Origin: Octopus bimaculoides
Lineage: Eukaryota
Length of the DNA stretch: 64,000 nt
Direction of reading: 5' to 3'
NCBI RefSeq assembly: GCF_001194135.2
Contig: NC_068982.1
Span: forward strand, 806,102 to 870,101
In this document: piece after piece, positions 1-64,000 of the stretch
Layout of the letters: each line of letters starts with the position of its first letter
Position numbering within the stretch: position 1 is the first letter of the stretch
The notes under the pieces: model-generated
Seen by the model: the letters and a program-made list of their open reading frames with translations, nothing else
What the model was told of the DNA's origin: nothing
The model's database searches: none
Position numbers and translations under genes: made by a program

Positions 1-129
1 ATGAAGAAAAAGAAAAACACACTTCATGAATTTCTCTCAGATATAATTATTTCCATTTTTAAAGAAATTCCTCAGTTCATAAAATGCTTAACAAGTTACA
101 GTTTATACCATCTTTACTTGTTTCATTCA

Positions 130-300
130 TTAGACTGCGGCCATTCTGGGACAATGCCTCGAACAATTTATTCGAATAAATCGACCCCGGACTTATTTTT
201 TAAGCCTGGCACTTATTCTATAGGTCTCTTTTGCCGAACCGCTAATTTACGGGGACGTAAACACACCAACTACATACACAGACGGACAGACAGACAGACA
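130..300 (-). mobile_element. SINE family 1 (tRNA-headed, octopus OR/OK-like), 3' part
   Basis: Reverse complement matches the 3' half of the full copy at 44829-45238 (cttattctat-ggtctcttttgccgaaccgctaa-ttacggggacgtaaacacacc). Confidence 0.8.
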
Positions 301-362
301 GACACACACACACACAGACACACACACTTGCACACCTACGCACACACACTCATGTATACACA

Positions 363-1042
363 CAGGGTGCGATGGGTAAATTGTCGCCATATTATGTTTT
401 TGATTTCGCGCATGCAAATTGTTTGTTTTTGATTTTGTCCGACTACACAATATAGTAGGGTCAGTTGGGCACCGTCTGTGAGAAAAACAACACAATGACG
501 CAATTCACTCTACCAAAAATTTGGAAAAGACATGTACTGCTTGTCATTCGCACCGAAAGCTGCAATACGAACATATCAAAGTGCTTGGGTTTCAATCTCA
601 GGACAGTGTAATCTGAGGACAATGCGATCTGAGGTCAGTGCAATCTGAGGATATGTACCGAGAGTGATAAAAATCAAACACCCAGTCAACATCATGGTGT
701 TTGGAGTGATCACTAGTGATGGCGACGTCATGCTTTCATTCATCTTCCCACACGGCCTCAGATTCAACACAGAAGCCTACATCAAATGCCTGGAGGAGGT
801 AGTGTTGCACTGGGTTAAGAGGGTGGCTGCTGGATGCTGGAAGACCCTATTTCTGGCAACAGGACTCTGCACCATGTCACACATAGCTGTCAGAAAATTT
901 CTACTGCCACATCCCCCTTAATATCTGGCCACTTAACTCCCAGATTGGAACTCCCTTGATTATGTGTGGGGCGCAGTTGAGCGAGCGACTAACAAAACTC
1001 CTTGTAACACCAAAGATGAACTGAAGGCAAGGATTATGACAC
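363..1042 (+). mobile_element. Internally deleted Tc1/mariner DD37D (maT-like) element, 3' truncated
   Basis: 5' TIR CAGGGTGCGATGGGTAAATTGTC. Frames give KHPVNIMVFGVITSDGDVM..FIFPHGLRFNTEAYIKCLEEVV and, downstream, LDYVWGAVERATNKTPCNTKDELKARIM. Colinear with 28647-29513. Confidence 0.85.
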
Positions 1043-2875
1043 CACTTTAGAAACTATATATATATATATATAATTAAAAATACACATTAAGTACAGGACA
1101 TCACCAGCGAATGAAATATACGTAAACACACGAGAGATAAGTACAGGATAAAATACCAAAAGAAGTCTAACTCCTCCTCCTCCTCTTCCTCAGTTGTCGA
1201 CTGTTTATTACTCCCTGTTTCGTGCTTTCATTGACAAGAAAACGTCATAAGACAGCAGCATCCAGAAATTTTAAAAATATAAAATTTATGGAGAGTTTGG
1301 TCTTCGAACGCAAAAACGACACCAGAGTGGACGCACAGAGTAAACAATCGACGAAGACAGACATTAAGGGCCGTTAGGCCAAGACGAATTGTAATGGGTA
1401 ACGCCTGGGAGAAGTGAAGAAGAGAAGTAATAGTAGGAGAGAAAAATTAGTAGAAGAGAAAAAGTACCTTCGCCCACTATGAGAAACACGTTTTATGACC
1501 GCTTTAGGTAAACGATATGGAAAAGTTTAAAGAGTATTAATCAGGATAAAGTCTTATTTATAGAAAATATTTCCAACAGAAAAGTATTACGTTTCCATCA
1601 AATTACTAATAAACGAACAGTTTCATACAAAAATCTTATGAAGTCGGATTTCGATCTTTTATTCTCCATTCTTAAATTATGCATCGTACAAATACCATTG
1701 TTATCCCCCTCATCCACACATGCACCCTCTCACCTTCACATAACATCAGAGAAGTTTAAAATAAGTTATGTATTTTTCTGTACATCATCAAGATAACTAT
1801 CTGTATTCATTGATTTATTGATTTAAAATTCTTCGTAAATTTACTCAGTTCTTGAAGCAAGAAAAATATAGCTTCCTGTCAAATGAACCACGTACAACTG
1901 GAAAATATTTTTACTTAAAATGCATAAATATTCTAATATGCCTTATACTTCATTAACTTTTATGTTTACAAACAGCAAAGTGAAGTGAAATTTTTTCGTA
2001 TAACATGACGGTGTTGGTGGTTATACCATTTCCATTCTCCATACACTAGGAGGAGGAGGAGGAGGAGGAAATAATTATTTCTAACACTTGCACAAGTTAA
2101 TACCCAAGTTGCATTCTTGCTGTTTAAATGAAATATACTAAAAGGTGACAGTTCTAGATAAATTCTTGCATGATACACAAGTACAGAGCAAAATTCTTAA
2201 TAATCTAGCTGGTTTAAACCAGCAGGTGTTTTGCAGAAATTTTACGGAAACAGAAAAAAAACCCCGAAAAAACAACAACAACCAAAAACTAATGAAATAG
2301 TATAAAAATGTTTGAGTAACTTTTATCAGCAAGATACCGTTCTAGAAGATTTATCCTCGAGCAAGAATTATACACATTCCAAACCTGAAGGCCACACAAA
2401 GCATGAATAAATCGATAATATTAACCCTGCAGCTTAACTAATAAAACGAAAGTGGATTAGTTCTAAAGTTTATGTTTTCTTTTACGGATGGAATAGAATA
2501 ATATTGGTTATTAATTAATACTTTTTCGCCCTAAAGACTTGTCTGGAACTTCATTCTTAGAAGAACTTGTCGTAGCTGTAATTGTAATTTGGTCCTTGAG
2601 TACTAGATGATAAAAATACAACCCACTAGATCCAGTAAGTATCGCAATTCTAAAGTGTTGGTTAAGATTTCTAATCAATTTAGAGTGAATGTCATCCACC
2701 AATTGTTGTTATCACCGACTAATTAATGATTATAGTCTTAAATATGAGTATAAGCGAAAAAATTCGGTCAATTCATTGAATTGCTCCAAACTATATCTAT
2801 TTTATCGACCCAGATATTTAAAAGGCAAAAACGGTTTCGGCAGCAATTGAACTTATAAGCGAAGCAGGTAAACTA

Positions 2876-3103
2876 TTGGGTTGTCCGGAAAGTTCGTGCC
2901 GATTTTTAAAGGAAAGAAAAAGGCCAATAAATACTTGCCATTACATTTTAAATCAACCAAATATGAACCATTTTGTTGCACAATGCGTCTCCATCTTTCA
3001 TTTAACTTGAAAATGCCCTCTTCCCAGAATTGAGGTGGTTTCATGGCAAATAAGTCGAAAGGTAAGCTACTATAAATCGGCACGAACTTTCCGGACAACC
3101 TAA
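2876..3103 (-). mobile_element. 228-bp mariner deletion derivative (MITE-like)
   Basis: 30-bp TIRs TTGGGTTGTCCGGAAAGTTCGTGCCGATTT / TTAGGTTGTCCGGAAAGTTCGTGCCGATTT (1 mismatch), TA at 2874-2875 and 3104-3105. Minus frame FAMKPPQFWEEGIFKLNERWRRIVQQNGSY resembles a mariner C-terminus. Confidence 0.92.
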
Positions 3104-3568
3104 TACATACTTTAAGGAATGTTTTGCCACCAAGTCCCCTTGCAATTGATTTAGAAATAATATAGCGGCATAGACGAATTATCGCCTTTTATACAATCAT
3201 AACATACACATTATTTAAATCGATTGTCAGGCAACAATCGACCCCTCTGTGCAATTTTCATTTGATGCACATTTCACTATGTATCTCTTCGATTAAAAAT
3301 GATCTCGGGCTAAATTTCAACACAGATACTTATTTAGATCCAAGTGAAACTAATATCACATCGTTTATTACATTATTCTATGGATACAAATGTAAAGGTG
3401 GATAGAGTTGCCTGAACAAACGACAGAAGTTTTCACAAAGAATGAAGCAAATATTTTCTTTCCGAAATCATTCGACATTATCCAGCGCACAGGAAGAAAG
3501 TATATTTATTTCCACTGGGTTCACATATTTTGTTCCCTCTCACTTTTGCTGCATATTTCTGTTAAAAA

Positions 3569-3620
<52 letters not shown>

Positions 3621-3693
3621 GTCTGTCTGTCTGTCTGTCTGCCTGCTTGTCTGTATGCCTGTCTATCTATCTATGGTATTCTATGTGTACATA

Positions 3694-3745
<52 letters not shown>
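3569..3745. repeat. Compound microsatellite (ATCT)n-(GTCT)n-(GT)n
   Basis: Directly visible. Confidence 0.95.
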
Positions 3746-3746
<1 letters not shown>

Positions 3747-6738
3747 ATTTGTATATTACAATCGTTCCTACCCACCCCTCTCCCACATGTTCGTATCTAT
3801 AAATCTTACGTAATTCTGAGTTCTCTCTGTACGTTCTCTGTGCTGCAGTTGGTCCTCCTTCATGTATTCCTATGCCTCTGCTTCCAAGTTAAAACAGTGT
3901 GACCCGCCTTATTGATTCATTGTATATTTAACTTTGTAAAACGACCAACATCAACAGGAAATTGGCTGCTGGATCTGCAGCAAACCAAAAGATAAAGAAA
4001 AAATAATTTTCTTAAGTTGGCGTAAAAATACACCAGATGTCACTTGAGAACCGATCATATCTCTGCAATAAGCCTCTTCATCCTTCAGTTATGATATATC
4101 TATGTGATAAGAAAATCTCTATCTACTTTGATATAAAATGTTTTAATTAATTCCATTTTGTTTTTGTATACTTCTTATACACCAGATGTTTCCCCAGGTG
4201 TAGTTAAGCCAGATTTTGATTATTAAATTATTTTACAACGATAACATTATACAACTAAAATAAAATGCAACATGTTATCTGTTCAGATTATAACTGATGC
4301 TAAGAAAATCAACAAACTTGTTTTAAAGTAACATGCTTTCTATTAGAAGTTGAGTAAAACACGTCGAAATACTAACCTGAAATATTCCGTCATGTAATTA
4401 TATAATATTTTAGAGATTTAAAAGATAAATACATTAGTTATGTTTTGTATCACTTTCGTAATCTAAATTTATACGGCTAATATTTTTATCTGTATCATAG
4501 TGTGTATGTGAGAGTAAAATGTAAGCTAATAGGGACCTAGATTTTCGCTAAATTTCAATTGCTTGTTGCAGTCGTATTTATTACATTCACACTAGTTTTG
4601 TTTTTTTAAAGCTATGTACATCACAAATTTCCTTCTCCAATAAAATCGAAACCGTCTAATTGCCCAACAAATAAACAGATCGATTCAGATATGAATATTA
4701 CAAGAAGAAAACTGAAATCTTGAATATATTTTCTGTATAGACTTGTACTTGTAAATGTTTAATCCAACTTTATGGAATGGTAATCAACATTTGATTTTCT
4801 CGAGTTCTTGTAAATATTGTATTATGGGTTTTTTGATCTTGGATTTTAGCAATACAGTAAGTTCTTACCCGTATTCGGTTAATTATGAGCCAAAACTTTA
4901 CACGAGTGTCTCTGAGATATAAGTGTGTTTGATGTGTATGCTAAAGTCTGCATTTACACAGATGGGAACATTAATATATTGTTTCGATTATCGGTTCAGG
5001 TTTATGACAGTTATACACTTGGTTATTGAATGCAAAGTTGAAAAATGCTTAATTCATGATGCAGCAGCAGCAGCAGCAGCAGCAGCAGATTATGCAAATA
5101 ATATGGCTAACGCCAAATCTGTTAACTATAATATTTGGATATTAAGCAACTATTTAAACAAATCGATAAACAACACCGCCAACGACCCTCTTTCACATAT
5201 ATATTCTCAATCTGTCTTTCTCTCTCTCTTTGTGTGCGTGAATGTGTGTGTGTGTGAGTGTGTGTGTGTTTATTGTATTGGAATAAATTGCTTGATCCTG
5301 TTGCTAATTTAGTACAATTATTTTACTGGTGGAAGGAGGGGCGCGGTTGATTAGTCGAATCATTAGAGTGTAGGACCCATAAGTTGTACATATTTATTCT
5401 AATTACTTACAATTTGAGTTCAAATTCTGTGGAGGTTAACACGAGGTTTCATCCATCTGGAGTTTACAAAATAAGCGCCGATACTGATTCTTCTCTCTCT
5501 ATCTTCCTCGCCCCCCTCTCATAATTGGCAGCAGCACTGTGAGTAAACCTAGAAGACCAGTCATAGTATTGCTTTCGTTCAAAACAACCAATTTCATTTG
5601 ATTGCAGCGGAGGAGAATGGTCAGTGAGGCTTTGGTAAAGTATGATGATGAATAAAAGCTACAAATATTTATAACAAGGAACCGAGCTTTTGTTACCTTC
5701 TTGGTTCTTTTAGTGCTTACAAAGTCTACTGCGGTACTCGGAGTATGCAGGTATATTCCCGAGCTCCCTTCTTAACTATTTGGTTGGCTCCCAGGTCAGA
5801 TAAGCTAAGTTAATTTGAGTAGAGTTTTACAAGTTTATTGTTTGTGTAGTACATTCTACGATAGTCGTACATTCTCTCGATTCCCTGTAATTCAGACAGC
5901 TTCATGGTCCCAGCAGACAAAATGGAAAAGGCGTCGCCCCAGAGAATAGCTAGAGAGATGCACCACAACAGCCACTCTGCCTCGATTGCGGTATCCGGGG
6001 GCCGAGAACACCGGAAGTCTAAACTTATGACAACAATATTGTTTTTAATTAAAGGTTCTTTTGATGATTGTACAACTCTTTGGCTATAAATAGGTCTGTA
6101 AATATTTAATGAAGGTGATGACAACAAGGAGGGTGGTCTGTATCGATATACCTCATGACTCGCATCTTCTGGTTTTGTGTTTAGCGATATTTCTTCTATG
6201 TCTACCATATTTCGGTCAGAAAATAAGCGGAAGTCCACAAAATCCTCATCATTTGAAGAGCTGTAATTGTTCCTCTTAAAATTGGCCTTCGGCTAATCGT
6301 TAAGCAGTCTTATTTAAACTCCTCCACCCCGTCAAATATTGACTGTGATGCAGGGGGCCCACAGGGGAGGGAGGCACACAGGAAGGATGCAAATCATACA
6401 TGTGCACTACGTGTTCGAGCAATCTCAGTATTCCTATGAATACTTCTGGTGTTGTATACAGTGAAGCTTTACTATAGCGTCGTATATTATCGACTGCTAC
6501 TTACCAGTAAATATTGGTGCATTGTTGTACCGTTATCTTTTTTATACTTTAACCTGATGGTACTTTGTTTTACTGGGAAGCAATGCTACTCTACACACAC
6601 ACATATATATATATATAACCCACACCCCACCCTTGCTTCCATCACCCTCACATCCCCACACACCTACACATGCACACATTAAGGTCACCAACCCCTATCC
6701 ACACGCACATACAGTTGTAAATTCCAACTATATATATA

Positions 6739-6965
6739 NNNNNNNNNNNNNNNNNNNNNNNNNNNNNNNNNNNNNNNNNNNNNNNNNNNNNNNNNNNNNN
6801 NNNNNNNNNNNNNNNNNNNNNNNNNNNNNNNNNNNNNNNNNNNNNNNNNNNNNNNNNNNNNNNNNNNNNNNNNNNNNNNNNNNNNNNNNNNNNNNNNNNN
6901 NNNNNNNNNNNNNNNNNNNNNNNNNNNNNNNNNNNNNNNNNNNNNNNNNNNNNNNNNNNNNNNNN
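6739..6965. other. Assembly gap (others: 8580-9229, 17605-17969, 20185-20486, 34892-35675, 39135-39152, 43662-43711, 58439-59355)
   Basis: Runs of N, almost all bounded by (TA)n, (CA)n or (CACG)n tracts. Confidence 0.99.
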
Positions 6966-7016
<51 letters not shown>

Positions 7017-9229
7017 CACATACATTCATTCATACACACACGTATACATTTGTATACATATATTTCTCTTTGTGTACGCATGCGTGTGTTTTCAAAATGC
7101 AAACGACGTTTGAAAACATAAATTTCCGATCCTTTGATATGATGTTCTTGAAACAACTCACGAAATCGATTATTCATTGAACAGAAAACTGATCTTTTCA
7201 AAGTTATGATAGTGTTTTATTATTTTTTTTTAGTGTTTTGCTAAGTTGTTAATGAGCATGTCGACTGTCAGCGAATTGCATCAATGATTCCTTAGTAGTT
7301 GTTAATAATACAATAACACCAGATTCCCATTATTGTATCTAAATGTCTTTTTGTAGTCTAATCATTCAAAGTTATATGTTCAGGCTTATAAGTGTTTTCT
7401 CAGTAATACTAGATGCAATCTTGTGATTGCCACTTAAGCTTTGGTACAGCGCTCCGAATCTAGTTAGCTTCACTACTCATATCCTCTCTACGAAATACAG
7501 TGTGCAAACAGCAACCTCCTTAGTGTAATCGTTCTATCTTTAAAGTAGCAGTTAATTATATACTTCATACTTATCGTTTAGATCATCGTTATCTATTACT
7601 AGCAATTATATAAGAACGAAAACAATATATATTTCTTGAGTGAACAGTTACTCAACAGGATATTTCATGAAATGCCGTCCAAGAACTAATTCCAATACTA
7701 ATTGGATGCGATGATAACATTTCTTATATTTTTTTTTATATAATTAAGTTAGAAACAAAGCATTTCCGTTGTGTCTTTAAATGACTTGATTTCCCGGGAT
7801 CTTATCTCTAACAGCACAAAAGGAAAACGATTAAACAGAGTTCACCACGTAAATTTCAATATATCAAATACATAACTGAAACAAACAGAAAGACGATTAT
7901 AAGATTTGCGACACTGAAATATGAACTAAGGATATCAGACAGTCTTTCAAGGAAACTTGATTTAGTGTTTGCAATATAAAACTATTACTTACAAATGGAC
8001 ACTTAAATTTTCTACTGGAGATTTCTGGTGCAAGTTTCCTGTGATGACAAATCGTTTAGCCGAAAGAAGAAACGGAAAAGAGAGTTGACTTCATTTTGTC
8101 TTGCTTCGAATAAATGATATTACGTAGAAAAGAAACAGGTAATGTCTGTTGACTTCCTGTTGTCCTGGCTTAAGTCAAATTCATTACATATCAACACATT
8201 TAAATTCAGAATACAGCAGCATTGCTAGTAGTGTTTTAAATAAAACACAGCTGAAAACTCTCAACGAATCAGGTAAATATTATTCAATAAGGAAACATAA
8301 CATTCCATCATATATTTCTGTACAGAATATAGGAGGAGCACAAAAGTTCTAACCTTTATTGAGTCACAAAACCCGTTAAGCTGTACATAACGTGCACCGC
8401 ATGGTTAAATGAGAAACCTCTTCGTAAATTTAAAATGAACCGTATTCATTCGAAAGTCTGTCGACGTAAAATAAGCAATATTAACAATACACACACACTT
8501 ATACACACACACTTATACACACACGCACACGCACACGCACGCACACGCACACGCACGCACACGCACGCACACGCACGCANNNNNNNNNNNNNNNNNNNNN
8601 NNNNNNNNNNNNNNNNNNNNNNNNNNNNNNNNNNNNNNNNNNNNNNNNNNNNNNNNNNNNNNNNNNNNNNNNNNNNNNNNNNNNNNNNNNNNNNNNNNNN
8701 NNNNNNNNNNNNNNNNNNNNNNNNNNNNNNNNNNNNNNNNNNNNNNNNNNNNNNNNNNNNNNNNNNNNNNNNNNNNNNNNNNNNNNNNNNNNNNNNNNNN
8801 NNNNNNNNNNNNNNNNNNNNNNNNNNNNNNNNNNNNNNNNNNNNNNNNNNNNNNNNNNNNNNNNNNNNNNNNNNNNNNNNNNNNNNNNNNNNNNNNNNNN
8901 NNNNNNNNNNNNNNNNNNNNNNNNNNNNNNNNNNNNNNNNNNNNNNNNNNNNNNNNNNNNNNNNNNNNNNNNNNNNNNNNNNNNNNNNNNNNNNNNNNNN
9001 NNNNNNNNNNNNNNNNNNNNNNNNNNNNNNNNNNNNNNNNNNNNNNNNNNNNNNNNNNNNNNNNNNNNNNNNNNNNNNNNNNNNNNNNNNNNNNNNNNNN
9101 NNNNNNNNNNNNNNNNNNNNNNNNNNNNNNNNNNNNNNNNNNNNNNNNNNNNNNNNNNNNNNNNNNNNNNNNNNNNNNNNNNNNNNNNNNNNNNNNNNNN
9201 NNNNNNNNNNNNNNNNNNNNNNNNNNNNN

Positions 9230-9600
9230 GAGAGATGTGATTACTACGAAGAGGATAGAACATTGGATTGGCTACAATGCAAAGGGCCATGGAAAGATCC
9301 GTGCTTGGATTATCATGACGAGAATCGATTCGAAATGAGATAATTCGAGAATGGAGCGGAGTGAACGATGTGACCGTTTAGAATACCAAAATCACAAGTT
9401 CCACTGGGTGAGACATGTTGCAAGGTTTACAGACAACAAATGGAACCGTGCAGTTGCTGAGTGGTTCCCAAGAGATTGGTAAAGGTTTCTTGGAAGGCCT
9501 CCACGACCATGGGAAGATGATTTAGTCAAGCAATTTGGGGCGCAATCCAGACAGAATTGTAAGTGCATTGTGACCAGTGGTGTACAATAGAATCTGTTGG
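9230..9600 (+). mobile_element. RTE-clade LINE 3' fragment (decayed ORF2 C-terminus)
   Basis: Translates with breaks to RLATMQRAMERSVLGLS..IRNEIIREWSGV..KFHWVRHVARFTDNKWNRAVAEWFPRDW*RFLGRPPRPWEDDL, matching the RTE W.GHVAR..D.RW...V.EW.P...KR..GRP..RW.DD motif. Confidence 0.85.
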
Positions 9601-9747
9601 TCTGGTTGACATTGTAATATGCATTTAGGTATGCTTATGCATTTGTTTTGCAAGCTTCTTGATGTGAAATCGCATGCTAAAACTAATATTGCTATACTTG
9701 GGAATTAAACACACACACACACCATTTATTTGATGTACACTTCAGAT

Positions 9748-10116
9748 TTATTACCTCCGCCTTAGCGAAGGCGGAGGTATTGTTTTCAGTCATGTTTGTT
9801 TGTTTGTTTGTCCATGGACAAGATATCTCAAGAACCATTAGATATATTCGGATGAAACTTTCAGGGATGTTTGGCCTCGTGACTGGCACGACCTGATTAG
9901 ATTTTGGGATCGATCCGGTACTGGACAAGGATTCCGGATTATTTTTCCTGTTTCTTCACTTAATTTTTGAAAACGGTCGGGTTCATTTTTAGTATTCTCG
10001 TTTGTGAGAGCAGTCGAGTTCATTTCAGATATTCTCATTTTAAAAATCATCTCTGGCTAATCGCTGAGAGGACGTTGGTGTTGCCCTGGCGGAAGTTTCC
10101 GCTCTCTGAGTGCTCT
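9748..10116 (+). mobile_element. Helentron-associated interspersed element (HINE/DINE-1-like)
   Basis: 5' 12-bp hairpin TACCTCCGCCTT-agcg-AAGGCGGAGGTA (9752-9779), (GTTT)n, core, 3' subterminal repeat CCCTGGCGGAAGT and gctctctgagtgc end, in a T-rich site. Confidence 0.75.
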
Positions 10117-11339
10117 TATTATTATTTTTTTTAGTTTAGTTGTCGAAGTTCTTTCGTCCCACGTTCTGTAATCTCTTCAACGACTTTCTGTTCCACGTGT
10201 CTCTTCTTATCTTGCCTTTTCTTTCATTACTCTATGGTGCACTTTCATTATTCTAGGCTGCGCATTGTTTTCTTGTTTATGCACATAACGTCTTCTTGTC
10301 AGTTTATGGACATCATTCTCTCTAAGTGTCTTCTTTTCGCTTCTTTCATTTTGCTTTGTTTCTATCCTCTTCCTCTTCTTCTTGCTTTTCTTTTCTTTCC
10401 CTATCCATATGAATTTTCTCAGTAAACCTCGTTAGTCAGCAGATTATGCCTTAAATTATTCTCTTTATATTATAATTATCAGAATCTTCATGAAGATATG
10501 CTAATATTCTACTGATTTTGGCAATATGTTTTCGGAACACTTTTGTTGTCATGTTTAACTGTAAGAACAGCAAACCCTAAATTTCTAGTAATGTAGTAAA
10601 ATAAAGGGTTTTAGAGCAGCGCCGGCGGATGTATTGGAACATTTCTGATAGAGTCAAATGTCATGTTTAGCGCCGACCATCTGCAGTATTTGAGTAAATT
10701 TTGCCATAACTGGCTTTTGTTGGCAAGGTTGCTAGACTTAATGAGTTCTTATGGATAATTAATACCTTAAACTGTGCTTACGTTTACGAACCTCCACCCC
10801 TGTCCACCTCTCTAGATTGACAGGCTGAAAATACACCCATTCTAAATTTCATAAACGTAGGTAAATTTGTTTAGACATTTCACTTGTTGATGATTTGTTA
10901 ATTAATCAAGTCACTAATCACTCGTTGATTTGGTGTCCAGATGAATTGGGAGCTTTGTAACATATCACGCAATCTAATAGCATTATGCTTTTGTCACAAT
11001 AAACATTCCTAATGCAACAATAATAGCAATACCAGATAATCCATTCGTCTATGTATATGTTTATGTATGTATAATATATGAAATTTTATATATATATATA
11101 TAAAAGAATGCTATAGATTTGTATTGAGTCCTGCAATTTATCATTTCTCGTGAATCAATATATATATATATATATATATATATACACTGAGAAAAAAGAG
11201 GCTGTCAGAATTATTAGTGTTTCCGTTCGTTATGCAAACTCTACAAGACAAAAATTAAAAACAAAATGATACAAACAGAACGTTTCCTTGTTCTTTTATG
11301 GGAATCAGATGTGAATCATGATTGCAAAAAATACGTCGT

Positions 11340-11632
11340 TAAAAAGTGGAAACACTTGCTCGATGATTGCTTTATCTTTTGGGAGAGATCAAATGAGGAC
11401 CTACAAATATTTAATGACATAGTCAACACACTTCACTCATCCATCAAATTCACGACAGAAACCAATTGCAATGAATTACCATTCCTGGATATTCACATAA
11501 AAATACACAACTCTACAATCACAACACATATTTTACAAACAAAAACGGACACGCACCAATATGTGGATTTCTGCTCTTGCCATCTCTCACACTTCAAAAG
11601 ATTCATCCCATTCAGCATGGCAAGATGTATTT

Positions 11633-11637
<5 letters not shown>
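11340..11637 (+). mobile_element. Penelope-like element reverse transcriptase fragment
   Basis: WKHLLDDCFIFW...LQIFNDIVNTLHSSIKFTTE..NELPFLDIHI...TDTHQYVDFCSCH..HFKRFIPFSMA matches the PLE RT pattern RYxDD...IKFTxE...LPFLD...TDTHQYL..S.HP.H.K..IP.S.A. Confidence 0.85.
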
Positions 11638-11727
<90 letters not shown>

Positions 11728-12455
11728 GTTTATGAATTTGTGCTGCAAGATTCCTGATGTGAAATCGTGTGTTGAAACGGATATTGTTATATTTCGGGGT
11801 GGTCATTTTTTTCTAGCCAAATAAACTCAAGCACTATATATTCGTTCTTCACGCTTTTGTTTTTCTTATTTTATCCTATATAGAAATAGGCATTAACTTA
11901 ATTCCTTAAAATTGGTTTATGAAATGAAAATTATGTTTTAAAATTAAGATAACAGAAAAGTCTGAGACGCAATAAATGGTGTTAACACAGAAAAACTGAA
12001 AATTGCACGCCAAAAACCAATATGTCTATGGAAATCATATCAGCGAAAAGAGATAATCTGCTTTTAATTTTCATAGATTACATTGTCTTCAGATTAATCA
12101 AGATAATTAGAAAAGATAACGTTATCCCATAATTGTACGTGTTACTATTTTACATCATATTTCGTTAGTACAAATTGGTATTTTTCACGGCACTTAGTTG
12201 TATTTAATTCAGAAAATAGTTCTGGAATAAAGAAAATTGGATAGGCATTATATCAAATTGTTTCAAATTTCTTCGAAACACGCAATTTTGCCCAAAACTC
12301 ATTCTTATAAATCCTAGATTAATATTTTAATGATTAAACAAGCGTTTACATGAAAACATACCTCACACATTTTAATCGGTTGTAATTATCAGGTATGATT
12401 CCATATTCCACAAAAAGACTGTTGCAGTGAAAATGAAAGATCAAGATAGATAGAC

Positions 12456-12525
<70 letters not shown>

Positions 12526-12743
12526 AAGTTTTTAGACTTTGTTGACTCATGTTTACATAATATACATATAAGAGGAAGAGTTTAAGAGGTGATCTAAGCT
12601 AATAGGTATGCGGTCTGAGTGCTCCAATTGATGAGCTACTAGGATCCAAGTTCAGAACGGGGACTGGAGTTGTGTTAGCCACCGTCCAGTAGGGAGGGAG
12701 AGAACCGGGGATCTGTAGCTTACTTCCGAGTAAGCGAGTATAA

Positions 12744-13072
12744 ATTAAAGGAAGAGGAAAACAAAACCAAGCACAAGCTTATCAGTTCATTTTAATTATT
12801 TTAATGGTGAATCGAAGTAAGCAAGAGTAGATAACAGTGTCTTACAGCTGTTTCTGAGATATCCCAGGTAATGGATCGATGTGTTGATCCACATTTCGAT
12901 CTACTGGATATTCTGTCATCGGAGACAAAACACATATGCAAGAAACTTGTATGCGGCTATCCCAGAAACAGCTGTAAGACACTATTATTTACTTTTGTTT
13001 ACTTCGATTCATCATTAAAATAATTCAAATCAACTGATACGCTTGTCCTGCCTTGATTTTGTTTTCTCTTCC

Positions 13073-13078
<6 letters not shown>
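12744..13078. repeat. Foldback element: ~118-bp imperfect inverted arms, ~95-bp spacer
   Basis: Arms 12744-12861 and 12958-13078 are reverse complements (core AGTGTCTTACAGCTGTTTCTG). Confidence 0.9.
12838..12927 (-). ncRNA. Degenerate type I hammerhead ribozyme with long stem II
   Basis: UGUCU / CCGAUGA / long hairpin / GAAA / palindromic ACAGCUGU / GUA site / AGACA (pairs with UGUCU). The core has U4>C. Confidence 0.65.
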
Positions 13079-13115
<37 letters not shown>

Positions 13116-13201
13116 GTGTGTATGTGTTGTAAGTAGAGGAAAGCTGTGATATTTAGATATATAATTATTACTTTTATCCTAATAACATCTAAAGCCTGTA
13201 A

Positions 13202-13237
<36 letters not shown>

Positions 13238-16200
13238 TAGTGTGTGTCTTATTCTGCCATTTTTGTGTGTACGCATATGTGTGCATTGTTTATCTCTTGT
13301 GCACGCATATCAGTACCGTGTTACCACCGCGATGCCACAAAGACACTCCGTGTATGCCATTACTTTCTAATTTGTCAAGATAATCCATTTGCTCGAACGT
13401 TGCCTCACCAAATTTATTCACATTCTACATGGGACGAAACAGAAATGTCAAGAAAGAAAAAATTGCCCCTGCTAAAAGTTGCAAATTTTATTACATTTTT
13501 GATGTTGACTACTTTTCATATCAGTCAACAGGAATGTCTCTGTTTATTGGTACTTTACGAAAAATCAGAGAATCAAATCAGCCATATTTCAAACGAGACC
13601 TGTTACAAGATGATGGTCAGTTGCAAGAAGCCATGGTGGAAGGAGCTGTTTAATAATTGCCTTAAAAAGTGCAAAGCATGTTTGCAGTTCTATTGAAAGC
13701 CTGTAGACTGACATCTTGTAATGATCTGCGACTAAATATGGAGAATACTAACCAAAGCGTCAAACGCAGGAACACAACAACCCTGAGGTTGTGATTCATT
13801 TCTGTAAAGAGTAGTAAGAGGCCTTTTTCTGTATGGTTGAGTCTGGAAGAAGGGTTAATGTCGTTGACCTTGGCAGGCCCTCACAGGCCGTCCATGACCG
13901 GTGAGATAGATGTCATGAATGCTATTCTTCTATCTTTGTAAAGGAAATGCTGCGAGAAAGACGCGATCGCAGAGGGAACTTCAGTGGGGGGAGGAGGCTG
14001 ATATTCTAACGAAGGTGTGTATGTGTGTGTGTTAATTAATACGATGCCTGGGGGGATTGGATATAATACAAGTTATGAGAGGAAAAGTTATAAGACGGAA
14101 ATGCCTGAGTGGAATTGGTTTAGCCAAGCTAGATTAAAGGAGCGGGGACTATTTTATTGTAGTCAAAAAGGTCGAGAAAGGAGACAGCCTATCAGTGGAC
14201 CAGAAATTGGAGCAAGTCCTCGAGTGGCTTTATGCCAATCAGTCGGATAGGCCATCTTTGGCTACGATCTAGTATGTTTGTCTCATATCGTGATGAAAAT
14301 GTTACCAAGAACTGCTTAAATATTATTTGCCTCATAGTAACCAACCTCAAGGGAACCAATCAGTGAGTTTTATTATGGTGCTAATTCTCCAGCTCATTTA
14401 TGGCTGAATGTGAAATTCAGTGAGTCATTGATGGACATGGATAACCATATTCTGACGTGGAACTGCAGCCTTTTAAAACAATAGGTGAAGATATGTTTAT
14501 CCCAAGAATGTCAACTATCCAATGTAAGACGCTAGTTAACCGTAAGATAATTGCGCATGGTGGAGCAGCTCAACGATGTAAGCAATCGTAGTAGAACCGA
14601 TGAGCTGGCACGTCGTGTAAATATCAACTGCATTTTTAGGATTTAGACAGAAGAATTTCTGGTTCCATTTCTTTGTATCTCTTTGTATGACAGAATGTAT
14701 GTGATCCGACAACAGGCCGAGTATAGCTGTTGCCATAGTTTTATGTTTTGTATTGATACTATGATGGAAAATGAACTTGTGGCGATACGTGTGCATTCGT
14801 TGTTTTCCATCTTTTTACGTTGCTAATAGACTCGATAAAGGTAGGAACATCAGGGAATATAATATCCTCTCTTGTAAATAGATGTATGCAAAACAAAAAT
14901 ATGTAATCTGAATGAAGTGAAAGTAATGTGGGATTTGTTACTTATGGCTAACTGAAGCTCAACTCAAGTTCACTTCTCTGTAGAATTGAATAAGAATTAA
15001 GACGTCTTATAGAAATGAAGAAATAACTGAGAAATGGTTGCCGAAAGAAAAACTTGAATTATATATAAGAAACCTGCCAGCTTTTTACGTAAGCTTGCAA
15101 ATCTCCGTAAATGTATGATATGGATGAGTTTCATTTAGTAGTCATAAGTTTTCATTCAAATGTTGATTCGAGTGTATGATGTTAATTTTTCGGGGTTTTC
15201 TCAAATTTCGTCTGCTAATATTCTGTTTACGCGCAGTAAATGATCCTCGAGCTACTCTTATAAATACACTTAAAACATTACTTTATTAATTGTCTGTAAC
15301 TGACTGTGAATATGTATAAAAATGCCTAAGCAGAAGCGTCTCGGTCATTTGCAAACATTCTAAAAATATTTTCTTTATAATCTACAATATGTCCTACTAC
15401 AGCAATTCTTCTTAATAATGTAGAATATGATGAGATACCTGGGAAATATCAAAAAATCTACCCAAGGAAGATATCCTGATTACATCTGCCCGAAAGTTTA
15501 AGAATGTGAACATCAACAAAATACTGCGAGAATGTGAAGATGTAAAAAGCAAAGCAGATTTGCTTATTCCAGTAATATTCAAAAGTTATATACTGGTGGG
15601 TAAGTTTTTCTAAGGAATTGTTACAATTACGAAAGCTATGGAAAGAAAACTTCCGAAAAGCGTCTCTATATGAAGTCGTAATAACAAGAAGAAAAACATC
15701 CACTCATCTTTTAGGCTGAGAAGTTAAGCTACTATTTGTGACCAGTTAAGAAATGTAAAACAAGACAGGAAAAAAACCCCCCTCAAAACTGGCAAAGTAG
15801 CAATGCTGTGTAAAAGATATTGAGTGCTGTTATTTGTTACAATGGTGTATTTTGGTGTTTATTAAAAGTAATTACTGAAACCACTTTAATTATTCCAAGT
15901 CGAAGACAAATAGTAATTCTTTTCCAAAGATTTTTTGGGCTGATATTATTTCCCGATTGTGTGGCATTCATATAATGAAAAGATAAATATCTCCATGTGG
16001 AGGACATTACTTTATCTTTTAATTCAACGTCGCCCTGTAACACAACGAAGCTCTCTGCTACTTATGAATAAAGCCACTACCTATTCTGCCTAGGGTAATA
16101 AGAGTATTGGTGACAGGGTACCAACTATCGAATCTATTGGTTGGATGTCTGTTATTTTCATTATTCCGTTATCTGTAACCCCATAAAATGACTACACATA

Positions 16201-16925
16201 AATATATTTCTTCCATATCCCAACATTTAATCCATATTGGATATTTTCAACTGATCAAATACGTTGTATTTTATATTCTATTCATGTTTTTGATATTTGC
16301 TCTCAGTTTCGATCCTCAAGAATTTTTGTCAAGTTTGAGAGTATTAACCAAATATTCTGATCATTCTACCATACACCTCAATTATAAAACTACTGGATAC
16401 TGATCACTGTTCTGTTAATCACCGTCCGGTAATGTATATAAACGAAGACTACTCCCCAGAAGTGCATATACAACAATGTTGACAACCGCATTACTGTAGA
16501 TTTATACGTTATACACAGAAACAATGCGTTTTGTAGTTAATGAATGTGTTTGGATGAAAAATTATTACTGAGTCAAAATAGAAAACTATTCATCATAATG
16601 AAATATGTCTTGAAACTGCGCCTCCCATTCTTGCAGACTTTTTTCTTTCATTATATTAAAAGATTTATTCGAGAACTACTTCAAGTTAGTCAGGAACATC
16701 AACATCTACACGCTGAACAAACCGAACCTTTCTAATTATTGCATCTTAACTGGTCATTCAATCATTCTGTTTACATTTTCTTAAAGAAGATCATTCATTT
16801 CTCCTCTTGTTTCTAGATTATTTATGTTTTGTTTTAGATATATAGCCTGTATTGTTCGTGTTTTATCTCATATTTTTCTATCTGCAATATCGGATGCAAA
16901 GGAAGGAAACTCAAAGCGAAACAAG

Positions 16926-16928
<3 letters not shown>

Positions 16929-16987
<59 letters not shown>

Positions 16988-16999
16988 TAGAGAGAGAGA
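16929..16999. repeat. (GA)n microsatellite
   Basis: Directly visible. Confidence 0.95.
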
Positions 17000-17558
17000 A
17001 GAGGAGATAGAGAAACACAATGGGAGAAGCAGGAGGGAAAGCGAAAAGGATAGAGTGAGAATTGCGATGCAGTGTCAACGAAATTCGCATACAACAGTCC
17101 GTCGTCATCCTAGTCTGACACTGTTAGAATTTGCACACTTTCATGCCACAAGCTAAACACAGCCAACTATTAATATCACAGTGGATAAAATGTCTTCAAA
17201 CAACATCTGTTTTAATAATAACCATTGCCGAGCTTGACATCAAAGCAGACTAACGATCAATATATTGGGCCATGTGTTATCAAACAATAGTAAAGCTTGT
17301 AAGTAAATATATAGAAAGATTTTCAGCAAATACTCTACAGCATTGTAAATAAGTGATACTAAATGTTACTAATTTTTCTGGCTCCAGTATTCTCCATAAG
17401 AATTCATAGGCCAAACAAGGATTTTCTTCTTTCAAGTTGTCACAGAATGTGTAGGCTTCGATGATTTGTTATTCGAGGCCAACCATTAGAGATCGAGGTT
17501 GATTTAAAAGAAAAGAAAATATGCATAATATAGAAGTAAATACAGAATGCCATAACTG

Positions 17559-17604
<46 letters not shown>

Positions 17605-17969
17605 NNNNNNNNNNNNNNNNNNNNNNNNNNNNNNNNNNNNNNNNNNNNNNNNNNNNNNNNNNNNNNNNNNNNNNNNNNNNNNNNNNNNNNNNNNNNNNNN
17701 NNNNNNNNNNNNNNNNNNNNNNNNNNNNNNNNNNNNNNNNNNNNNNNNNNNNNNNNNNNNNNNNNNNNNNNNNNNNNNNNNNNNNNNNNNNNNNNNNNNN
17801 NNNNNNNNNNNNNNNNNNNNNNNNNNNNNNNNNNNNNNNNNNNNNNNNNNNNNNNNNNNNNNNNNNNNNNNNNNNNNNNNNNNNNNNNNNNNNNNNNNNN
17901 NNNNNNNNNNNNNNNNNNNNNNNNNNNNNNNNNNNNNNNNNNNNNNNNNNNNNNNNNNNNNNNNNNNNN

Positions 17970-18000
<31 letters not shown>

Positions 18001-18338
18001 ATATATAGCCATATTTATACTTTCTCCTGCCTATGATTAATGGGTATTAACATGCGTGTAGGTATGCATACGTGTGTGTATGTAAATAGCAAGGCAAATA
18101 ATCTAAGGGTAGTTTTTTAAAAAGAATCAAAGGAACATTTCCTTTTGTTACGACTAAATATTAAGCATCAAATATAGGTCAAGATGAATGTGTCGTCACT
18201 ATACACGGATGTGTATGGGTGTATAGTGTACATACATGAATGCATATGTGTATATATGTTATATGTATATGTAAAACGTGTATATATATATATGTTATAT
18301 GTATATATACATACGCGAATATATATGTATATAGAAAC

Positions 18339-18387
<49 letters not shown>

Positions 18388-19329
18388 TCCGCAAATATAT
18401 ATGCATATATACGTGTATATACATACATGCATATATACATACATCAATAGGCACACACACTTACAGACTCAGATTATAAAATTTAGGGATTCTTGTTTTC
18501 TTTTGCTATGATGAACTTCATTATAAAAGATAAATAAAATATGTACATATATATATATAAAATTATATGTAATTCAATCAGAAAATATACACCTTTTCTT
18601 TAGTTTGTATACCATCCAAAATGAATGATATAACAAAAGAAAATATAGCATCCCTGGTTCTATAGAATGATTCTCTGCATCAAAAGGGCATCGAATATAT
18701 ATGTAACTGGTCAAAGCGGTGAGGGAATATTTGAATTTCTTCAGTATGTTACAATAATCGGACTTACAGCTGAAGCTAGACTTGTAGACAGAAATATTCA
18801 GTTATTTGTCTGTAAATGTGGTATCCACTTGAAACCTTTTGCATAGGGAAGTATCGTGTATTGAACTACTGAAAAGAAAAGTTTCACAACGAGCTATTTT
18901 CTTTTACAGGACTAAAGAATAATTAATTGGTTTCCGCACGCGAGTAATCTGGTATGTTTCCTGTTGCCTCTGAGATATAAATACACAAGTCATTTACGCA
19001 TTTGGAGATATTTGCCTCGTATGTCGCATGCATTCTAAGAGCATTCATCTAGGAAATATGCAAAAATGTTTCCAAATATTTATATTTTTTCCTTTTAAAT
19101 TTTTTAATACACCCCGAGTTATGAAGTTGAATTGTATGGTTTGAATTCTCATTGTCTTAATTCTGAATGTTCTTTTATATCGTTGGAACATTTGATGATC
19201 TTTAATGCGATTTTAAATATTCATTGCTAAATACTGATAATAAATGAGTCGAATTACTAGGTGGGAGCAAAAATTCGAACCAGTTTTCAATTGATGGCGT
19301 GTTTATTCACGAAATTTCATTTCTCACTT

Positions 19330-19750
19330 GACAGACGTATATGAGACTTCAATTACGATTACCGTGTGGGTATTTTATTTAGACCGAATAAAGGAGGTAA
19401 GCGATGGAAAATATCCAGAACTGGCCAATCGGAAGAATGCCGTTTCCCTTCAGAGAATTAGACGTTATGTTTTCTGGCAGACACGGCAGATATTGGTAGA
19501 ACTTGGCTGGGATGTCCCATTCTAATTCGTTGAAAGACTGTAAAATCACTTAGACCGGTTCATAACATAGGAAAATGCCAAGTTCTGAGAGGATAAGATC
19601 ATGAAACTGCCTCAAAGATGACGAAAGGTAATGGAACAAAATGGGACATGTGTGGGTGAATGGTTTCTCTTATTGTTAGTGAAATTAATAAACTTTAATA
19701 AAATGGAAACGAAACCTTTTTCTTCTATTGACTAGAATGCTAACTTTTAG
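19330..19750 (+). mobile_element. Decayed mariner transposase C-terminal fragment
   Basis: DRIKE..YPELANRKNAVS...QTRQILVELGWDV and downstream EDKIMKLPQR*RKVMEQNGT match mariner DD34D C-termini. Confidence 0.75.
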
Positions 19751-19931
19751 CACAAACGCGTCTCTTATCCAACGTTTTCACTGAAAACGAGAAAACTTCT
19801 CACGATTTGCCTGATATCTACCAGGGTCTGAGAGCAAATGCTGATGGATCAATTCCTGTTTCATAAATTTGGATTTCATTACAGTATCAAGCAATCTAGA
19901 GAAAATGTTTGAATCAAAACCGACAACTTTA

Positions 19932-21127
19932 TCTGTATATATAAAAGGCAGGATGTGTGTGTGTGTACACGTGAATGTAATTTATGCACATCCACAAATT
20001 AGGACGCATGTCGCTCCAATTTTAGGGGGACATTCGTCACGACCCTAGCTGTATTTTCGTCAAATTATTTTCCCCCGAGGCACCAGCGAATAGCGGTAAA
20101 AATAATTTTAAACCATAACTTCTAACAATTTTCAAGTCGGAGAAATGCACCATCGTTTGCAAACATGAGTTAAGTCCCCTTCTANNNNNNNNNNNNNNNN
20201 NNNNNNNNNNNNNNNNNNNNNNNNNNNNNNNNNNNNNNNNNNNNNNNNNNNNNNNNNNNNNNNNNNNNNNNNNNNNNNNNNNNNNNNNNNNNNNNNNNNN
20301 NNNNNNNNNNNNNNNNNNNNNNNNNNNNNNNNNNNNNNNNNNNNNNNNNNNNNNNNNNNNNNNNNNNNNNNNNNNNNNNNNNNNNNNNNNNNNNNNNNNN
20401 NNNNNNNNNNNNNNNNNNNNNNNNNNNNNNNNNNNNNNNNNNNNNNNNNNNNNNNNNNNNNNNNNNNNNNNNNNNNNNNNNNNNNNAACCGATGGGCAAA
20501 GGGGATTTACATGATGGGGGTGGTGTTTTTAAAAGGGCTGGCATATGCAACATGATTACCTCTGCCGATCAAACTCCCAACCCATGCTCTCCCGTCGCGA
20601 CACTGATTCTGCAGAACTGGGTTGGGTGTGAAAACCAACTTTAAACTATAAATATAGATGTCTTTTGAATCAGCAATGTTGTGTTCGGTTAAGTCCTATT
20701 TGAGGTGAAAAATCAATAAACTGATTCCTTATGGGGTTTCCCATTTAATCCGGATAAAAAAAAATCGATAAACCGATTCCTTATAGGACTTCCCATTAAA
20801 ATTGGCTACACCCCATTTTCAACCATAACTTTTACCAATTTTGATGTATTACTTAAGACTCATGGGATCTTTGTATGTTTTAAGTTCTCCAAAAACGAAA
20901 AAACAAACAAACAAAACAATCGATGACTGGAAAACATCGATAAACTGACTCGTTATGGGATTTCCCAATCACATTGTCTGCAACTCATTTTCAGCCAAAC
21001 GTTTACCAATTTCAACAGATTTCGCTCAAATTTGACGTCGATGTTACTTAGTTTGGTTTGAAATAAAGAGCTTGACCAGCTTAATAATCCTAACTTAATC
21101 CCGAGCAAAGCCGGTCTATACTGCTAG
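19932..21127 (+). mobile_element. Non-autonomous Helitron
   Basis: A|TCTGTATATATAAAAGG 5' end and 3' GC-rich CCCGAGCAAAGCCGG followed by CTAG|T (21124-21128). Three internal direct repeats (aaatc-ataaactgattccttatgg). Spans a gap. Confidence 0.8.
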
Positions 21128-24100
21128 TTTTAAATATTGATTTGCAGCAAAGTGAAATGTAAATAATATTACATCTACTGTTAAAGCGGTTAAACAATAA
21201 CTGTAGTAGCGTTTTAACGTAACCTTGAAGTTAAGTTCATTTGTTCGAAGGAAATAAAAATTGTTTTCAGAGGAAAAAGAACAGAAGATGTGATGTTCAG
21301 ATTTTGCGAATAACATTTGAATAAAGCATGTGAAATGGCTTCAAACCAGAATTTAAACCACGTCACAATCAGAGTCTGAGTGAAATGATCCTTTATTCAC
21401 ACTGCCTATTACTATACAATACATACAATATTTTCTGAAATCTGGTTCTGAAACGTTACTTTCTAGGTTAATTCAATTGTTTGTACAATTAAATAAATCT
21501 ATGTTTATTTAATTGTACAAACAGTTGTAAAAGTGGTTTCTGAAAAGAACATAACCAATGTTCTCCGACATAAAGCATGGCAACAGTATTTCATAGAGAG
21601 AGACTATTAAATGTGTCGATTATGCAAGAGAACAGTGTAATGGGGGTTCGTTTGAGTTACACGTTTGATAAAATGTATCATGTTTCATACCAGTTAATTA
21701 TACAATTGTTATCAGTCTTTACAGAATAAAAGAGGCATTTTATTAATTTGATTCAGCTCTTTTATTGTTATATGAAATCCTCTCATATAATTTCCAGTTT
21801 GTGATTTGGTCTTCAAATATCAAAAAGAAAAAACTGCGAAAACATCTAGCTGAAATACTAATTTGTTAAGAGATAATTAATGGCCCCTGTGATGAAATGA
21901 AAAGTTATGTTCTTCTGGAAAGCTTCGCTATTTATATAGCACTGATATTAGTCATGAATGAACGTTTGCTTTCAGATTCCAAAAAGCTTGCTTTGCTGTC
22001 TGGAAGCCTAAATATTTCTCACCTCATTTAGTTAATGATTTACGTTTTCCTGATACACTCTTATGGAATATATTCGCCAAAAATAACTTTTACCAGAAAA
22101 TGTGAATTACTATTATCTAAAATATCATATGGAAAAATACAATATTGAGACTATTTATCACATGACATATAAAGATAGGAATGAGAATTCAGAGCATTCA
22201 GTGCTTATCTTAAACTTCAAACAAAGAAGTAAACAAACCTATATTCTCTCATCTACAACAGCTACACCAACTCTGCTTGTCTTTTGTCGCATTCTGGGTC
22301 TTAAAAAACCGCCCTTCCAAATATTGTAATCCGGTAGATGGGGTTACACATCATCCCCCGTATTGCTTACCGCTTCTCTCAACTCCCTTTTTAACGGCAT
22401 TGAGAAACTTCATCTGATCTTTGAGAAATTGAAATCTTTCACCTTGTCTTATCTCGTTTGCTAGACAATTTCTCAAGCAAAGAGACCATCGTACTTGTGC
22501 CAAATCTCTTTTATGTTTCTTCTTTTGTATGGAACCATGTCCTTTTCTTCTTTTTGTCTTACAAAGCAAATGAGGAGTGCTTTTATGGTGGTACCTTTGT
22601 TCATGTATATCGGAGATTGCCTTAGCAATTTGTCACTGTTCAGGTTCATAACTATATCTGTATATTCTTATTTTCCTATTTATCCTTTTTTTTAATACTT
22701 TCACATTGACTGCCACTACCCTTTTTTGTTTAGCGTCGTCTTCTACTACCCAAGATGTGGCTCTATCAAAATTCTAAAGGACAATCTAGAATGAGAGTTT
22801 GCAAAAACATACGAATACAATAGAAAACTAAGGCTGAATTTTCTTTTTTATTCCGTACGTGTAGACGTTCAAATATTCGGACATCGTTTCTTGATGAAAA
22901 AAAACAAAAAACAAAAAAAAAACTTTTCTCCATCAAGTAAACGTGGTATAATGCAATTCTTCAGAAGCTCTGTTCCACGCGTCCGTCAATATAGCAAATA
23001 ACAACAATAATAATACATAAAAACTATTCAATTATCAGTTTCATTTTTGGTAATTTTTGGTATTTAAGTGAGTAATTTATAAAGTTAATTTCATTTACTA
23101 TTCCATAAAAAAAATATTCAGGAAATTGAGAAACAGTTAATATATAATTAGTTACTTTAAACGAATATTGATATATTGCGCTGTCTTCTGCATTGCACGT
23201 AACATATAACATTTAAAATCAATATACTTGCAAATTAATTAGAAATATTGATTTTTTTTCAAAGGGGTACGGGATTTATTTTCCACAATCTTTTCCCTTG
23301 TTCGCAGAAAAGAAACTACAGAAGGAAATCTAATATTCACAGCAGAAGAACTGTGCTAAACGTTTGAAAAGATACTCATTACAAATTATATTCTTTTTTG
23401 TACGTAGTTAATTTATAGTAAAAGGGTAAGCTTGAAGTTAATCAGCAATCACAGGAATGAAATATAAATGAACATATTTACGAAAGAAACGATATAGTAA
23501 TATATATCATATTGCTTGCTTTCCAATGTTATTTGTGAAATGTGTGTTTAACATAGAAATGCGTTTATCGTTAAATGATTTTGAGGATATGTTTTAATTA
23601 GACATTTCTTTTTGCCTTTATTTTTGTAACTCCCAACATACCAAGATGTTGCTCGAGGCCTGTTTTATAATAAGTTGCACAGAATTGGTAGTGATTTTTA
23701 TTAAAAAAAAAAGAAATTAAGAAATGAGAATAATATTCAAGATCTTGTCAGGACAAAGATAAAAGTGTTAATATTTTGTATTTATTACCAGAGGTATCTT
23801 TATTAATTACCAACTGCACTCTATACTAATTATTAAGTGTTCATTGATCCCATGTTTTACTTGATTTATTTTTACTTTATATCACAATTGTGCTAATTAC
23901 TGATTTTTAACGACAACAGTGGCAGGGTATTTATTGTCAATCGATGAGGAAGAAAGATCTCAAATAGCTTCAGTTCCCAATCCCTAAATTTCGCTTTCTT
24001 TATCATCTTTGTGTAAAATGATAATAGAAATTATGGAACCCTTATCAGTTTCGACGATCAGCATTCAGTTTCTCAGTCATCTGAACATCCGATTAAGTTC

Positions 24101-25652
24101 CCCTATAATTGGGTATACTTCTGGAGACGCATACCCTAGCTTAATCTGTGACCTGTTAAATTTTCGTTTAATTTTGTAAAATTGTTGTCAATCTGTCATG
24201 TAGTCTTGACACCAAACTTCAGGTTTGTTGGGACAAGTAGAAATTCTGTTGATCAATGCGACAAAATTGCATTGACACTTAGCGACCGATGGAATAGTAT
24301 GATGACTTTGTTTGTATCCTGTCCTCTTTGTTTTAAATGTTGTGCATCTGTCATTTCCCCTACTTAATAGGAATCTCACTCAAAAGTTTTTATTCTACAT
24401 TTATGTTAATTTTTAGCGTCCAGCCTTTCTGCTCCTTTCGCCTTATTCTCGTCTCCCCTCCCTCTGTTACTCTCATTTTCCCTTCTTACTCCTGTTCATT
24501 CTCTCCCTTCTCTTCTTTCTAACATTCCCACAATGCCTTTATGACTTCCTTTGATTCCTGTTGTTCAGAGAAAACGTAACTGGATTCCTCTGCCATTGAA
24601 TAACTTACATCAACAGTTTCTAAAGCAGTCACGAATTAGGCTAACACTTGTGGAAGACAGCTTGACTGGCATTTCACGACTCGTCACTAATTATTAAATA
24701 TATACTTATGAACGACGCAGCGTAAATCCGAAAAACTAAAATAAACCAAAACATTGTAAAATCTCGCTAGAAATAAAAGTGCAAATGTACGAGCAGTAGA
24801 AAGTTGAAATAATCCCCAAATCCGACAGATTCTTTAACGATTTACTGACCATTGCACAGGCAGAACATAAGTGGTTTCTTTTATAGAACAGTTATAAACT
24901 GGGCTAGCATTGGTGATAAATAGCCTAACTTGCATATTTTAACTTTTGTCATTAATTAACAATATCAAATTATGAAGAACACAGCGTAAATCAGAAGTTA
25001 AATACAGAGAAACCAGTCTGTGTCGGCAGAGTGAGAGAGGGAAAATCATCTACCAGGTCACTGACTAGTGAATGGGAAATGTACTGAAACTTCTATGCTG
25101 AAAAAAAAAATATATATTTATGAAATAAAAAAAAATGTTTACGTATTCGACTAGTGTCGATTGTTTAAGCTATTCGTGACTGAACAGTTAGAGATGATCA
25201 TTACTTGTTGTTATTCGGTAGCATGTTCATATTATTATGGTAGCATGAAATTATAACATCATGGCTGATTGCTCAATAATGAATGGCTTAAACGAGTGAA
25301 ACCGGTCGATTATGTAGACATTTTTATTTCAAAAATATATATTTTCGTCATAAAAATTTCTGTGTATTTTCCATTTTACTTTTACTAGAATTCACATCAT
25401 AAATTTTGTTTTCAGAGAGAAATCATAAAGGTTTTGTTTGAAAGAAAAAAGCAAAACAATTGAATATAAGTTATGCCTACAATTTACTTTTCCGCAAATA
25501 ACGATTAAGCAATTCCAACAGGGTTTGAATTCAGAATAGAAACGTACAAATCGCAACACCATTTCTGCTACTTTCACGTGTTTCTAACATAAAGACAAAG
25601 CCATAACCTCGGATGTCGGCACGGCATAATAATGATGATAATTAATAATAAC

Positions 25653-25699
<47 letters not shown>

Positions 25700-25700
<1 letters not shown>

Positions 25701-25772
25701 CCTTTCTACTAAAGGTGCAAGGCCTAAAATTTTTGGGGGAGGGAACTAGTCGATTACATCGACACCAGTGTT
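25700..25772 (-). mobile_element. SINE family 2, 3' tail fragment after (AGT)n
   Basis: Reverse complement of the family 2 tail seen at 26040-26112 and 61663-61740. Confidence 0.75.
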
Positions 25773-25909
25773 GTTGTTGTTATTAATAATAATATTATTA
25801 ATTAGAAATGATCTAATTATAAATCTCACAGAGAGATATAAGCAGTAGTGTTACGATAAAGCAGTTGTATACTGTCAGCTTAATGTGACAGACCCAATAA
25901 GGGAATCTA

Positions 25910-26115
25910 GACCGCTTCCTGTTGGCCTTCCGGGCGAAATGCTTAGCGGTATTTCATCTGCCTTTACGTTCTGAGTTCAGATTCCGCCGAGGTCGACTTT
26001 GCCTTTCAACCTTTCGGGGGTCGATAAATTAGGTACCAATCCCGTACTGGAGTCGATATAACTGACTAGCCCCCTTCCCCAAAAGTTGGGGCCTTGTGCC
26101 TAGAGTAGAAAAGAA
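25910..26115 (+). mobile_element. SINE family 2 (tRNA-headed)
   Basis: ccgggcgaaatgcttagcggtattt..gagttcagattccgccgaggtcgactttgcctttc..ggggtcgataaattaggtacc, homologous to copies at 27200, 44440, 49115, 61434 and 61663. Confidence 0.85.
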
Positions 26116-26237
26116 TATACATTTAATTCCGTCCCGGCGGCAAAATGCTTAACATTTCTTTCGACTTTACATTCTGAGTTCAAATTCCACCGAGGTCGAC
26201 GTTGCCTTTCAACCCATCGGGGTTCGATAAAATATGT

Positions 26238-26380
26238 ACTACATTATTTACAATTGATGGATATTTGTTCTCATCTTGTTTGTTGTAAACATAACGTTTC
26301 GGCTGATATACCCTCCAGCCTTCATCAGGTGTCTTGGGGAAATTTCGAACCTGGGTTCTCATTCCTAAGGTATTTTTTGA

Positions 26381-26424
<44 letters not shown>

Positions 26425-26526
26425 GTAGTAGTAGTATTATTATTAGTATTAGTATTCAGGTTACTGCCTGGAATCGAACTCGGAATATTGGAGTTAGTAG
26501 CCCGTGCTCTTAACCACTACGCTATA
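26238..26526 (-). mobile_element. tRNA-headed SINE with hammerhead-ribozyme tail (family 4), copy A
   Basis: Minus strand: A box (tagcgtagtgg), B box (gagttcgattcc), (AAT)n spacer, then tail ...GACAC CTGATGA A GGCTG..CAGCC GAAACGTT... Confidence 0.85.
26288..26333 (-). ncRNA. Minimal type I hammerhead ribozyme (best-preserved copy)
   Basis: GACAC-CUGAUGA-A-GGCUG(loop)CAGCC-GAAA-CGUU-AUGUU: intact core, 5-bp stem II, ACGU palindromic stem III, GUU site. One mismatch at the base of stem I. Confidence 0.8.
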
Positions 26527-26671
26527 ATAATAATAATAACATCGAAAAATACCTTAGGAATGAGAACCCAAATTCGAAATTTCCCCAAGACACCTGATGA
26601 AGGCTGGAGGGTATATCAGCCGAAACTTTGTGTTAACAACAAACAAGATGAGTACAAATATCTCTTAACTG
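26527..26671 (+). mobile_element. Inverted duplicate of the family 4 tail (hammerhead 26589-26634, ACGU>ACUU)
   Basis: Near-perfect reverse complement of 26255-26400. Confidence 0.9.
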
Positions 26672-27199
26672 TAAAATATGTCCTAGTTGAGCACTGGGGT
26701 CGATGTAATCGACTTAATCACTGCCCCCAAATTGCTGTCCTTGTGCAAATATTTGAAACCAACATATATTTAATTCCGAATTACATTAATAGAGTCATAT
26801 ATTTTCACCCCCCCCCCGCCCACACACAGAAACGAACTTTTCGGCGTACGCACTTTATTGATTTTATTATCGTAAAGATTTTATTTTGAGAAATTTTAAT
26901 TAAGAGAGGGTAAAATAATTAAGTTCGTTCCGTTCAGATAAATAGCCAAATTAATTCTGTTGGTGTTTTTACTTAATCACTCATAATGAAGGAGATCAGT
27001 TAAGGTTATCTGTTTAACTTGAAATCTAAAATTGGCTTTGTTATATCTTTATAGGTCATATATTTTCCAACTCCAGCGTTGTGTGAAACCTAATAGATGT
27101 GTGCATGTGCATCTATCTATCCATCCATCCATCTATCTAAATTCAATTTGGTTATATTCTAGAAAATATTGGTTTCAATTGCAGCGTTGGCACAAAACT

Positions 27200-27377
27200 A
27201 GCAAGCTCGGGGGAGGGGTAAGCGGATCATATCGACCCCAATACTCAACCTGTACTTATTCTATCGACCCTGAACGGGTGAAAGGCGAAGTCAGTCTCGG
27301 TGGAATTCGAACTCAGGACGGACAAAACGCTGCTAAGCATATTTCCCAGCATGCTAGCCATTCTATCAGCTCGCCGT
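27200..27377 (-). mobile_element. SINE family 2
   Basis: Reverse complement of the family 2 consensus (tcgacccc..tacttattctatcgaccc..aaaggcgaagtc..gaattcgaactcag..ccagc..tcgcc). Confidence 0.8.
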
Positions 27378-28319
27378 CTTTTTATTCTAGCAAATATTAA
27401 CAAGATAGCATATACACACAACACACAACACACACATATACACACAATACACACATATACACACAATACACACATATACACACATATACACACATATACA
27501 CACATCAATATATAGGTGTATAGTAGATGATTTGCATACTCTAAGTGCACAATATACATATACTCTAAGTGCACAATATACATATCTGCGTTCAAGCATT
27601 CATACTTCTATGTAAATGTATTTCGATATAACAACACATGTTCGTTGTTCTCGCATTACGTATTCGTTTTCTATGGCACACATTTGATGTTGTCTTGAAT
27701 TCTTTTGCAATATTGTTTCTCTCCTCTAGCCATGATTAGTAATTTTTGGACAATTTACCGTTTTCTCCTTGCAATGATGAACGTTTTGTGCTGGTTTTTG
27801 TTTTATTTTGTAATTTTCTGCTAATATCCATCTAGCAACTGTTATTACGGATACCAATGTCAAATTTAATCCGAATAAATCTGCGTGGCTTTAGAAAATG
27901 CTCAGTGTGAGATTCCAATAAATCCTTGTAATCATTCACCAAATTTGTGTTTCTTAACACTTGTATAATCAATTTTGGATTGACTTGTCAAAAGCACTTT
28001 GTCTTTGATGAGACTGAAATCACACCCACCGGGTGTTTATTAAAAACGAAATATTTTAAAACGTTCGGCGTTGTATGGTTCTTGCACTTCTTCAAAGTAC
28101 GATCATCAGAGAATCACACACACAAGTTTACAGTCTAGTGTTTCATTGGAACGGAATAGCACAAGGGGACACTTCCTAAACTCTTAAAGAATGATTGTCT
28201 ATAAGATGCAATAATGAATTCTAAATAGAAAGAGTAGATGCGAGACAAGTCATAATTTGTCACAGATGTATCGTAGTAGTGTTTGGTTATTTCAATTTTG
28301 TATGCATTATATATATCTC

Positions 28320-29513
<1,194 letters not shown>

Positions 29514-29527
29514 TATATACATATGTA

Positions 29528-29790
29528 CATATAACCGGCACTCCGTCGGCTACTACGACGAGTGTTCTAGTTGATTCGATCAACGGAGGAGCTGCTCGTT
29601 ATATTAACGTGAAAGTAGCTGAAAGCTCCACAGACATGCATACCCTTAACGGAGTTCTCAAAAAGATTCAGCGTGACACAGAATTTTACAAGACTGGACC
29701 TTTGAACTTATTTTTGCCAGCTCAGTGGACTGGAGCAACGTGAAATAAAGTGTCTTGCTCAAGGACACAAGATGCCACTGGAAATCGGAT
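29528..29790 (-). mobile_element. SINE family 3 (tRNA head, conserved gtgtccttgagcaagacacttt core, tail ending gacggagtgcc)
   Basis: Core matches 37700-37780 and 48700-48750; tail matches 44700-44817. Confidence 0.8.
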
Positions 29791-30089
29791 ACTTTAGCCC
29801 ACTCTCCTTCCCACACACATTTATGAGGAATAGTCAACAGATTTAGTAAACACGAGAATAAGCGATGAAGGTTGAACCAAAAAGTGGAACGAGAAGAAGG
29901 AAAACCAAGCTGTTCGTCCTCTTCGTCTGTGGAACCATAATTAATGCAACTGGCGTAGAACGTGAGTGAAGAGACGACTAAAGTCTGCCAGACACTTATT
30001 CAATCCATCCACATATATCTGTTTTTTTACTTGTTTTTTAGGCCTGATACTTATTCCACCATCCTCTTTTGCCGAACCACTAAGTCCTC

Positions 30090-30245
30090 ATCTCATCATC
30101 TTTGCCCACATATTCCTGGGAGTGGTCCGGTCCAGAAGACCCAAGTACGCCTTCCATCGATTCCTGTCAGAAGCAACCGTCTTCAATTAATCCGGCTCTA
30201 TCTCCAAACGAGGCCGACGATCTTGCTCCTGGTTGGCCCAGGTTG
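30090..30245 (-). mobile_element. RTE-like LINE extreme 3' fragment
   Basis: Minus frame LKTVASDRNRWKAYLGLL carries the A.DR..W motif typical of RTE ORF2 ends. Confidence 0.6.
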
Positions 30246-30257
30246 GAACCCACCCAT

Positions 30258-30273
30258 GATAATAATAATAATG

Positions 30274-30311
<38 letters not shown>

Positions 30312-30324
30312 CATAATAATAATG

Positions 30325-30373
<49 letters not shown>

Positions 30374-30435
30374 TAATACTAATAATAATAATAATGATAA
30401 TAATAATAATAAGAATAATAATGATAATAATAATA

Positions 30436-30472
<37 letters not shown>

Positions 30473-30483
30473 TGATAATAATA

Positions 30484-30515
<32 letters not shown>

Positions 30516-30526
30516 AATAATGATAG
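30258..30526. repeat. Long imperfect (AAT)n grading into (GAT)n
   Basis: Directly visible. Confidence 0.97.
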
Positions 30527-30907
30527 TTGCTCCTGGGTCACCTGCCGGTTGGTTTCGCCGGTGAGACCTTTTCCGTGATTATTAGCATATGTCCGTAGTT
30601 TCGGAGCCATGATCTCTGAATTTGAGAAGCAGCGGTTCTTCCTGAGACGACTCTAGTTGCAGCGGCTCTACCTGGAGTAGCTCCACTCGAAGCGGCTTTA
30701 CTCGGAGTAGCTCTACCTCGAAAGAGTGCGTAGCTTGCAGATCAGATAGGCGCTCCAGGTATAGAGGCTCCAAGCAGAACTGCACACATATTGCGCAAAG
30801 TACTGTCTGTCTGAGGCGCTCGTGATTTCACAGACAGTACAAACCCATGGTGCACAGAATGCTTTCAATCAACAACATCATGATATTGGATCCTATGCGA
30901 CGTCTTA

Positions 30908-30986
<79 letters not shown>
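30908..30986. repeat. (AAT)n microsatellite
   Basis: Directly visible. Confidence 0.97.
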
Positions 30987-30989
<3 letters not shown>

Positions 30990-32139
30990 GATATAGAATT
31001 GAACTAAACACACAGAACACAATTCAATAATAAAGAAGCAAATATTACAAAGCTAATAAAATGAAGTGAAAACAATCGATACTGTTCGAATCGTGTGTCA
31101 GTTGAGACGTTTATCTGAACCGACATTTTGAATGACACGATGTTTATCGTGTCATCCCTATTGTAGCTACTTGCATATTTTAGTATCTTCTAGCTACGAG
31201 ATGTTATCATGCAAACAGAACAGAGTGACCTATCTCATTAACAGTAATTAGTAGGAAGAAAATTAAGTTTTTAATCTTTGAAGGATAATGCAATCAAAAA
31301 GCAATACTGTGTGTATGGTTGTGTTGCAGCAACGGTGCAAAGGAAACTTAATATTGCAACGAAATATATGACTATATGTGTATGTGTGTGTGTGAGTGTG
31401 TATGTATATGTATGTGTGTATAGATATTTTATGTATATATTTATTAATCCAACTACCTATATGTATACAGACATACACAGACAAACACATTCACATATAT
31501 GTACGCATATGTTGCTATCATGGGAATCATTGAAGCCAAAAAATGAGCAGAAAATTGAAAGTTAGTGCGATAATCAATGTCACGTGATCAGGAGATCGAA
31601 AACTATAGAATTGGTGTGAATAAACTAAGTGTAATAATTTGCATATTACTAGAACCAACCAAAACCTCAACATTCCTCACATTAGAGTTAATTTGTACTT
31701 CGAGAAAATTAATTTAATACAAGCATACTGCACACAAACGCACACATTTTCACGTTCAGGTATATACAAAGAAGCACACACACACACATACACGCACACA
31801 CACGAGTATATATGTGCGTGTTTGTGTTTGTGTGTGTAAAACAAAAATGTGTTAAGAGAAATATATTATGTGTTGAACAACAGTGACAGATAAGAGTATA
31901 TAAAATAAGATTTATTGCTGTCATCTTCACTTTTAGAGGGATAGAGAGAGGGGTGAGGGAAAGAGAGAGAAAGAAAGAGAGAGAGAATGTGTGGAGAAAT
32001 TGTTTGGTGGCAACTGGTACTATATTTAAACGAGAAATTTATGTCACTAAACAAAAGATAGTCGGACGGTTTGAAGACAGAGGTAAAGCTTCGAACACGT
32101 TTCTGCCTCAATAGATATCATCCGCACAACGATTGTTTT

Positions 32140-32390
32140 ATCGTATATTTAGCAGATGAGGCACTTATAAAGATACAAAAAGAACTCATGGTCGGTCGAT
32201 GTCTTGGAAGTGAAACTGGATAGAGTAAACGTGCACAAGACCAGATACGATTCAAACGGTACAGCCTTACCATACTCTGACAATTAGACGAAGGACATAC
32301 GTCTCTGTGGAAAGTCAGACCACTTATACGCTTATTCACGAACAAGTTATTCCCTTGACCTCGACAGAACCACTGAATTATCATTGTCTC
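32140..32390 (+). mobile_element. Possible decayed piggyBac-like transposase fragment
   Basis: Frame ..RFKRYSLTIL*QLDEGHTSLWKVRPLIRLF resembles the piggyBac D.L.KVRPLI motif. Only one short motif supports this. Confidence 0.3.
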
Positions 32391-32643
32391 TCCTTTTTTT
32401 CTTTCCCTTCATCTAATCCCGTGAAAGCGTTGCAGACGGGTTAAGTAACGGAGAAAAAAAACTTTTGTATATTGAAGTACTCCCAAACTCAGTCAAAATT
32501 ATACTTTTCACTCACCACCATCTCTCCGTAAGAAAGAAACCATCGCGTTATTATTTCTGCACCTTAACTCCATATATATGATGAGCTAGTTATGTTTTCA
32601 CACGTCAACGAGATTTTAAGGAAGATGACTAGCTAAGTCAGAC

Positions 32644-32687
<44 letters not shown>

Positions 32688-32923
32688 TGAGAGAGGGAGA
32701 GAGAAAGAGAAGAGAGAAGAAAGAGCGAGATGAATATACATATCATAGCTGACTAGAGGTAATGATATTGACAAATAGTGGATTCTTATCGATAATAAGG
32801 AGATTGAAGAATTTGAACATTCAAGCCTTATGTTTATTTCCAGCAATTGTCCGACACGTGAATAAACCAACTGTAAATAAACATAAGGCTTGAATGTTCA
32901 AATTCTTTATCCTCTTTATTGTA

Positions 32924-33776
32924 CAGGGTGTCTCCAAAACATCGACATCATTTCATCACCTAATAACGTGAATAAGTTTCGTTCAAATTGTCTCAACTTC
33001 TAGCACTATGTCTAGAATTCAATACATTTTAAAAATATGACTTTTAAGTTTTTTTTTCATGATTAGACATGCCGTTTACTGCAACAGAAAAGGCGTTTTG
33101 TGTATTGAAGTACTCCCAAACTCAGTCAAATGTGAATGTGCAATGTGTATTTGTAAGAAGATTTGGATGAAGTTTCACGAGGAAAGTGGTTTGAGTTGGA
33201 AAAAAAGGGTCTGGACGGCCAGCAGTTTTAGAAGAGATGGTGAACCAACTTCAGGAAACGCTTAGTCGGAGTCCAAAGAAATCTGTGCGAAGAGCAAGCC
33301 TGAAAACCCCAAGTCAACTGTTTGGTGTGTAATAAGAAAACGCTTACCGTTGACCCCCTACAATCTTCAGCTTGTTCACACTTTAAAGCCGGTTGACAAG
33401 CAAAAGCATAAAACGTTCTGTGAAAATATGCAAGAGAAACATGAAGATGACGACTTTGAAAACCGTCTTGTTTTCAGCGACGAGACCACATTCCATACGA
33501 ATGGCAAAGTGAACAAGCAAAATGTTCGCATTTGGAGCGAAGAAAATCCACACGACACAATTGAACACGAAAGGGACTCCCCAAAAGTGAATGCGTTTTG
33601 CGCCATCTCAAAGAACTGTGATGACTTTACAACATGATAAAATTATCATCTCACAGAACATTTCGTTGGAAATCTTGAATAAAACTTATGTTCAAAATTA
33701 AATTTCATTTCTCTTGACCATGTAGTAACTCCAATACGGACATCTCAAATGATGCCAATTTTTTTGGAACACCGTG
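32924..33776 (+). mobile_element. Internally deleted Tc1/mariner DD41D (rosa-like) element
   Basis: TA-flanked imperfect TIRs CAGGGTGTCTCCAAAACATCGACATCATTT / CACGGTGTTCCAAAAAAATTGGCATCATTT. Frames give MPFTATEKAFCVLKY and LVFSDETTFHTNGKVNKQNVRIWSEENPH..ERDSPKVNAFCAIS. Confidence 0.9.
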
Positions 33777-34169
33777 TACTTTACACTCTGAGTATCCAAA
33801 AAGTAAACTGTAACTTCGGATGGGAGTTAAAGGAAGTTTATCATAAAACGTACCATCTGAAGGAACCAGCCTTGGTATCTTACATAGAGAAATTCGGATA
33901 TATATATATATATATATATAGTATTAGTAATTGTATGTATGTATGTATGTATGTATGTATATAGTTATCCTGGAGGGGCTGGAAGGAAGGAAAAACTTAG
34001 ATAGGGAGATTGCAAAACAGGAACAAGGAGAATAGAAGAATCGAGTGTATTGTTAAAACGTGGATGAAAGATGAGTGAATTGCATTGGAAAGGGGTGTTA
34101 GTCTTCTCCTAAAAAGCTGGGTTCAGCCTTAACGGAGACTCGTCTTATCACGGCCAGGCTATCGGCTGT

Positions 34170-34415
34170 TTTACATCGCTGGTCATAATGCACTTGACAT
34201 TGTTTTAGATTTCGGGAGATGCAACCTCGTTGGTTGGGCGGACAAACCAAAATTATCCATGAATGGAACACCAGTCCGTTTCAGGGTTACCCATTTACAA
34301 CAGAGGGGAATAAAGTGAAATGAATTGTTTTGCTCGAGAACCAATGCACTGCCGGCTGGAAATCGAAACCACGCTCCCGCGACCGGCACCCTAACCACTG
34401 GGCAACACGTCTTCA
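34170..34415 (-). mobile_element. SINE family 3-like, diverged
   Basis: Minus strand: A box (ttgcccagtgg), B box (ggtttcgatttcc), then ttctcgagcaaaacaattcatttcac core. Confidence 0.65.
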
Positions 34416-34851
34416 CTTGTTTTATAGACTCTTACAAGAAACAATTTGTGCTAGTATTTAATTAAATTGAAAAGTACGGTTTGCTCCCAACTTGGGTCTT
34501 AAAAAGATGTGAAATAAAATATGTAAATATTCTTGACAGCGTTAATGTTTATAATAAAATTATATGGTTCAATTCAGTCTGAAATTATATTGTAGGAAAA
34601 CAAATTAAACACTGCTGGAAAACCACTTGACCTCTAATTTGATGCGTTACTACTCTGGCATTCAGTAAGGTTATATAACAACAAATAAACGAGCACACAA
34701 ATGTATACATAACGGAATTAACTAATAGTTATATACACACCACGATCATATACATACTAAGTTTAACTGTATGAACTGCATATAACGGCATGTAAATACA
34801 GACACATTCAATATTTATTCGCACATACACTTTTATATAAGAACACAATCA

Positions 34852-34891
<40 letters not shown>

Positions 34892-35699
34892 NNNNNNNNN
34901 NNNNNNNNNNNNNNNNNNNNNNNNNNNNNNNNNNNNNNNNNNNNNNNNNNNNNNNNNNNNNNNNNNNNNNNNNNNNNNNNNNNNNNNNNNNNNNNNNNNN
35001 NNNNNNNNNNNNNNNNNNNNNNNNNNNNNNNNNNNNNNNNNNNNNNNNNNNNNNNNNNNNNNNNNNNNNNNNNNNNNNNNNNNNNNNNNNNNNNNNNNNN
35101 NNNNNNNNNNNNNNNNNNNNNNNNNNNNNNNNNNNNNNNNNNNNNNNNNNNNNNNNNNNNNNNNNNNNNNNNNNNNNNNNNNNNNNNNNNNNNNNNNNNN
35201 NNNNNNNNNNNNNNNNNNNNNNNNNNNNNNNNNNNNNNNNNNNNNNNNNNNNNNNNNNNNNNNNNNNNNNNNNNNNNNNNNNNNNNNNNNNNNNNNNNNN
35301 NNNNNNNNNNNNNNNNNNNNNNNNNNNNNNNNNNNNNNNNNNNNNNNNNNNNNNNNNNNNNNNNNNNNNNNNNNNNNNNNNNNNNNNNNNNNNNNNNNNN
35401 NNNNNNNNNNNNNNNNNNNNNNNNNNNNNNNNNNNNNNNNNNNNNNNNNNNNNNNNNNNNNNNNNNNNNNNNNNNNNNNNNNNNNNNNNNNNNNNNNNNN
35501 NNNNNNNNNNNNNNNNNNNNNNNNNNNNNNNNNNNNNNNNNNNNNNNNNNNNNNNNNNNNNNNNNNNNNNNNNNNNNNNNNNNNNNNNNNNNNNNNNNNN
35601 NNNNNNNNNNNNNNNNNNNNNNNNNNNNNNNNNNNNNNNNNNNNNNNNNNNNNNNNNNNNNNNNNNNNNNNNNNNTATATATATATATATATATATATT

Positions 35700-35900
35700 T
35701 TGGAACAGACGTGTATGTGTGCGTGTTTGTCCCTCCACCATCGCTTGACAACCGATGTTGGTATGTTTACGTCCCCGTCAAAACAGACTAATTGATTAAG
35801 TACTAGGTTTACAAAGAATAAGTCTTGAGGTTGATTTGTTCGACCAGAGGCTGTGCTCCAGCGTGGCCGCCGTCAAATGACTGAAACAAATAAAAGAATA
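35700..35900 (+). mobile_element. SINE family 1, 3' half
   Basis: ccaccatcgcttgacaaccgatg..ggtttacaaagaataagtc..ctccagc-tggccgc-gtcaaatgactgaaacaa. Confidence 0.85.
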
Positions 35901-37633
35901 TATACACACATATATATATATGTTGGCACAACACTGCACAAGGAACGAATATTCTTTCTATAAACAAAGGCGGCGAGCTGGCAGAAACGTGCGCACACAC
36001 ACACACATGCATGCATACGAGTTTCCATTATTATCTCCCTTGGTTGAAACCGATATTCTGCTGAGATTCATTTAGATTAACTACTTCTGTCAGCCATCTT
36101 TGAACATGCTTTGTACACTCTAGCTCCACCAAAAAAGCATTCACTTCGGTTAAATGTCTTTCTTCTTCTCCTATTTCCCAACAACTGTCTCTAAAAGAAG
36201 TGTTACAATCTGAAACGTTGAACTCACTCTTTTTCATATTTTTTTTTTTATATACAAAGTCAAAATAATAATTTTCTACTCCTGTCTCTGTTATTTTTCT
36301 TCTATGGAAATCATTATGATTATTGCAATAGAAGTTGCTGTTATTACGCATTTTATTTCTAATCTATGAATTATGTATCTCGAAATTGCTGGAAACACTT
36401 AACTGTTGAAGAAACTATATTTTTAACAATTTAGGATTAAAAAAATATGTGGAAAATGATAGCGGAAAGGGAATAGAAAATTGCAATGCATTGCATTGAT
36501 CTAAAAAATAGTTCTTCAAGTTATTTCCAATCTATCAAATTAAGATTGTTTTTAATGTACATATCCATTGAAAAACTTTTTTTTTTGAAGAATATTTTCC
36601 CTAAAAATATGAAAATGTTTTGCATAGAAATATAATAAATTTGAGAATATATTTATTAGTCCACTTTGGTGTGTTAGCGAACTGAATTAACAAGACTCTA
36701 TTAATGCATTTAATTTGAAATTCTGATCAAATTAATGCGAACGAACGAAATTCTCTCCTTGACATAAATGTTAGTGAAAGAGTTGGGTTTCTACATTTGA
36801 TCTGCTGATATCTCATGTTTCTCAATTTAAATTACACCGGTGGTGCTGACCGTCCCATTTTCCTTTCGTCTATAAAAAGGAACAGTAAGTTTCAGTCGCT
36901 AAATGTGATACCCACTTCCTGCTACGTTGATAAGTTTAGGTGAATGCATTGCGCATGCGTTGTATGTGTTGCTTCGTTTAGAATTCATAATAAAACTCGG
37001 TTGCTTGAGTCATAGCATGAGCATTTGAATCACCACAGAGAGCTGGGAAGTACAATTAGAAATAGCAGCTACTTACATTAAGTACAGAAGATTATATAGG
37101 ATTCGCTGCCTACTGCGGATTATTATGATCAATAATTTGCGTAAGAGAGACCACTTCTGACGAATATATGGATATTGAAAGTGGATGTGTTATGAAATAA
37201 GTAAAAAAAAAATGTTTCTGCCTTTATCATGACAAGAAAATGAGGAAAGCGTTACTGAAAATAAATTATGATGAATTTGACCAAATATTAATTAATAAAG
37301 ACTAAAAAGTTCTTTCGATATTATCCAAAACGTAATTGGATTATAGAAAATTTATTAATGTTATGTGATTTCAAATAATGATATTTCATATTGTAAATGA
37401 CGGAACATATCGTCATTGGTTGACAGCCAATCACAGCCTTTCTAACTGGTTGACATTCTGAGGCTGAAAAATGACAAGAAAATGCCCGTAACTCGGTACT
37501 AATCAAATATAGAAGGTGACTTCGCTTAAAAGCTATAGATTTTTCTATTTGGTTCATATCGATGGCTTTGTCCGTCGTCGAACAATACAGACGAAAAATA
37601 CACACATGCACGCACGTACACACACACAAAAGT

Positions 37634-37857
37634 GGGTGGCTTAGTGGTTAAGATATTGGACTAATGATGGTAAAATTGTGGTTTCGATTCCTGCAACGGG
37701 TGACACGTTATGTTCTTGATCAAAACACTTCATTTCACGTTTGCTCCAGTCCATTCAGCTGGCAAAAATGAGTGATCTTGCGACGGACCGGCGTCCCAAC
37801 CAGGTGCAGAATACATACACCAGGAAATCGGGAAACCGGCCCTTGTGAATCGGCATG

Positions 37858-37860
<3 letters not shown>
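37634..37860 (+). mobile_element. SINE family 3
   Basis: A box tggcttagtgg, B box ggtttcgattcc, core ttgctccagtccattcagctggcaaaaatgag. Confidence 0.8.
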
Positions 37861-37948
<88 letters not shown>

Positions 37949-38467
37949 TAATATAATGTTCCGTGATAGAAAATTCAACAAAAAGTACTCCATCTGGTGA
38001 AAGATAAATGAATAAAGATAAAGCAGTATTGGTTAAATTGTAGTTTTGATAGAAAGCAGAAGCCCACATTGCTGTGCAGAGGTATTGATTCTAGAACTAT
38101 TAGATTGTAGAGTAAATTTCTTCATTACGTAGCGCTCCATGTGCCAATGTATATGTGTATACGCTTTTTGTGTGTCACTTGTATTAGTTTCCATTTGTAT
38201 TTTATGTATTTCGTGTTGCCATTTGATGTAAACAGACAGCATAAAATGGAATAGCAAAGAAGAAGGCAAATAGGTAAGAAATATCGTGTTTTGGTTGAGG
38301 TAAGATTGTGTTATGCTGACACTAATATTTTTGTGTAGCTTAACAGCGTTGCAAAATATATTGAACTGCACCTTTGAACTGCAGATATGATAAGCCGTCG
38401 TTTCAGTTACATATACAATAAAATCTAACTCTGCTTTGGATGTATTTTTTTTAATGTAAGAGAAAAA

Positions 38468-38630
38468 AGGCGCAGGCGTAGCTGTGTTGTTACAAGTTTG
38501 CTTCTCAGTCCTATAGTCTCGTGTTCAATCCCACTTCGATGCATCTAGGTAAGTGTCTCCTATTATAACCTCAGGCCGACTATAACCTTGTGAGTGAGCT
38601 TGGTGGGTAGAAACTGAAAGAAGCTTCTCT
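38468..38630 (+). mobile_element. SINE family 1, 5' half
   Basis: ggcgcaggcgtagctgtg..ttcaatcccact..ctcaggccgac..gaaactgaaagaagc. Confidence 0.8.
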
Positions 38631-39048
38631 GGATCCTCAGAACTTTCGGGTCCAGGGAGCAAGAGGACATCATTCCCTGTTTCTCCTTTGTACGGTCACG
38701 CCTAGAATACTGCTGCCCCCTTGTACTCTCCTCATACCAAACAAAATATTACAAGAAGTGGGATACTGCAGAGAGTATTCACTAAAAACATTGATTACTG
38801 ACAGCGCCTGAAAACATTGAATCCAGAGCCACCGTGAGCGTTACATCATTTGCACAATGTGGCGAATACGTCAGTGACATTAGATACAGAATTCATCCAA
38901 GGCTGGGGGCACATGCCATACGCTTCCTACACAATTCAGGTTCACAACATAAATTCACAGTAACACAATTTTTTCCTTCAACAGGCCCTGCTCTATTTAG
39001 CATTATCCCAAAAGAAATCAAAGGAGAAAAACTTCCCATTACCTTCAA
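38630..39048 (+). mobile_element. CR1/L2-group LINE RT C-terminal fragment
   Basis: LRTFGSR..FVRSRLEYCCPLYSP..LQRVFTK..DY*QRLKTL..RERYII..GPALFSIIPKEIK..FK. Confidence 0.8.
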
Positions 39049-39085
39049 ACATACACACCTGCATACATATAATCACACATATATG

Positions 39086-39134
<49 letters not shown>

Positions 39135-39186
39135 NNNNNNNNNNNNNNNNNNATATATATGTATATGTATGGATATATGCGTACAC

Positions 39187-39228
<42 letters not shown>

Positions 39229-39838
39229 TCGCGTATATATATATATAACAATATATATGTATGTAGCGGCGTACGTGTATGTATATGTAGATACATACAT
39301 ATGTACGTATATGTGTATATGTATGTATGTATGAGTGTATGTACGCAAATGTATGTGTGTGTATATATATATATATATGGGCGTAGGGGTGTGTAATTAA
39401 CCATCGGTGATAGAAACGTCGAGCGGGTCAGACTGTCCGCGTGCTACCCGAGTCTCGAGGCGAGCGTCACGCCACTGTTCACGAGGTTATCTTCCAGCCA
39501 TAAATTATAAGAACTACGGTCGAGATTGACCGTATGGGCGGCTGAGCCAACGCCTCCTGTGTGAGTGCATGTACGAGCGAAGGTGTGTGTGCATATGTGT
39601 GTAGCTAGAAACCTTTCGCCCCCTAGATATTCTTCTGGTACCATTCCTCGGTCTTAAACTCAATGTGACTCAGTCCATCCTTGCCCATCCATTCACTTCC
39701 CCATTTGTCTATATTCACAACTCTTACCGAAGAAAGATAATTGTAGTGATGTTTCATTCCCAAACCAGACGAACGTATAAGATGATGACAGCCAAAACTC
39801 AGGGTTTTAGCGAGACACAGCTTCATGTATAAATGCGC

Positions 39839-39934
39839 CTGATGAGACCAAGACTGCAAAACTGATGCAACACGTGTTGAACGGAGTCCCATCCATAAGG
39901 GACAGTGGCAGGATGGGTCGAAACGACCGTTGTA
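39839..39934 (+). ncRNA. Hammerhead-like motif with expanded stem II
   Basis: CUGAUGA-GACC..(66 nt)..GGUC-GAAAC-GACCGUUGUA, between TATAAA (39828) and AATAAA (39938). Stem I is weak. Confidence 0.5.
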
Positions 39935-40127
39935 CAAAATAAAGATTAATACTAAATCCATCTTCGCGTTACTTCAGAATTCCTGAAGTAGACCCAACGG
40001 AAACACACCCCGACTGCGGATGATATCAGGCAGCCCAAACTGTACCAGTGCTCTACTCAACACTTCAACACACTAATCGACATATACCCATAAATCCAAA
40101 AATATCAAATATATATATTTATATATA

Positions 40128-40590
40128 TGAGGAGGTACCCAAAAGAAACCGGAATTTTGCAATATCATTTTATTCATTTAGTTTTACATGTTTACACTTT
40201 TATCGCCTTCAAAAGATTCTTCATTTGAAGCAATGCATCGGTCCAGACGTGTTTTCCACTATTCAAAGCAGTCCTGGAACTCTTGCGAAGAAGTGACACC
40301 TTTTCAAGCCTTCATCGTTTTATTCTTCACCTCTTCCACGTCTGAAAATTCCAGAGCACCAGCTTTCGTCACCGGTGGTAATCTTTGAAAAAAGGTCCGG
40401 ATCAACCTCCAGCTCTTATTTCAATTCTCGACTCGCATTCAGTCGTGACTGCTTTTGAGCTTCCGTGAGAAAATTCTGCAGCACAAACTTTGCTGTAACT
40501 CTTTTCATTCGCAGTTCCTCACTGAAACCTCGTTGGCTCCAGGACGCACCAGTCATATCAACAAGTTTGTTAATTGTTAATTGGTCCTGT
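40128..40590 (-). mobile_element. Internally deleted mariner (irritans-like) remnant
   Basis: TA-TGAGGAGGTACCCAAAAGAAACCGGAATT end. Minus frames give KRVTAKFVLQN..EAQKQSRL..DPDLFSKITTGDESWC and FSDVEEVKNKTMK..W..RLDRCIASNEESFEGD. Confidence 0.8.
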
Positions 40591-40630
40591 AAGGAATTTT
40601 CTTGATGTTTTTATTCATTCGGGAGGTGGA

Positions 40631-40660
40631 CCCTAACCCTAACCCTAACCCTAACCCTAA
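40631..40660. repeat. (CCCTAA)5 telomere-type repeat, interstitial
   Basis: Five perfect hexamers. Confidence 0.95.
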
Positions 40661-40724
40661 ACGAGGTTGGTTTTCAAGCGACAACTGACCATTCCTAAGA
40701 GTGAAAACCACTCATAAACTTGTG

Positions 40725-40915
40725 TTTTGCTCATGGCACCGCCTGACAACCAGTGTTGGTGTGTTTATGTCAGCGTAACTTAGTGGTTCGGCAAAAGTGA
40801 GCCGATAGAATAAGTACCAGGCTTGAAAAATTAAGTACTCGAGTCGATTTATTCGACTAAAAACTCAATGCGATGCCCTAGCATGGCCGCAATCTAATGA
40901 CAAATAAGTAAAAGA
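40725..40915 (+). mobile_element. SINE family 1, 3' half
   Basis: gacaaccagtgttggtgtgttta..cttagtggttcggcaaaag..agcatggccgc. Confidence 0.8.
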
Positions 40916-42424
40916 TGGCAGCTGAGATTAGCTGTATACTATGTCCGTTACCATGTAAGCGATTTCTTAGAGACATACTGCTTTTTAGTCAAAAATTAAA
41001 TCTTATTAAATTCAAGTCAACACTATTCCAGTGACTATTCATCTATTCTGTCTCCTGAATATTTCAGACAATCTCTACCTTAGCTACTTATCTATTGAAT
41101 GTTATGAATTAAATCTCTCATTGATAAATAAACTTAATACACGAAAGATAAGTCTACGAAATCAGATATCTGCACATTCTTTGTGCCAGATGTCTTTTAT
41201 GTATTTTATTAGTAAACCGTGGAGGTACTTGATAGATGGTCCTTGTCATGTTTGTGTTGCTTAACTCATTATATTCTGAAAGTCTGAAAGATAAAGAATA
41301 TATTTCCAATAAGAAATTCCATTTGTAGTTGGTGTAACTGAAAAAGCTAGCGGCTTACTTGCAAGCCATCGAATGTTTGTTGAGAGCACAGTACAATGGA
41401 CATGGTACGGCCAAAGGTAACCAAAGAAAATCCAGGTAAATCACACTTTGTAATAAACTTCAGGATTTTGTTTTTCTAAGCATGCTAAGTATTGTCATCG
41501 ATGAGCCCACGAAAGAAGTTCTACAGTCTCGCTATAAATAGTATCCAAATCTCCCTCAAATGAACTCCTACTGATTCAGCAGAAGAAAGGAGGTATTGGA
41601 TAATGTGGTTTTACATTCCCTCAAGAGAACGGGACGATCACAGGTTAATTGGAAGTAAACAACAATGGTATTATAATCATACTCGGTAAATACGATGAAC
41701 TCTGCCATCACTGAGGATGTCTAATAGTATCGAAACATGTCCGGACTTGCCTCCCCCTCTCTCTCTTAGTTGCCGAAATGATTAAGATTTTATTAATCAC
41801 TGAACAAATATTGTAGTATTCAGACTACATTAGTAATTCTAATAAGATTCCTGATGGTCGATGTTCATTTCCTGACACCAAGGGATAACTTACAGCTACT
41901 GAAACCTATGTGAGAGTCTCTACGAGTCAAATCCGATATAATATCAAAATCTCTCTCAAACGACACACAGCCATCTAAAAATGCTGAAGTTATAGAAAAC
42001 CTTAATAAGGTGGAGTAGTGACAATTTGAATACACTGAATTTTAGGCCCGCTAACTCAAAACTGATGGCGACCAGCCGTCATTTCATCTTGTTCTCCGAT
42101 TGATAGCTCTGCACGAAACCTTTTCTTCCTCATCTCATAAAATTCATTCTACTGAATTTATTTGCGTCGCATTTTGACGAGACAGAACAGTATTAGTTTC
42201 CTTGGATTCTACGGTTTTACTATGAAACAATTGCAAGAATGTTATCTGAATCGGTGGCTGAATGCGTTTACTTGTTTTGCCGCATTTTGTAGAGGCACGT
42301 GAAATGTATCTTCTTAATGGCAATGAGATTTTCTTAGGTTCGAGCTGTGAAATAATTATGTTACATGAGTGAATTTATTGGAGGCTCAGAAAAAAATATT
42401 TCAGGGATACACATCTTTTACATG

Positions 42425-42900
42425 TTTCAGTGATTAGACTGCGGCCATGCTAGGGCACGGCCTTGAAGAGTATTCTTTTGTTGTTGTTGAATGAATCGAC
42501 CTCAATACTTATTTTTGTTAAACCTGGTACTCATTTTATCGGGTTTTTTCCGCCGAACCGTTAAGTTACTAAGGGATAGATATAACAACACCGGTTGTCA
42601 AGCGGTGATGGGGACAAACACACAGAAACACGTATACGACGGGTTTCTTTCAGTTTCCGTCTACCGAATCCACCGATAAGAGTTTGGTCGAGCGGAGGCT
42701 GTAGTTGAAGTCATTTATTTGCGTCGCATTTTGACGAGACAGAACAGTATTAGTTTCCTTGGATTCTACGGTTTTACTATGAAACAATTGCAAGAATGTT
42801 ATCTGAATCGGTGGCTGAATGCGTTTACTTGCCACACAGTAGGACAGAAACCAGAGCCATGTGTTTAGAAAGCGAGCTTCTTACCACACAGCCATGCCTG
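42425..42900 (-). mobile_element. SINE family 1, near full length, carrying a 119-bp foreign insert (42713-42831)
   Basis: Reverse complement of 44829-45238 on both sides of the insert. Confidence 0.8.
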
Positions 42901-43239
42901 TCATCATATTCAAGTATGAAGAATAGTAACGTGCTGGACTATTTCCCTACTACACACACACATACTCATATACATACACGCTGTTACGATCTGGTGGCAA
43001 TAACCCGAATTTAAACAACCAACGAGGATAGGGTGAACCCAAAACAACAACACACCATGAAGTTTTTTGTAAAATATTATTAACAATTAAGTGTCAGCAT
43101 AAAAAAAAAAAACAGCTTACATACAAAACAAATATATACAAACAAAAATAATGTTACACTAGACATGCAGTCAAAATATTTATAAAGGTAAAAAATATAT
43201 ATATGTATAGTTCAGAATTTCGGAGTCACCGAATTGATT

Positions 43240-43711
43240 TTACAAACTTGGATTCGTCACAAATTTTGGTTTCATCAAAATTGACCTCACAAATTTGGTT
43301 TTCAAAGGGTTGGAAGTTTGATCGGTAGAGGTGATCAGGTTACACATGCCATACCTTTGAAAGCACCACCCCCGTCATCTAACCCCTCTTTTGTCATGGG
43401 TTGGGAACCCTTCCAGCTAGGAAAATAGAATGCCCAAAAGGGCTCCCGATTCTCTGCGTCAGAAGCGGTTATGTTCAGATCACAACTAAGTCTTAAGTAT
43501 ATGTATAGATATAATATAAACTGTGAGAACGACCCTTAAGGAATCTAATTAATGATCTCCTAAGGTAAGTTCTTATGCTATATTGGTAACGGTTGCTACA
43601 TCCTCTGGGAAAATTATTATATATATATATAGATATATATATATATATATATATATATGGGNNNNNNNNNNNNNNNNNNNNNNNNNNNNNNNNNNNNNNN
43701 NNNNNNNNNNN

Positions 43712-43742
<31 letters not shown>

Positions 43743-44078
43743 GTACGTACACCAATTACATACATATTTTTTGTACACTTTTTTCATCGATGGAAAAAAC
43801 AGAAAAAACAAAAGTTTTAAAAACTTGCTGGTCGCTAGAAGGGGACTTAACCTCTGTTGTAAATAATGGTGGATTTCTCTGACTTGAAAATTGTTAAAAG
43901 TTTTGGTTGAAAATTTATTTTTACTGCTATTCGTTGCTGCCTCTGGGGAAAATAAGTTGACGAAAATGCAGCTAGGGTCATGACGAATGTTCCCCTAAAA
44001 TTGGAGTGTGCTAATTTGTGGACGTACATAAATTACACACACACACACACGCATCCTGCCTTTTATATATACAGAAGA
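43240..44078 (-). mobile_element. Second copy of the Helitron at 19932-21127 (5' portion, interrupted)
   Basis: 43826-44075 is the reverse complement of 19932-20184, and 43300-43410 matches 20487-20585. Confidence 0.75.
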
Positions 44079-44439
44079 TAATTTCTTAACAACGCATACA
44101 TACACGCTCATAATATACCGCCAGCAACAGAAATGTAGGCCAAGGCGATCGTCTAAAATGTGTTCTTTTTACACTGTAACTTCTAAAGAACCTTAGATTA
44201 GTAAATGGCCCCTTTTCCTTTCACAAATGTGAGAGATGCCTTTTGCTCATCAAATTGGCATCATTCATACCAAACTTTAACAATTCTTTTCAACGACGGT
44301 CATAGGGATCTGGTGGTGGTGGGGTTGGAGGAATGGTCTGCGATCATGTTTAATGGCCCATCGAAGCCGACTAGATTGAAGCTGTTAACTTCCCTTTGTT
44401 AAACAGTTGCAATAATGACACCTGTAGGAAGTAGCTGTG

Positions 44440-44690
44440 AAAGGATGAAAGCTAAAGTTGACCTTGACAGAATTTGAACTCAGCACGTCAAGACGGACGA
44501 AACGCCGTTCAGCATTTTGTCCGGCGTGCCAACGCTTCTGCCAGCTTATCGCCTGTTAATGAAATATTGGTCTTAAATTTTGGTACAAGGTCAGCTGTTT
44601 CGAGGGAGGGGATGAATCAGTTATATCCACCCCCAGTGGTGGTACTTATTTTATCGACCTTGGAAGGATGAAAGGTAAAGTTGACCTCGG
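44440..44690 (-). mobile_element. SINE family 2 fragments
   Basis: aaggatgaaagctaaagttgacc..gaatttgaactcag..gccagctt, plus a second tail at 44575-44690. Confidence 0.7.
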
Positions 44691-44699
44691 CGAAGAACT

Positions 44700-44817
44700 A
44701 CATGAAGGGTACACGTGTCTGTGGAGTGCTCAGCCACTTGCACGTTAATTTCACGAGCAGGTCGTTCCGTTGATCGGATCAACTGGAACCCTCGTCGTCG
44801 TAACCGACGGAGTGCCA
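44700..44817 (+). mobile_element. SINE family 3, 3' tail
   Basis: gggtacacgtgtctgtggagtgctcagccacttgcacg..gaccgacggagtgcc-like end, matching 29528-29650 reversed. Confidence 0.8.
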
Positions 44818-44828
44818 CGATATATATA

Positions 44829-44997
44829 GGCGATGGAGTGGCTGTGTGGTAAGTAGCTTACTTACCAACCACATGGTTCTGGGTTCAGTCCCACTGTGTG
44901 ACACATTGGACATGTGTCTTCTACTATAGCCTCAGGCCGACCAAAGCCTTGTGAATGGATTTGGTGGACGGAAACTGAAAGAAGCTCGTCGTATGTA

Positions 44998-45033
<36 letters not shown>

Positions 45034-45238
45034 TGTATGTATGTATGTATGTATGTGTCCTCCACCATCGCTTGACAACCGATGCTGGTGTGTTTACATC
45101 CCTGTAACTTAGCGGTTCGGCAAAAGAGACCGCTAGAATAAGTACTAGGCTTACAAAGAATAAGTCCTGGGGTCGATTCGTTTGACTAAAGGCGGTGCTC
45201 CAGCATGGCCACAGTTAAATGACAGAAACAAATAAAAT
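44829..45238 (+). mobile_element. SINE family 1, full length
   Basis: tRNA-like head (tggctgtgtgg A box, ggttcagtcc B box), central (TATG)n, 3' body ending gacagaaacaaataaaa. Confidence 0.92.
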
Positions 45239-46904
45239 ATGTATATATATTAAATACTTGGCTTTATAAATTGTAATGAACTGATTCAGCTAAAATTGTT
45301 CAGGGCGGTGCCCCAGCATAGCCGCAGTCTAATGAAGCATGTACTAGTTGAAAGCTTTAGGAATGACAGATGTTCATCATCATCAGCACTGCTTACATCT
45401 AATGAAGATAAAAACAGATGATTTCTGAAAGTCTTAACGAAGCAACGGAGTTCTCTTGTTGCCAGTGTCGTCTCGGTGTTACTATAATCAGGAGAAATTC
45501 AGTTGGATAAATATCAGTAAGTTTACTTTTGATAAAGCTGTTATTCACGTAATAATTGTGTTGCAGAATCCTGAGATTCGAGTCACATATTATAAATTAT
45601 TGCAAACTGTTCATTAGGAGAAGATCGTTTTATCAAAAGTCAATAATATTGTATTTTTCGTTACGAAGCAAATTTCAGTTTGCTCGAATAGCGTATCTCA
45701 TATAGTGTTTACGAATATATTGGATTGAATTTTGTTTTCTTTCAGCTTAATATTCATATGCAGCTATGATCATTTTCGTCGATTTCGAGGGAGAAAAACA
45801 GTTTTAAAATAAAGGAAACTGCATCTATTTGCGATGGATGCACAAATGAAAATTGGAAACACTGATGATTTTGCTTGGGATTGGACAAATGAACATGTTG
45901 ATTGCAGGATTTAATTCTTTTGTTTTGTTTCTTCAACTCAAAATTGTTCAGATACATCATGGCACATTTTACGCCACTCAGATCTAGACAAATACTTTAA
46001 TATTCATATATTACTATTTCGACTTAAATCTCAGTAGTACAAACCGATTAAGAGATTACTAATGACACTTTAATTATACTTTTTGTTTCATAATGGAAAC
46101 CAGAGGTGAAATTATCTTTAGCAAAGAGAAACTTGAGGTAGGTATATAAAAGCTTTTCCTATGGATTCTGCCTCTCTCATTTGTGTCAGTTGTATGAAGT
46201 TAGATATTCTCTTTGTTTGTTTGATATTTTGCCATTATGCGTAGAGGAGATTGTCAACTTTCCAAATATATATGAGAGACACTATGAAGAAAATTATTAA
46301 AATCAGGGAGATAAATGAGATAATATAAAACCACAATATTCAAAATGTTGGAAACATTCCTCGAAGTATTAAATGGAAAGAAAAAGATATATTGCTAATT
46401 ATATTTTGTTGTGTCTAGGGACGGTCATTATGCCAATATAATTAACGCACACGCACTGGTTCAGTTCCATTTCTTTATTTAATATCCAATTGTGTTGGTT
46501 TTGTTTGTCAAAGCTCTTTCGTTGCTTCCTGCAATCTTCTCAGTGATTCTGGACTTAGTCCGTTACAGAAACCATTTTTGTTTCTTTTAGATCTCGTTGC
46601 GTGCGTGTGTGAGTGTTTGCGTATGCATGCATGTATGTATTTATTCTGCATATTCATGTGTCTGTGTGTGTGCGTGCTTGTGTCTGTGTATATATTTATG
46701 TGTGTGTGTGTGTGTGTACCGCTGCTTCCTTGCGTGTGCGTGTTTGAGTGTGTTTATGAATGAGTTTCTGTGAGTATGCACGTGCGCATGTGTATGCATG
46801 GGTCTATATCCGTGTGTATGCGTGCGTGTGTGTGTGTATATATATATGGTCATGTGTTTCTGTCTCCTCGTGTGTGTGTGTGCGTGCGCTTGTCTGTCCA
46901 CCTT

Positions 46905-46985
46905 ACCTTATGTACCTACCTACCTACGTACCAATCTACCTACCTACCTACCTACCTACCTACCTACCTACCTACCTATTTACCT
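46905..46985. repeat. (TACC)n microsatellite after degenerate (GT)n
   Basis: Directly visible. Confidence 0.9.
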
Positions 46986-47703
46986 ATTTGACTGCTTACT
47001 TACGAATGTACCTGTGTATGTATATTCTGGGACTGGTATCTGCGGCATTGGGGTACCTCTACCTTCTACGTGTATTTCTGAAATACCTATAGTACAAGCA
47101 TGAAACATACTGAAATTCTATGAGATGTCCGTTGTACTTGAGCAAAAAGTACTTGATATTCTTCCAAGACAAATGTACATTCAATCGCAAGACGGAGCGT
47201 TTGAATTTTTGTAGACACCTCTCGAAAATTCTAATGTACAACCGGGCGATACCAAATGGTTAACCTATATAAGTTTTGCCAACCATTATCGGTTTTTGTT
47301 GGCTTATAATGCATTTTTTTTATTTCGTCAATCCAATTTTGTTCTACACTTTCTTACAGCACTGTATATAATATTTTATGTGTGTTTTCCCATCACCCAC
47401 CCTTATTGTTCAAGCCATTATTGTTTTATCTAAATTTTTATCTTTATAATCACCAATACATTCTATCACCAGTGTTCTCTATAGATTAGTAAGTTTTATG
47501 CAGGTATATGTATGTTAGTATGTACAGCTTTACATGTATGAATGTATGGGGATATAGACGTATGGGTACGTACGCGTGTGTGTAGGCATTTATGTCTATC
47601 TGAATATAAATATAACCACTGTATTCGAAACAGAAACAACCAACACTGTTTTGTCGTTTGCTTTGGTACCTATGTGATAAGTGGCTTCATTTATAATCTA
47701 ATT

Positions 47704-47875
47704 CAGTTCTATATTCAAGAGATGAGGAATTATGTACATTATTTACATTTGGCGGATATTTGTCCTCATCTTGTTTGTTGTTAACACAACATTTCGCCTG
47801 ATCTACCCTCCAGCCTTCGTCAGGTGTCTTGGGGAAATTTCGAACCTGGGTTCTCATTCCTAAGGTATTTTTCGA

Positions 47876-47936
<61 letters not shown>

Positions 47937-48003
47937 ATCAATGCCTGGAATCGAACTCGGAATCTTGGGATTAGTAGCCTGAGCTCTTAACCACTACGCC
48001 ATA
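47704..48003 (-). mobile_element. tRNA-headed hammerhead SINE (family 4), copy B
   Basis: A box tggcgtagtgg, B box gagttcgattcc, (AAT)n, tail with hammerhead at 47783-47828, ending agaactg. Confidence 0.85.
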
Positions 48004-48165
48004 ATACCTTAGGAACGAGGACCCAGGTTCAAAATTTCCCCAAGACACCTGATGAAGGATGGAGGGTATATCAGCCGGAACGTTGTGTTAACAACAAACA
48101 AGATGACAAATATCCGTCAAATGTAAATAATGTACATAATTTCACATCTCTTAAATATAGAACTG
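48004..48165 (+). mobile_element. Inverted duplicate of the family 4 tail (hammerhead 48044-48089, GAAA>GGAA)
   Basis: Reverse complement of 47704-47870. Confidence 0.9.
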
Positions 48166-48243
48166 TATTATCTAATCGGTACGGAGCCAACATTAGACTT
48201 CAATGGAGACATATAGAGAAACTCCATCAAACAGTAGCTGCGC

Positions 48244-48645
48244 ACGGGCATATGGCGTAGTGGTTAACAGCGCGGGCTACTAATCCCAAGATTCCGAGTT
48301 CGATTCCAGGCAGTATCGTGAATAATAATAATAATGGTAATAATAAATTTGTCAATATACTTCATTTTGGTTAATATATAAAGGATTGAGGTAAATCCTC
48401 CTGAAGATATAGAGTCAAAATTAAAAGAAGAGTGCTATTGTTATCTAGTGAACGATATTTCGACATCTTGTGTGTCTTCAACTGGTTCAAAAAATAAATT
48501 TATCAATCTACTTCATTTTGGTTAATATAGAAAGGATTGAAGACACACAAAATGAAGGCTGGAGGGTAGATCAGCCGAAACGTTGTGTTAACAACAAACA
48601 AGATGAGGACAAATATCCGTCAAATGTAAATAATGTAAATAATCT
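48244..48645 (+). mobile_element. Rearranged family 4 copy C (head 48244-48345, tail 48552-48645)
   Basis: A box 48253-48263, B box 48296-48307, (AAT)n. The tail resumes at ATGAAGGCTGG..CAGCCGAAACGTTGTGTT. Confidence 0.75.
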
Positions 48646-48659
48646 AATTATATAATAGT

Positions 48660-48760
48660 AATAAATCGTAAGTTTGCGAGTTCGACGCCCGTCGGCGCGT
48701 TGTGTTCTTGAGCAAGACACTTTATCTCACGCTGTTCCAGTCCACTCAGCTTCACTGGCG
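48660..48760 (+). mobile_element. SINE family 3 fragment
   Basis: gagttcgacgccc..gtgttcttgagcaagacactttatctcacgctgttccagtccactcagct. Confidence 0.75.
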
Positions 48761-49114
48761 GTGCTACAGCATAGCCATAGCCTTTGGCCTGAAACTCATA
48801 AAACAACACACACACACATTTCTTTCAATAGTTTTATAGATTTTTAATAGCATACGACATTTTGTTTATAATCGTTTACTGTGTCTCTGTTCAAACTGTT
48901 TTATTAGCCTCTGAAATAGTTTTGCTTAATCTCTGTCTATTTAAATCATCTCCCTTTCTCTCTCTGTTTCCTATCAACCTTCCCCTTTCCTCATCCCTTT
49001 GCACCAAGTCTTAAGTGACACATAATACTTAACGCTAACAAGTTTTATACTTCCTTCACCTCCTTCTCGCCATTTCTCTTCTAATAAATCACTTTAATAT
49101 TTCATTCCGCTTTA

Positions 49115-49300
49115 GGCGGCGAGTTGGCAGAATTCGTTAGCACACCGGCCAAAATTGCTGGGCATTTCATCCGTCTGTGTGTTCCAAGATCAAATTCTGC
49201 TGTGGTCGACTTTGCCTTTCAGAATCAGTACAAACAAATACCAGTTAAACAATGGGGTCGATGTAATCGACCAGCACCCTCACCCGTAAAAACCGGTCTT
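49115..49300 (+). mobile_element. SINE family 2
   Basis: ggcggcgagttggcagaattcgttagcacaccggcc..gtcgactttgcctttc..tggggtcgatgtaatcgac. Confidence 0.85.
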
Positions 49301-49967
49301 GCGTCAGAATTTGAAATCAATATTACATTCTCTCACGCTACGTATATTTTATGTTGGAACCTATCTGAACGTATTAAGAGTTAATATACAAATACTCGTT
49401 TCAGATTTCTCTGTATACAGCACGAATAACGATCTTTGGTTATGGGTTGGCAGATATATTAGCACCGGTCAGCAAATAATTCTTTCACTGAAAGTATAAA
49501 CAAATACAACGGTTTAATTTCGACTCAAAAGTTTGGGTGCTTCTGACTGACGAGACAACATTTCGTAACACTGAACGAGTTTGTTGAACACCACTCTGTT
49601 GCTGAAAATGAGGAAATTATTCTCCTGTGAAATACACTGCAGCAACCAGCGTGTTTTTGCATCTGCATCTGTCTGGAAGTATTTGGAATGAATATGCAAA
49701 GAATCGTTCTAGATCTCGTTGTACACAGTGTGAATAACGATTATACACACACACACATAAACACACAGTGTATATATATAGTAACAATATTCATTCATAA
49801 ACTCCACGCACAACATGGACAAAAAGATGTTTTCTTTAAAAAATACGTAATTAAAATAATTCTAATATGATTATCGAAAGCGAAACCGGTCGACAAACAT
49901 AATATAAAGTAGATTAAAATATATATTAAAACTATGTAAAGTGTGTGCATTTCCCTTCTTTAATTTC

Positions 49968-50004
<37 letters not shown>

Positions 50005-51419
50005 AACAAGTATATTTCCTGCCCTTTAATAGGTTATTATTTGGCCATTAAGTTTTCAGCTTAATATATAATTTTTGCTTTCGCATTTAAAATCGAACTC
50101 CTAGCACAACATTAAACAGATGTAATTCACGTTATCAACCTAACTTCGAGTTGCCTCTATTTTAGTGTCACTAGACATATGTCTTTTCCATATATTCTTA
50201 TCACTATCCTCTCTTAAGCTGTATTGCTCCAACCATAAGCACTTAAAAACGTTTTCACTATGGTACGCAACTACAAAATGTTGTTATTAATATATGTGCG
50301 TTAACATTAACATCTCTAAACGCCAGTTATTTTGTTAGTCTGTTATTGACGTAAATATTATACATTAGTATCCGTCTGCCACTACAATATACAAGATATT
50401 CTCACGAATATGTTTCCTATTAAGCAAATTGAATTCGTATGGTTAGAATCTACAAAGGATTTTATTGTTGTATGTGTCTGCACAGTCAGTAAACAGGCTG
50501 GCAGAGCCATTCTTTATAGTTTATATTAAGAAAGTTCGGTAAATACAACTGAGAGAAAAGCTAGGATTGCAGTGCAATTCAAAAATTATATGCAGTTACA
50601 TGGATTTTCGACTAACTGAAGATTTTGATTCCATTTAGCTTGATTACTATGTTGCTGCTGACTGTTTTCATGGTGAAAATATTTGTAAAACAGTTTTAAT
50701 TGCATCCAATGTAAGAAAGTGTGAATTCATACTAATAATTGATTTCGTCTCTGTAGCTTATTCAAACATTCAAATAATAGATGTTCATGTTATTGCAATG
50801 TCTTTTAGTTAAGACAGGTTTCAGATATAAGCAAGGTTGTATCAAATTTTGTTATTATGTCGGGTAATTTAACTAACGTTCTTTTCAGACTATTTCTTTT
50901 GTTTCCGTAAGAAAAGTCAGCACACTGATTTGATGCAACTTTAGCAGCTTCACACTGTGGTTTCTGTTGTGTCCTTTAAACTATGTTTAAATTAATTATA
51001 AGCTATGCATTAAAGCAGTTGATGTCTGAAAAAAAAATGAAAACAAAAAGAATGAGTGTTAATGGAGTTGTCTGGTTCAAAGTAACAGAGGATGTTCTAT
51101 TGGAAGGGAAAAGAGATACATCTTCTATGAATGGTTGTAAAATATCGATGACAATTTTTCAGTCACCCAACGTACCTCGTGTATTTAGCAACAACATTGC
51201 AATGGGAGATCACTAGCTATAAAGAACCGGGCAATTCTTTTTGGCTAAATAATATTATACCCGCAAGAGAAGGTGTGGTGCTTTGAATACAGTTAAAACT
51301 ATATTTTTAAATATGGCCTCCACGAAAGATCATCAGATCCTGTCGTGTTTGTTCCTAAACTATTTGCTATTGAAAACTTTAGATCATTGTTTTTGGGTTG
51401 TTAATGGGTGCATTAAAGG

Positions 51420-52800
51420 TCTTTGGGGTTGTATCTACAGTGCATGAAGCTGACAACTGGATGAGGAAAGTATAGGAAATGTGAAGAACGGCATCATTTG
51501 AATACGAGAAGACTATCATTAGATGTGAAAAATTCTAGGTATTTGATATCCAGTGAAACAAATCTGTGCAAGGCATAACTGCACCTACCATTCTTACCAT
51601 CAGAAGCTGGTCGAGAAATTTCAGTTCAAGAAATGAGCCAAAGATATAGATTATAAGCATAAACCTTAGCCAGACGTTTCTCGTTCCATACGTCATCGAA
51701 TGCTTTTGTAGTGTCAAATGCAATGAAAATTCTTTCGTTTATGTCATCAAGAACAAAAAACACTACTGCGTAACATAGTAAACCTGTTTTTTTAGCTAGC
51801 TCTTTCAAGCAGGCCTGTTTGGCCACTGAAGTGAGTGTGAAGGTGATAAAGAAGTAAATTGTCTATAATCGTTTCTATTTCTTTTGAGCTGTCGAAAGTT
51901 AGAGCGATTAGACGTTAGTTTAAACGGGATCAAAGAGGTTTCTCTTTCTTTTAAGACAGGACCCTAGAGCAACGTTTTCAAATATTTGGATAAATCCGTG
52001 CTGAAAGAGAGGAGTTTGACTTCCTTTGATATTAATTCTTAAGAATAAGGGAAAGAACACATTCGGGATCTTCATCTTGTTCAGTTGATGGAATCAGTGG
52101 AACTACTTGCCTCAATTTCTGGTTTTGTCATGCAGACCGAAGATCAAAGGTATTTCAGGTGTCGCCATTTTCTTTGAGAAGTATTTTTTAGGAAGATTTC
52201 AAAAGCAAATGCTCCTTTCGTAATGGACTCAAAACAAAATTGAAATTTGTGAGTCAGGGATATGTGTAGTCTGAAGGATGCAGAATAGAAAATCTTGTTT
52301 TTTCATTGCTGTCTTGGAAGTGACCCATTGTTATTAGAGTTACCCCGTTCAATGATGGATGATTTTGGCTCGACTATTCTAGGCTTGGCTTCTAATGTTT
52401 CTGTGTTGTATACAAATCCCTTTTGGGATTAAAAGCTTAGTTTTTGTGATGGCTGTGAATAGACATAGAAAGTTAACAGTATGGGGATATGATATATGCT
52501 GCCTTGCTTGAGATCAAAAGAAGACTGTGTTTCGAAACGAGAAAAAGACCAAGGTTTGTACTACCAACTTGTCGATCAAAGATACAGTTAGATGTGATAC
52601 CAGCTTGTGAAGACTGTTGAGATTGGCATTTTCCCAAAAAGGGTTAATACGGAGTTCAATCAAAATTGGATGTTCTCAATGCAGCTTCGAACAAATGCTG
52701 GTAGTTGATGGAGCTCGAAGTGACACTGACTAAGAAGAAAGGACTTTGAATTAGGTCATCAGAATCTATTTGTAACTAATATCCAGGTGACAGAGACGAG
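51420..52800 (-). mobile_element. Highly decayed LINE (CR1/L2/Jockey-group) ORF2 fragment
   Basis: Minus frames give RLIAL..KEIETII, IFIAFDTTKAFDDVWNEKRLAKVYAYNLYLWLISFL, matching RT ..RPIAL...ALD..KAFD.VWH..LL.KL. Many stops. Confidence 0.7.
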
Positions 52801-54895
52801 TGAAGCGGTTGGTAGAATCTACATATGCATTGATATCACATCTCAGAGCAAAGAGATGGGGAATTTAGAGTGTGTACTAGAAAGTAGAGTATCTGAGAGA
52901 TGAACAATGATACATTTTCCATAGCTGTGAGAATTAAGATGTGCGACATGCGTGCAAGTAACTGATGATGTATTCCACATTGGACCGATGCCCACATGTT
53001 GAAATAGATATATGCAAACATATGAAAATGAGAAAAGGTCGCAAGATAGCAAGCTAAGATATCTGGTTACATATGCAAATAAGAAAAGAAAATTGTAAAA
53101 TGGCATTCTTAGATATCTCGTTACACCTTGGCAACTTATGTTAAATATTAAAGCCTCTCGACGCAGAAATCCCAAACTTTATATTCTGTTTCTCATGGAA
53201 ACATTGCGATATATATCTGGAAGGATATCAGTTGAACTTCAACCACATATAACACAGGATAATCTAATCTAATTATATGCCTTCATATTGTTATATGCTC
53301 AACGATAGGCTGTAAATTATGAGAATTCATGGTTTTAATTATCAACGTAGATTTCCGTCTTCTTAATGCAACTGGTCAGAAGGTATAATTTTTGGTAAGT
53401 GAAAACAAAGAGAAACTCAACTTCAATTCTATCCAAAACTAGAGGCACGAATATACCGAACGTTATCTTTTTTTTTTTTACAAATAATTTGTATATTTAT
53501 ATATAATTTGTGTATTTAAATTACGAAGATTACACTGCAGTATTATAATGGTAAAATCAATGGTCAAAAATATAATGTCTCACAACATTTTGGGGCTATT
53601 TTAAACTTTTTATAAAGGCAATGCAGAGGAATATTAGCTGATAAGAAATAGATGAGACCGTTGAACATATTTCCTTACAGAAGCAAATCTTGACACAAAT
53701 AAAGTACAAAATAAAGCAATGTCAGAAGCGTATGTTTTATGAAAGAAGTATTTTCCTGTGAAATCAACAACAAGATGAAGGTACAAAATCTTTAGAAGAT
53801 CGAATAACACGAAAACATTAGTGAAACAGGACCGTTAATTCAAGACTTTACTTTCAGAAAGAATAATGGTCGCTCAGAAAAATAATGTCTTAAATACAAA
53901 GATGAATCCGTATAGTTTAATCGATATACGGGTAAAACCCCCACCCACTATAAAATAACTGGACAGAAATATTAGATACCCAATAAATTTGTTTAACTCT
54001 CCCGTTTTAATATCGAATTAGATTGGTTAGCTTACATGATTATAATTGACTTAAAAACAAATTTAGTAACTGAAAATAAGAATGTAACTTAGTTCTAAGA
54101 TAACAAGCCCTTATAGCTTGCTTACACTTTCAAGGATATGTTCCAAAATAAACATGTGCGATTGATACTTTAAATTTCTTTTGACAAAGACAAGATCTAG
54201 AAAGAAATGGAAGAGAGAATAGATTTGCTGTCTATTTTATGAATCGCCATTATCTCAAGTAGAACGCAGAGTCATCAAATGACCGTTTATAAAGACAGGA
54301 AGCTCTTGCAACTAGTTGAGGATTTAAGATCGAACTGCAAAACTAACGCCAGTATCCCTTTCAGAAAAAGGTCTAACCACTTACAACCACCTTGAGCTGA
54401 CCATAACTTTCCAAGCGAATCTCTGAAAGAGCAGTTACAGGCCTGTTGTATTGATTCAGTTCACGAGCAACAAGTGCAGTTCGTCGTCTTTCAGCTCGAC
54501 ATTCACTCTTCTTATCTAACAGAGTACGAACATTCCAATATGAAATATTCATCTTTCATCCCAATTTTGTATTTTCTCCAGAGAAAAACCGTATTAGAAT
54601 ATTTAGATCCGGTTTGACCCAATTGAACATAGATTAAGCCATCACTTCACTTGGTGTCTTCAGCTAGCCAGATATAAATGAATTAACTTAGTTCGCTTCG
54701 AGCCATGCTGAAGGACCCCGAATGAAGGAGCACAGAGGATTATGCTGGGTTGCATGCGTAACTGTACATATTCTATGTACCAGAAACACGTGTCGGTCAT
54801 TGTAACAAAATAATTATTCTGCACGACCAACTAAAATTAAAAGGAAAAACTGTTGATGATGTACCTGCCTCCGTATTTTTTATAATGGTTTGAAG

Positions 54896-54897
<2 letters not shown>

Positions 54898-54964
<67 letters not shown>
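54898..54964. repeat. (AC)n microsatellite
   Basis: Directly visible. Confidence 0.97.
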
Positions 54965-54969
<5 letters not shown>

Positions 54970-55730
54970 TGTATATTGTTGCTCCCCACGCGGCCTCCTG
55001 GTACCACCAACAGGCTCCGACAGTCTGTGTCCTTAGCTCAGAGGGCTGTAGGTGAGTTCAGGAAGCCAACTTGCTTAGAGTGGAAGAAGCAGCAGACAAA
55101 GAAGAGTCGACAATAACAAACAAAACCGTTGAGTAAGACCAAAGTAAAAGAAGTTTAATTAAGAGTCGAATAGACATTTATGGAATCGATAGACGGTTCT
55201 TTCGAGAGTTTTAAGAAATGTGTAGACTTCTTTTGGTGAGCTCTTCTTTTATTCACCAGTCTAATGATTCATTATTATTTTTTAAATCTTCTCTTTTTGA
55301 CGGGATTCTGTCGTTACTTCCGAATTCCCGTTAGTCCGGTACCATTCCGCATTCTTTACGCTGCCAAGTTCAAAACCGTTCGCCTTACAAAGACGCAACT
55401 GCTCACATGAACCACTGACGTTCACCGTCACAATACATGTCCCATTTCTGACACCAATTACTGCGTCACCTGTTCAACACGAACTGCCCGGCATCGACCC
55501 ATACATCGAAAACACGACACCGACTGCCGTATCAACTATTCACACAAACGTACGTCAACCGGCGCACCTCGGCTCAGTACAGACTAACTCCGCCATACGT
55601 TCACCAGTAGGATATATAGTTTGCCCACACAGTAAAAAGCGCGCCAAATCATACCGCCTACACCCCTCACACACACATACACTCACACACACGCACATGT
55701 ACACTCACACACACGCACACGTACATGTAC

Positions 55731-55872
55731 GATGGGCTTTCAATTTCTGTGTACCAAATCTACTCACAAGCCTTCAGTCAGCTCGAGGCTATACTAGAAG
55801 ACACTTGCCCAAGGTGTCACGCAATGGGACTGAACCTGGAACCATGTCTTACCACATAGCCACGTCAACGCC
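55731..55872 (-). mobile_element. SINE family 1, 5' half
   Basis: accaaatctactcacaag..gaagacacttgcccaaggtgtcacgcaatgggactgaacc. Confidence 0.85.
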
Positions 55873-57819
55873 TAAATAAACAAATTGCAAAAGTGTTGAG
55901 AAGTTTGGGAAATACGAAAATATTAATAGAACAGAATTAGGATAAAAAGTTTAATTTCTGAAGAAAATGCCCCACCATTAATACGTATGAAGGAACAAAC
56001 AGCATGGATAGATGTAATGTGAAAGCTGTTTAGGTCAAATTAAAGAGGAAATGAGTTCGTCTGCCCTTTCCATGTAAAATACAGAGAGAACAATGCTAAC
56101 GTTAAAAGCATAAAGCTACATTAAGGATTTAGAAGTAAGTTGAAGAACACAAGAAAGCACGGTCGGTAAAGTTTGGGTGCATTTAAATCTGTAGAAAGAT
56201 GAAAACAGACCGGTAAATAAGGAAAAGAAACGTTTTTAATTGTGTACGTTGATCAGAACATTAGATGAAAACTGTGAAAGCAAAGCTACAACAATTTCTA
56301 ATCTGTTATACAACCTGATTTCCAACACAGATTATTCTAATATTGTGTAGCAGAGACTGATTTGTAAGAATGTTGAAAGTTTATGTTGATCAAGAAATAA
56401 TTGTACGTTTAAGATAAGCATAAAGCAATATTTATATCTTCCGGGAAGCAAAGCTAACGGAATCGTTGGCATGTCCGCCAACAAGCTGAAGCAAACTCAA
56501 TTTGTATGACGTCATTAGCGCTGTACAATGTTACTGGCGCAGAAAAGAAACTTATGATGTAGATTTGATCTAGCTCTAGTCAGATAGTATGTTTGATTAA
56601 GAAAAACAGCGTAGGAAAAATATAATGAATGGTAGTATTATTTCTATTAAAGGAGGAGAGAAACAGTAGGCTATAACTGGTATAGTTTGTATGTTTTGCC
56701 ATTCAACATGTGTTGACAGTAGCAAATTTAACCAGCTTTGATATATTTCACTAAAAGCATAGTACAGTTATATTTTTTAAACTATAATAAAAAAAAATTA
56801 TAATAAAAGTAATATTAATAAACTGTATGTTTTCTTATTCATTAACCTATAAAGAAAAGTATCAGCAGAACATCAATACAACGGAGACTTGAAGAATCTC
56901 TGATAAAAACAAAATCAAATTCTCTGATCTGCTGAAAACCTCAAGTCGCATAATATAAGCATATTAGAAGCTAATAACACTTAAACAGCAAGACAACAAC
57001 AACAACAACAACAACAACCAAAATAGCATCATCATCATCATCATCATCATCCTGACTACTATCAACAATAACAGCAACAACGACGACAAAAACAACACCC
57101 TAACGTTCACCAATAATAATTTATTGATTTACAGCTAAAAAAGTAAAAATACATATAAAAAAAAACACGTTCTGGCTTACGGTAATATATTTTTGCATTA
57201 ACGAGCTATCTTTACACTCACGTAAGAAAATATAAATCAACAAAGTTCTTACCTACACACTTATATACAACCATACAGTCATATGGACACACATATATAT
57301 ATATATATGCATACCTACACACAAACGTGTGTAATATGTGCACAACCGTTTATGTGCAAAATTATTCATTTGTGTGTTTATAATTTGTACATCTTTCTTC
57401 GTGTGTATGCAAAGATGTCTTTACTATTGGAAGCTCTTTCAACATACACCGATATTATCGGAACTTTTTATGTTCAGAACAAAACCAGTATTGAGAAGGA
57501 TCGAAACCATATCTAAGCTTTAAGCAGCTTTTAATCTTAAGTACGTGTTCCGACTTATTCACTTGTTCGTCTGACAAACTTTAGAATTTCAGCCAATCAA
57601 TTGATTGCTTTGCTTTCTTTCATAAAAGAACCTGTAATTCCTGAGATTGTCGTTTTCTATAATATTTACAAAAACACAGGTGTCAATAATTTGTGTTCAT
57701 TGGATAAAATGATGAATTTTAAATATGGAACAATTATACTAAATCAACATTTCGTTTAATTGCATTTGCCTAATTTTTTTTTGTGTGTATTTATTGTCTC
57801 TTAATCAGAATATGAGTAA

Positions 57820-58100
57820 AGAGAAAATTCTAACGCTCTTCAAATCCTTTCAAAGAACTAGACGTCTTCATGTTTGACTATTACTTATAGCTTCCTCCAT
57901 CAAGTCCACAAACTCGTCCTTCCCCCCCCCCTCTTGTCTATGTTCCACACGTCTAACAACTACACTGATCAACGTATTTAGTGGTTGCTTACTGTCTTTT
58001 CTATTCCATACTAAAGATACTGACAATGTTTCCCGCTCCTTGAACTCTTCGCTCACAAACTCCTCTTTTTAATGGCCGTAAAATCCCCGAACATTTCATC
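57820..58100 (-). mobile_element. Decayed LINE AP-endonuclease fragment (RTE-like)
   Basis: LISVVV..GGKDEFVDLMEEAISNSQT*RRLVL*KDL resembles ISxYAP..EKEEF..L.E.I...E.LII.GDFN. Confidence 0.45.
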
Positions 58101-58391
58101 TTCCTCGGCAACGGATTTTTATAATTAATATTTTCTTAACCACCAAACTATACCTGAAACTAGTGTCTTCATATTTCTTCTTGTATATGTTGTCCTTACC
58201 TTAAATCGTTATTTCTCTAGTGGTTCTATTAACAAATGGGCGGCGTGTCTATAAGCTCTAAGACGGACCTTAACTACATTAACTTCTTTGTGGCATAAAC
58301 TGAGGTCCACTTTCATACTGTATATTGAATTCAGAGAACGGTTCATAGATAACTATATCAGAGAAACCTCAACCGCCTCATGTTCAAATCC

Positions 58392-58438
<47 letters not shown>

Positions 58439-59917
58439 NNNNNNNNNNNNNNNNNNNNNNNNNNNNNNNNNNNNNNNNNNNNNNNNNNNNNNNNNNNNNN
58501 NNNNNNNNNNNNNNNNNNNNNNNNNNNNNNNNNNNNNNNNNNNNNNNNNNNNNNNNNNNNNNNNNNNNNNNNNNNNNNNNNNNNNNNNNNNNNNNNNNNN
58601 NNNNNNNNNNNNNNNNNNNNNNNNNNNNNNNNNNNNNNNNNNNNNNNNNNNNNNNNNNNNNNNNNNNNNNNNNNNNNNNNNNNNNNNNNNNNNNNNNNNN
58701 NNNNNNNNNNNNNNNNNNNNNNNNNNNNNNNNNNNNNNNNNNNNNNNNNNNNNNNNNNNNNNNNNNNNNNNNNNNNNNNNNNNNNNNNNNNNNNNNNNNN
58801 NNNNNNNNNNNNNNNNNNNNNNNNNNNNNNNNNNNNNNNNNNNNNNNNNNNNNNNNNNNNNNNNNNNNNNNNNNNNNNNNNNNNNNNNNNNNNNNNNNNN
58901 NNNNNNNNNNNNNNNNNNNNNNNNNNNNNNNNNNNNNNNNNNNNNNNNNNNNNNNNNNNNNNNNNNNNNNNNNNNNNNNNNNNNNNNNNNNNNNNNNNNN
59001 NNNNNNNNNNNNNNNNNNNNNNNNNNNNNNNNNNNNNNNNNNNNNNNNNNNNNNNNNNNNNNNNNNNNNNNNNNNNNNNNNNNNNNNNNNNNNNNNNNNN
59101 NNNNNNNNNNNNNNNNNNNNNNNNNNNNNNNNNNNNNNNNNNNNNNNNNNNNNNNNNNNNNNNNNNNNNNNNNNNNNNNNNNNNNNNNNNNNNNNNNNNN
59201 NNNNNNNNNNNNNNNNNNNNNNNNNNNNNNNNNNNNNNNNNNNNNNNNNNNNNNNNNNNNNNNNNNNNNNNNNNNNNNNNNNNNNNNNNNNNNNNNNNNN
59301 NNNNNNNNNNNNNNNNNNNNNNNNNNNNNNNNNNNNNNNNNNNNNNNNNNNNNNNTATATATATATATATATATCAAAATAGGCAACAAGGATATTCAGA
59401 GGTAATGCAGTACGATCGTTTCATGCAGCTCTATTTAATTGAACAATACAATCATTGCATCAATTTAAAATGCAGAGCAATCCTCAGCTGCACAAAGACA
59501 TAGAATTTAATTAAACTAGAACAGATGGACACATTAGTATAATTATACCTAAAATCTCCACGAAGTTAAGGAGATAGACAAAGAACATGTTGCCTCTACT
59601 ACAGCATATAAGTTACGTATAGATTTCCAGTACTTATAGATTTCAGTATCTTATACTGTATATTGTTTCGCTTTCATGTTGTTACTTATGTTGGCCTTTG
59701 AGCATTTTGGCATGTATGTGCGCAATTCGCTTAACATAGACTATCTTTCGGCAAACCAGTCGGATTCTGCTGGTAAATTGACTGAAAGAAAGCAAATTTA
59801 GAATGCTTCTTCCATGTGTTACCAAAGATTGTCTGTAACTGTCAGACATAGGATAAATGCCAAATCTCTTGGTTTTGCAGAGTGAGCTACCAATGAAGTC
59901 ATTAATAGTACATTATT

Positions 59918-60079
59918 TCTTCTTCTTCTTCTTCTTCTTCTTCTTCTTCTTCTTCTTCTTCTTCTTCTTCTTCTTCTTCTTCTTCTTCTTCTTCTTCTTC
60001 TTCTTCTTCTTCTTCTCCTAATGTCGCTGCTGTTACTTCTGGTGTTGTTGCTGCTGTTACTGCCGCTGTTGCTACTACA

Positions 60080-60138
<59 letters not shown>
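59918..60138. repeat. (CTT)n followed by (CTG/GTT)n and (CTA)n
   Basis: Directly visible. Confidence 0.97.
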
Positions 60139-60140
<2 letters not shown>

Positions 60141-61433
60141 TCGACACGTCTTCCTTTTTTTCCTCTTGTCAGATGGGCCAATACTTATCTACCGATTCCG
60201 TCGAGTTTTAGGATTCTTTCCAATCAGTGATGGTTTCTCCTTGTAAACATTCACGGAAATTTCGGAGAATTGGAACGATCAGATGAGGTTGAAGAAGACA
60301 CAGCTGAGATTATAATCCTATCTACATTATATGTGTGTGTGTGTTCATTTCTGTTTTAATTATATAAAATCTTCCTCTGAGGAAGGAATTGGTTTCTAAC
60401 AAGGATACAAAGTCTCATCGTTGGAATGTGGATAGCAAAAACAATGACACATGCTGAACTTGAGAAAAGTCTTGCATATTTTTACTGTCCCGCTTACAAA
60501 TTGTATTGGTAATGTGCGGGTTGGCTGATTTCCGTTTTTGAAAACCCTAGACTATCCAGATTGTTATTAACAAAACCAAGTCTACCAATTGTTATTGGTA
60601 TAAATGTAAATTTATAATCTGCCAACCATTTATGATCCATTCCTTCAAGCTCATAAACTCCATTCCCAGCCCAAAGAGTTAGAAATATAACTACGTTAAT
60701 TGATCAAGAGAATAGCGTGCAGTACGATGAATACAAATCTTGGTAAGAGTTACACTATACGCGGTTAATAAGAATCGTATAACTTGTACTTAGGAGAGGC
60801 AACGCAGATTCTCCTCGCTCCAATACCGCTCCTCATTCGGAAATGTAAGAGGAATACTACATGCAGACATATTACGTATAAAACTTGATTTTTCCCTTTA
60901 CCTCTTTCTAATCCTTATTCCTCCTTCCATCTCCATCTCTCATATATTTTTTCTCACATTTATTTCACCGGAATCGTTTGTGCTAATCTGAGAGAGCTTT
61001 GAACGCCTACACAAATGTACTTCCGAAATGACTGTAATTATACTAATTGCTAGCAAGGACACATATACTACCAAGAATGCTAAAGGTTTACAAGTCAATA
61101 GTGAGCCTTACTTTTGCGTTAGTAGTGCATTGTTTCCATTTTAAAGTTTATTTCTACAGATTTTCCATAGAATACAGAACCAACACTGAAAGTTACTATG
61201 TTTCGTATACGAATACGTAACCATAAATGTATTCTATAGAATATCTGTACAAGTAAACTTAAAAATGTGATCCATATGGACAAGAACTGTTTCTATACCT
61301 GCAAAACTTATATACTCTTCTTGCTCTCTACATTACTATATTATAATTTATGCTGCTGCTTGTTGTTCTTTGCTGTTAATACAAACCGACAGCGTTCCTA
61401 ATCTTCTACATTCAATTTTAATTATACAAAAAA

Positions 61434-61652
61434 GGCAGCGACCTGGCAGAATTGTTAACACGCCGGGCAACAACGCTTGGCAGTATTTCTTCCGTGTTTA
61501 TGTTCTAAGTTTAAACGCCACCGAGGTCGACTTTACTTTCATCTTTTTCTGGGTCGATAAAATAAGTGCCAGTTGAAACGCTGGAGTTGGTGTAATCGGA
61601 TTAACCCCCCCCCCCCACACAACTTGCTGGCCTTGTACCAAAATTTGAAAGC
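61434..61652 (+). mobile_element. SINE family 2 (tail subtype ..ccttgtaccaaaatttgaaa)
   Basis: ggcagcgacctggcagaa..cgccgggc..ccgaggtcgacttt..gggtcgataaaataagt. Confidence 0.85.
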
Positions 61653-61662
61653 AATATTAATA

Positions 61663-61868
61663 ATTCTTTCTACTTTAGGCACAAGGCCTGAAATTTGGGT
61701 GCGTGGACTAGTCGATTACATCGACCCCAGTGTTTCACTGGTACTTAATTCATCAAACCCGAAAGGATGAAAGGCAAAGTCGTCCTCGGCAGAATTTGAA
61801 CTCACAACGTAGCGAAATACCGTTAAACATTTCGCCCAGCGCGCTAACGATTCAGCCAGCTCTTCGCC
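61663..61868 (-). mobile_element. SINE family 2 (tail subtype ..ccttgtgcctaaagtagaaaga)
   Basis: Full head-to-tail match on the minus strand. Confidence 0.85.
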
Positions 61869-63832
61869 TTGAAATCAAAAATTAATAATAAAATACCTTG
61901 TTGGTTTGCCAATAAATATATCTTTTTAATATGGTTTTTAATTGGTTCTATTTGCTCCGAATTACAATTACGCTATGCAACTTCTGTGTCAAGATTTTTC
62001 CCTATGTTTTCGTTAAAACACACCACTTAATATCTCCCGGACATACTTCATTACTGACACTGTTTGAACCTGTTGGTATTTTCACTACTTCAGCCCCTTT
62101 CTCTAGAGATTTACTAGAATCCTAACAGGGACACTATAACAAACTATTTCCCGTTCAAGGAAAGTAACTGCATTGCAGACACTGTTGGTATTTCTATCAA
62201 CCATACTGAGACTGTAATAAGAAGGCCTTAACCAAAAGCAACTACAAAAAACGGATTAAATATGTCCCTCACCAAATCAACATTAAGCCCCAAAAATAGG
62301 CGCTGCAAAATTTCTCTACTTCCGACCCTTTTTTTTTCTCATTAAATGCAAAAACCAATGTCCTGAAATTGTCTGAGATGCACTTCCTAAACAAGTGTTA
62401 TTAAACTCTATTGCACAGAAACTGATTGCAAATGATCAGTTGTAACAGACAAACATTAACGGTGCAGCAGCCAACAAATCTATAACATCTAAAGTTGGTC
62501 AGTGGAGTTGCTTAACCATGCTCGAAGCACCAAAATTAAATTATATTTAGCGGAAGTCAACTTAAAATTAGAACAAAACGGATGCCAGGACGACCAAAGG
62601 ATGATTCCTCAAAAGATATGCGAACCATGCCATCTCACTTCGAGATGAAGAGAAAACGATTTCTACCGCATCATTGAAATATATCTGGAGATTTATTTAA
62701 TTGGAAAACTAAAGAGAAAAGTAGGCCATGCAAAACAAAACAAACAAACAAAAAGTTCTTTAAGTATTAAGATCAAGGTTAATACTTGGCAATATACAAA
62801 AGATTCTAAAGATTTAAAAATTTCTAAAGAATAAAAAGTTTTGAATGGTACAACAATGCACTATAATACAAAAAATGGACTATATACCTGTTGTAATTTA
62901 GTTATCCATATCCGATGATATTTCGGAATACAATTCCTTCTTCAAATATTCTTAGATGGAGTCGCTAAAATAATCTGTTTTCCAACGGCTTTTCTTTTTT
63001 CAGAAGCGTCTTAATAATTCCCTTTTTATCGACTTGAAACGTGGCCGGTTACCTGTGAGACAAACAACGTACAGTCTTGATAACGCAAAATAAAAGCCAG
63101 AAGACTGATTGCAAGGGATTTTGGTTAACATTTCTGAGCATTTGTCGAAGTAATCTTTACTTCGACAAATGCTCAGAATTTTTTCCAAATTGTAGAATTT
63201 CTGACATCCGACAAATCCTGCAGTTTAATCATTTATTGTATATCTCAATTCCTAGGACTTTTTAACTGTAGTCTTTATGTTTCCATGAGAGTATTTTATT
63301 TTCGAATTTAGATTAAATTTCTCCATAACAATGCACTTATAATATTTCTTTTACTTTCCTTTATTCTTGTATTGCAAAGTGCTCTGATTGCACACTCTTC
63401 CAATCGTGCTATATTTTTTCTATCTTTTGCGAATTTAATTCCAACTGTACGCTTAAAAACATCTCTTGATATAAATTTACATAAGATATATATTTACATC
63501 ACAGTATCACAGTGTCGACCAGACCATCAGATGCTGTTTTACATCGCTGATTACAATGCGATTCTAATTCTATCTTGATTGCCTCATTCTTCTCCATCTC
63601 GACCCAAATTGCCTACCTAGATTGTTTATCTATCGTCGTGGAGCAGCGTGCTTTCTAAATGGCTTTTCTGATCTCTTAGATAACACTCGGCAACTGTAGG
63701 GGTCCACCTATTGTCTGTGAACCTTGAAACACATTCAGCTCGGCGGAATTTGCTTTTAGTATTCTGCAATCACATCTTAGTTGAGTTACGTTTTAATAGA
63801 AATACCCAACACGCTTTCTTGAGTGCTTATTA

Positions 63833-63900
<68 letters not shown>

Positions 63901-63904
63901 TAAC

Positions 63905-63938
<34 letters not shown>
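63833..63938. repeat. (AAT)n then (GT)n
   Basis: Directly visible. Confidence 0.95.
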
Positions 63939-64000
63939 TAAAATCGAGATGCGTGGCGTTCAGTTATTCCATAAAGGAAAAATGCATTAAATACCACAAA

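What the first reader, a model, noticed from the sequence alone, without database searches (positions are those of the whole stretch)
26238..26671. tRNA-headed SINE ending in a type I hammerhead ribozyme, inserted with an inverted copy of its own tail
Seen: the element consists of a Pol III head (A box TGGCGTAGTGG, B box GAGTTCGATTCC, anticodon-like arm GGG-CTACTAA-(T/C)CC resembling tRNA-Ser(GCT)), an (AAT)n spacer and a ~170-bp tail. The five tail copies (26288-26333 -, 26589-26634 +, 47783-47828 -, 48044-48089 +, 48552-48589 +) give the consensus GACAC-CUGAUGA-A-GGCUG(loop)CAGCC-GAAA-CGUU/GUGUU. This has stem I GACAC:GUGUU, a full catalytic core with an extra A after A9, a 5-bp stem II, a palindromic ACGU stem III and a GUU cleavage triplet. 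Each copy is damaged at different positions, so the consensus is intact. At both main loci the minus-strand SINE is abutted at its 5' end by an inverted copy of the tail. Established: minimal type I hammerheads with palindromic stem III and inverted terminal copies characterise Penelope-like elements, and schistosome Sm-alpha repeats are a precedent for a tRNA-related hammerhead repeat. Inference: a Pol III-transcribed, self-cleaving, PLE-mobilised SINE (retrozyme-like, possibly making circular RNA) in a cephalopod. I cannot confirm whether it has been described.
Basis: partly seen in the sequence, partly recalled or inferred. Interest (0 to 1): 0.88.

Follow-up and report, generated by a model that had tools for sequence, protein, structure and literature searches.

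The report
SINE with Penelope-type hammerhead tail
This is a short, non-coding mobile element with a tRNA-like promoter head and a tail whose consensus encodes the minimal hammerhead ribozyme typical of Penelope-like retrotransposons, and its insertion pattern suggests it borrows that family's enzymes rather than a LINE's, a partnership I did not find described.

Summary
The window holds three tRNA-like heads, each followed by (AAT)n and a ~145-nt tail, plus two extra tail copies. Each extra copy is 5'-truncated, inverted, and abuts the 5' end of a full element. All five hammerhead coordinates are exact.

The consensus forms a complete minimal type I hammerhead. The "extra A" after A9 is a published hallmark of Penelope-like element (PLE) minimal hammerheads, not an anomaly. 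My descriptor found no match in 40 Mb of random sequence. It found one motif just 3' of a PLE reading frame in two of six unrelated contigs encoding PLE proteins. No single copy in the window is intact, and Rfam detects no hammerhead.

Each hairpin unit is flanked by a probable 10-12 bp target-site duplication, so each looks like one insertion event. One unit also carries a 31-nt terminal extension. This is the published PLE insertion architecture. A PLE fragment lies in the window at 11.3 kb.

Not supported:
- A retrozyme or circular-RNA life cycle. There is no tandem array, and copy ends do not coincide with the cleavage site.
- The tRNA-Ser origin.
- The cephalopod origin, which I could not check.

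No partner PLE with the same 3' end was found, and no further copies could be obtained. I judge this a new variant of a known kind, of moderate to high interest.

The parts
26228..26239 (.). Left copy of the probable target-site duplication at locus 1 (TAAAATATGTAC), part of the host repeat 'SINE-B'
   Evidence: Other SINE-B copies are uninterrupted here (GATAAAATAAGTA|CCAGTTGA). This 12-mer recurs at 26672-26683 with 11/12 identity.
26240..26384 (-). Tail T1 of the full-length element at locus 1. Its hammerhead-like motif lies at 26288-26333 and is the least damaged copy (only the 1.1-2.1 pair is mismatched).
26385..26455 (-). Internal (AAT)n / (TAG)n microsatellite between head and tail
26456..26525 (-). 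tRNA-like head H1, with box A TAGCGTAGTGG and box B GAGTTCGATTCC
   Evidence: Rfam tRNA model gives only 15 bits, E=4.7.
26526..26671 (+). Inverted, 5'-truncated arm T2. It starts with 12 nt of (ATA)n, and the tail runs from 26538. Its hammerhead-like motif lies at 26589-26634, with helix III broken (ACUU). The 3' boundary is ambiguous between 26671 and 26682.
26672..26683 (.). Right copy of the probable target-site duplication at locus 1 (TAAAATATGTCC)
   Evidence: It matches the left copy at 11/12 positions, but the element's own 3' end at only 8/11.
47693..47702 (.). ATAATCTAAT, left flank of the locus 2 hairpin unit (probable target-site duplication)
   Evidence: 4 matches in the window against 1.18 expected, and 3 of them lie at unit boundaries.
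47704..47734 (-). 31-nt extension beyond the tail end, left arm
   Evidence: (inverted repeat I4). It is 90% identical to 48135-48165 in inverted orientation and occurs nowhere else in the window.
47735..47879 (-). Tail T3 of the full-length element at locus 2, with its hammerhead-like motif at 47783-47828
47880..47932 (-). Internal (AAT)n microsatellite
47933..48002 (-). tRNA-like head H2
48004..48134 (+). Inverted, 5'-truncated arm T4 with its hammerhead-like motif at 48044-48089. A13 is changed to G and one helix II pair is broken.
48135..48165 (+). 31-nt extension beyond the tail end, right arm
48167..48176 (.). ATTATCTAAT, right flank of the locus 2 hairpin unit and left flank of the third unit
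48252..48321 (+). tRNA-like head H3 of the third, variant copy
48322..48542 (+). (AAT)n followed by a 196-bp variant middle. This stretch replaces the 5' half of the tail and contains a 47-bp direct repeat and an 18-nt inverted match.
48543..48637 (+). Tail T5, 3' part only. The core CUGAUGA is replaced by AAAAUGA.
48639..48648 (.). Third copy of ATAATCTAAT, directly after T5
11266..11646 (+). Degraded fragment of a Penelope-like element reverse transcriptase. It shows that PLEs exist in this genome. It is not shown to be the partner of the SINE.
   Evidence: 3648 homologues, best E=2e-32. [quoted passage not shown]

Best explanation
This is a family of tRNA-related SINEs whose 3' module derives from the terminal region (pLTR / 3' UTR) of a Penelope-like element and still encodes, in the family consensus, that element's minimal type I hammerhead.

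Proposed mechanism:
1. An internal A/B-box promoter drives Pol III transcription of head-(AAU)n-tail. This step is inferred.
2. The PLE-derived tail is recognised in trans by a PLE reverse transcriptase / GIY-YIG endonuclease. This step is inferred.
3. The endonuclease nicks both target strands 10-12 bp apart. Both 3'-OH ends prime cDNA synthesis at the 3' end of SINE RNA.
4. One cDNA reaches the 5' end of the RNA and the other stops early. The two are joined head to head.

The result is what is seen: a full element, an inverted 5'-truncated tail at its 5' end, the tail 3' ends facing outward, and one target-site duplication around the whole unit. The structure is shown; the mechanism is inferred.

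The hammerhead has a 4-nt palindromic helix III (ACGU) with no loop, so it could be active only as a dimer with a second copy. The SINE ends are not defined by its cleavage site. It is therefore most likely a module inherited from the partner PLE. It may serve in recognition, or in occasional trans/dimer processing. It does not appear to drive a circular-RNA cycle.
For: Anatomy. There are 3 heads, 5 tails, and 3 of 3 heads linked to a tail. The A/B-box arrangement occurs 3 times against 0.03 expected.

Hammerhead consensus. It has the core CUGAUGA...GAAA, a 5-bp helix I, a 6-bp helix II starting with G10.1-C11.1, an unpaired A between positions 9 and 10.1, a palindromic 15.2-16.2 and U17. There are 0 matches in 40 Mb of random sequence. 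These are exactly the features Cervera & de la Pena 2014 report for metazoan PLE minimal hammerheads. They also report a 4-5 bp helix I, a large helix II, and pairs of motifs 100-700 bp apart on opposite strands (PMC4209133).

Positive controls. The descriptor in a looser form (shorter stems, U3-A8 core allowed) finds one motif just 3' of a PLE reading frame in two unrelated contigs and nowhere else in them: L003 11649-11687 and L004 2429-2467.

Insertion architecture. Craig et al. 2021 describe PLE insertions as having an inverted 5'-truncated copy adjacent to the 5' end, a 30-40 bp terminal extension and a variable-length target-site duplication (PMC8557442). Here two of three units have the inverted arm meeting the exact 5' terminus of the SINE. 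Locus 1 lies inside another repeat whose other copies supply the empty site. It is flanked by TAAAATATGTAC / TAAAATATGTCC. Locus 2 is flanked by ATAATCTAAT / ATTATCTAAT and has a 31-nt extension on both arms.

PLEs in this genome. A reverse transcriptase fragment lies at 11266-11646.

Not an artefact. The arms differ by 8-10%.
Against: - No autonomous PLE sharing the tail was found. The only PLE piece in the window lacks its 3' end, and the nearest PLE contigs I could fetch carry no copy of the SINE.
- There are only five tail copies, none with an intact motif. The substitution rate in the hammerhead is about 4%, against about 5.5% in the rest of the tail (counted). This shows no extra conservation, although none is expected in dead copies.
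- Rfam hammerhead models give no hit even at E<=10.
- Similarity of the head to tRNA is weak (15 bits; none for H2 or H3). The head also starts only 1-3 nt before box A.
- At locus 1 the right copy of the target-site duplication resembles the tail's own 3' end (8/11), so that boundary is not fully certain. The locus 2 repeats are short and AT-rich.
- In the full tail, the predicted fold pairs the 3' strand of helix I locally instead.
- PLE minimal hammerheads have low activity in vitro (PMC4209133).
Confidence: 0.6

Rival explanations
1. This is an ordinary LINE-dependent tRNA-SINE. On this reading the hammerhead-like stretch is an inert relic or a coincidental part of a LINE-derived tail, and the hairpin units arose from two separate insertions or from twin priming by a LINE enzyme.
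For: The tail ends in an AT-rich, loosely repetitive stretch (AAATGTAAATAATGTA). That is compatible with the 3' ends of some stringent-type LINE/SINE pairs. No PLE partner was found. Octopus-type genomes are reported to be rich in LINE-driven SINEs (PMC8967140).
Against: The motif carries PLE-specific features that a descriptor does not require, and it is not expected by chance (PMC4209133). Twin priming inverts an upstream part of the same RNA and does not duplicate the 3' tail. Here both arms end with the tail's 3' end facing outward. The same junction, with the arm meeting the exact 5' terminus of the SINE, occurs at two loci. Each of those units lies within one probable target-site duplication, with none around the inner parts.
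Confidence: 0.17
2. This is a retrozyme-like element. Tandem or dimeric transcripts self-cleave at the hammerhead, the monomers are ligated into circular RNA, and the circles serve as templates for reverse transcription.
For: Type I hammerheads in animal non-LTR retrozymes are linked to PLEs (PMC7229834; bioRxiv 10.64898/2026.07.22.740005). The palindromic helix III demands two copies.
Against: There is no head-to-tail tandem arrangement in the window. There is one hammerhead per unit. Copies have fixed 5' ends (AT[G/A]GCGTAGTGG) and fixed 3' ends (AATGTA) that do not coincide with the cleavage site, and all keep the ~53 nt downstream of it. In a hairpin unit the second motif lies on the opposite strand, so a single transcript carries one sense copy and one antisense copy.
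Confidence: 0.06
3. The SINE depends on a PLE and its hammerhead is catalytically required. For example, pairing in trans with the hammerhead of PLE or other SINE transcripts could process RNAs or bring the SINE RNA to the PLE ribonucleoprotein.
For: The family consensus, which approximates the master copy, keeps every core nucleotide and all three helices, although single copies decay freely. Hammerheads are described as universally present in canonical PLE clades (PMC8557442).
Against: There is no functional data. PLE minimal hammerheads cleave poorly in vitro. Naiad PLEs proliferate without hammerheads, and hammerheads may simply parasitise PLEs (PMC8557442). The family looks young (about 5% from consensus), so an intact consensus need not reflect selection.
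Confidence: 0.12
4. The hammerhead resemblance in a repeat consensus is due to chance.
For: No genomic copy is intact and Rfam is silent.
Against: There are 0 descriptor matches in 40 Mb of random sequence. The motif also has the bulged nucleotide, G10.1-C11.1 and the palindromic helix III. An independent PLE-type insertion architecture occurs at the same loci.
Confidence: 0.02

Closest known systems
Minimal type I hammerheads (min-HHR) in the pLTRs of metazoan Penelope-like elements (Cervera & de la Pena 2014, PMC4209133; Lunse, Weinberg & Breaker 2017, known to me only as cited in PMC6765202, not read)
   Same: Same core. Helix I of 4-5 bp with no defined loop 1. A long helix II that starts with G10.1-C11.1. 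[quoted passage not shown] A loop-less palindromic helix III that requires a dimer. Solitary copies dispersed in the genome, and pairs 100-700 bp apart on opposite strands.
   Different: Here the motif is not in a pLTR flanking a reverse transcriptase / endonuclease reading frame, and it is not simply a truncated PLE. It sits in the tail of a ~290-nt unit that has its own tRNA-like A/B-box head. No sequence similarity was found to the PLE 3' regions I could fetch.
Sm-alpha / Sj-alpha SINE-like retroposons of schistosomes (Ferbeyre et al. 1998 and Laha et al. 2000, as summarised in PMC2770079 and PMC6765202)
   Same: A tRNA-derived, Pol III-type short retroposon carrying a type I hammerhead. 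So the general kind, a SINE with a hammerhead, is already known.
   Different: Sm-alpha carries a canonical hammerhead with loops that is active in vitro. It is often tandemly arranged, with cleavage liberating monomers, and its head is tRNA-Gln-like. The element here has the PLE minimal form, is dispersed rather than tandem, has copy ends unrelated to the cleavage site, and shows PLE-type inverted-arm insertions. It comes from a different host, probably a mollusc.
Animal non-LTR retrozymes (Cervera & de la Pena 2020, PMC7229834; Li, Clavereau & Pollet 2026, bioRxiv 10.64898/2026.07.22.740005)
   Same: Non-coding elements carrying a type I hammerhead and thought to depend on PLE enzymes.
   Different: Retrozymes are head-to-tail tandem repeats that are expressed as circular RNAs, and they have no Pol III head. 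None of these features is seen here.
Insertion architecture of Penelope-like elements (Evgen'ev & Arkhipova 2005, as cited; Craig et al. 2021, PMC8557442)
   Same: An inverted 5'-truncated copy directly at the 5' end, inverted repeats framing the unit, a 30-40 bp terminal extension, a target-site duplication of variable length, and association with microsatellites.
   Different: The inserted unit is a ~290-nt SINE, not a 3-4 kb PLE. No partial direct tandem (pLTR) is evident, unless T4 followed by the third copy at 48004-48637 is read that way.
Classical tRNA-derived SINE with a LINE-derived tail
   Same: Modular build of a head with an internal Pol III promoter, a body and a partner-derived 3' tail. 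Short, non-coding, and flanked by target-site duplications.
   Different: The tail carries a PLE-type ribozyme motif rather than a LINE 3' end or poly(A). There are inverted-arm insertions. The head starts only 1-3 nt before box A.

Membership tests
Hammerhead ribozyme, type I, PLE minimal variant (min-HHR) | Catalytic core C3-U4-G5-A6-N7-G8-A9 and G12-A13-A14, with A15.1-U16.1 and H17 not G | tested here: met
   Met by the five-copy consensus (CUGAUGA ... GAAA CG U U). In single copies the core is intact in T1, T2 and T3 (T3 has U7 changed to C, a free position). It is broken in T4 (A13 changed to G) and T5.
Hammerhead ribozyme, type I, PLE minimal variant (min-HHR) | Open helix I formed by the sequences flanking the core (4-6 bp), and a closed helix II | tested here: met
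   Helix I is GACAC:GUGUU, 5 bp including one G.U pair. Helix II is GGCUGG:UCAGCC, 6 bp including one G.U pair. In the full tail, the predicted fold keeps helix II but pairs GUGUU locally instead.
Hammerhead ribozyme, type I, PLE minimal variant (min-HHR) | Features reported as specific to metazoan PLE minimal hammerheads: an unpaired nucleotide between 9 and 10.1, G10.1-C11.1, and palindromic 15.2-16.2 with no or a tiny loop 3 | tested here: met
   All three are present in the consensus: A bulge, G-C, ACGU. The definition is taken from PMC4209133.
Hammerhead ribozyme, type I, PLE minimal variant (min-HHR) | Match to a curated hammerhead covariance model | tested here: not met
   No Rfam hammerhead family matches at gathering score or at E<=10. 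I did not see an Rfam family for the loop-less PLE variant, so this counts weakly.
Hammerhead ribozyme, type I, PLE minimal variant (min-HHR) | Covariation that supports the helices | tested here: inconclusive
   There are only five near-identical copies. All differences are single private changes that break pairs, and none is compensatory.
Hammerhead ribozyme, type I, PLE minimal variant (min-HHR) | Site-specific self-cleavage after H17 | not testable with these tools
   This needs in vitro transcription of consensus monomers and dimers. The energy of a double-hammerhead pairing (-22.3 kcal/mol) is close to that of two monomers (-24.0 kcal/mol), which settles nothing.
SINE (tRNA-derived) | Internal Pol III promoter: box A (TRGCNNAGTGG) and box B (GGTTCGANNCC) at tRNA-like spacing | tested here: met
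   The boxes are TGGCGTAGTGG and (G)AGTTCGATTCC. The pattern AGTGG-N25-45-GTTCRANNCC occurs 3 times, against 0.03 expected, and only in the heads.
SINE (tRNA-derived) | Recognisable homology of the head to a tRNA | tested here: inconclusive
The Rfam tRNA model gives 15 bits (E=4.7) for H1 only, and ARAGORN finds none. The 5' acceptor strand is absent. The variable loop and T arm look tRNA-Arg-like to me, but that is recall, not a test.
SINE (tRNA-derived) | Short, non-coding, dispersed multi-copy, with target-site duplications | tested here: met
   The units are about 290 nt. There are three units at two places 21 kb apart. Probable target-site duplications are 12 bp (locus 1) and 10 bp (locus 2). 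The genome-wide copy number is unknown.
SINE (tRNA-derived) | A 3' tail shared with an autonomous partner retrotransposon | tested here: inconclusive
   No element with the same tail occurs in the window, in 47 kb of fetched contigs, six of which encode PLE proteins, or in the viral, metagenome and prokaryote collections. The host genome itself could not be searched.
Non-autonomous element dependent on a Penelope-like element | PLE-type insertion: an inverted 5'-truncated copy at the 5' end, within one target-site duplication | tested here: met
   Seen at locus 1 (26228-26683) and locus 2 (47693-48176). The definition is taken from PMC8557442.
Non-autonomous element dependent on a Penelope-like element | A 30-40 bp extension at an end of the insertion unit | tested here: met
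   Locus 2 has a 31-nt extension on both arms (47704-47734 and 48135-48165), unique in the window. Locus 1 has none.
Non-autonomous element dependent on a Penelope-like element | PLEs present in the same genome | tested here: met
   A reverse transcriptase fragment lies at 11266-11646. Its homologues carry RVT_1 and GIY-YIG domains.
Animal non-LTR retrozyme | Head-to-tail tandem repeats, each unit carrying a hammerhead | tested here: not met
   No tandem arrangement of the unit exists in the window.
Animal non-LTR retrozyme | Unit boundaries or circular RNA defined by the cleavage site | tested here: not met
   Copy ends are fixed at AT[G/A]GCG... and ...AATGTA. The cleavage site lies ~53 nt inside the 3' end, and the sequence beyond it is retained in all copies. 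Whether circular RNA exists cannot be tested here.

The most novel reading that the evidence does not exclude
A genuine Pol III-driven, tRNA-headed SINE family that parasitises Penelope-like elements rather than LINEs. On this reading it captured a pLTR-derived tail, ribozyme included. It integrates by PLE-style priming from both nicked target strands, which produces hairpin-shaped insertions. It may account for part of the large 'unclassified SINE' fraction reported for octopus genomes. It would then be the first clear PLE counterpart of the LINE-SINE partnership. It would also be a compact natural substrate for dissecting PLE integration and the role of the minimal hammerhead.
Probability: 0.45. 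Interest if true: 0.72.

Novelty: new variant of a known kind. Interest (0 to 1): 0.6.

Why it matters
How PLEs integrate is still poorly understood. That includes their tandem and inverted structures, their terminal extensions, and what their universally present hammerheads do. No in vitro system exists (PMC8557442).

A ~290-nt element that reproduces the PLE insertion signature and carries the PLE ribozyme would be a far more tractable reporter than a 3-4 kb PLE. It would also extend the SINE concept to a second class of autonomous partner.

It would help explain the thousands of solitary minimal hammerheads seen in animal genomes, which have been attributed to truncated PLEs (PMC4209133). 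Repeat annotators would also know to check unclassified SINEs for PLE tails. The hairpin-shaped insertions can form ~135-bp double-stranded RNA if transcribed, which may matter for small-RNA pathways.

Tried and rejected
Curated models. Rfam at gathering score and at E<=10 gave no hammerhead. The only matches were long-hairpin miRNA models, scoring far below their thresholds because of the inverted arms. ARAGORN found no tRNA.

Harvesting more copies:
- The exact-pattern scan GAAGGNTGGAGGGTANATCAGNC of viral, metagenome and prokaryote collections gave 0 hits.
- A protein search with the reading frames that run through the SINE gave no candidate, so this route yielded no host DNA.
- A protein search with the window's PLE fragment gave one weak Logan hit.

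Looking for the partner PLE:
- An exhaustive HMMER search confirmed that the fragment is from a PLE.
- A word-index search with the best hit returned mostly bivalve or unnamed proteins.
- Seven contigs were fetched (L001-L007). None contains the head, the tail or the host repeat. They are not from a close relative of the source genome and served only as positive controls for the descriptor.

Other tests:
- Whether the two arms of a hairpin are closer to each other than to other copies: they are not. All copies are star-like, at about 5% from the consensus. This neither supports nor contradicts a common origin.
- Whole-tail folding shows no unusual stability (z = -0.75).
- A literature search for strings of the element's sequence gave no paper.
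- Searches for PLE-dependent tRNA-SINEs or for hammerheads in cephalopods found nothing specific.
- Lunse et al. 2017 and Ferbeyre et al. 1998 are not held in the library.

Considered and rejected:
- Assembly artefact, because the arms differ by 8-10%.
- Twin priming, because the tail is duplicated rather than merely inverted.
- DNA-level palindromic duplication, because at locus 1 the arms end at the element's own 3' end and are flanked by a direct repeat.
Full report
WHAT IS THERE

Reading the two regions, a BLAST of the element against the window, alignments, nhmmer profiles and exact string look-ups all agree.

The window holds three copies of a ~70-nt head. They lie at 26456-26525 (-), 47933-48002 (-) and 48252-48321 (+). 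Each is followed on its own strand by an (AAT)n run and a tail. The full tail is ~145 nt (T1 26240-26384, T3 47735-47879). The third copy keeps only the 3' 95 nt of the tail (T5 48543-48637), behind a 196-bp unrelated stretch.

Two further tail copies, T2 (26538-26671) and T4 (48004-48134), lie on the opposite strand. Each directly abuts the 5' end of a full element. Both are 5'-truncated: T2 begins within (AAT)n, and T4 begins at ATACCTTAGG.

No other head or tail exists in the 64 kb, so all three heads are linked to a tail.

THE HEAD

Two heads carry TGGCGTAGTGG, which matches the box A consensus TRGCNNAGTGG; H1 has TAGCGTAGTGG. All three carry (G)AGTTCGATTCC, which matches box B with one mismatch. 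The pattern AGTGG-N25-45-GTTCRANNCC occurs three times in the window, against 0.03 expected, and only in these heads.

Similarity to a whole tRNA is weak. The Rfam tRNA model gives 15 bits for H1 and nothing for H2 or H3, and ARAGORN finds no tRNA.

All three heads begin 1-3 nt upstream of box A, at AT[G/A]GCGTAGTGG. The 5' acceptor strand is therefore missing, and the 5' terminus looks fixed rather than randomly truncated. 'tRNA-related Pol III head' is a fair description. 'tRNA-Ser(GCT)' is not established.

THE HAMMERHEAD

The consensus of the five copies reads GACAC CUGAUGA A GGCUGG AGGGUAUA UCAGCC GAAA CG U U | GUGUU. In standard numbering:
- Helix I is 5 bp (GACAC:GUGUU, one G.U pair).
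- C3-A9 are intact.
- One unpaired A follows A9.
- Helix II is 6 bp and starts with G10.1-C11.1.
- G12-A14 are intact.
- A15.1-C15.2-G16.2-U16.1 form a loop-less palindrome.
- Position 17 is U.

I wrote a descriptor for this architecture. The consensus matches it and no single genomic copy does. In 40 Mb of first-order Markov sequence with the window's composition, even the loosest version (helices I and II of at least 4 bp) has no match. That puts the expectation below about 0.01 per window on both strands.

A looser form of the descriptor (shorter stems, U3-A8 core allowed) also finds one motif just 3' of the reading frame in two of the six fetched contigs that encode PLE proteins, and nowhere else in them. 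These are L003 11649-11687, ~500 nt after the frame, and L004 2429-2467, 60 nt after the frame, with the published U3-A8 core variant.

The literature comparison is decisive for the type. Cervera & de la Pena 2014 (PMC4209133) define the minimal hammerhead of metazoan PLEs by exactly these traits:
- a longer helix II;
- a conserved G10.1-C11.1 pair;
- palindromic 15.2-16.2.

They also note solitary motifs spread through genomes, and pairs 100-700 bp apart on opposite strands.

Rfam's hammerhead models do not see the motif. That is unsurprising for a form without helix III, but it is recorded as a failed test.

Each copy is damaged differently:
- T1: an A.C mismatch at 1.1-2.1 only.
- T2: G16.2 changed to U.
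- T3: one helix II pair broken, and C15.2 changed to U.
- T4: A13 changed to G, and one helix II pair broken.
- T5: C3-G5 replaced.

The substitution rate within the motif is about 4%, against about 5.5% in the rest of the tail. Inserted copies therefore decay neutrally. With five copies, covariation cannot be tested.

THE INSERTION UNITS

Locus 1 lies inside a copy of another abundant repeat, called 'SINE-B' here, with 8 copies in the window. Aligning those copies gives the uninterrupted sequence GATAAAATAAGTA|CCAGTTGA.

At locus 1 the left flank ends ...TAAAATATGTAC (26228-26239). The right flank resumes TAAAATATGTCC-TAGTTGAG (26672-26683). This is a 12-bp direct duplication of the host sequence, identical at 11 of 12 positions, around the whole hairpin. 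There is no duplication around the full element alone.

One caveat applies. The target resembles the element's own 3' end (TAAATAATGTA, 8/11), so the exact right boundary is ambiguous by up to 11 nt. That resemblance may itself reflect microhomology at priming.

Locus 2 is flanked by ATAATCTAAT (47693-47702) and ATTATCTAAT (48167-48176). A third, exact copy follows T5 at 48639-48648. The 10-mer occurs four times in the window against 1.18 expected, and three of those sit at unit boundaries. The simplest reading is two successive insertions into the same target site.

Inside these repeats, both arms of locus 2 carry a 31-nt extension beyond the usual tail end (47704-47734 and 48135-48165). The two extensions are 90% complementary and occur nowhere else in the window.

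The two arms of a unit are 90-92% identical. This excludes an assembly artefact and fits a single old event followed by independent decay. It does not prove a single event, because all copies are equally star-like.

HOW IT MOST LIKELY WORKS

In both hairpins the 3' ends of the tails face outward, and the inner junction joins a complete 5' end to a truncated one. This is what two cDNAs would produce if each was primed at the 3' end of SINE RNA from one of the two nicked target strands. The stagger between the nicks (10-12 bp) would give the duplication.

Craig et al. 2021 (PMC8557442) describe just this for PLEs: frequent 5' truncation, an inverted 5'-truncated copy adjacent to the 5' end, a 30-40 bp extension at an end of the unit, target-site duplications of variable length, and a bias towards microsatellites. 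They stress that these features are not seen in LINE target-primed reverse transcription.

Twin priming by a LINE would invert an upstream segment rather than duplicate the tail. Together with the PLE-type ribozyme, this makes mobilisation by a PLE reverse transcriptase / GIY-YIG endonuclease the best-supported mechanism. I give it about 0.6. It remains inferred.

PLEs do occur in this genome. [quoted passage not shown]

WHAT THE RIBOZYME DOES

The evidence argues against a retrozyme-like cycle:
- Units are not tandem.
- Each unit has one motif.
- In a hairpin the second motif is on the other strand.
- Every copy retains the ~53 nt downstream of the predicted cleavage site.
- The 5' and 3' ends are fixed elsewhere.

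The RNA that was copied was therefore uncleaved. With a loop-less ACGU helix III, the motif could act only as a dimer with another copy. A double-hammerhead pairing is energetically about equal to two monomers. In the full tail, the 3' strand of helix I is predicted to pair locally instead.

PLE minimal hammerheads cleave poorly in vitro, and some PLE clades thrive without them. I therefore regard the motif as a module inherited with the PLE-derived tail. It is intact in the master copy at the time of amplification, and its role is open: recognition, processing in trans, or none.

COMPARISON AND NOVELTY

Three things are already known:
- minimal hammerheads in PLE pLTRs, and dispersed as solitary copies (2014);
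- SINE-like, tRNA-derived retroposons with a canonical hammerhead in schistosomes, Sm-alpha and Sj-alpha;

I did not find any description of a dispersed, tRNA-headed SINE whose tail carries the PLE minimal hammerhead and whose insertions show the PLE inverted-arm signature. I also found no mention of hammerheads in cephalopod or octopus repeats. A 2026 annotation of Octopus vulgaris lists 11.6% SINEs, mostly unclassified, and active Penelope families.

The library is incomplete, and Repbase and Dfam could not be consulted. I rate this 'new variant of a known kind'.

LIMITS

- Only five tails and three heads were available.
- The host genome could not be searched. Scans of the viral, metagenome and prokaryote collections were empty. 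A protein search with the SINE-derived reading frames returned no candidate. The PLE-bearing contigs I fetched come from other organisms.
- The source organism is unverified. The closest named relatives of the PLE fragment are bivalve proteins, which fits a mollusc and no more.
- Transcription, cleavage and the partner element are all untested.

Noticed in passing
window 11266-11646 (+): A degraded fragment of a Penelope-like element reverse transcriptase, cut off on both sides by microsatellites. [quoted passage not shown] The closest named relatives are from bivalves.
   Followed up: yes
window 25933-26135, 26120-26239 + 26672-26790, 27252-27316, 44443-44690, 49145-49271, 61485-61567, 61679-61836: A second, more abundant SINE-like repeat ('SINE-B', core ...TTGCCTTTCA.CC.TTCGGGGTCGATAAAATAAGTACCAGTTGAAACACTGGGGTCGATGTAATCGAC...). 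One copy is the target of the locus 1 insertion and supplied the empty-site sequence.
   Followed up: partly
window 47693-47702, 48167-48176, 48639-48648 (also 53259-53268): Three copies of ATAATCTAAT (the middle one with one change) bracket the hairpin unit and the neighbouring variant copy. This suggests either two insertions into the same target or one complex event. The 75 bp at 48177-48251 between the middle repeat and head H3 is unique in the window.
   Followed up: partly
window 48322-48554: The third copy replaces the 5' half of the tail with a unique stretch. That stretch contains a 47-bp direct repeat (48342-48389 / 48493-48540, period 151) and an 18-nt inverted match (48464-48481 / 48537-48554). 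It is either a recombinant or a different subfamily.
   Followed up: partly
window 26296-26626 and 47783-48089: The inverted arms form ~135-bp hairpins. These score against long plant miRNA precursor models in Rfam (69-77 bits) but far below the gathering thresholds (211-230 bits). They are not miRNA genes, but they are potential sources of double-stranded RNA if transcribed.
   Followed up: no
L003 11649-11687 and L004 2429-2467: Minimal hammerhead motifs lie 3' of PLE reading frames in contigs from other organisms. L003 has CTCC-CTGAAGA-ATCCA...TGGAT-GAAA-ACGT-T-C-GGAG. L004 has the U3-A8 core variant TTGAAAA with an AGCGCT helix III. They served as positive controls.
   Followed up: yes
window 48660-48760, 29719-29770, 37706-37760: A further tRNA-like repeat with a B-box-like GAGTTCGACGCC lies directly downstream of the third copy and has relatives elsewhere in the window.
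   Followed up: no
window, several places (e.g. 6700-7000, 8580-9260, 17480-17900, 34900-35680, 58440-59360): There are 3313 N in runs flanked by (CA)n / (TA)n microsatellites. These are assembly gaps of a short-read scaffold, and complex inverted TE structures may be under-represented in such an assembly.
   Followed up: no
tail consensus; window 26293-26279 (-), 26629-26643 (+): The 3' strand of helix I (GUGUU) can instead form a local hairpin, GUUGU-GUUA-ACAAC. This hairpin is favoured in the predicted fold of the whole tail and could compete with the hammerhead fold.
   Followed up: partly
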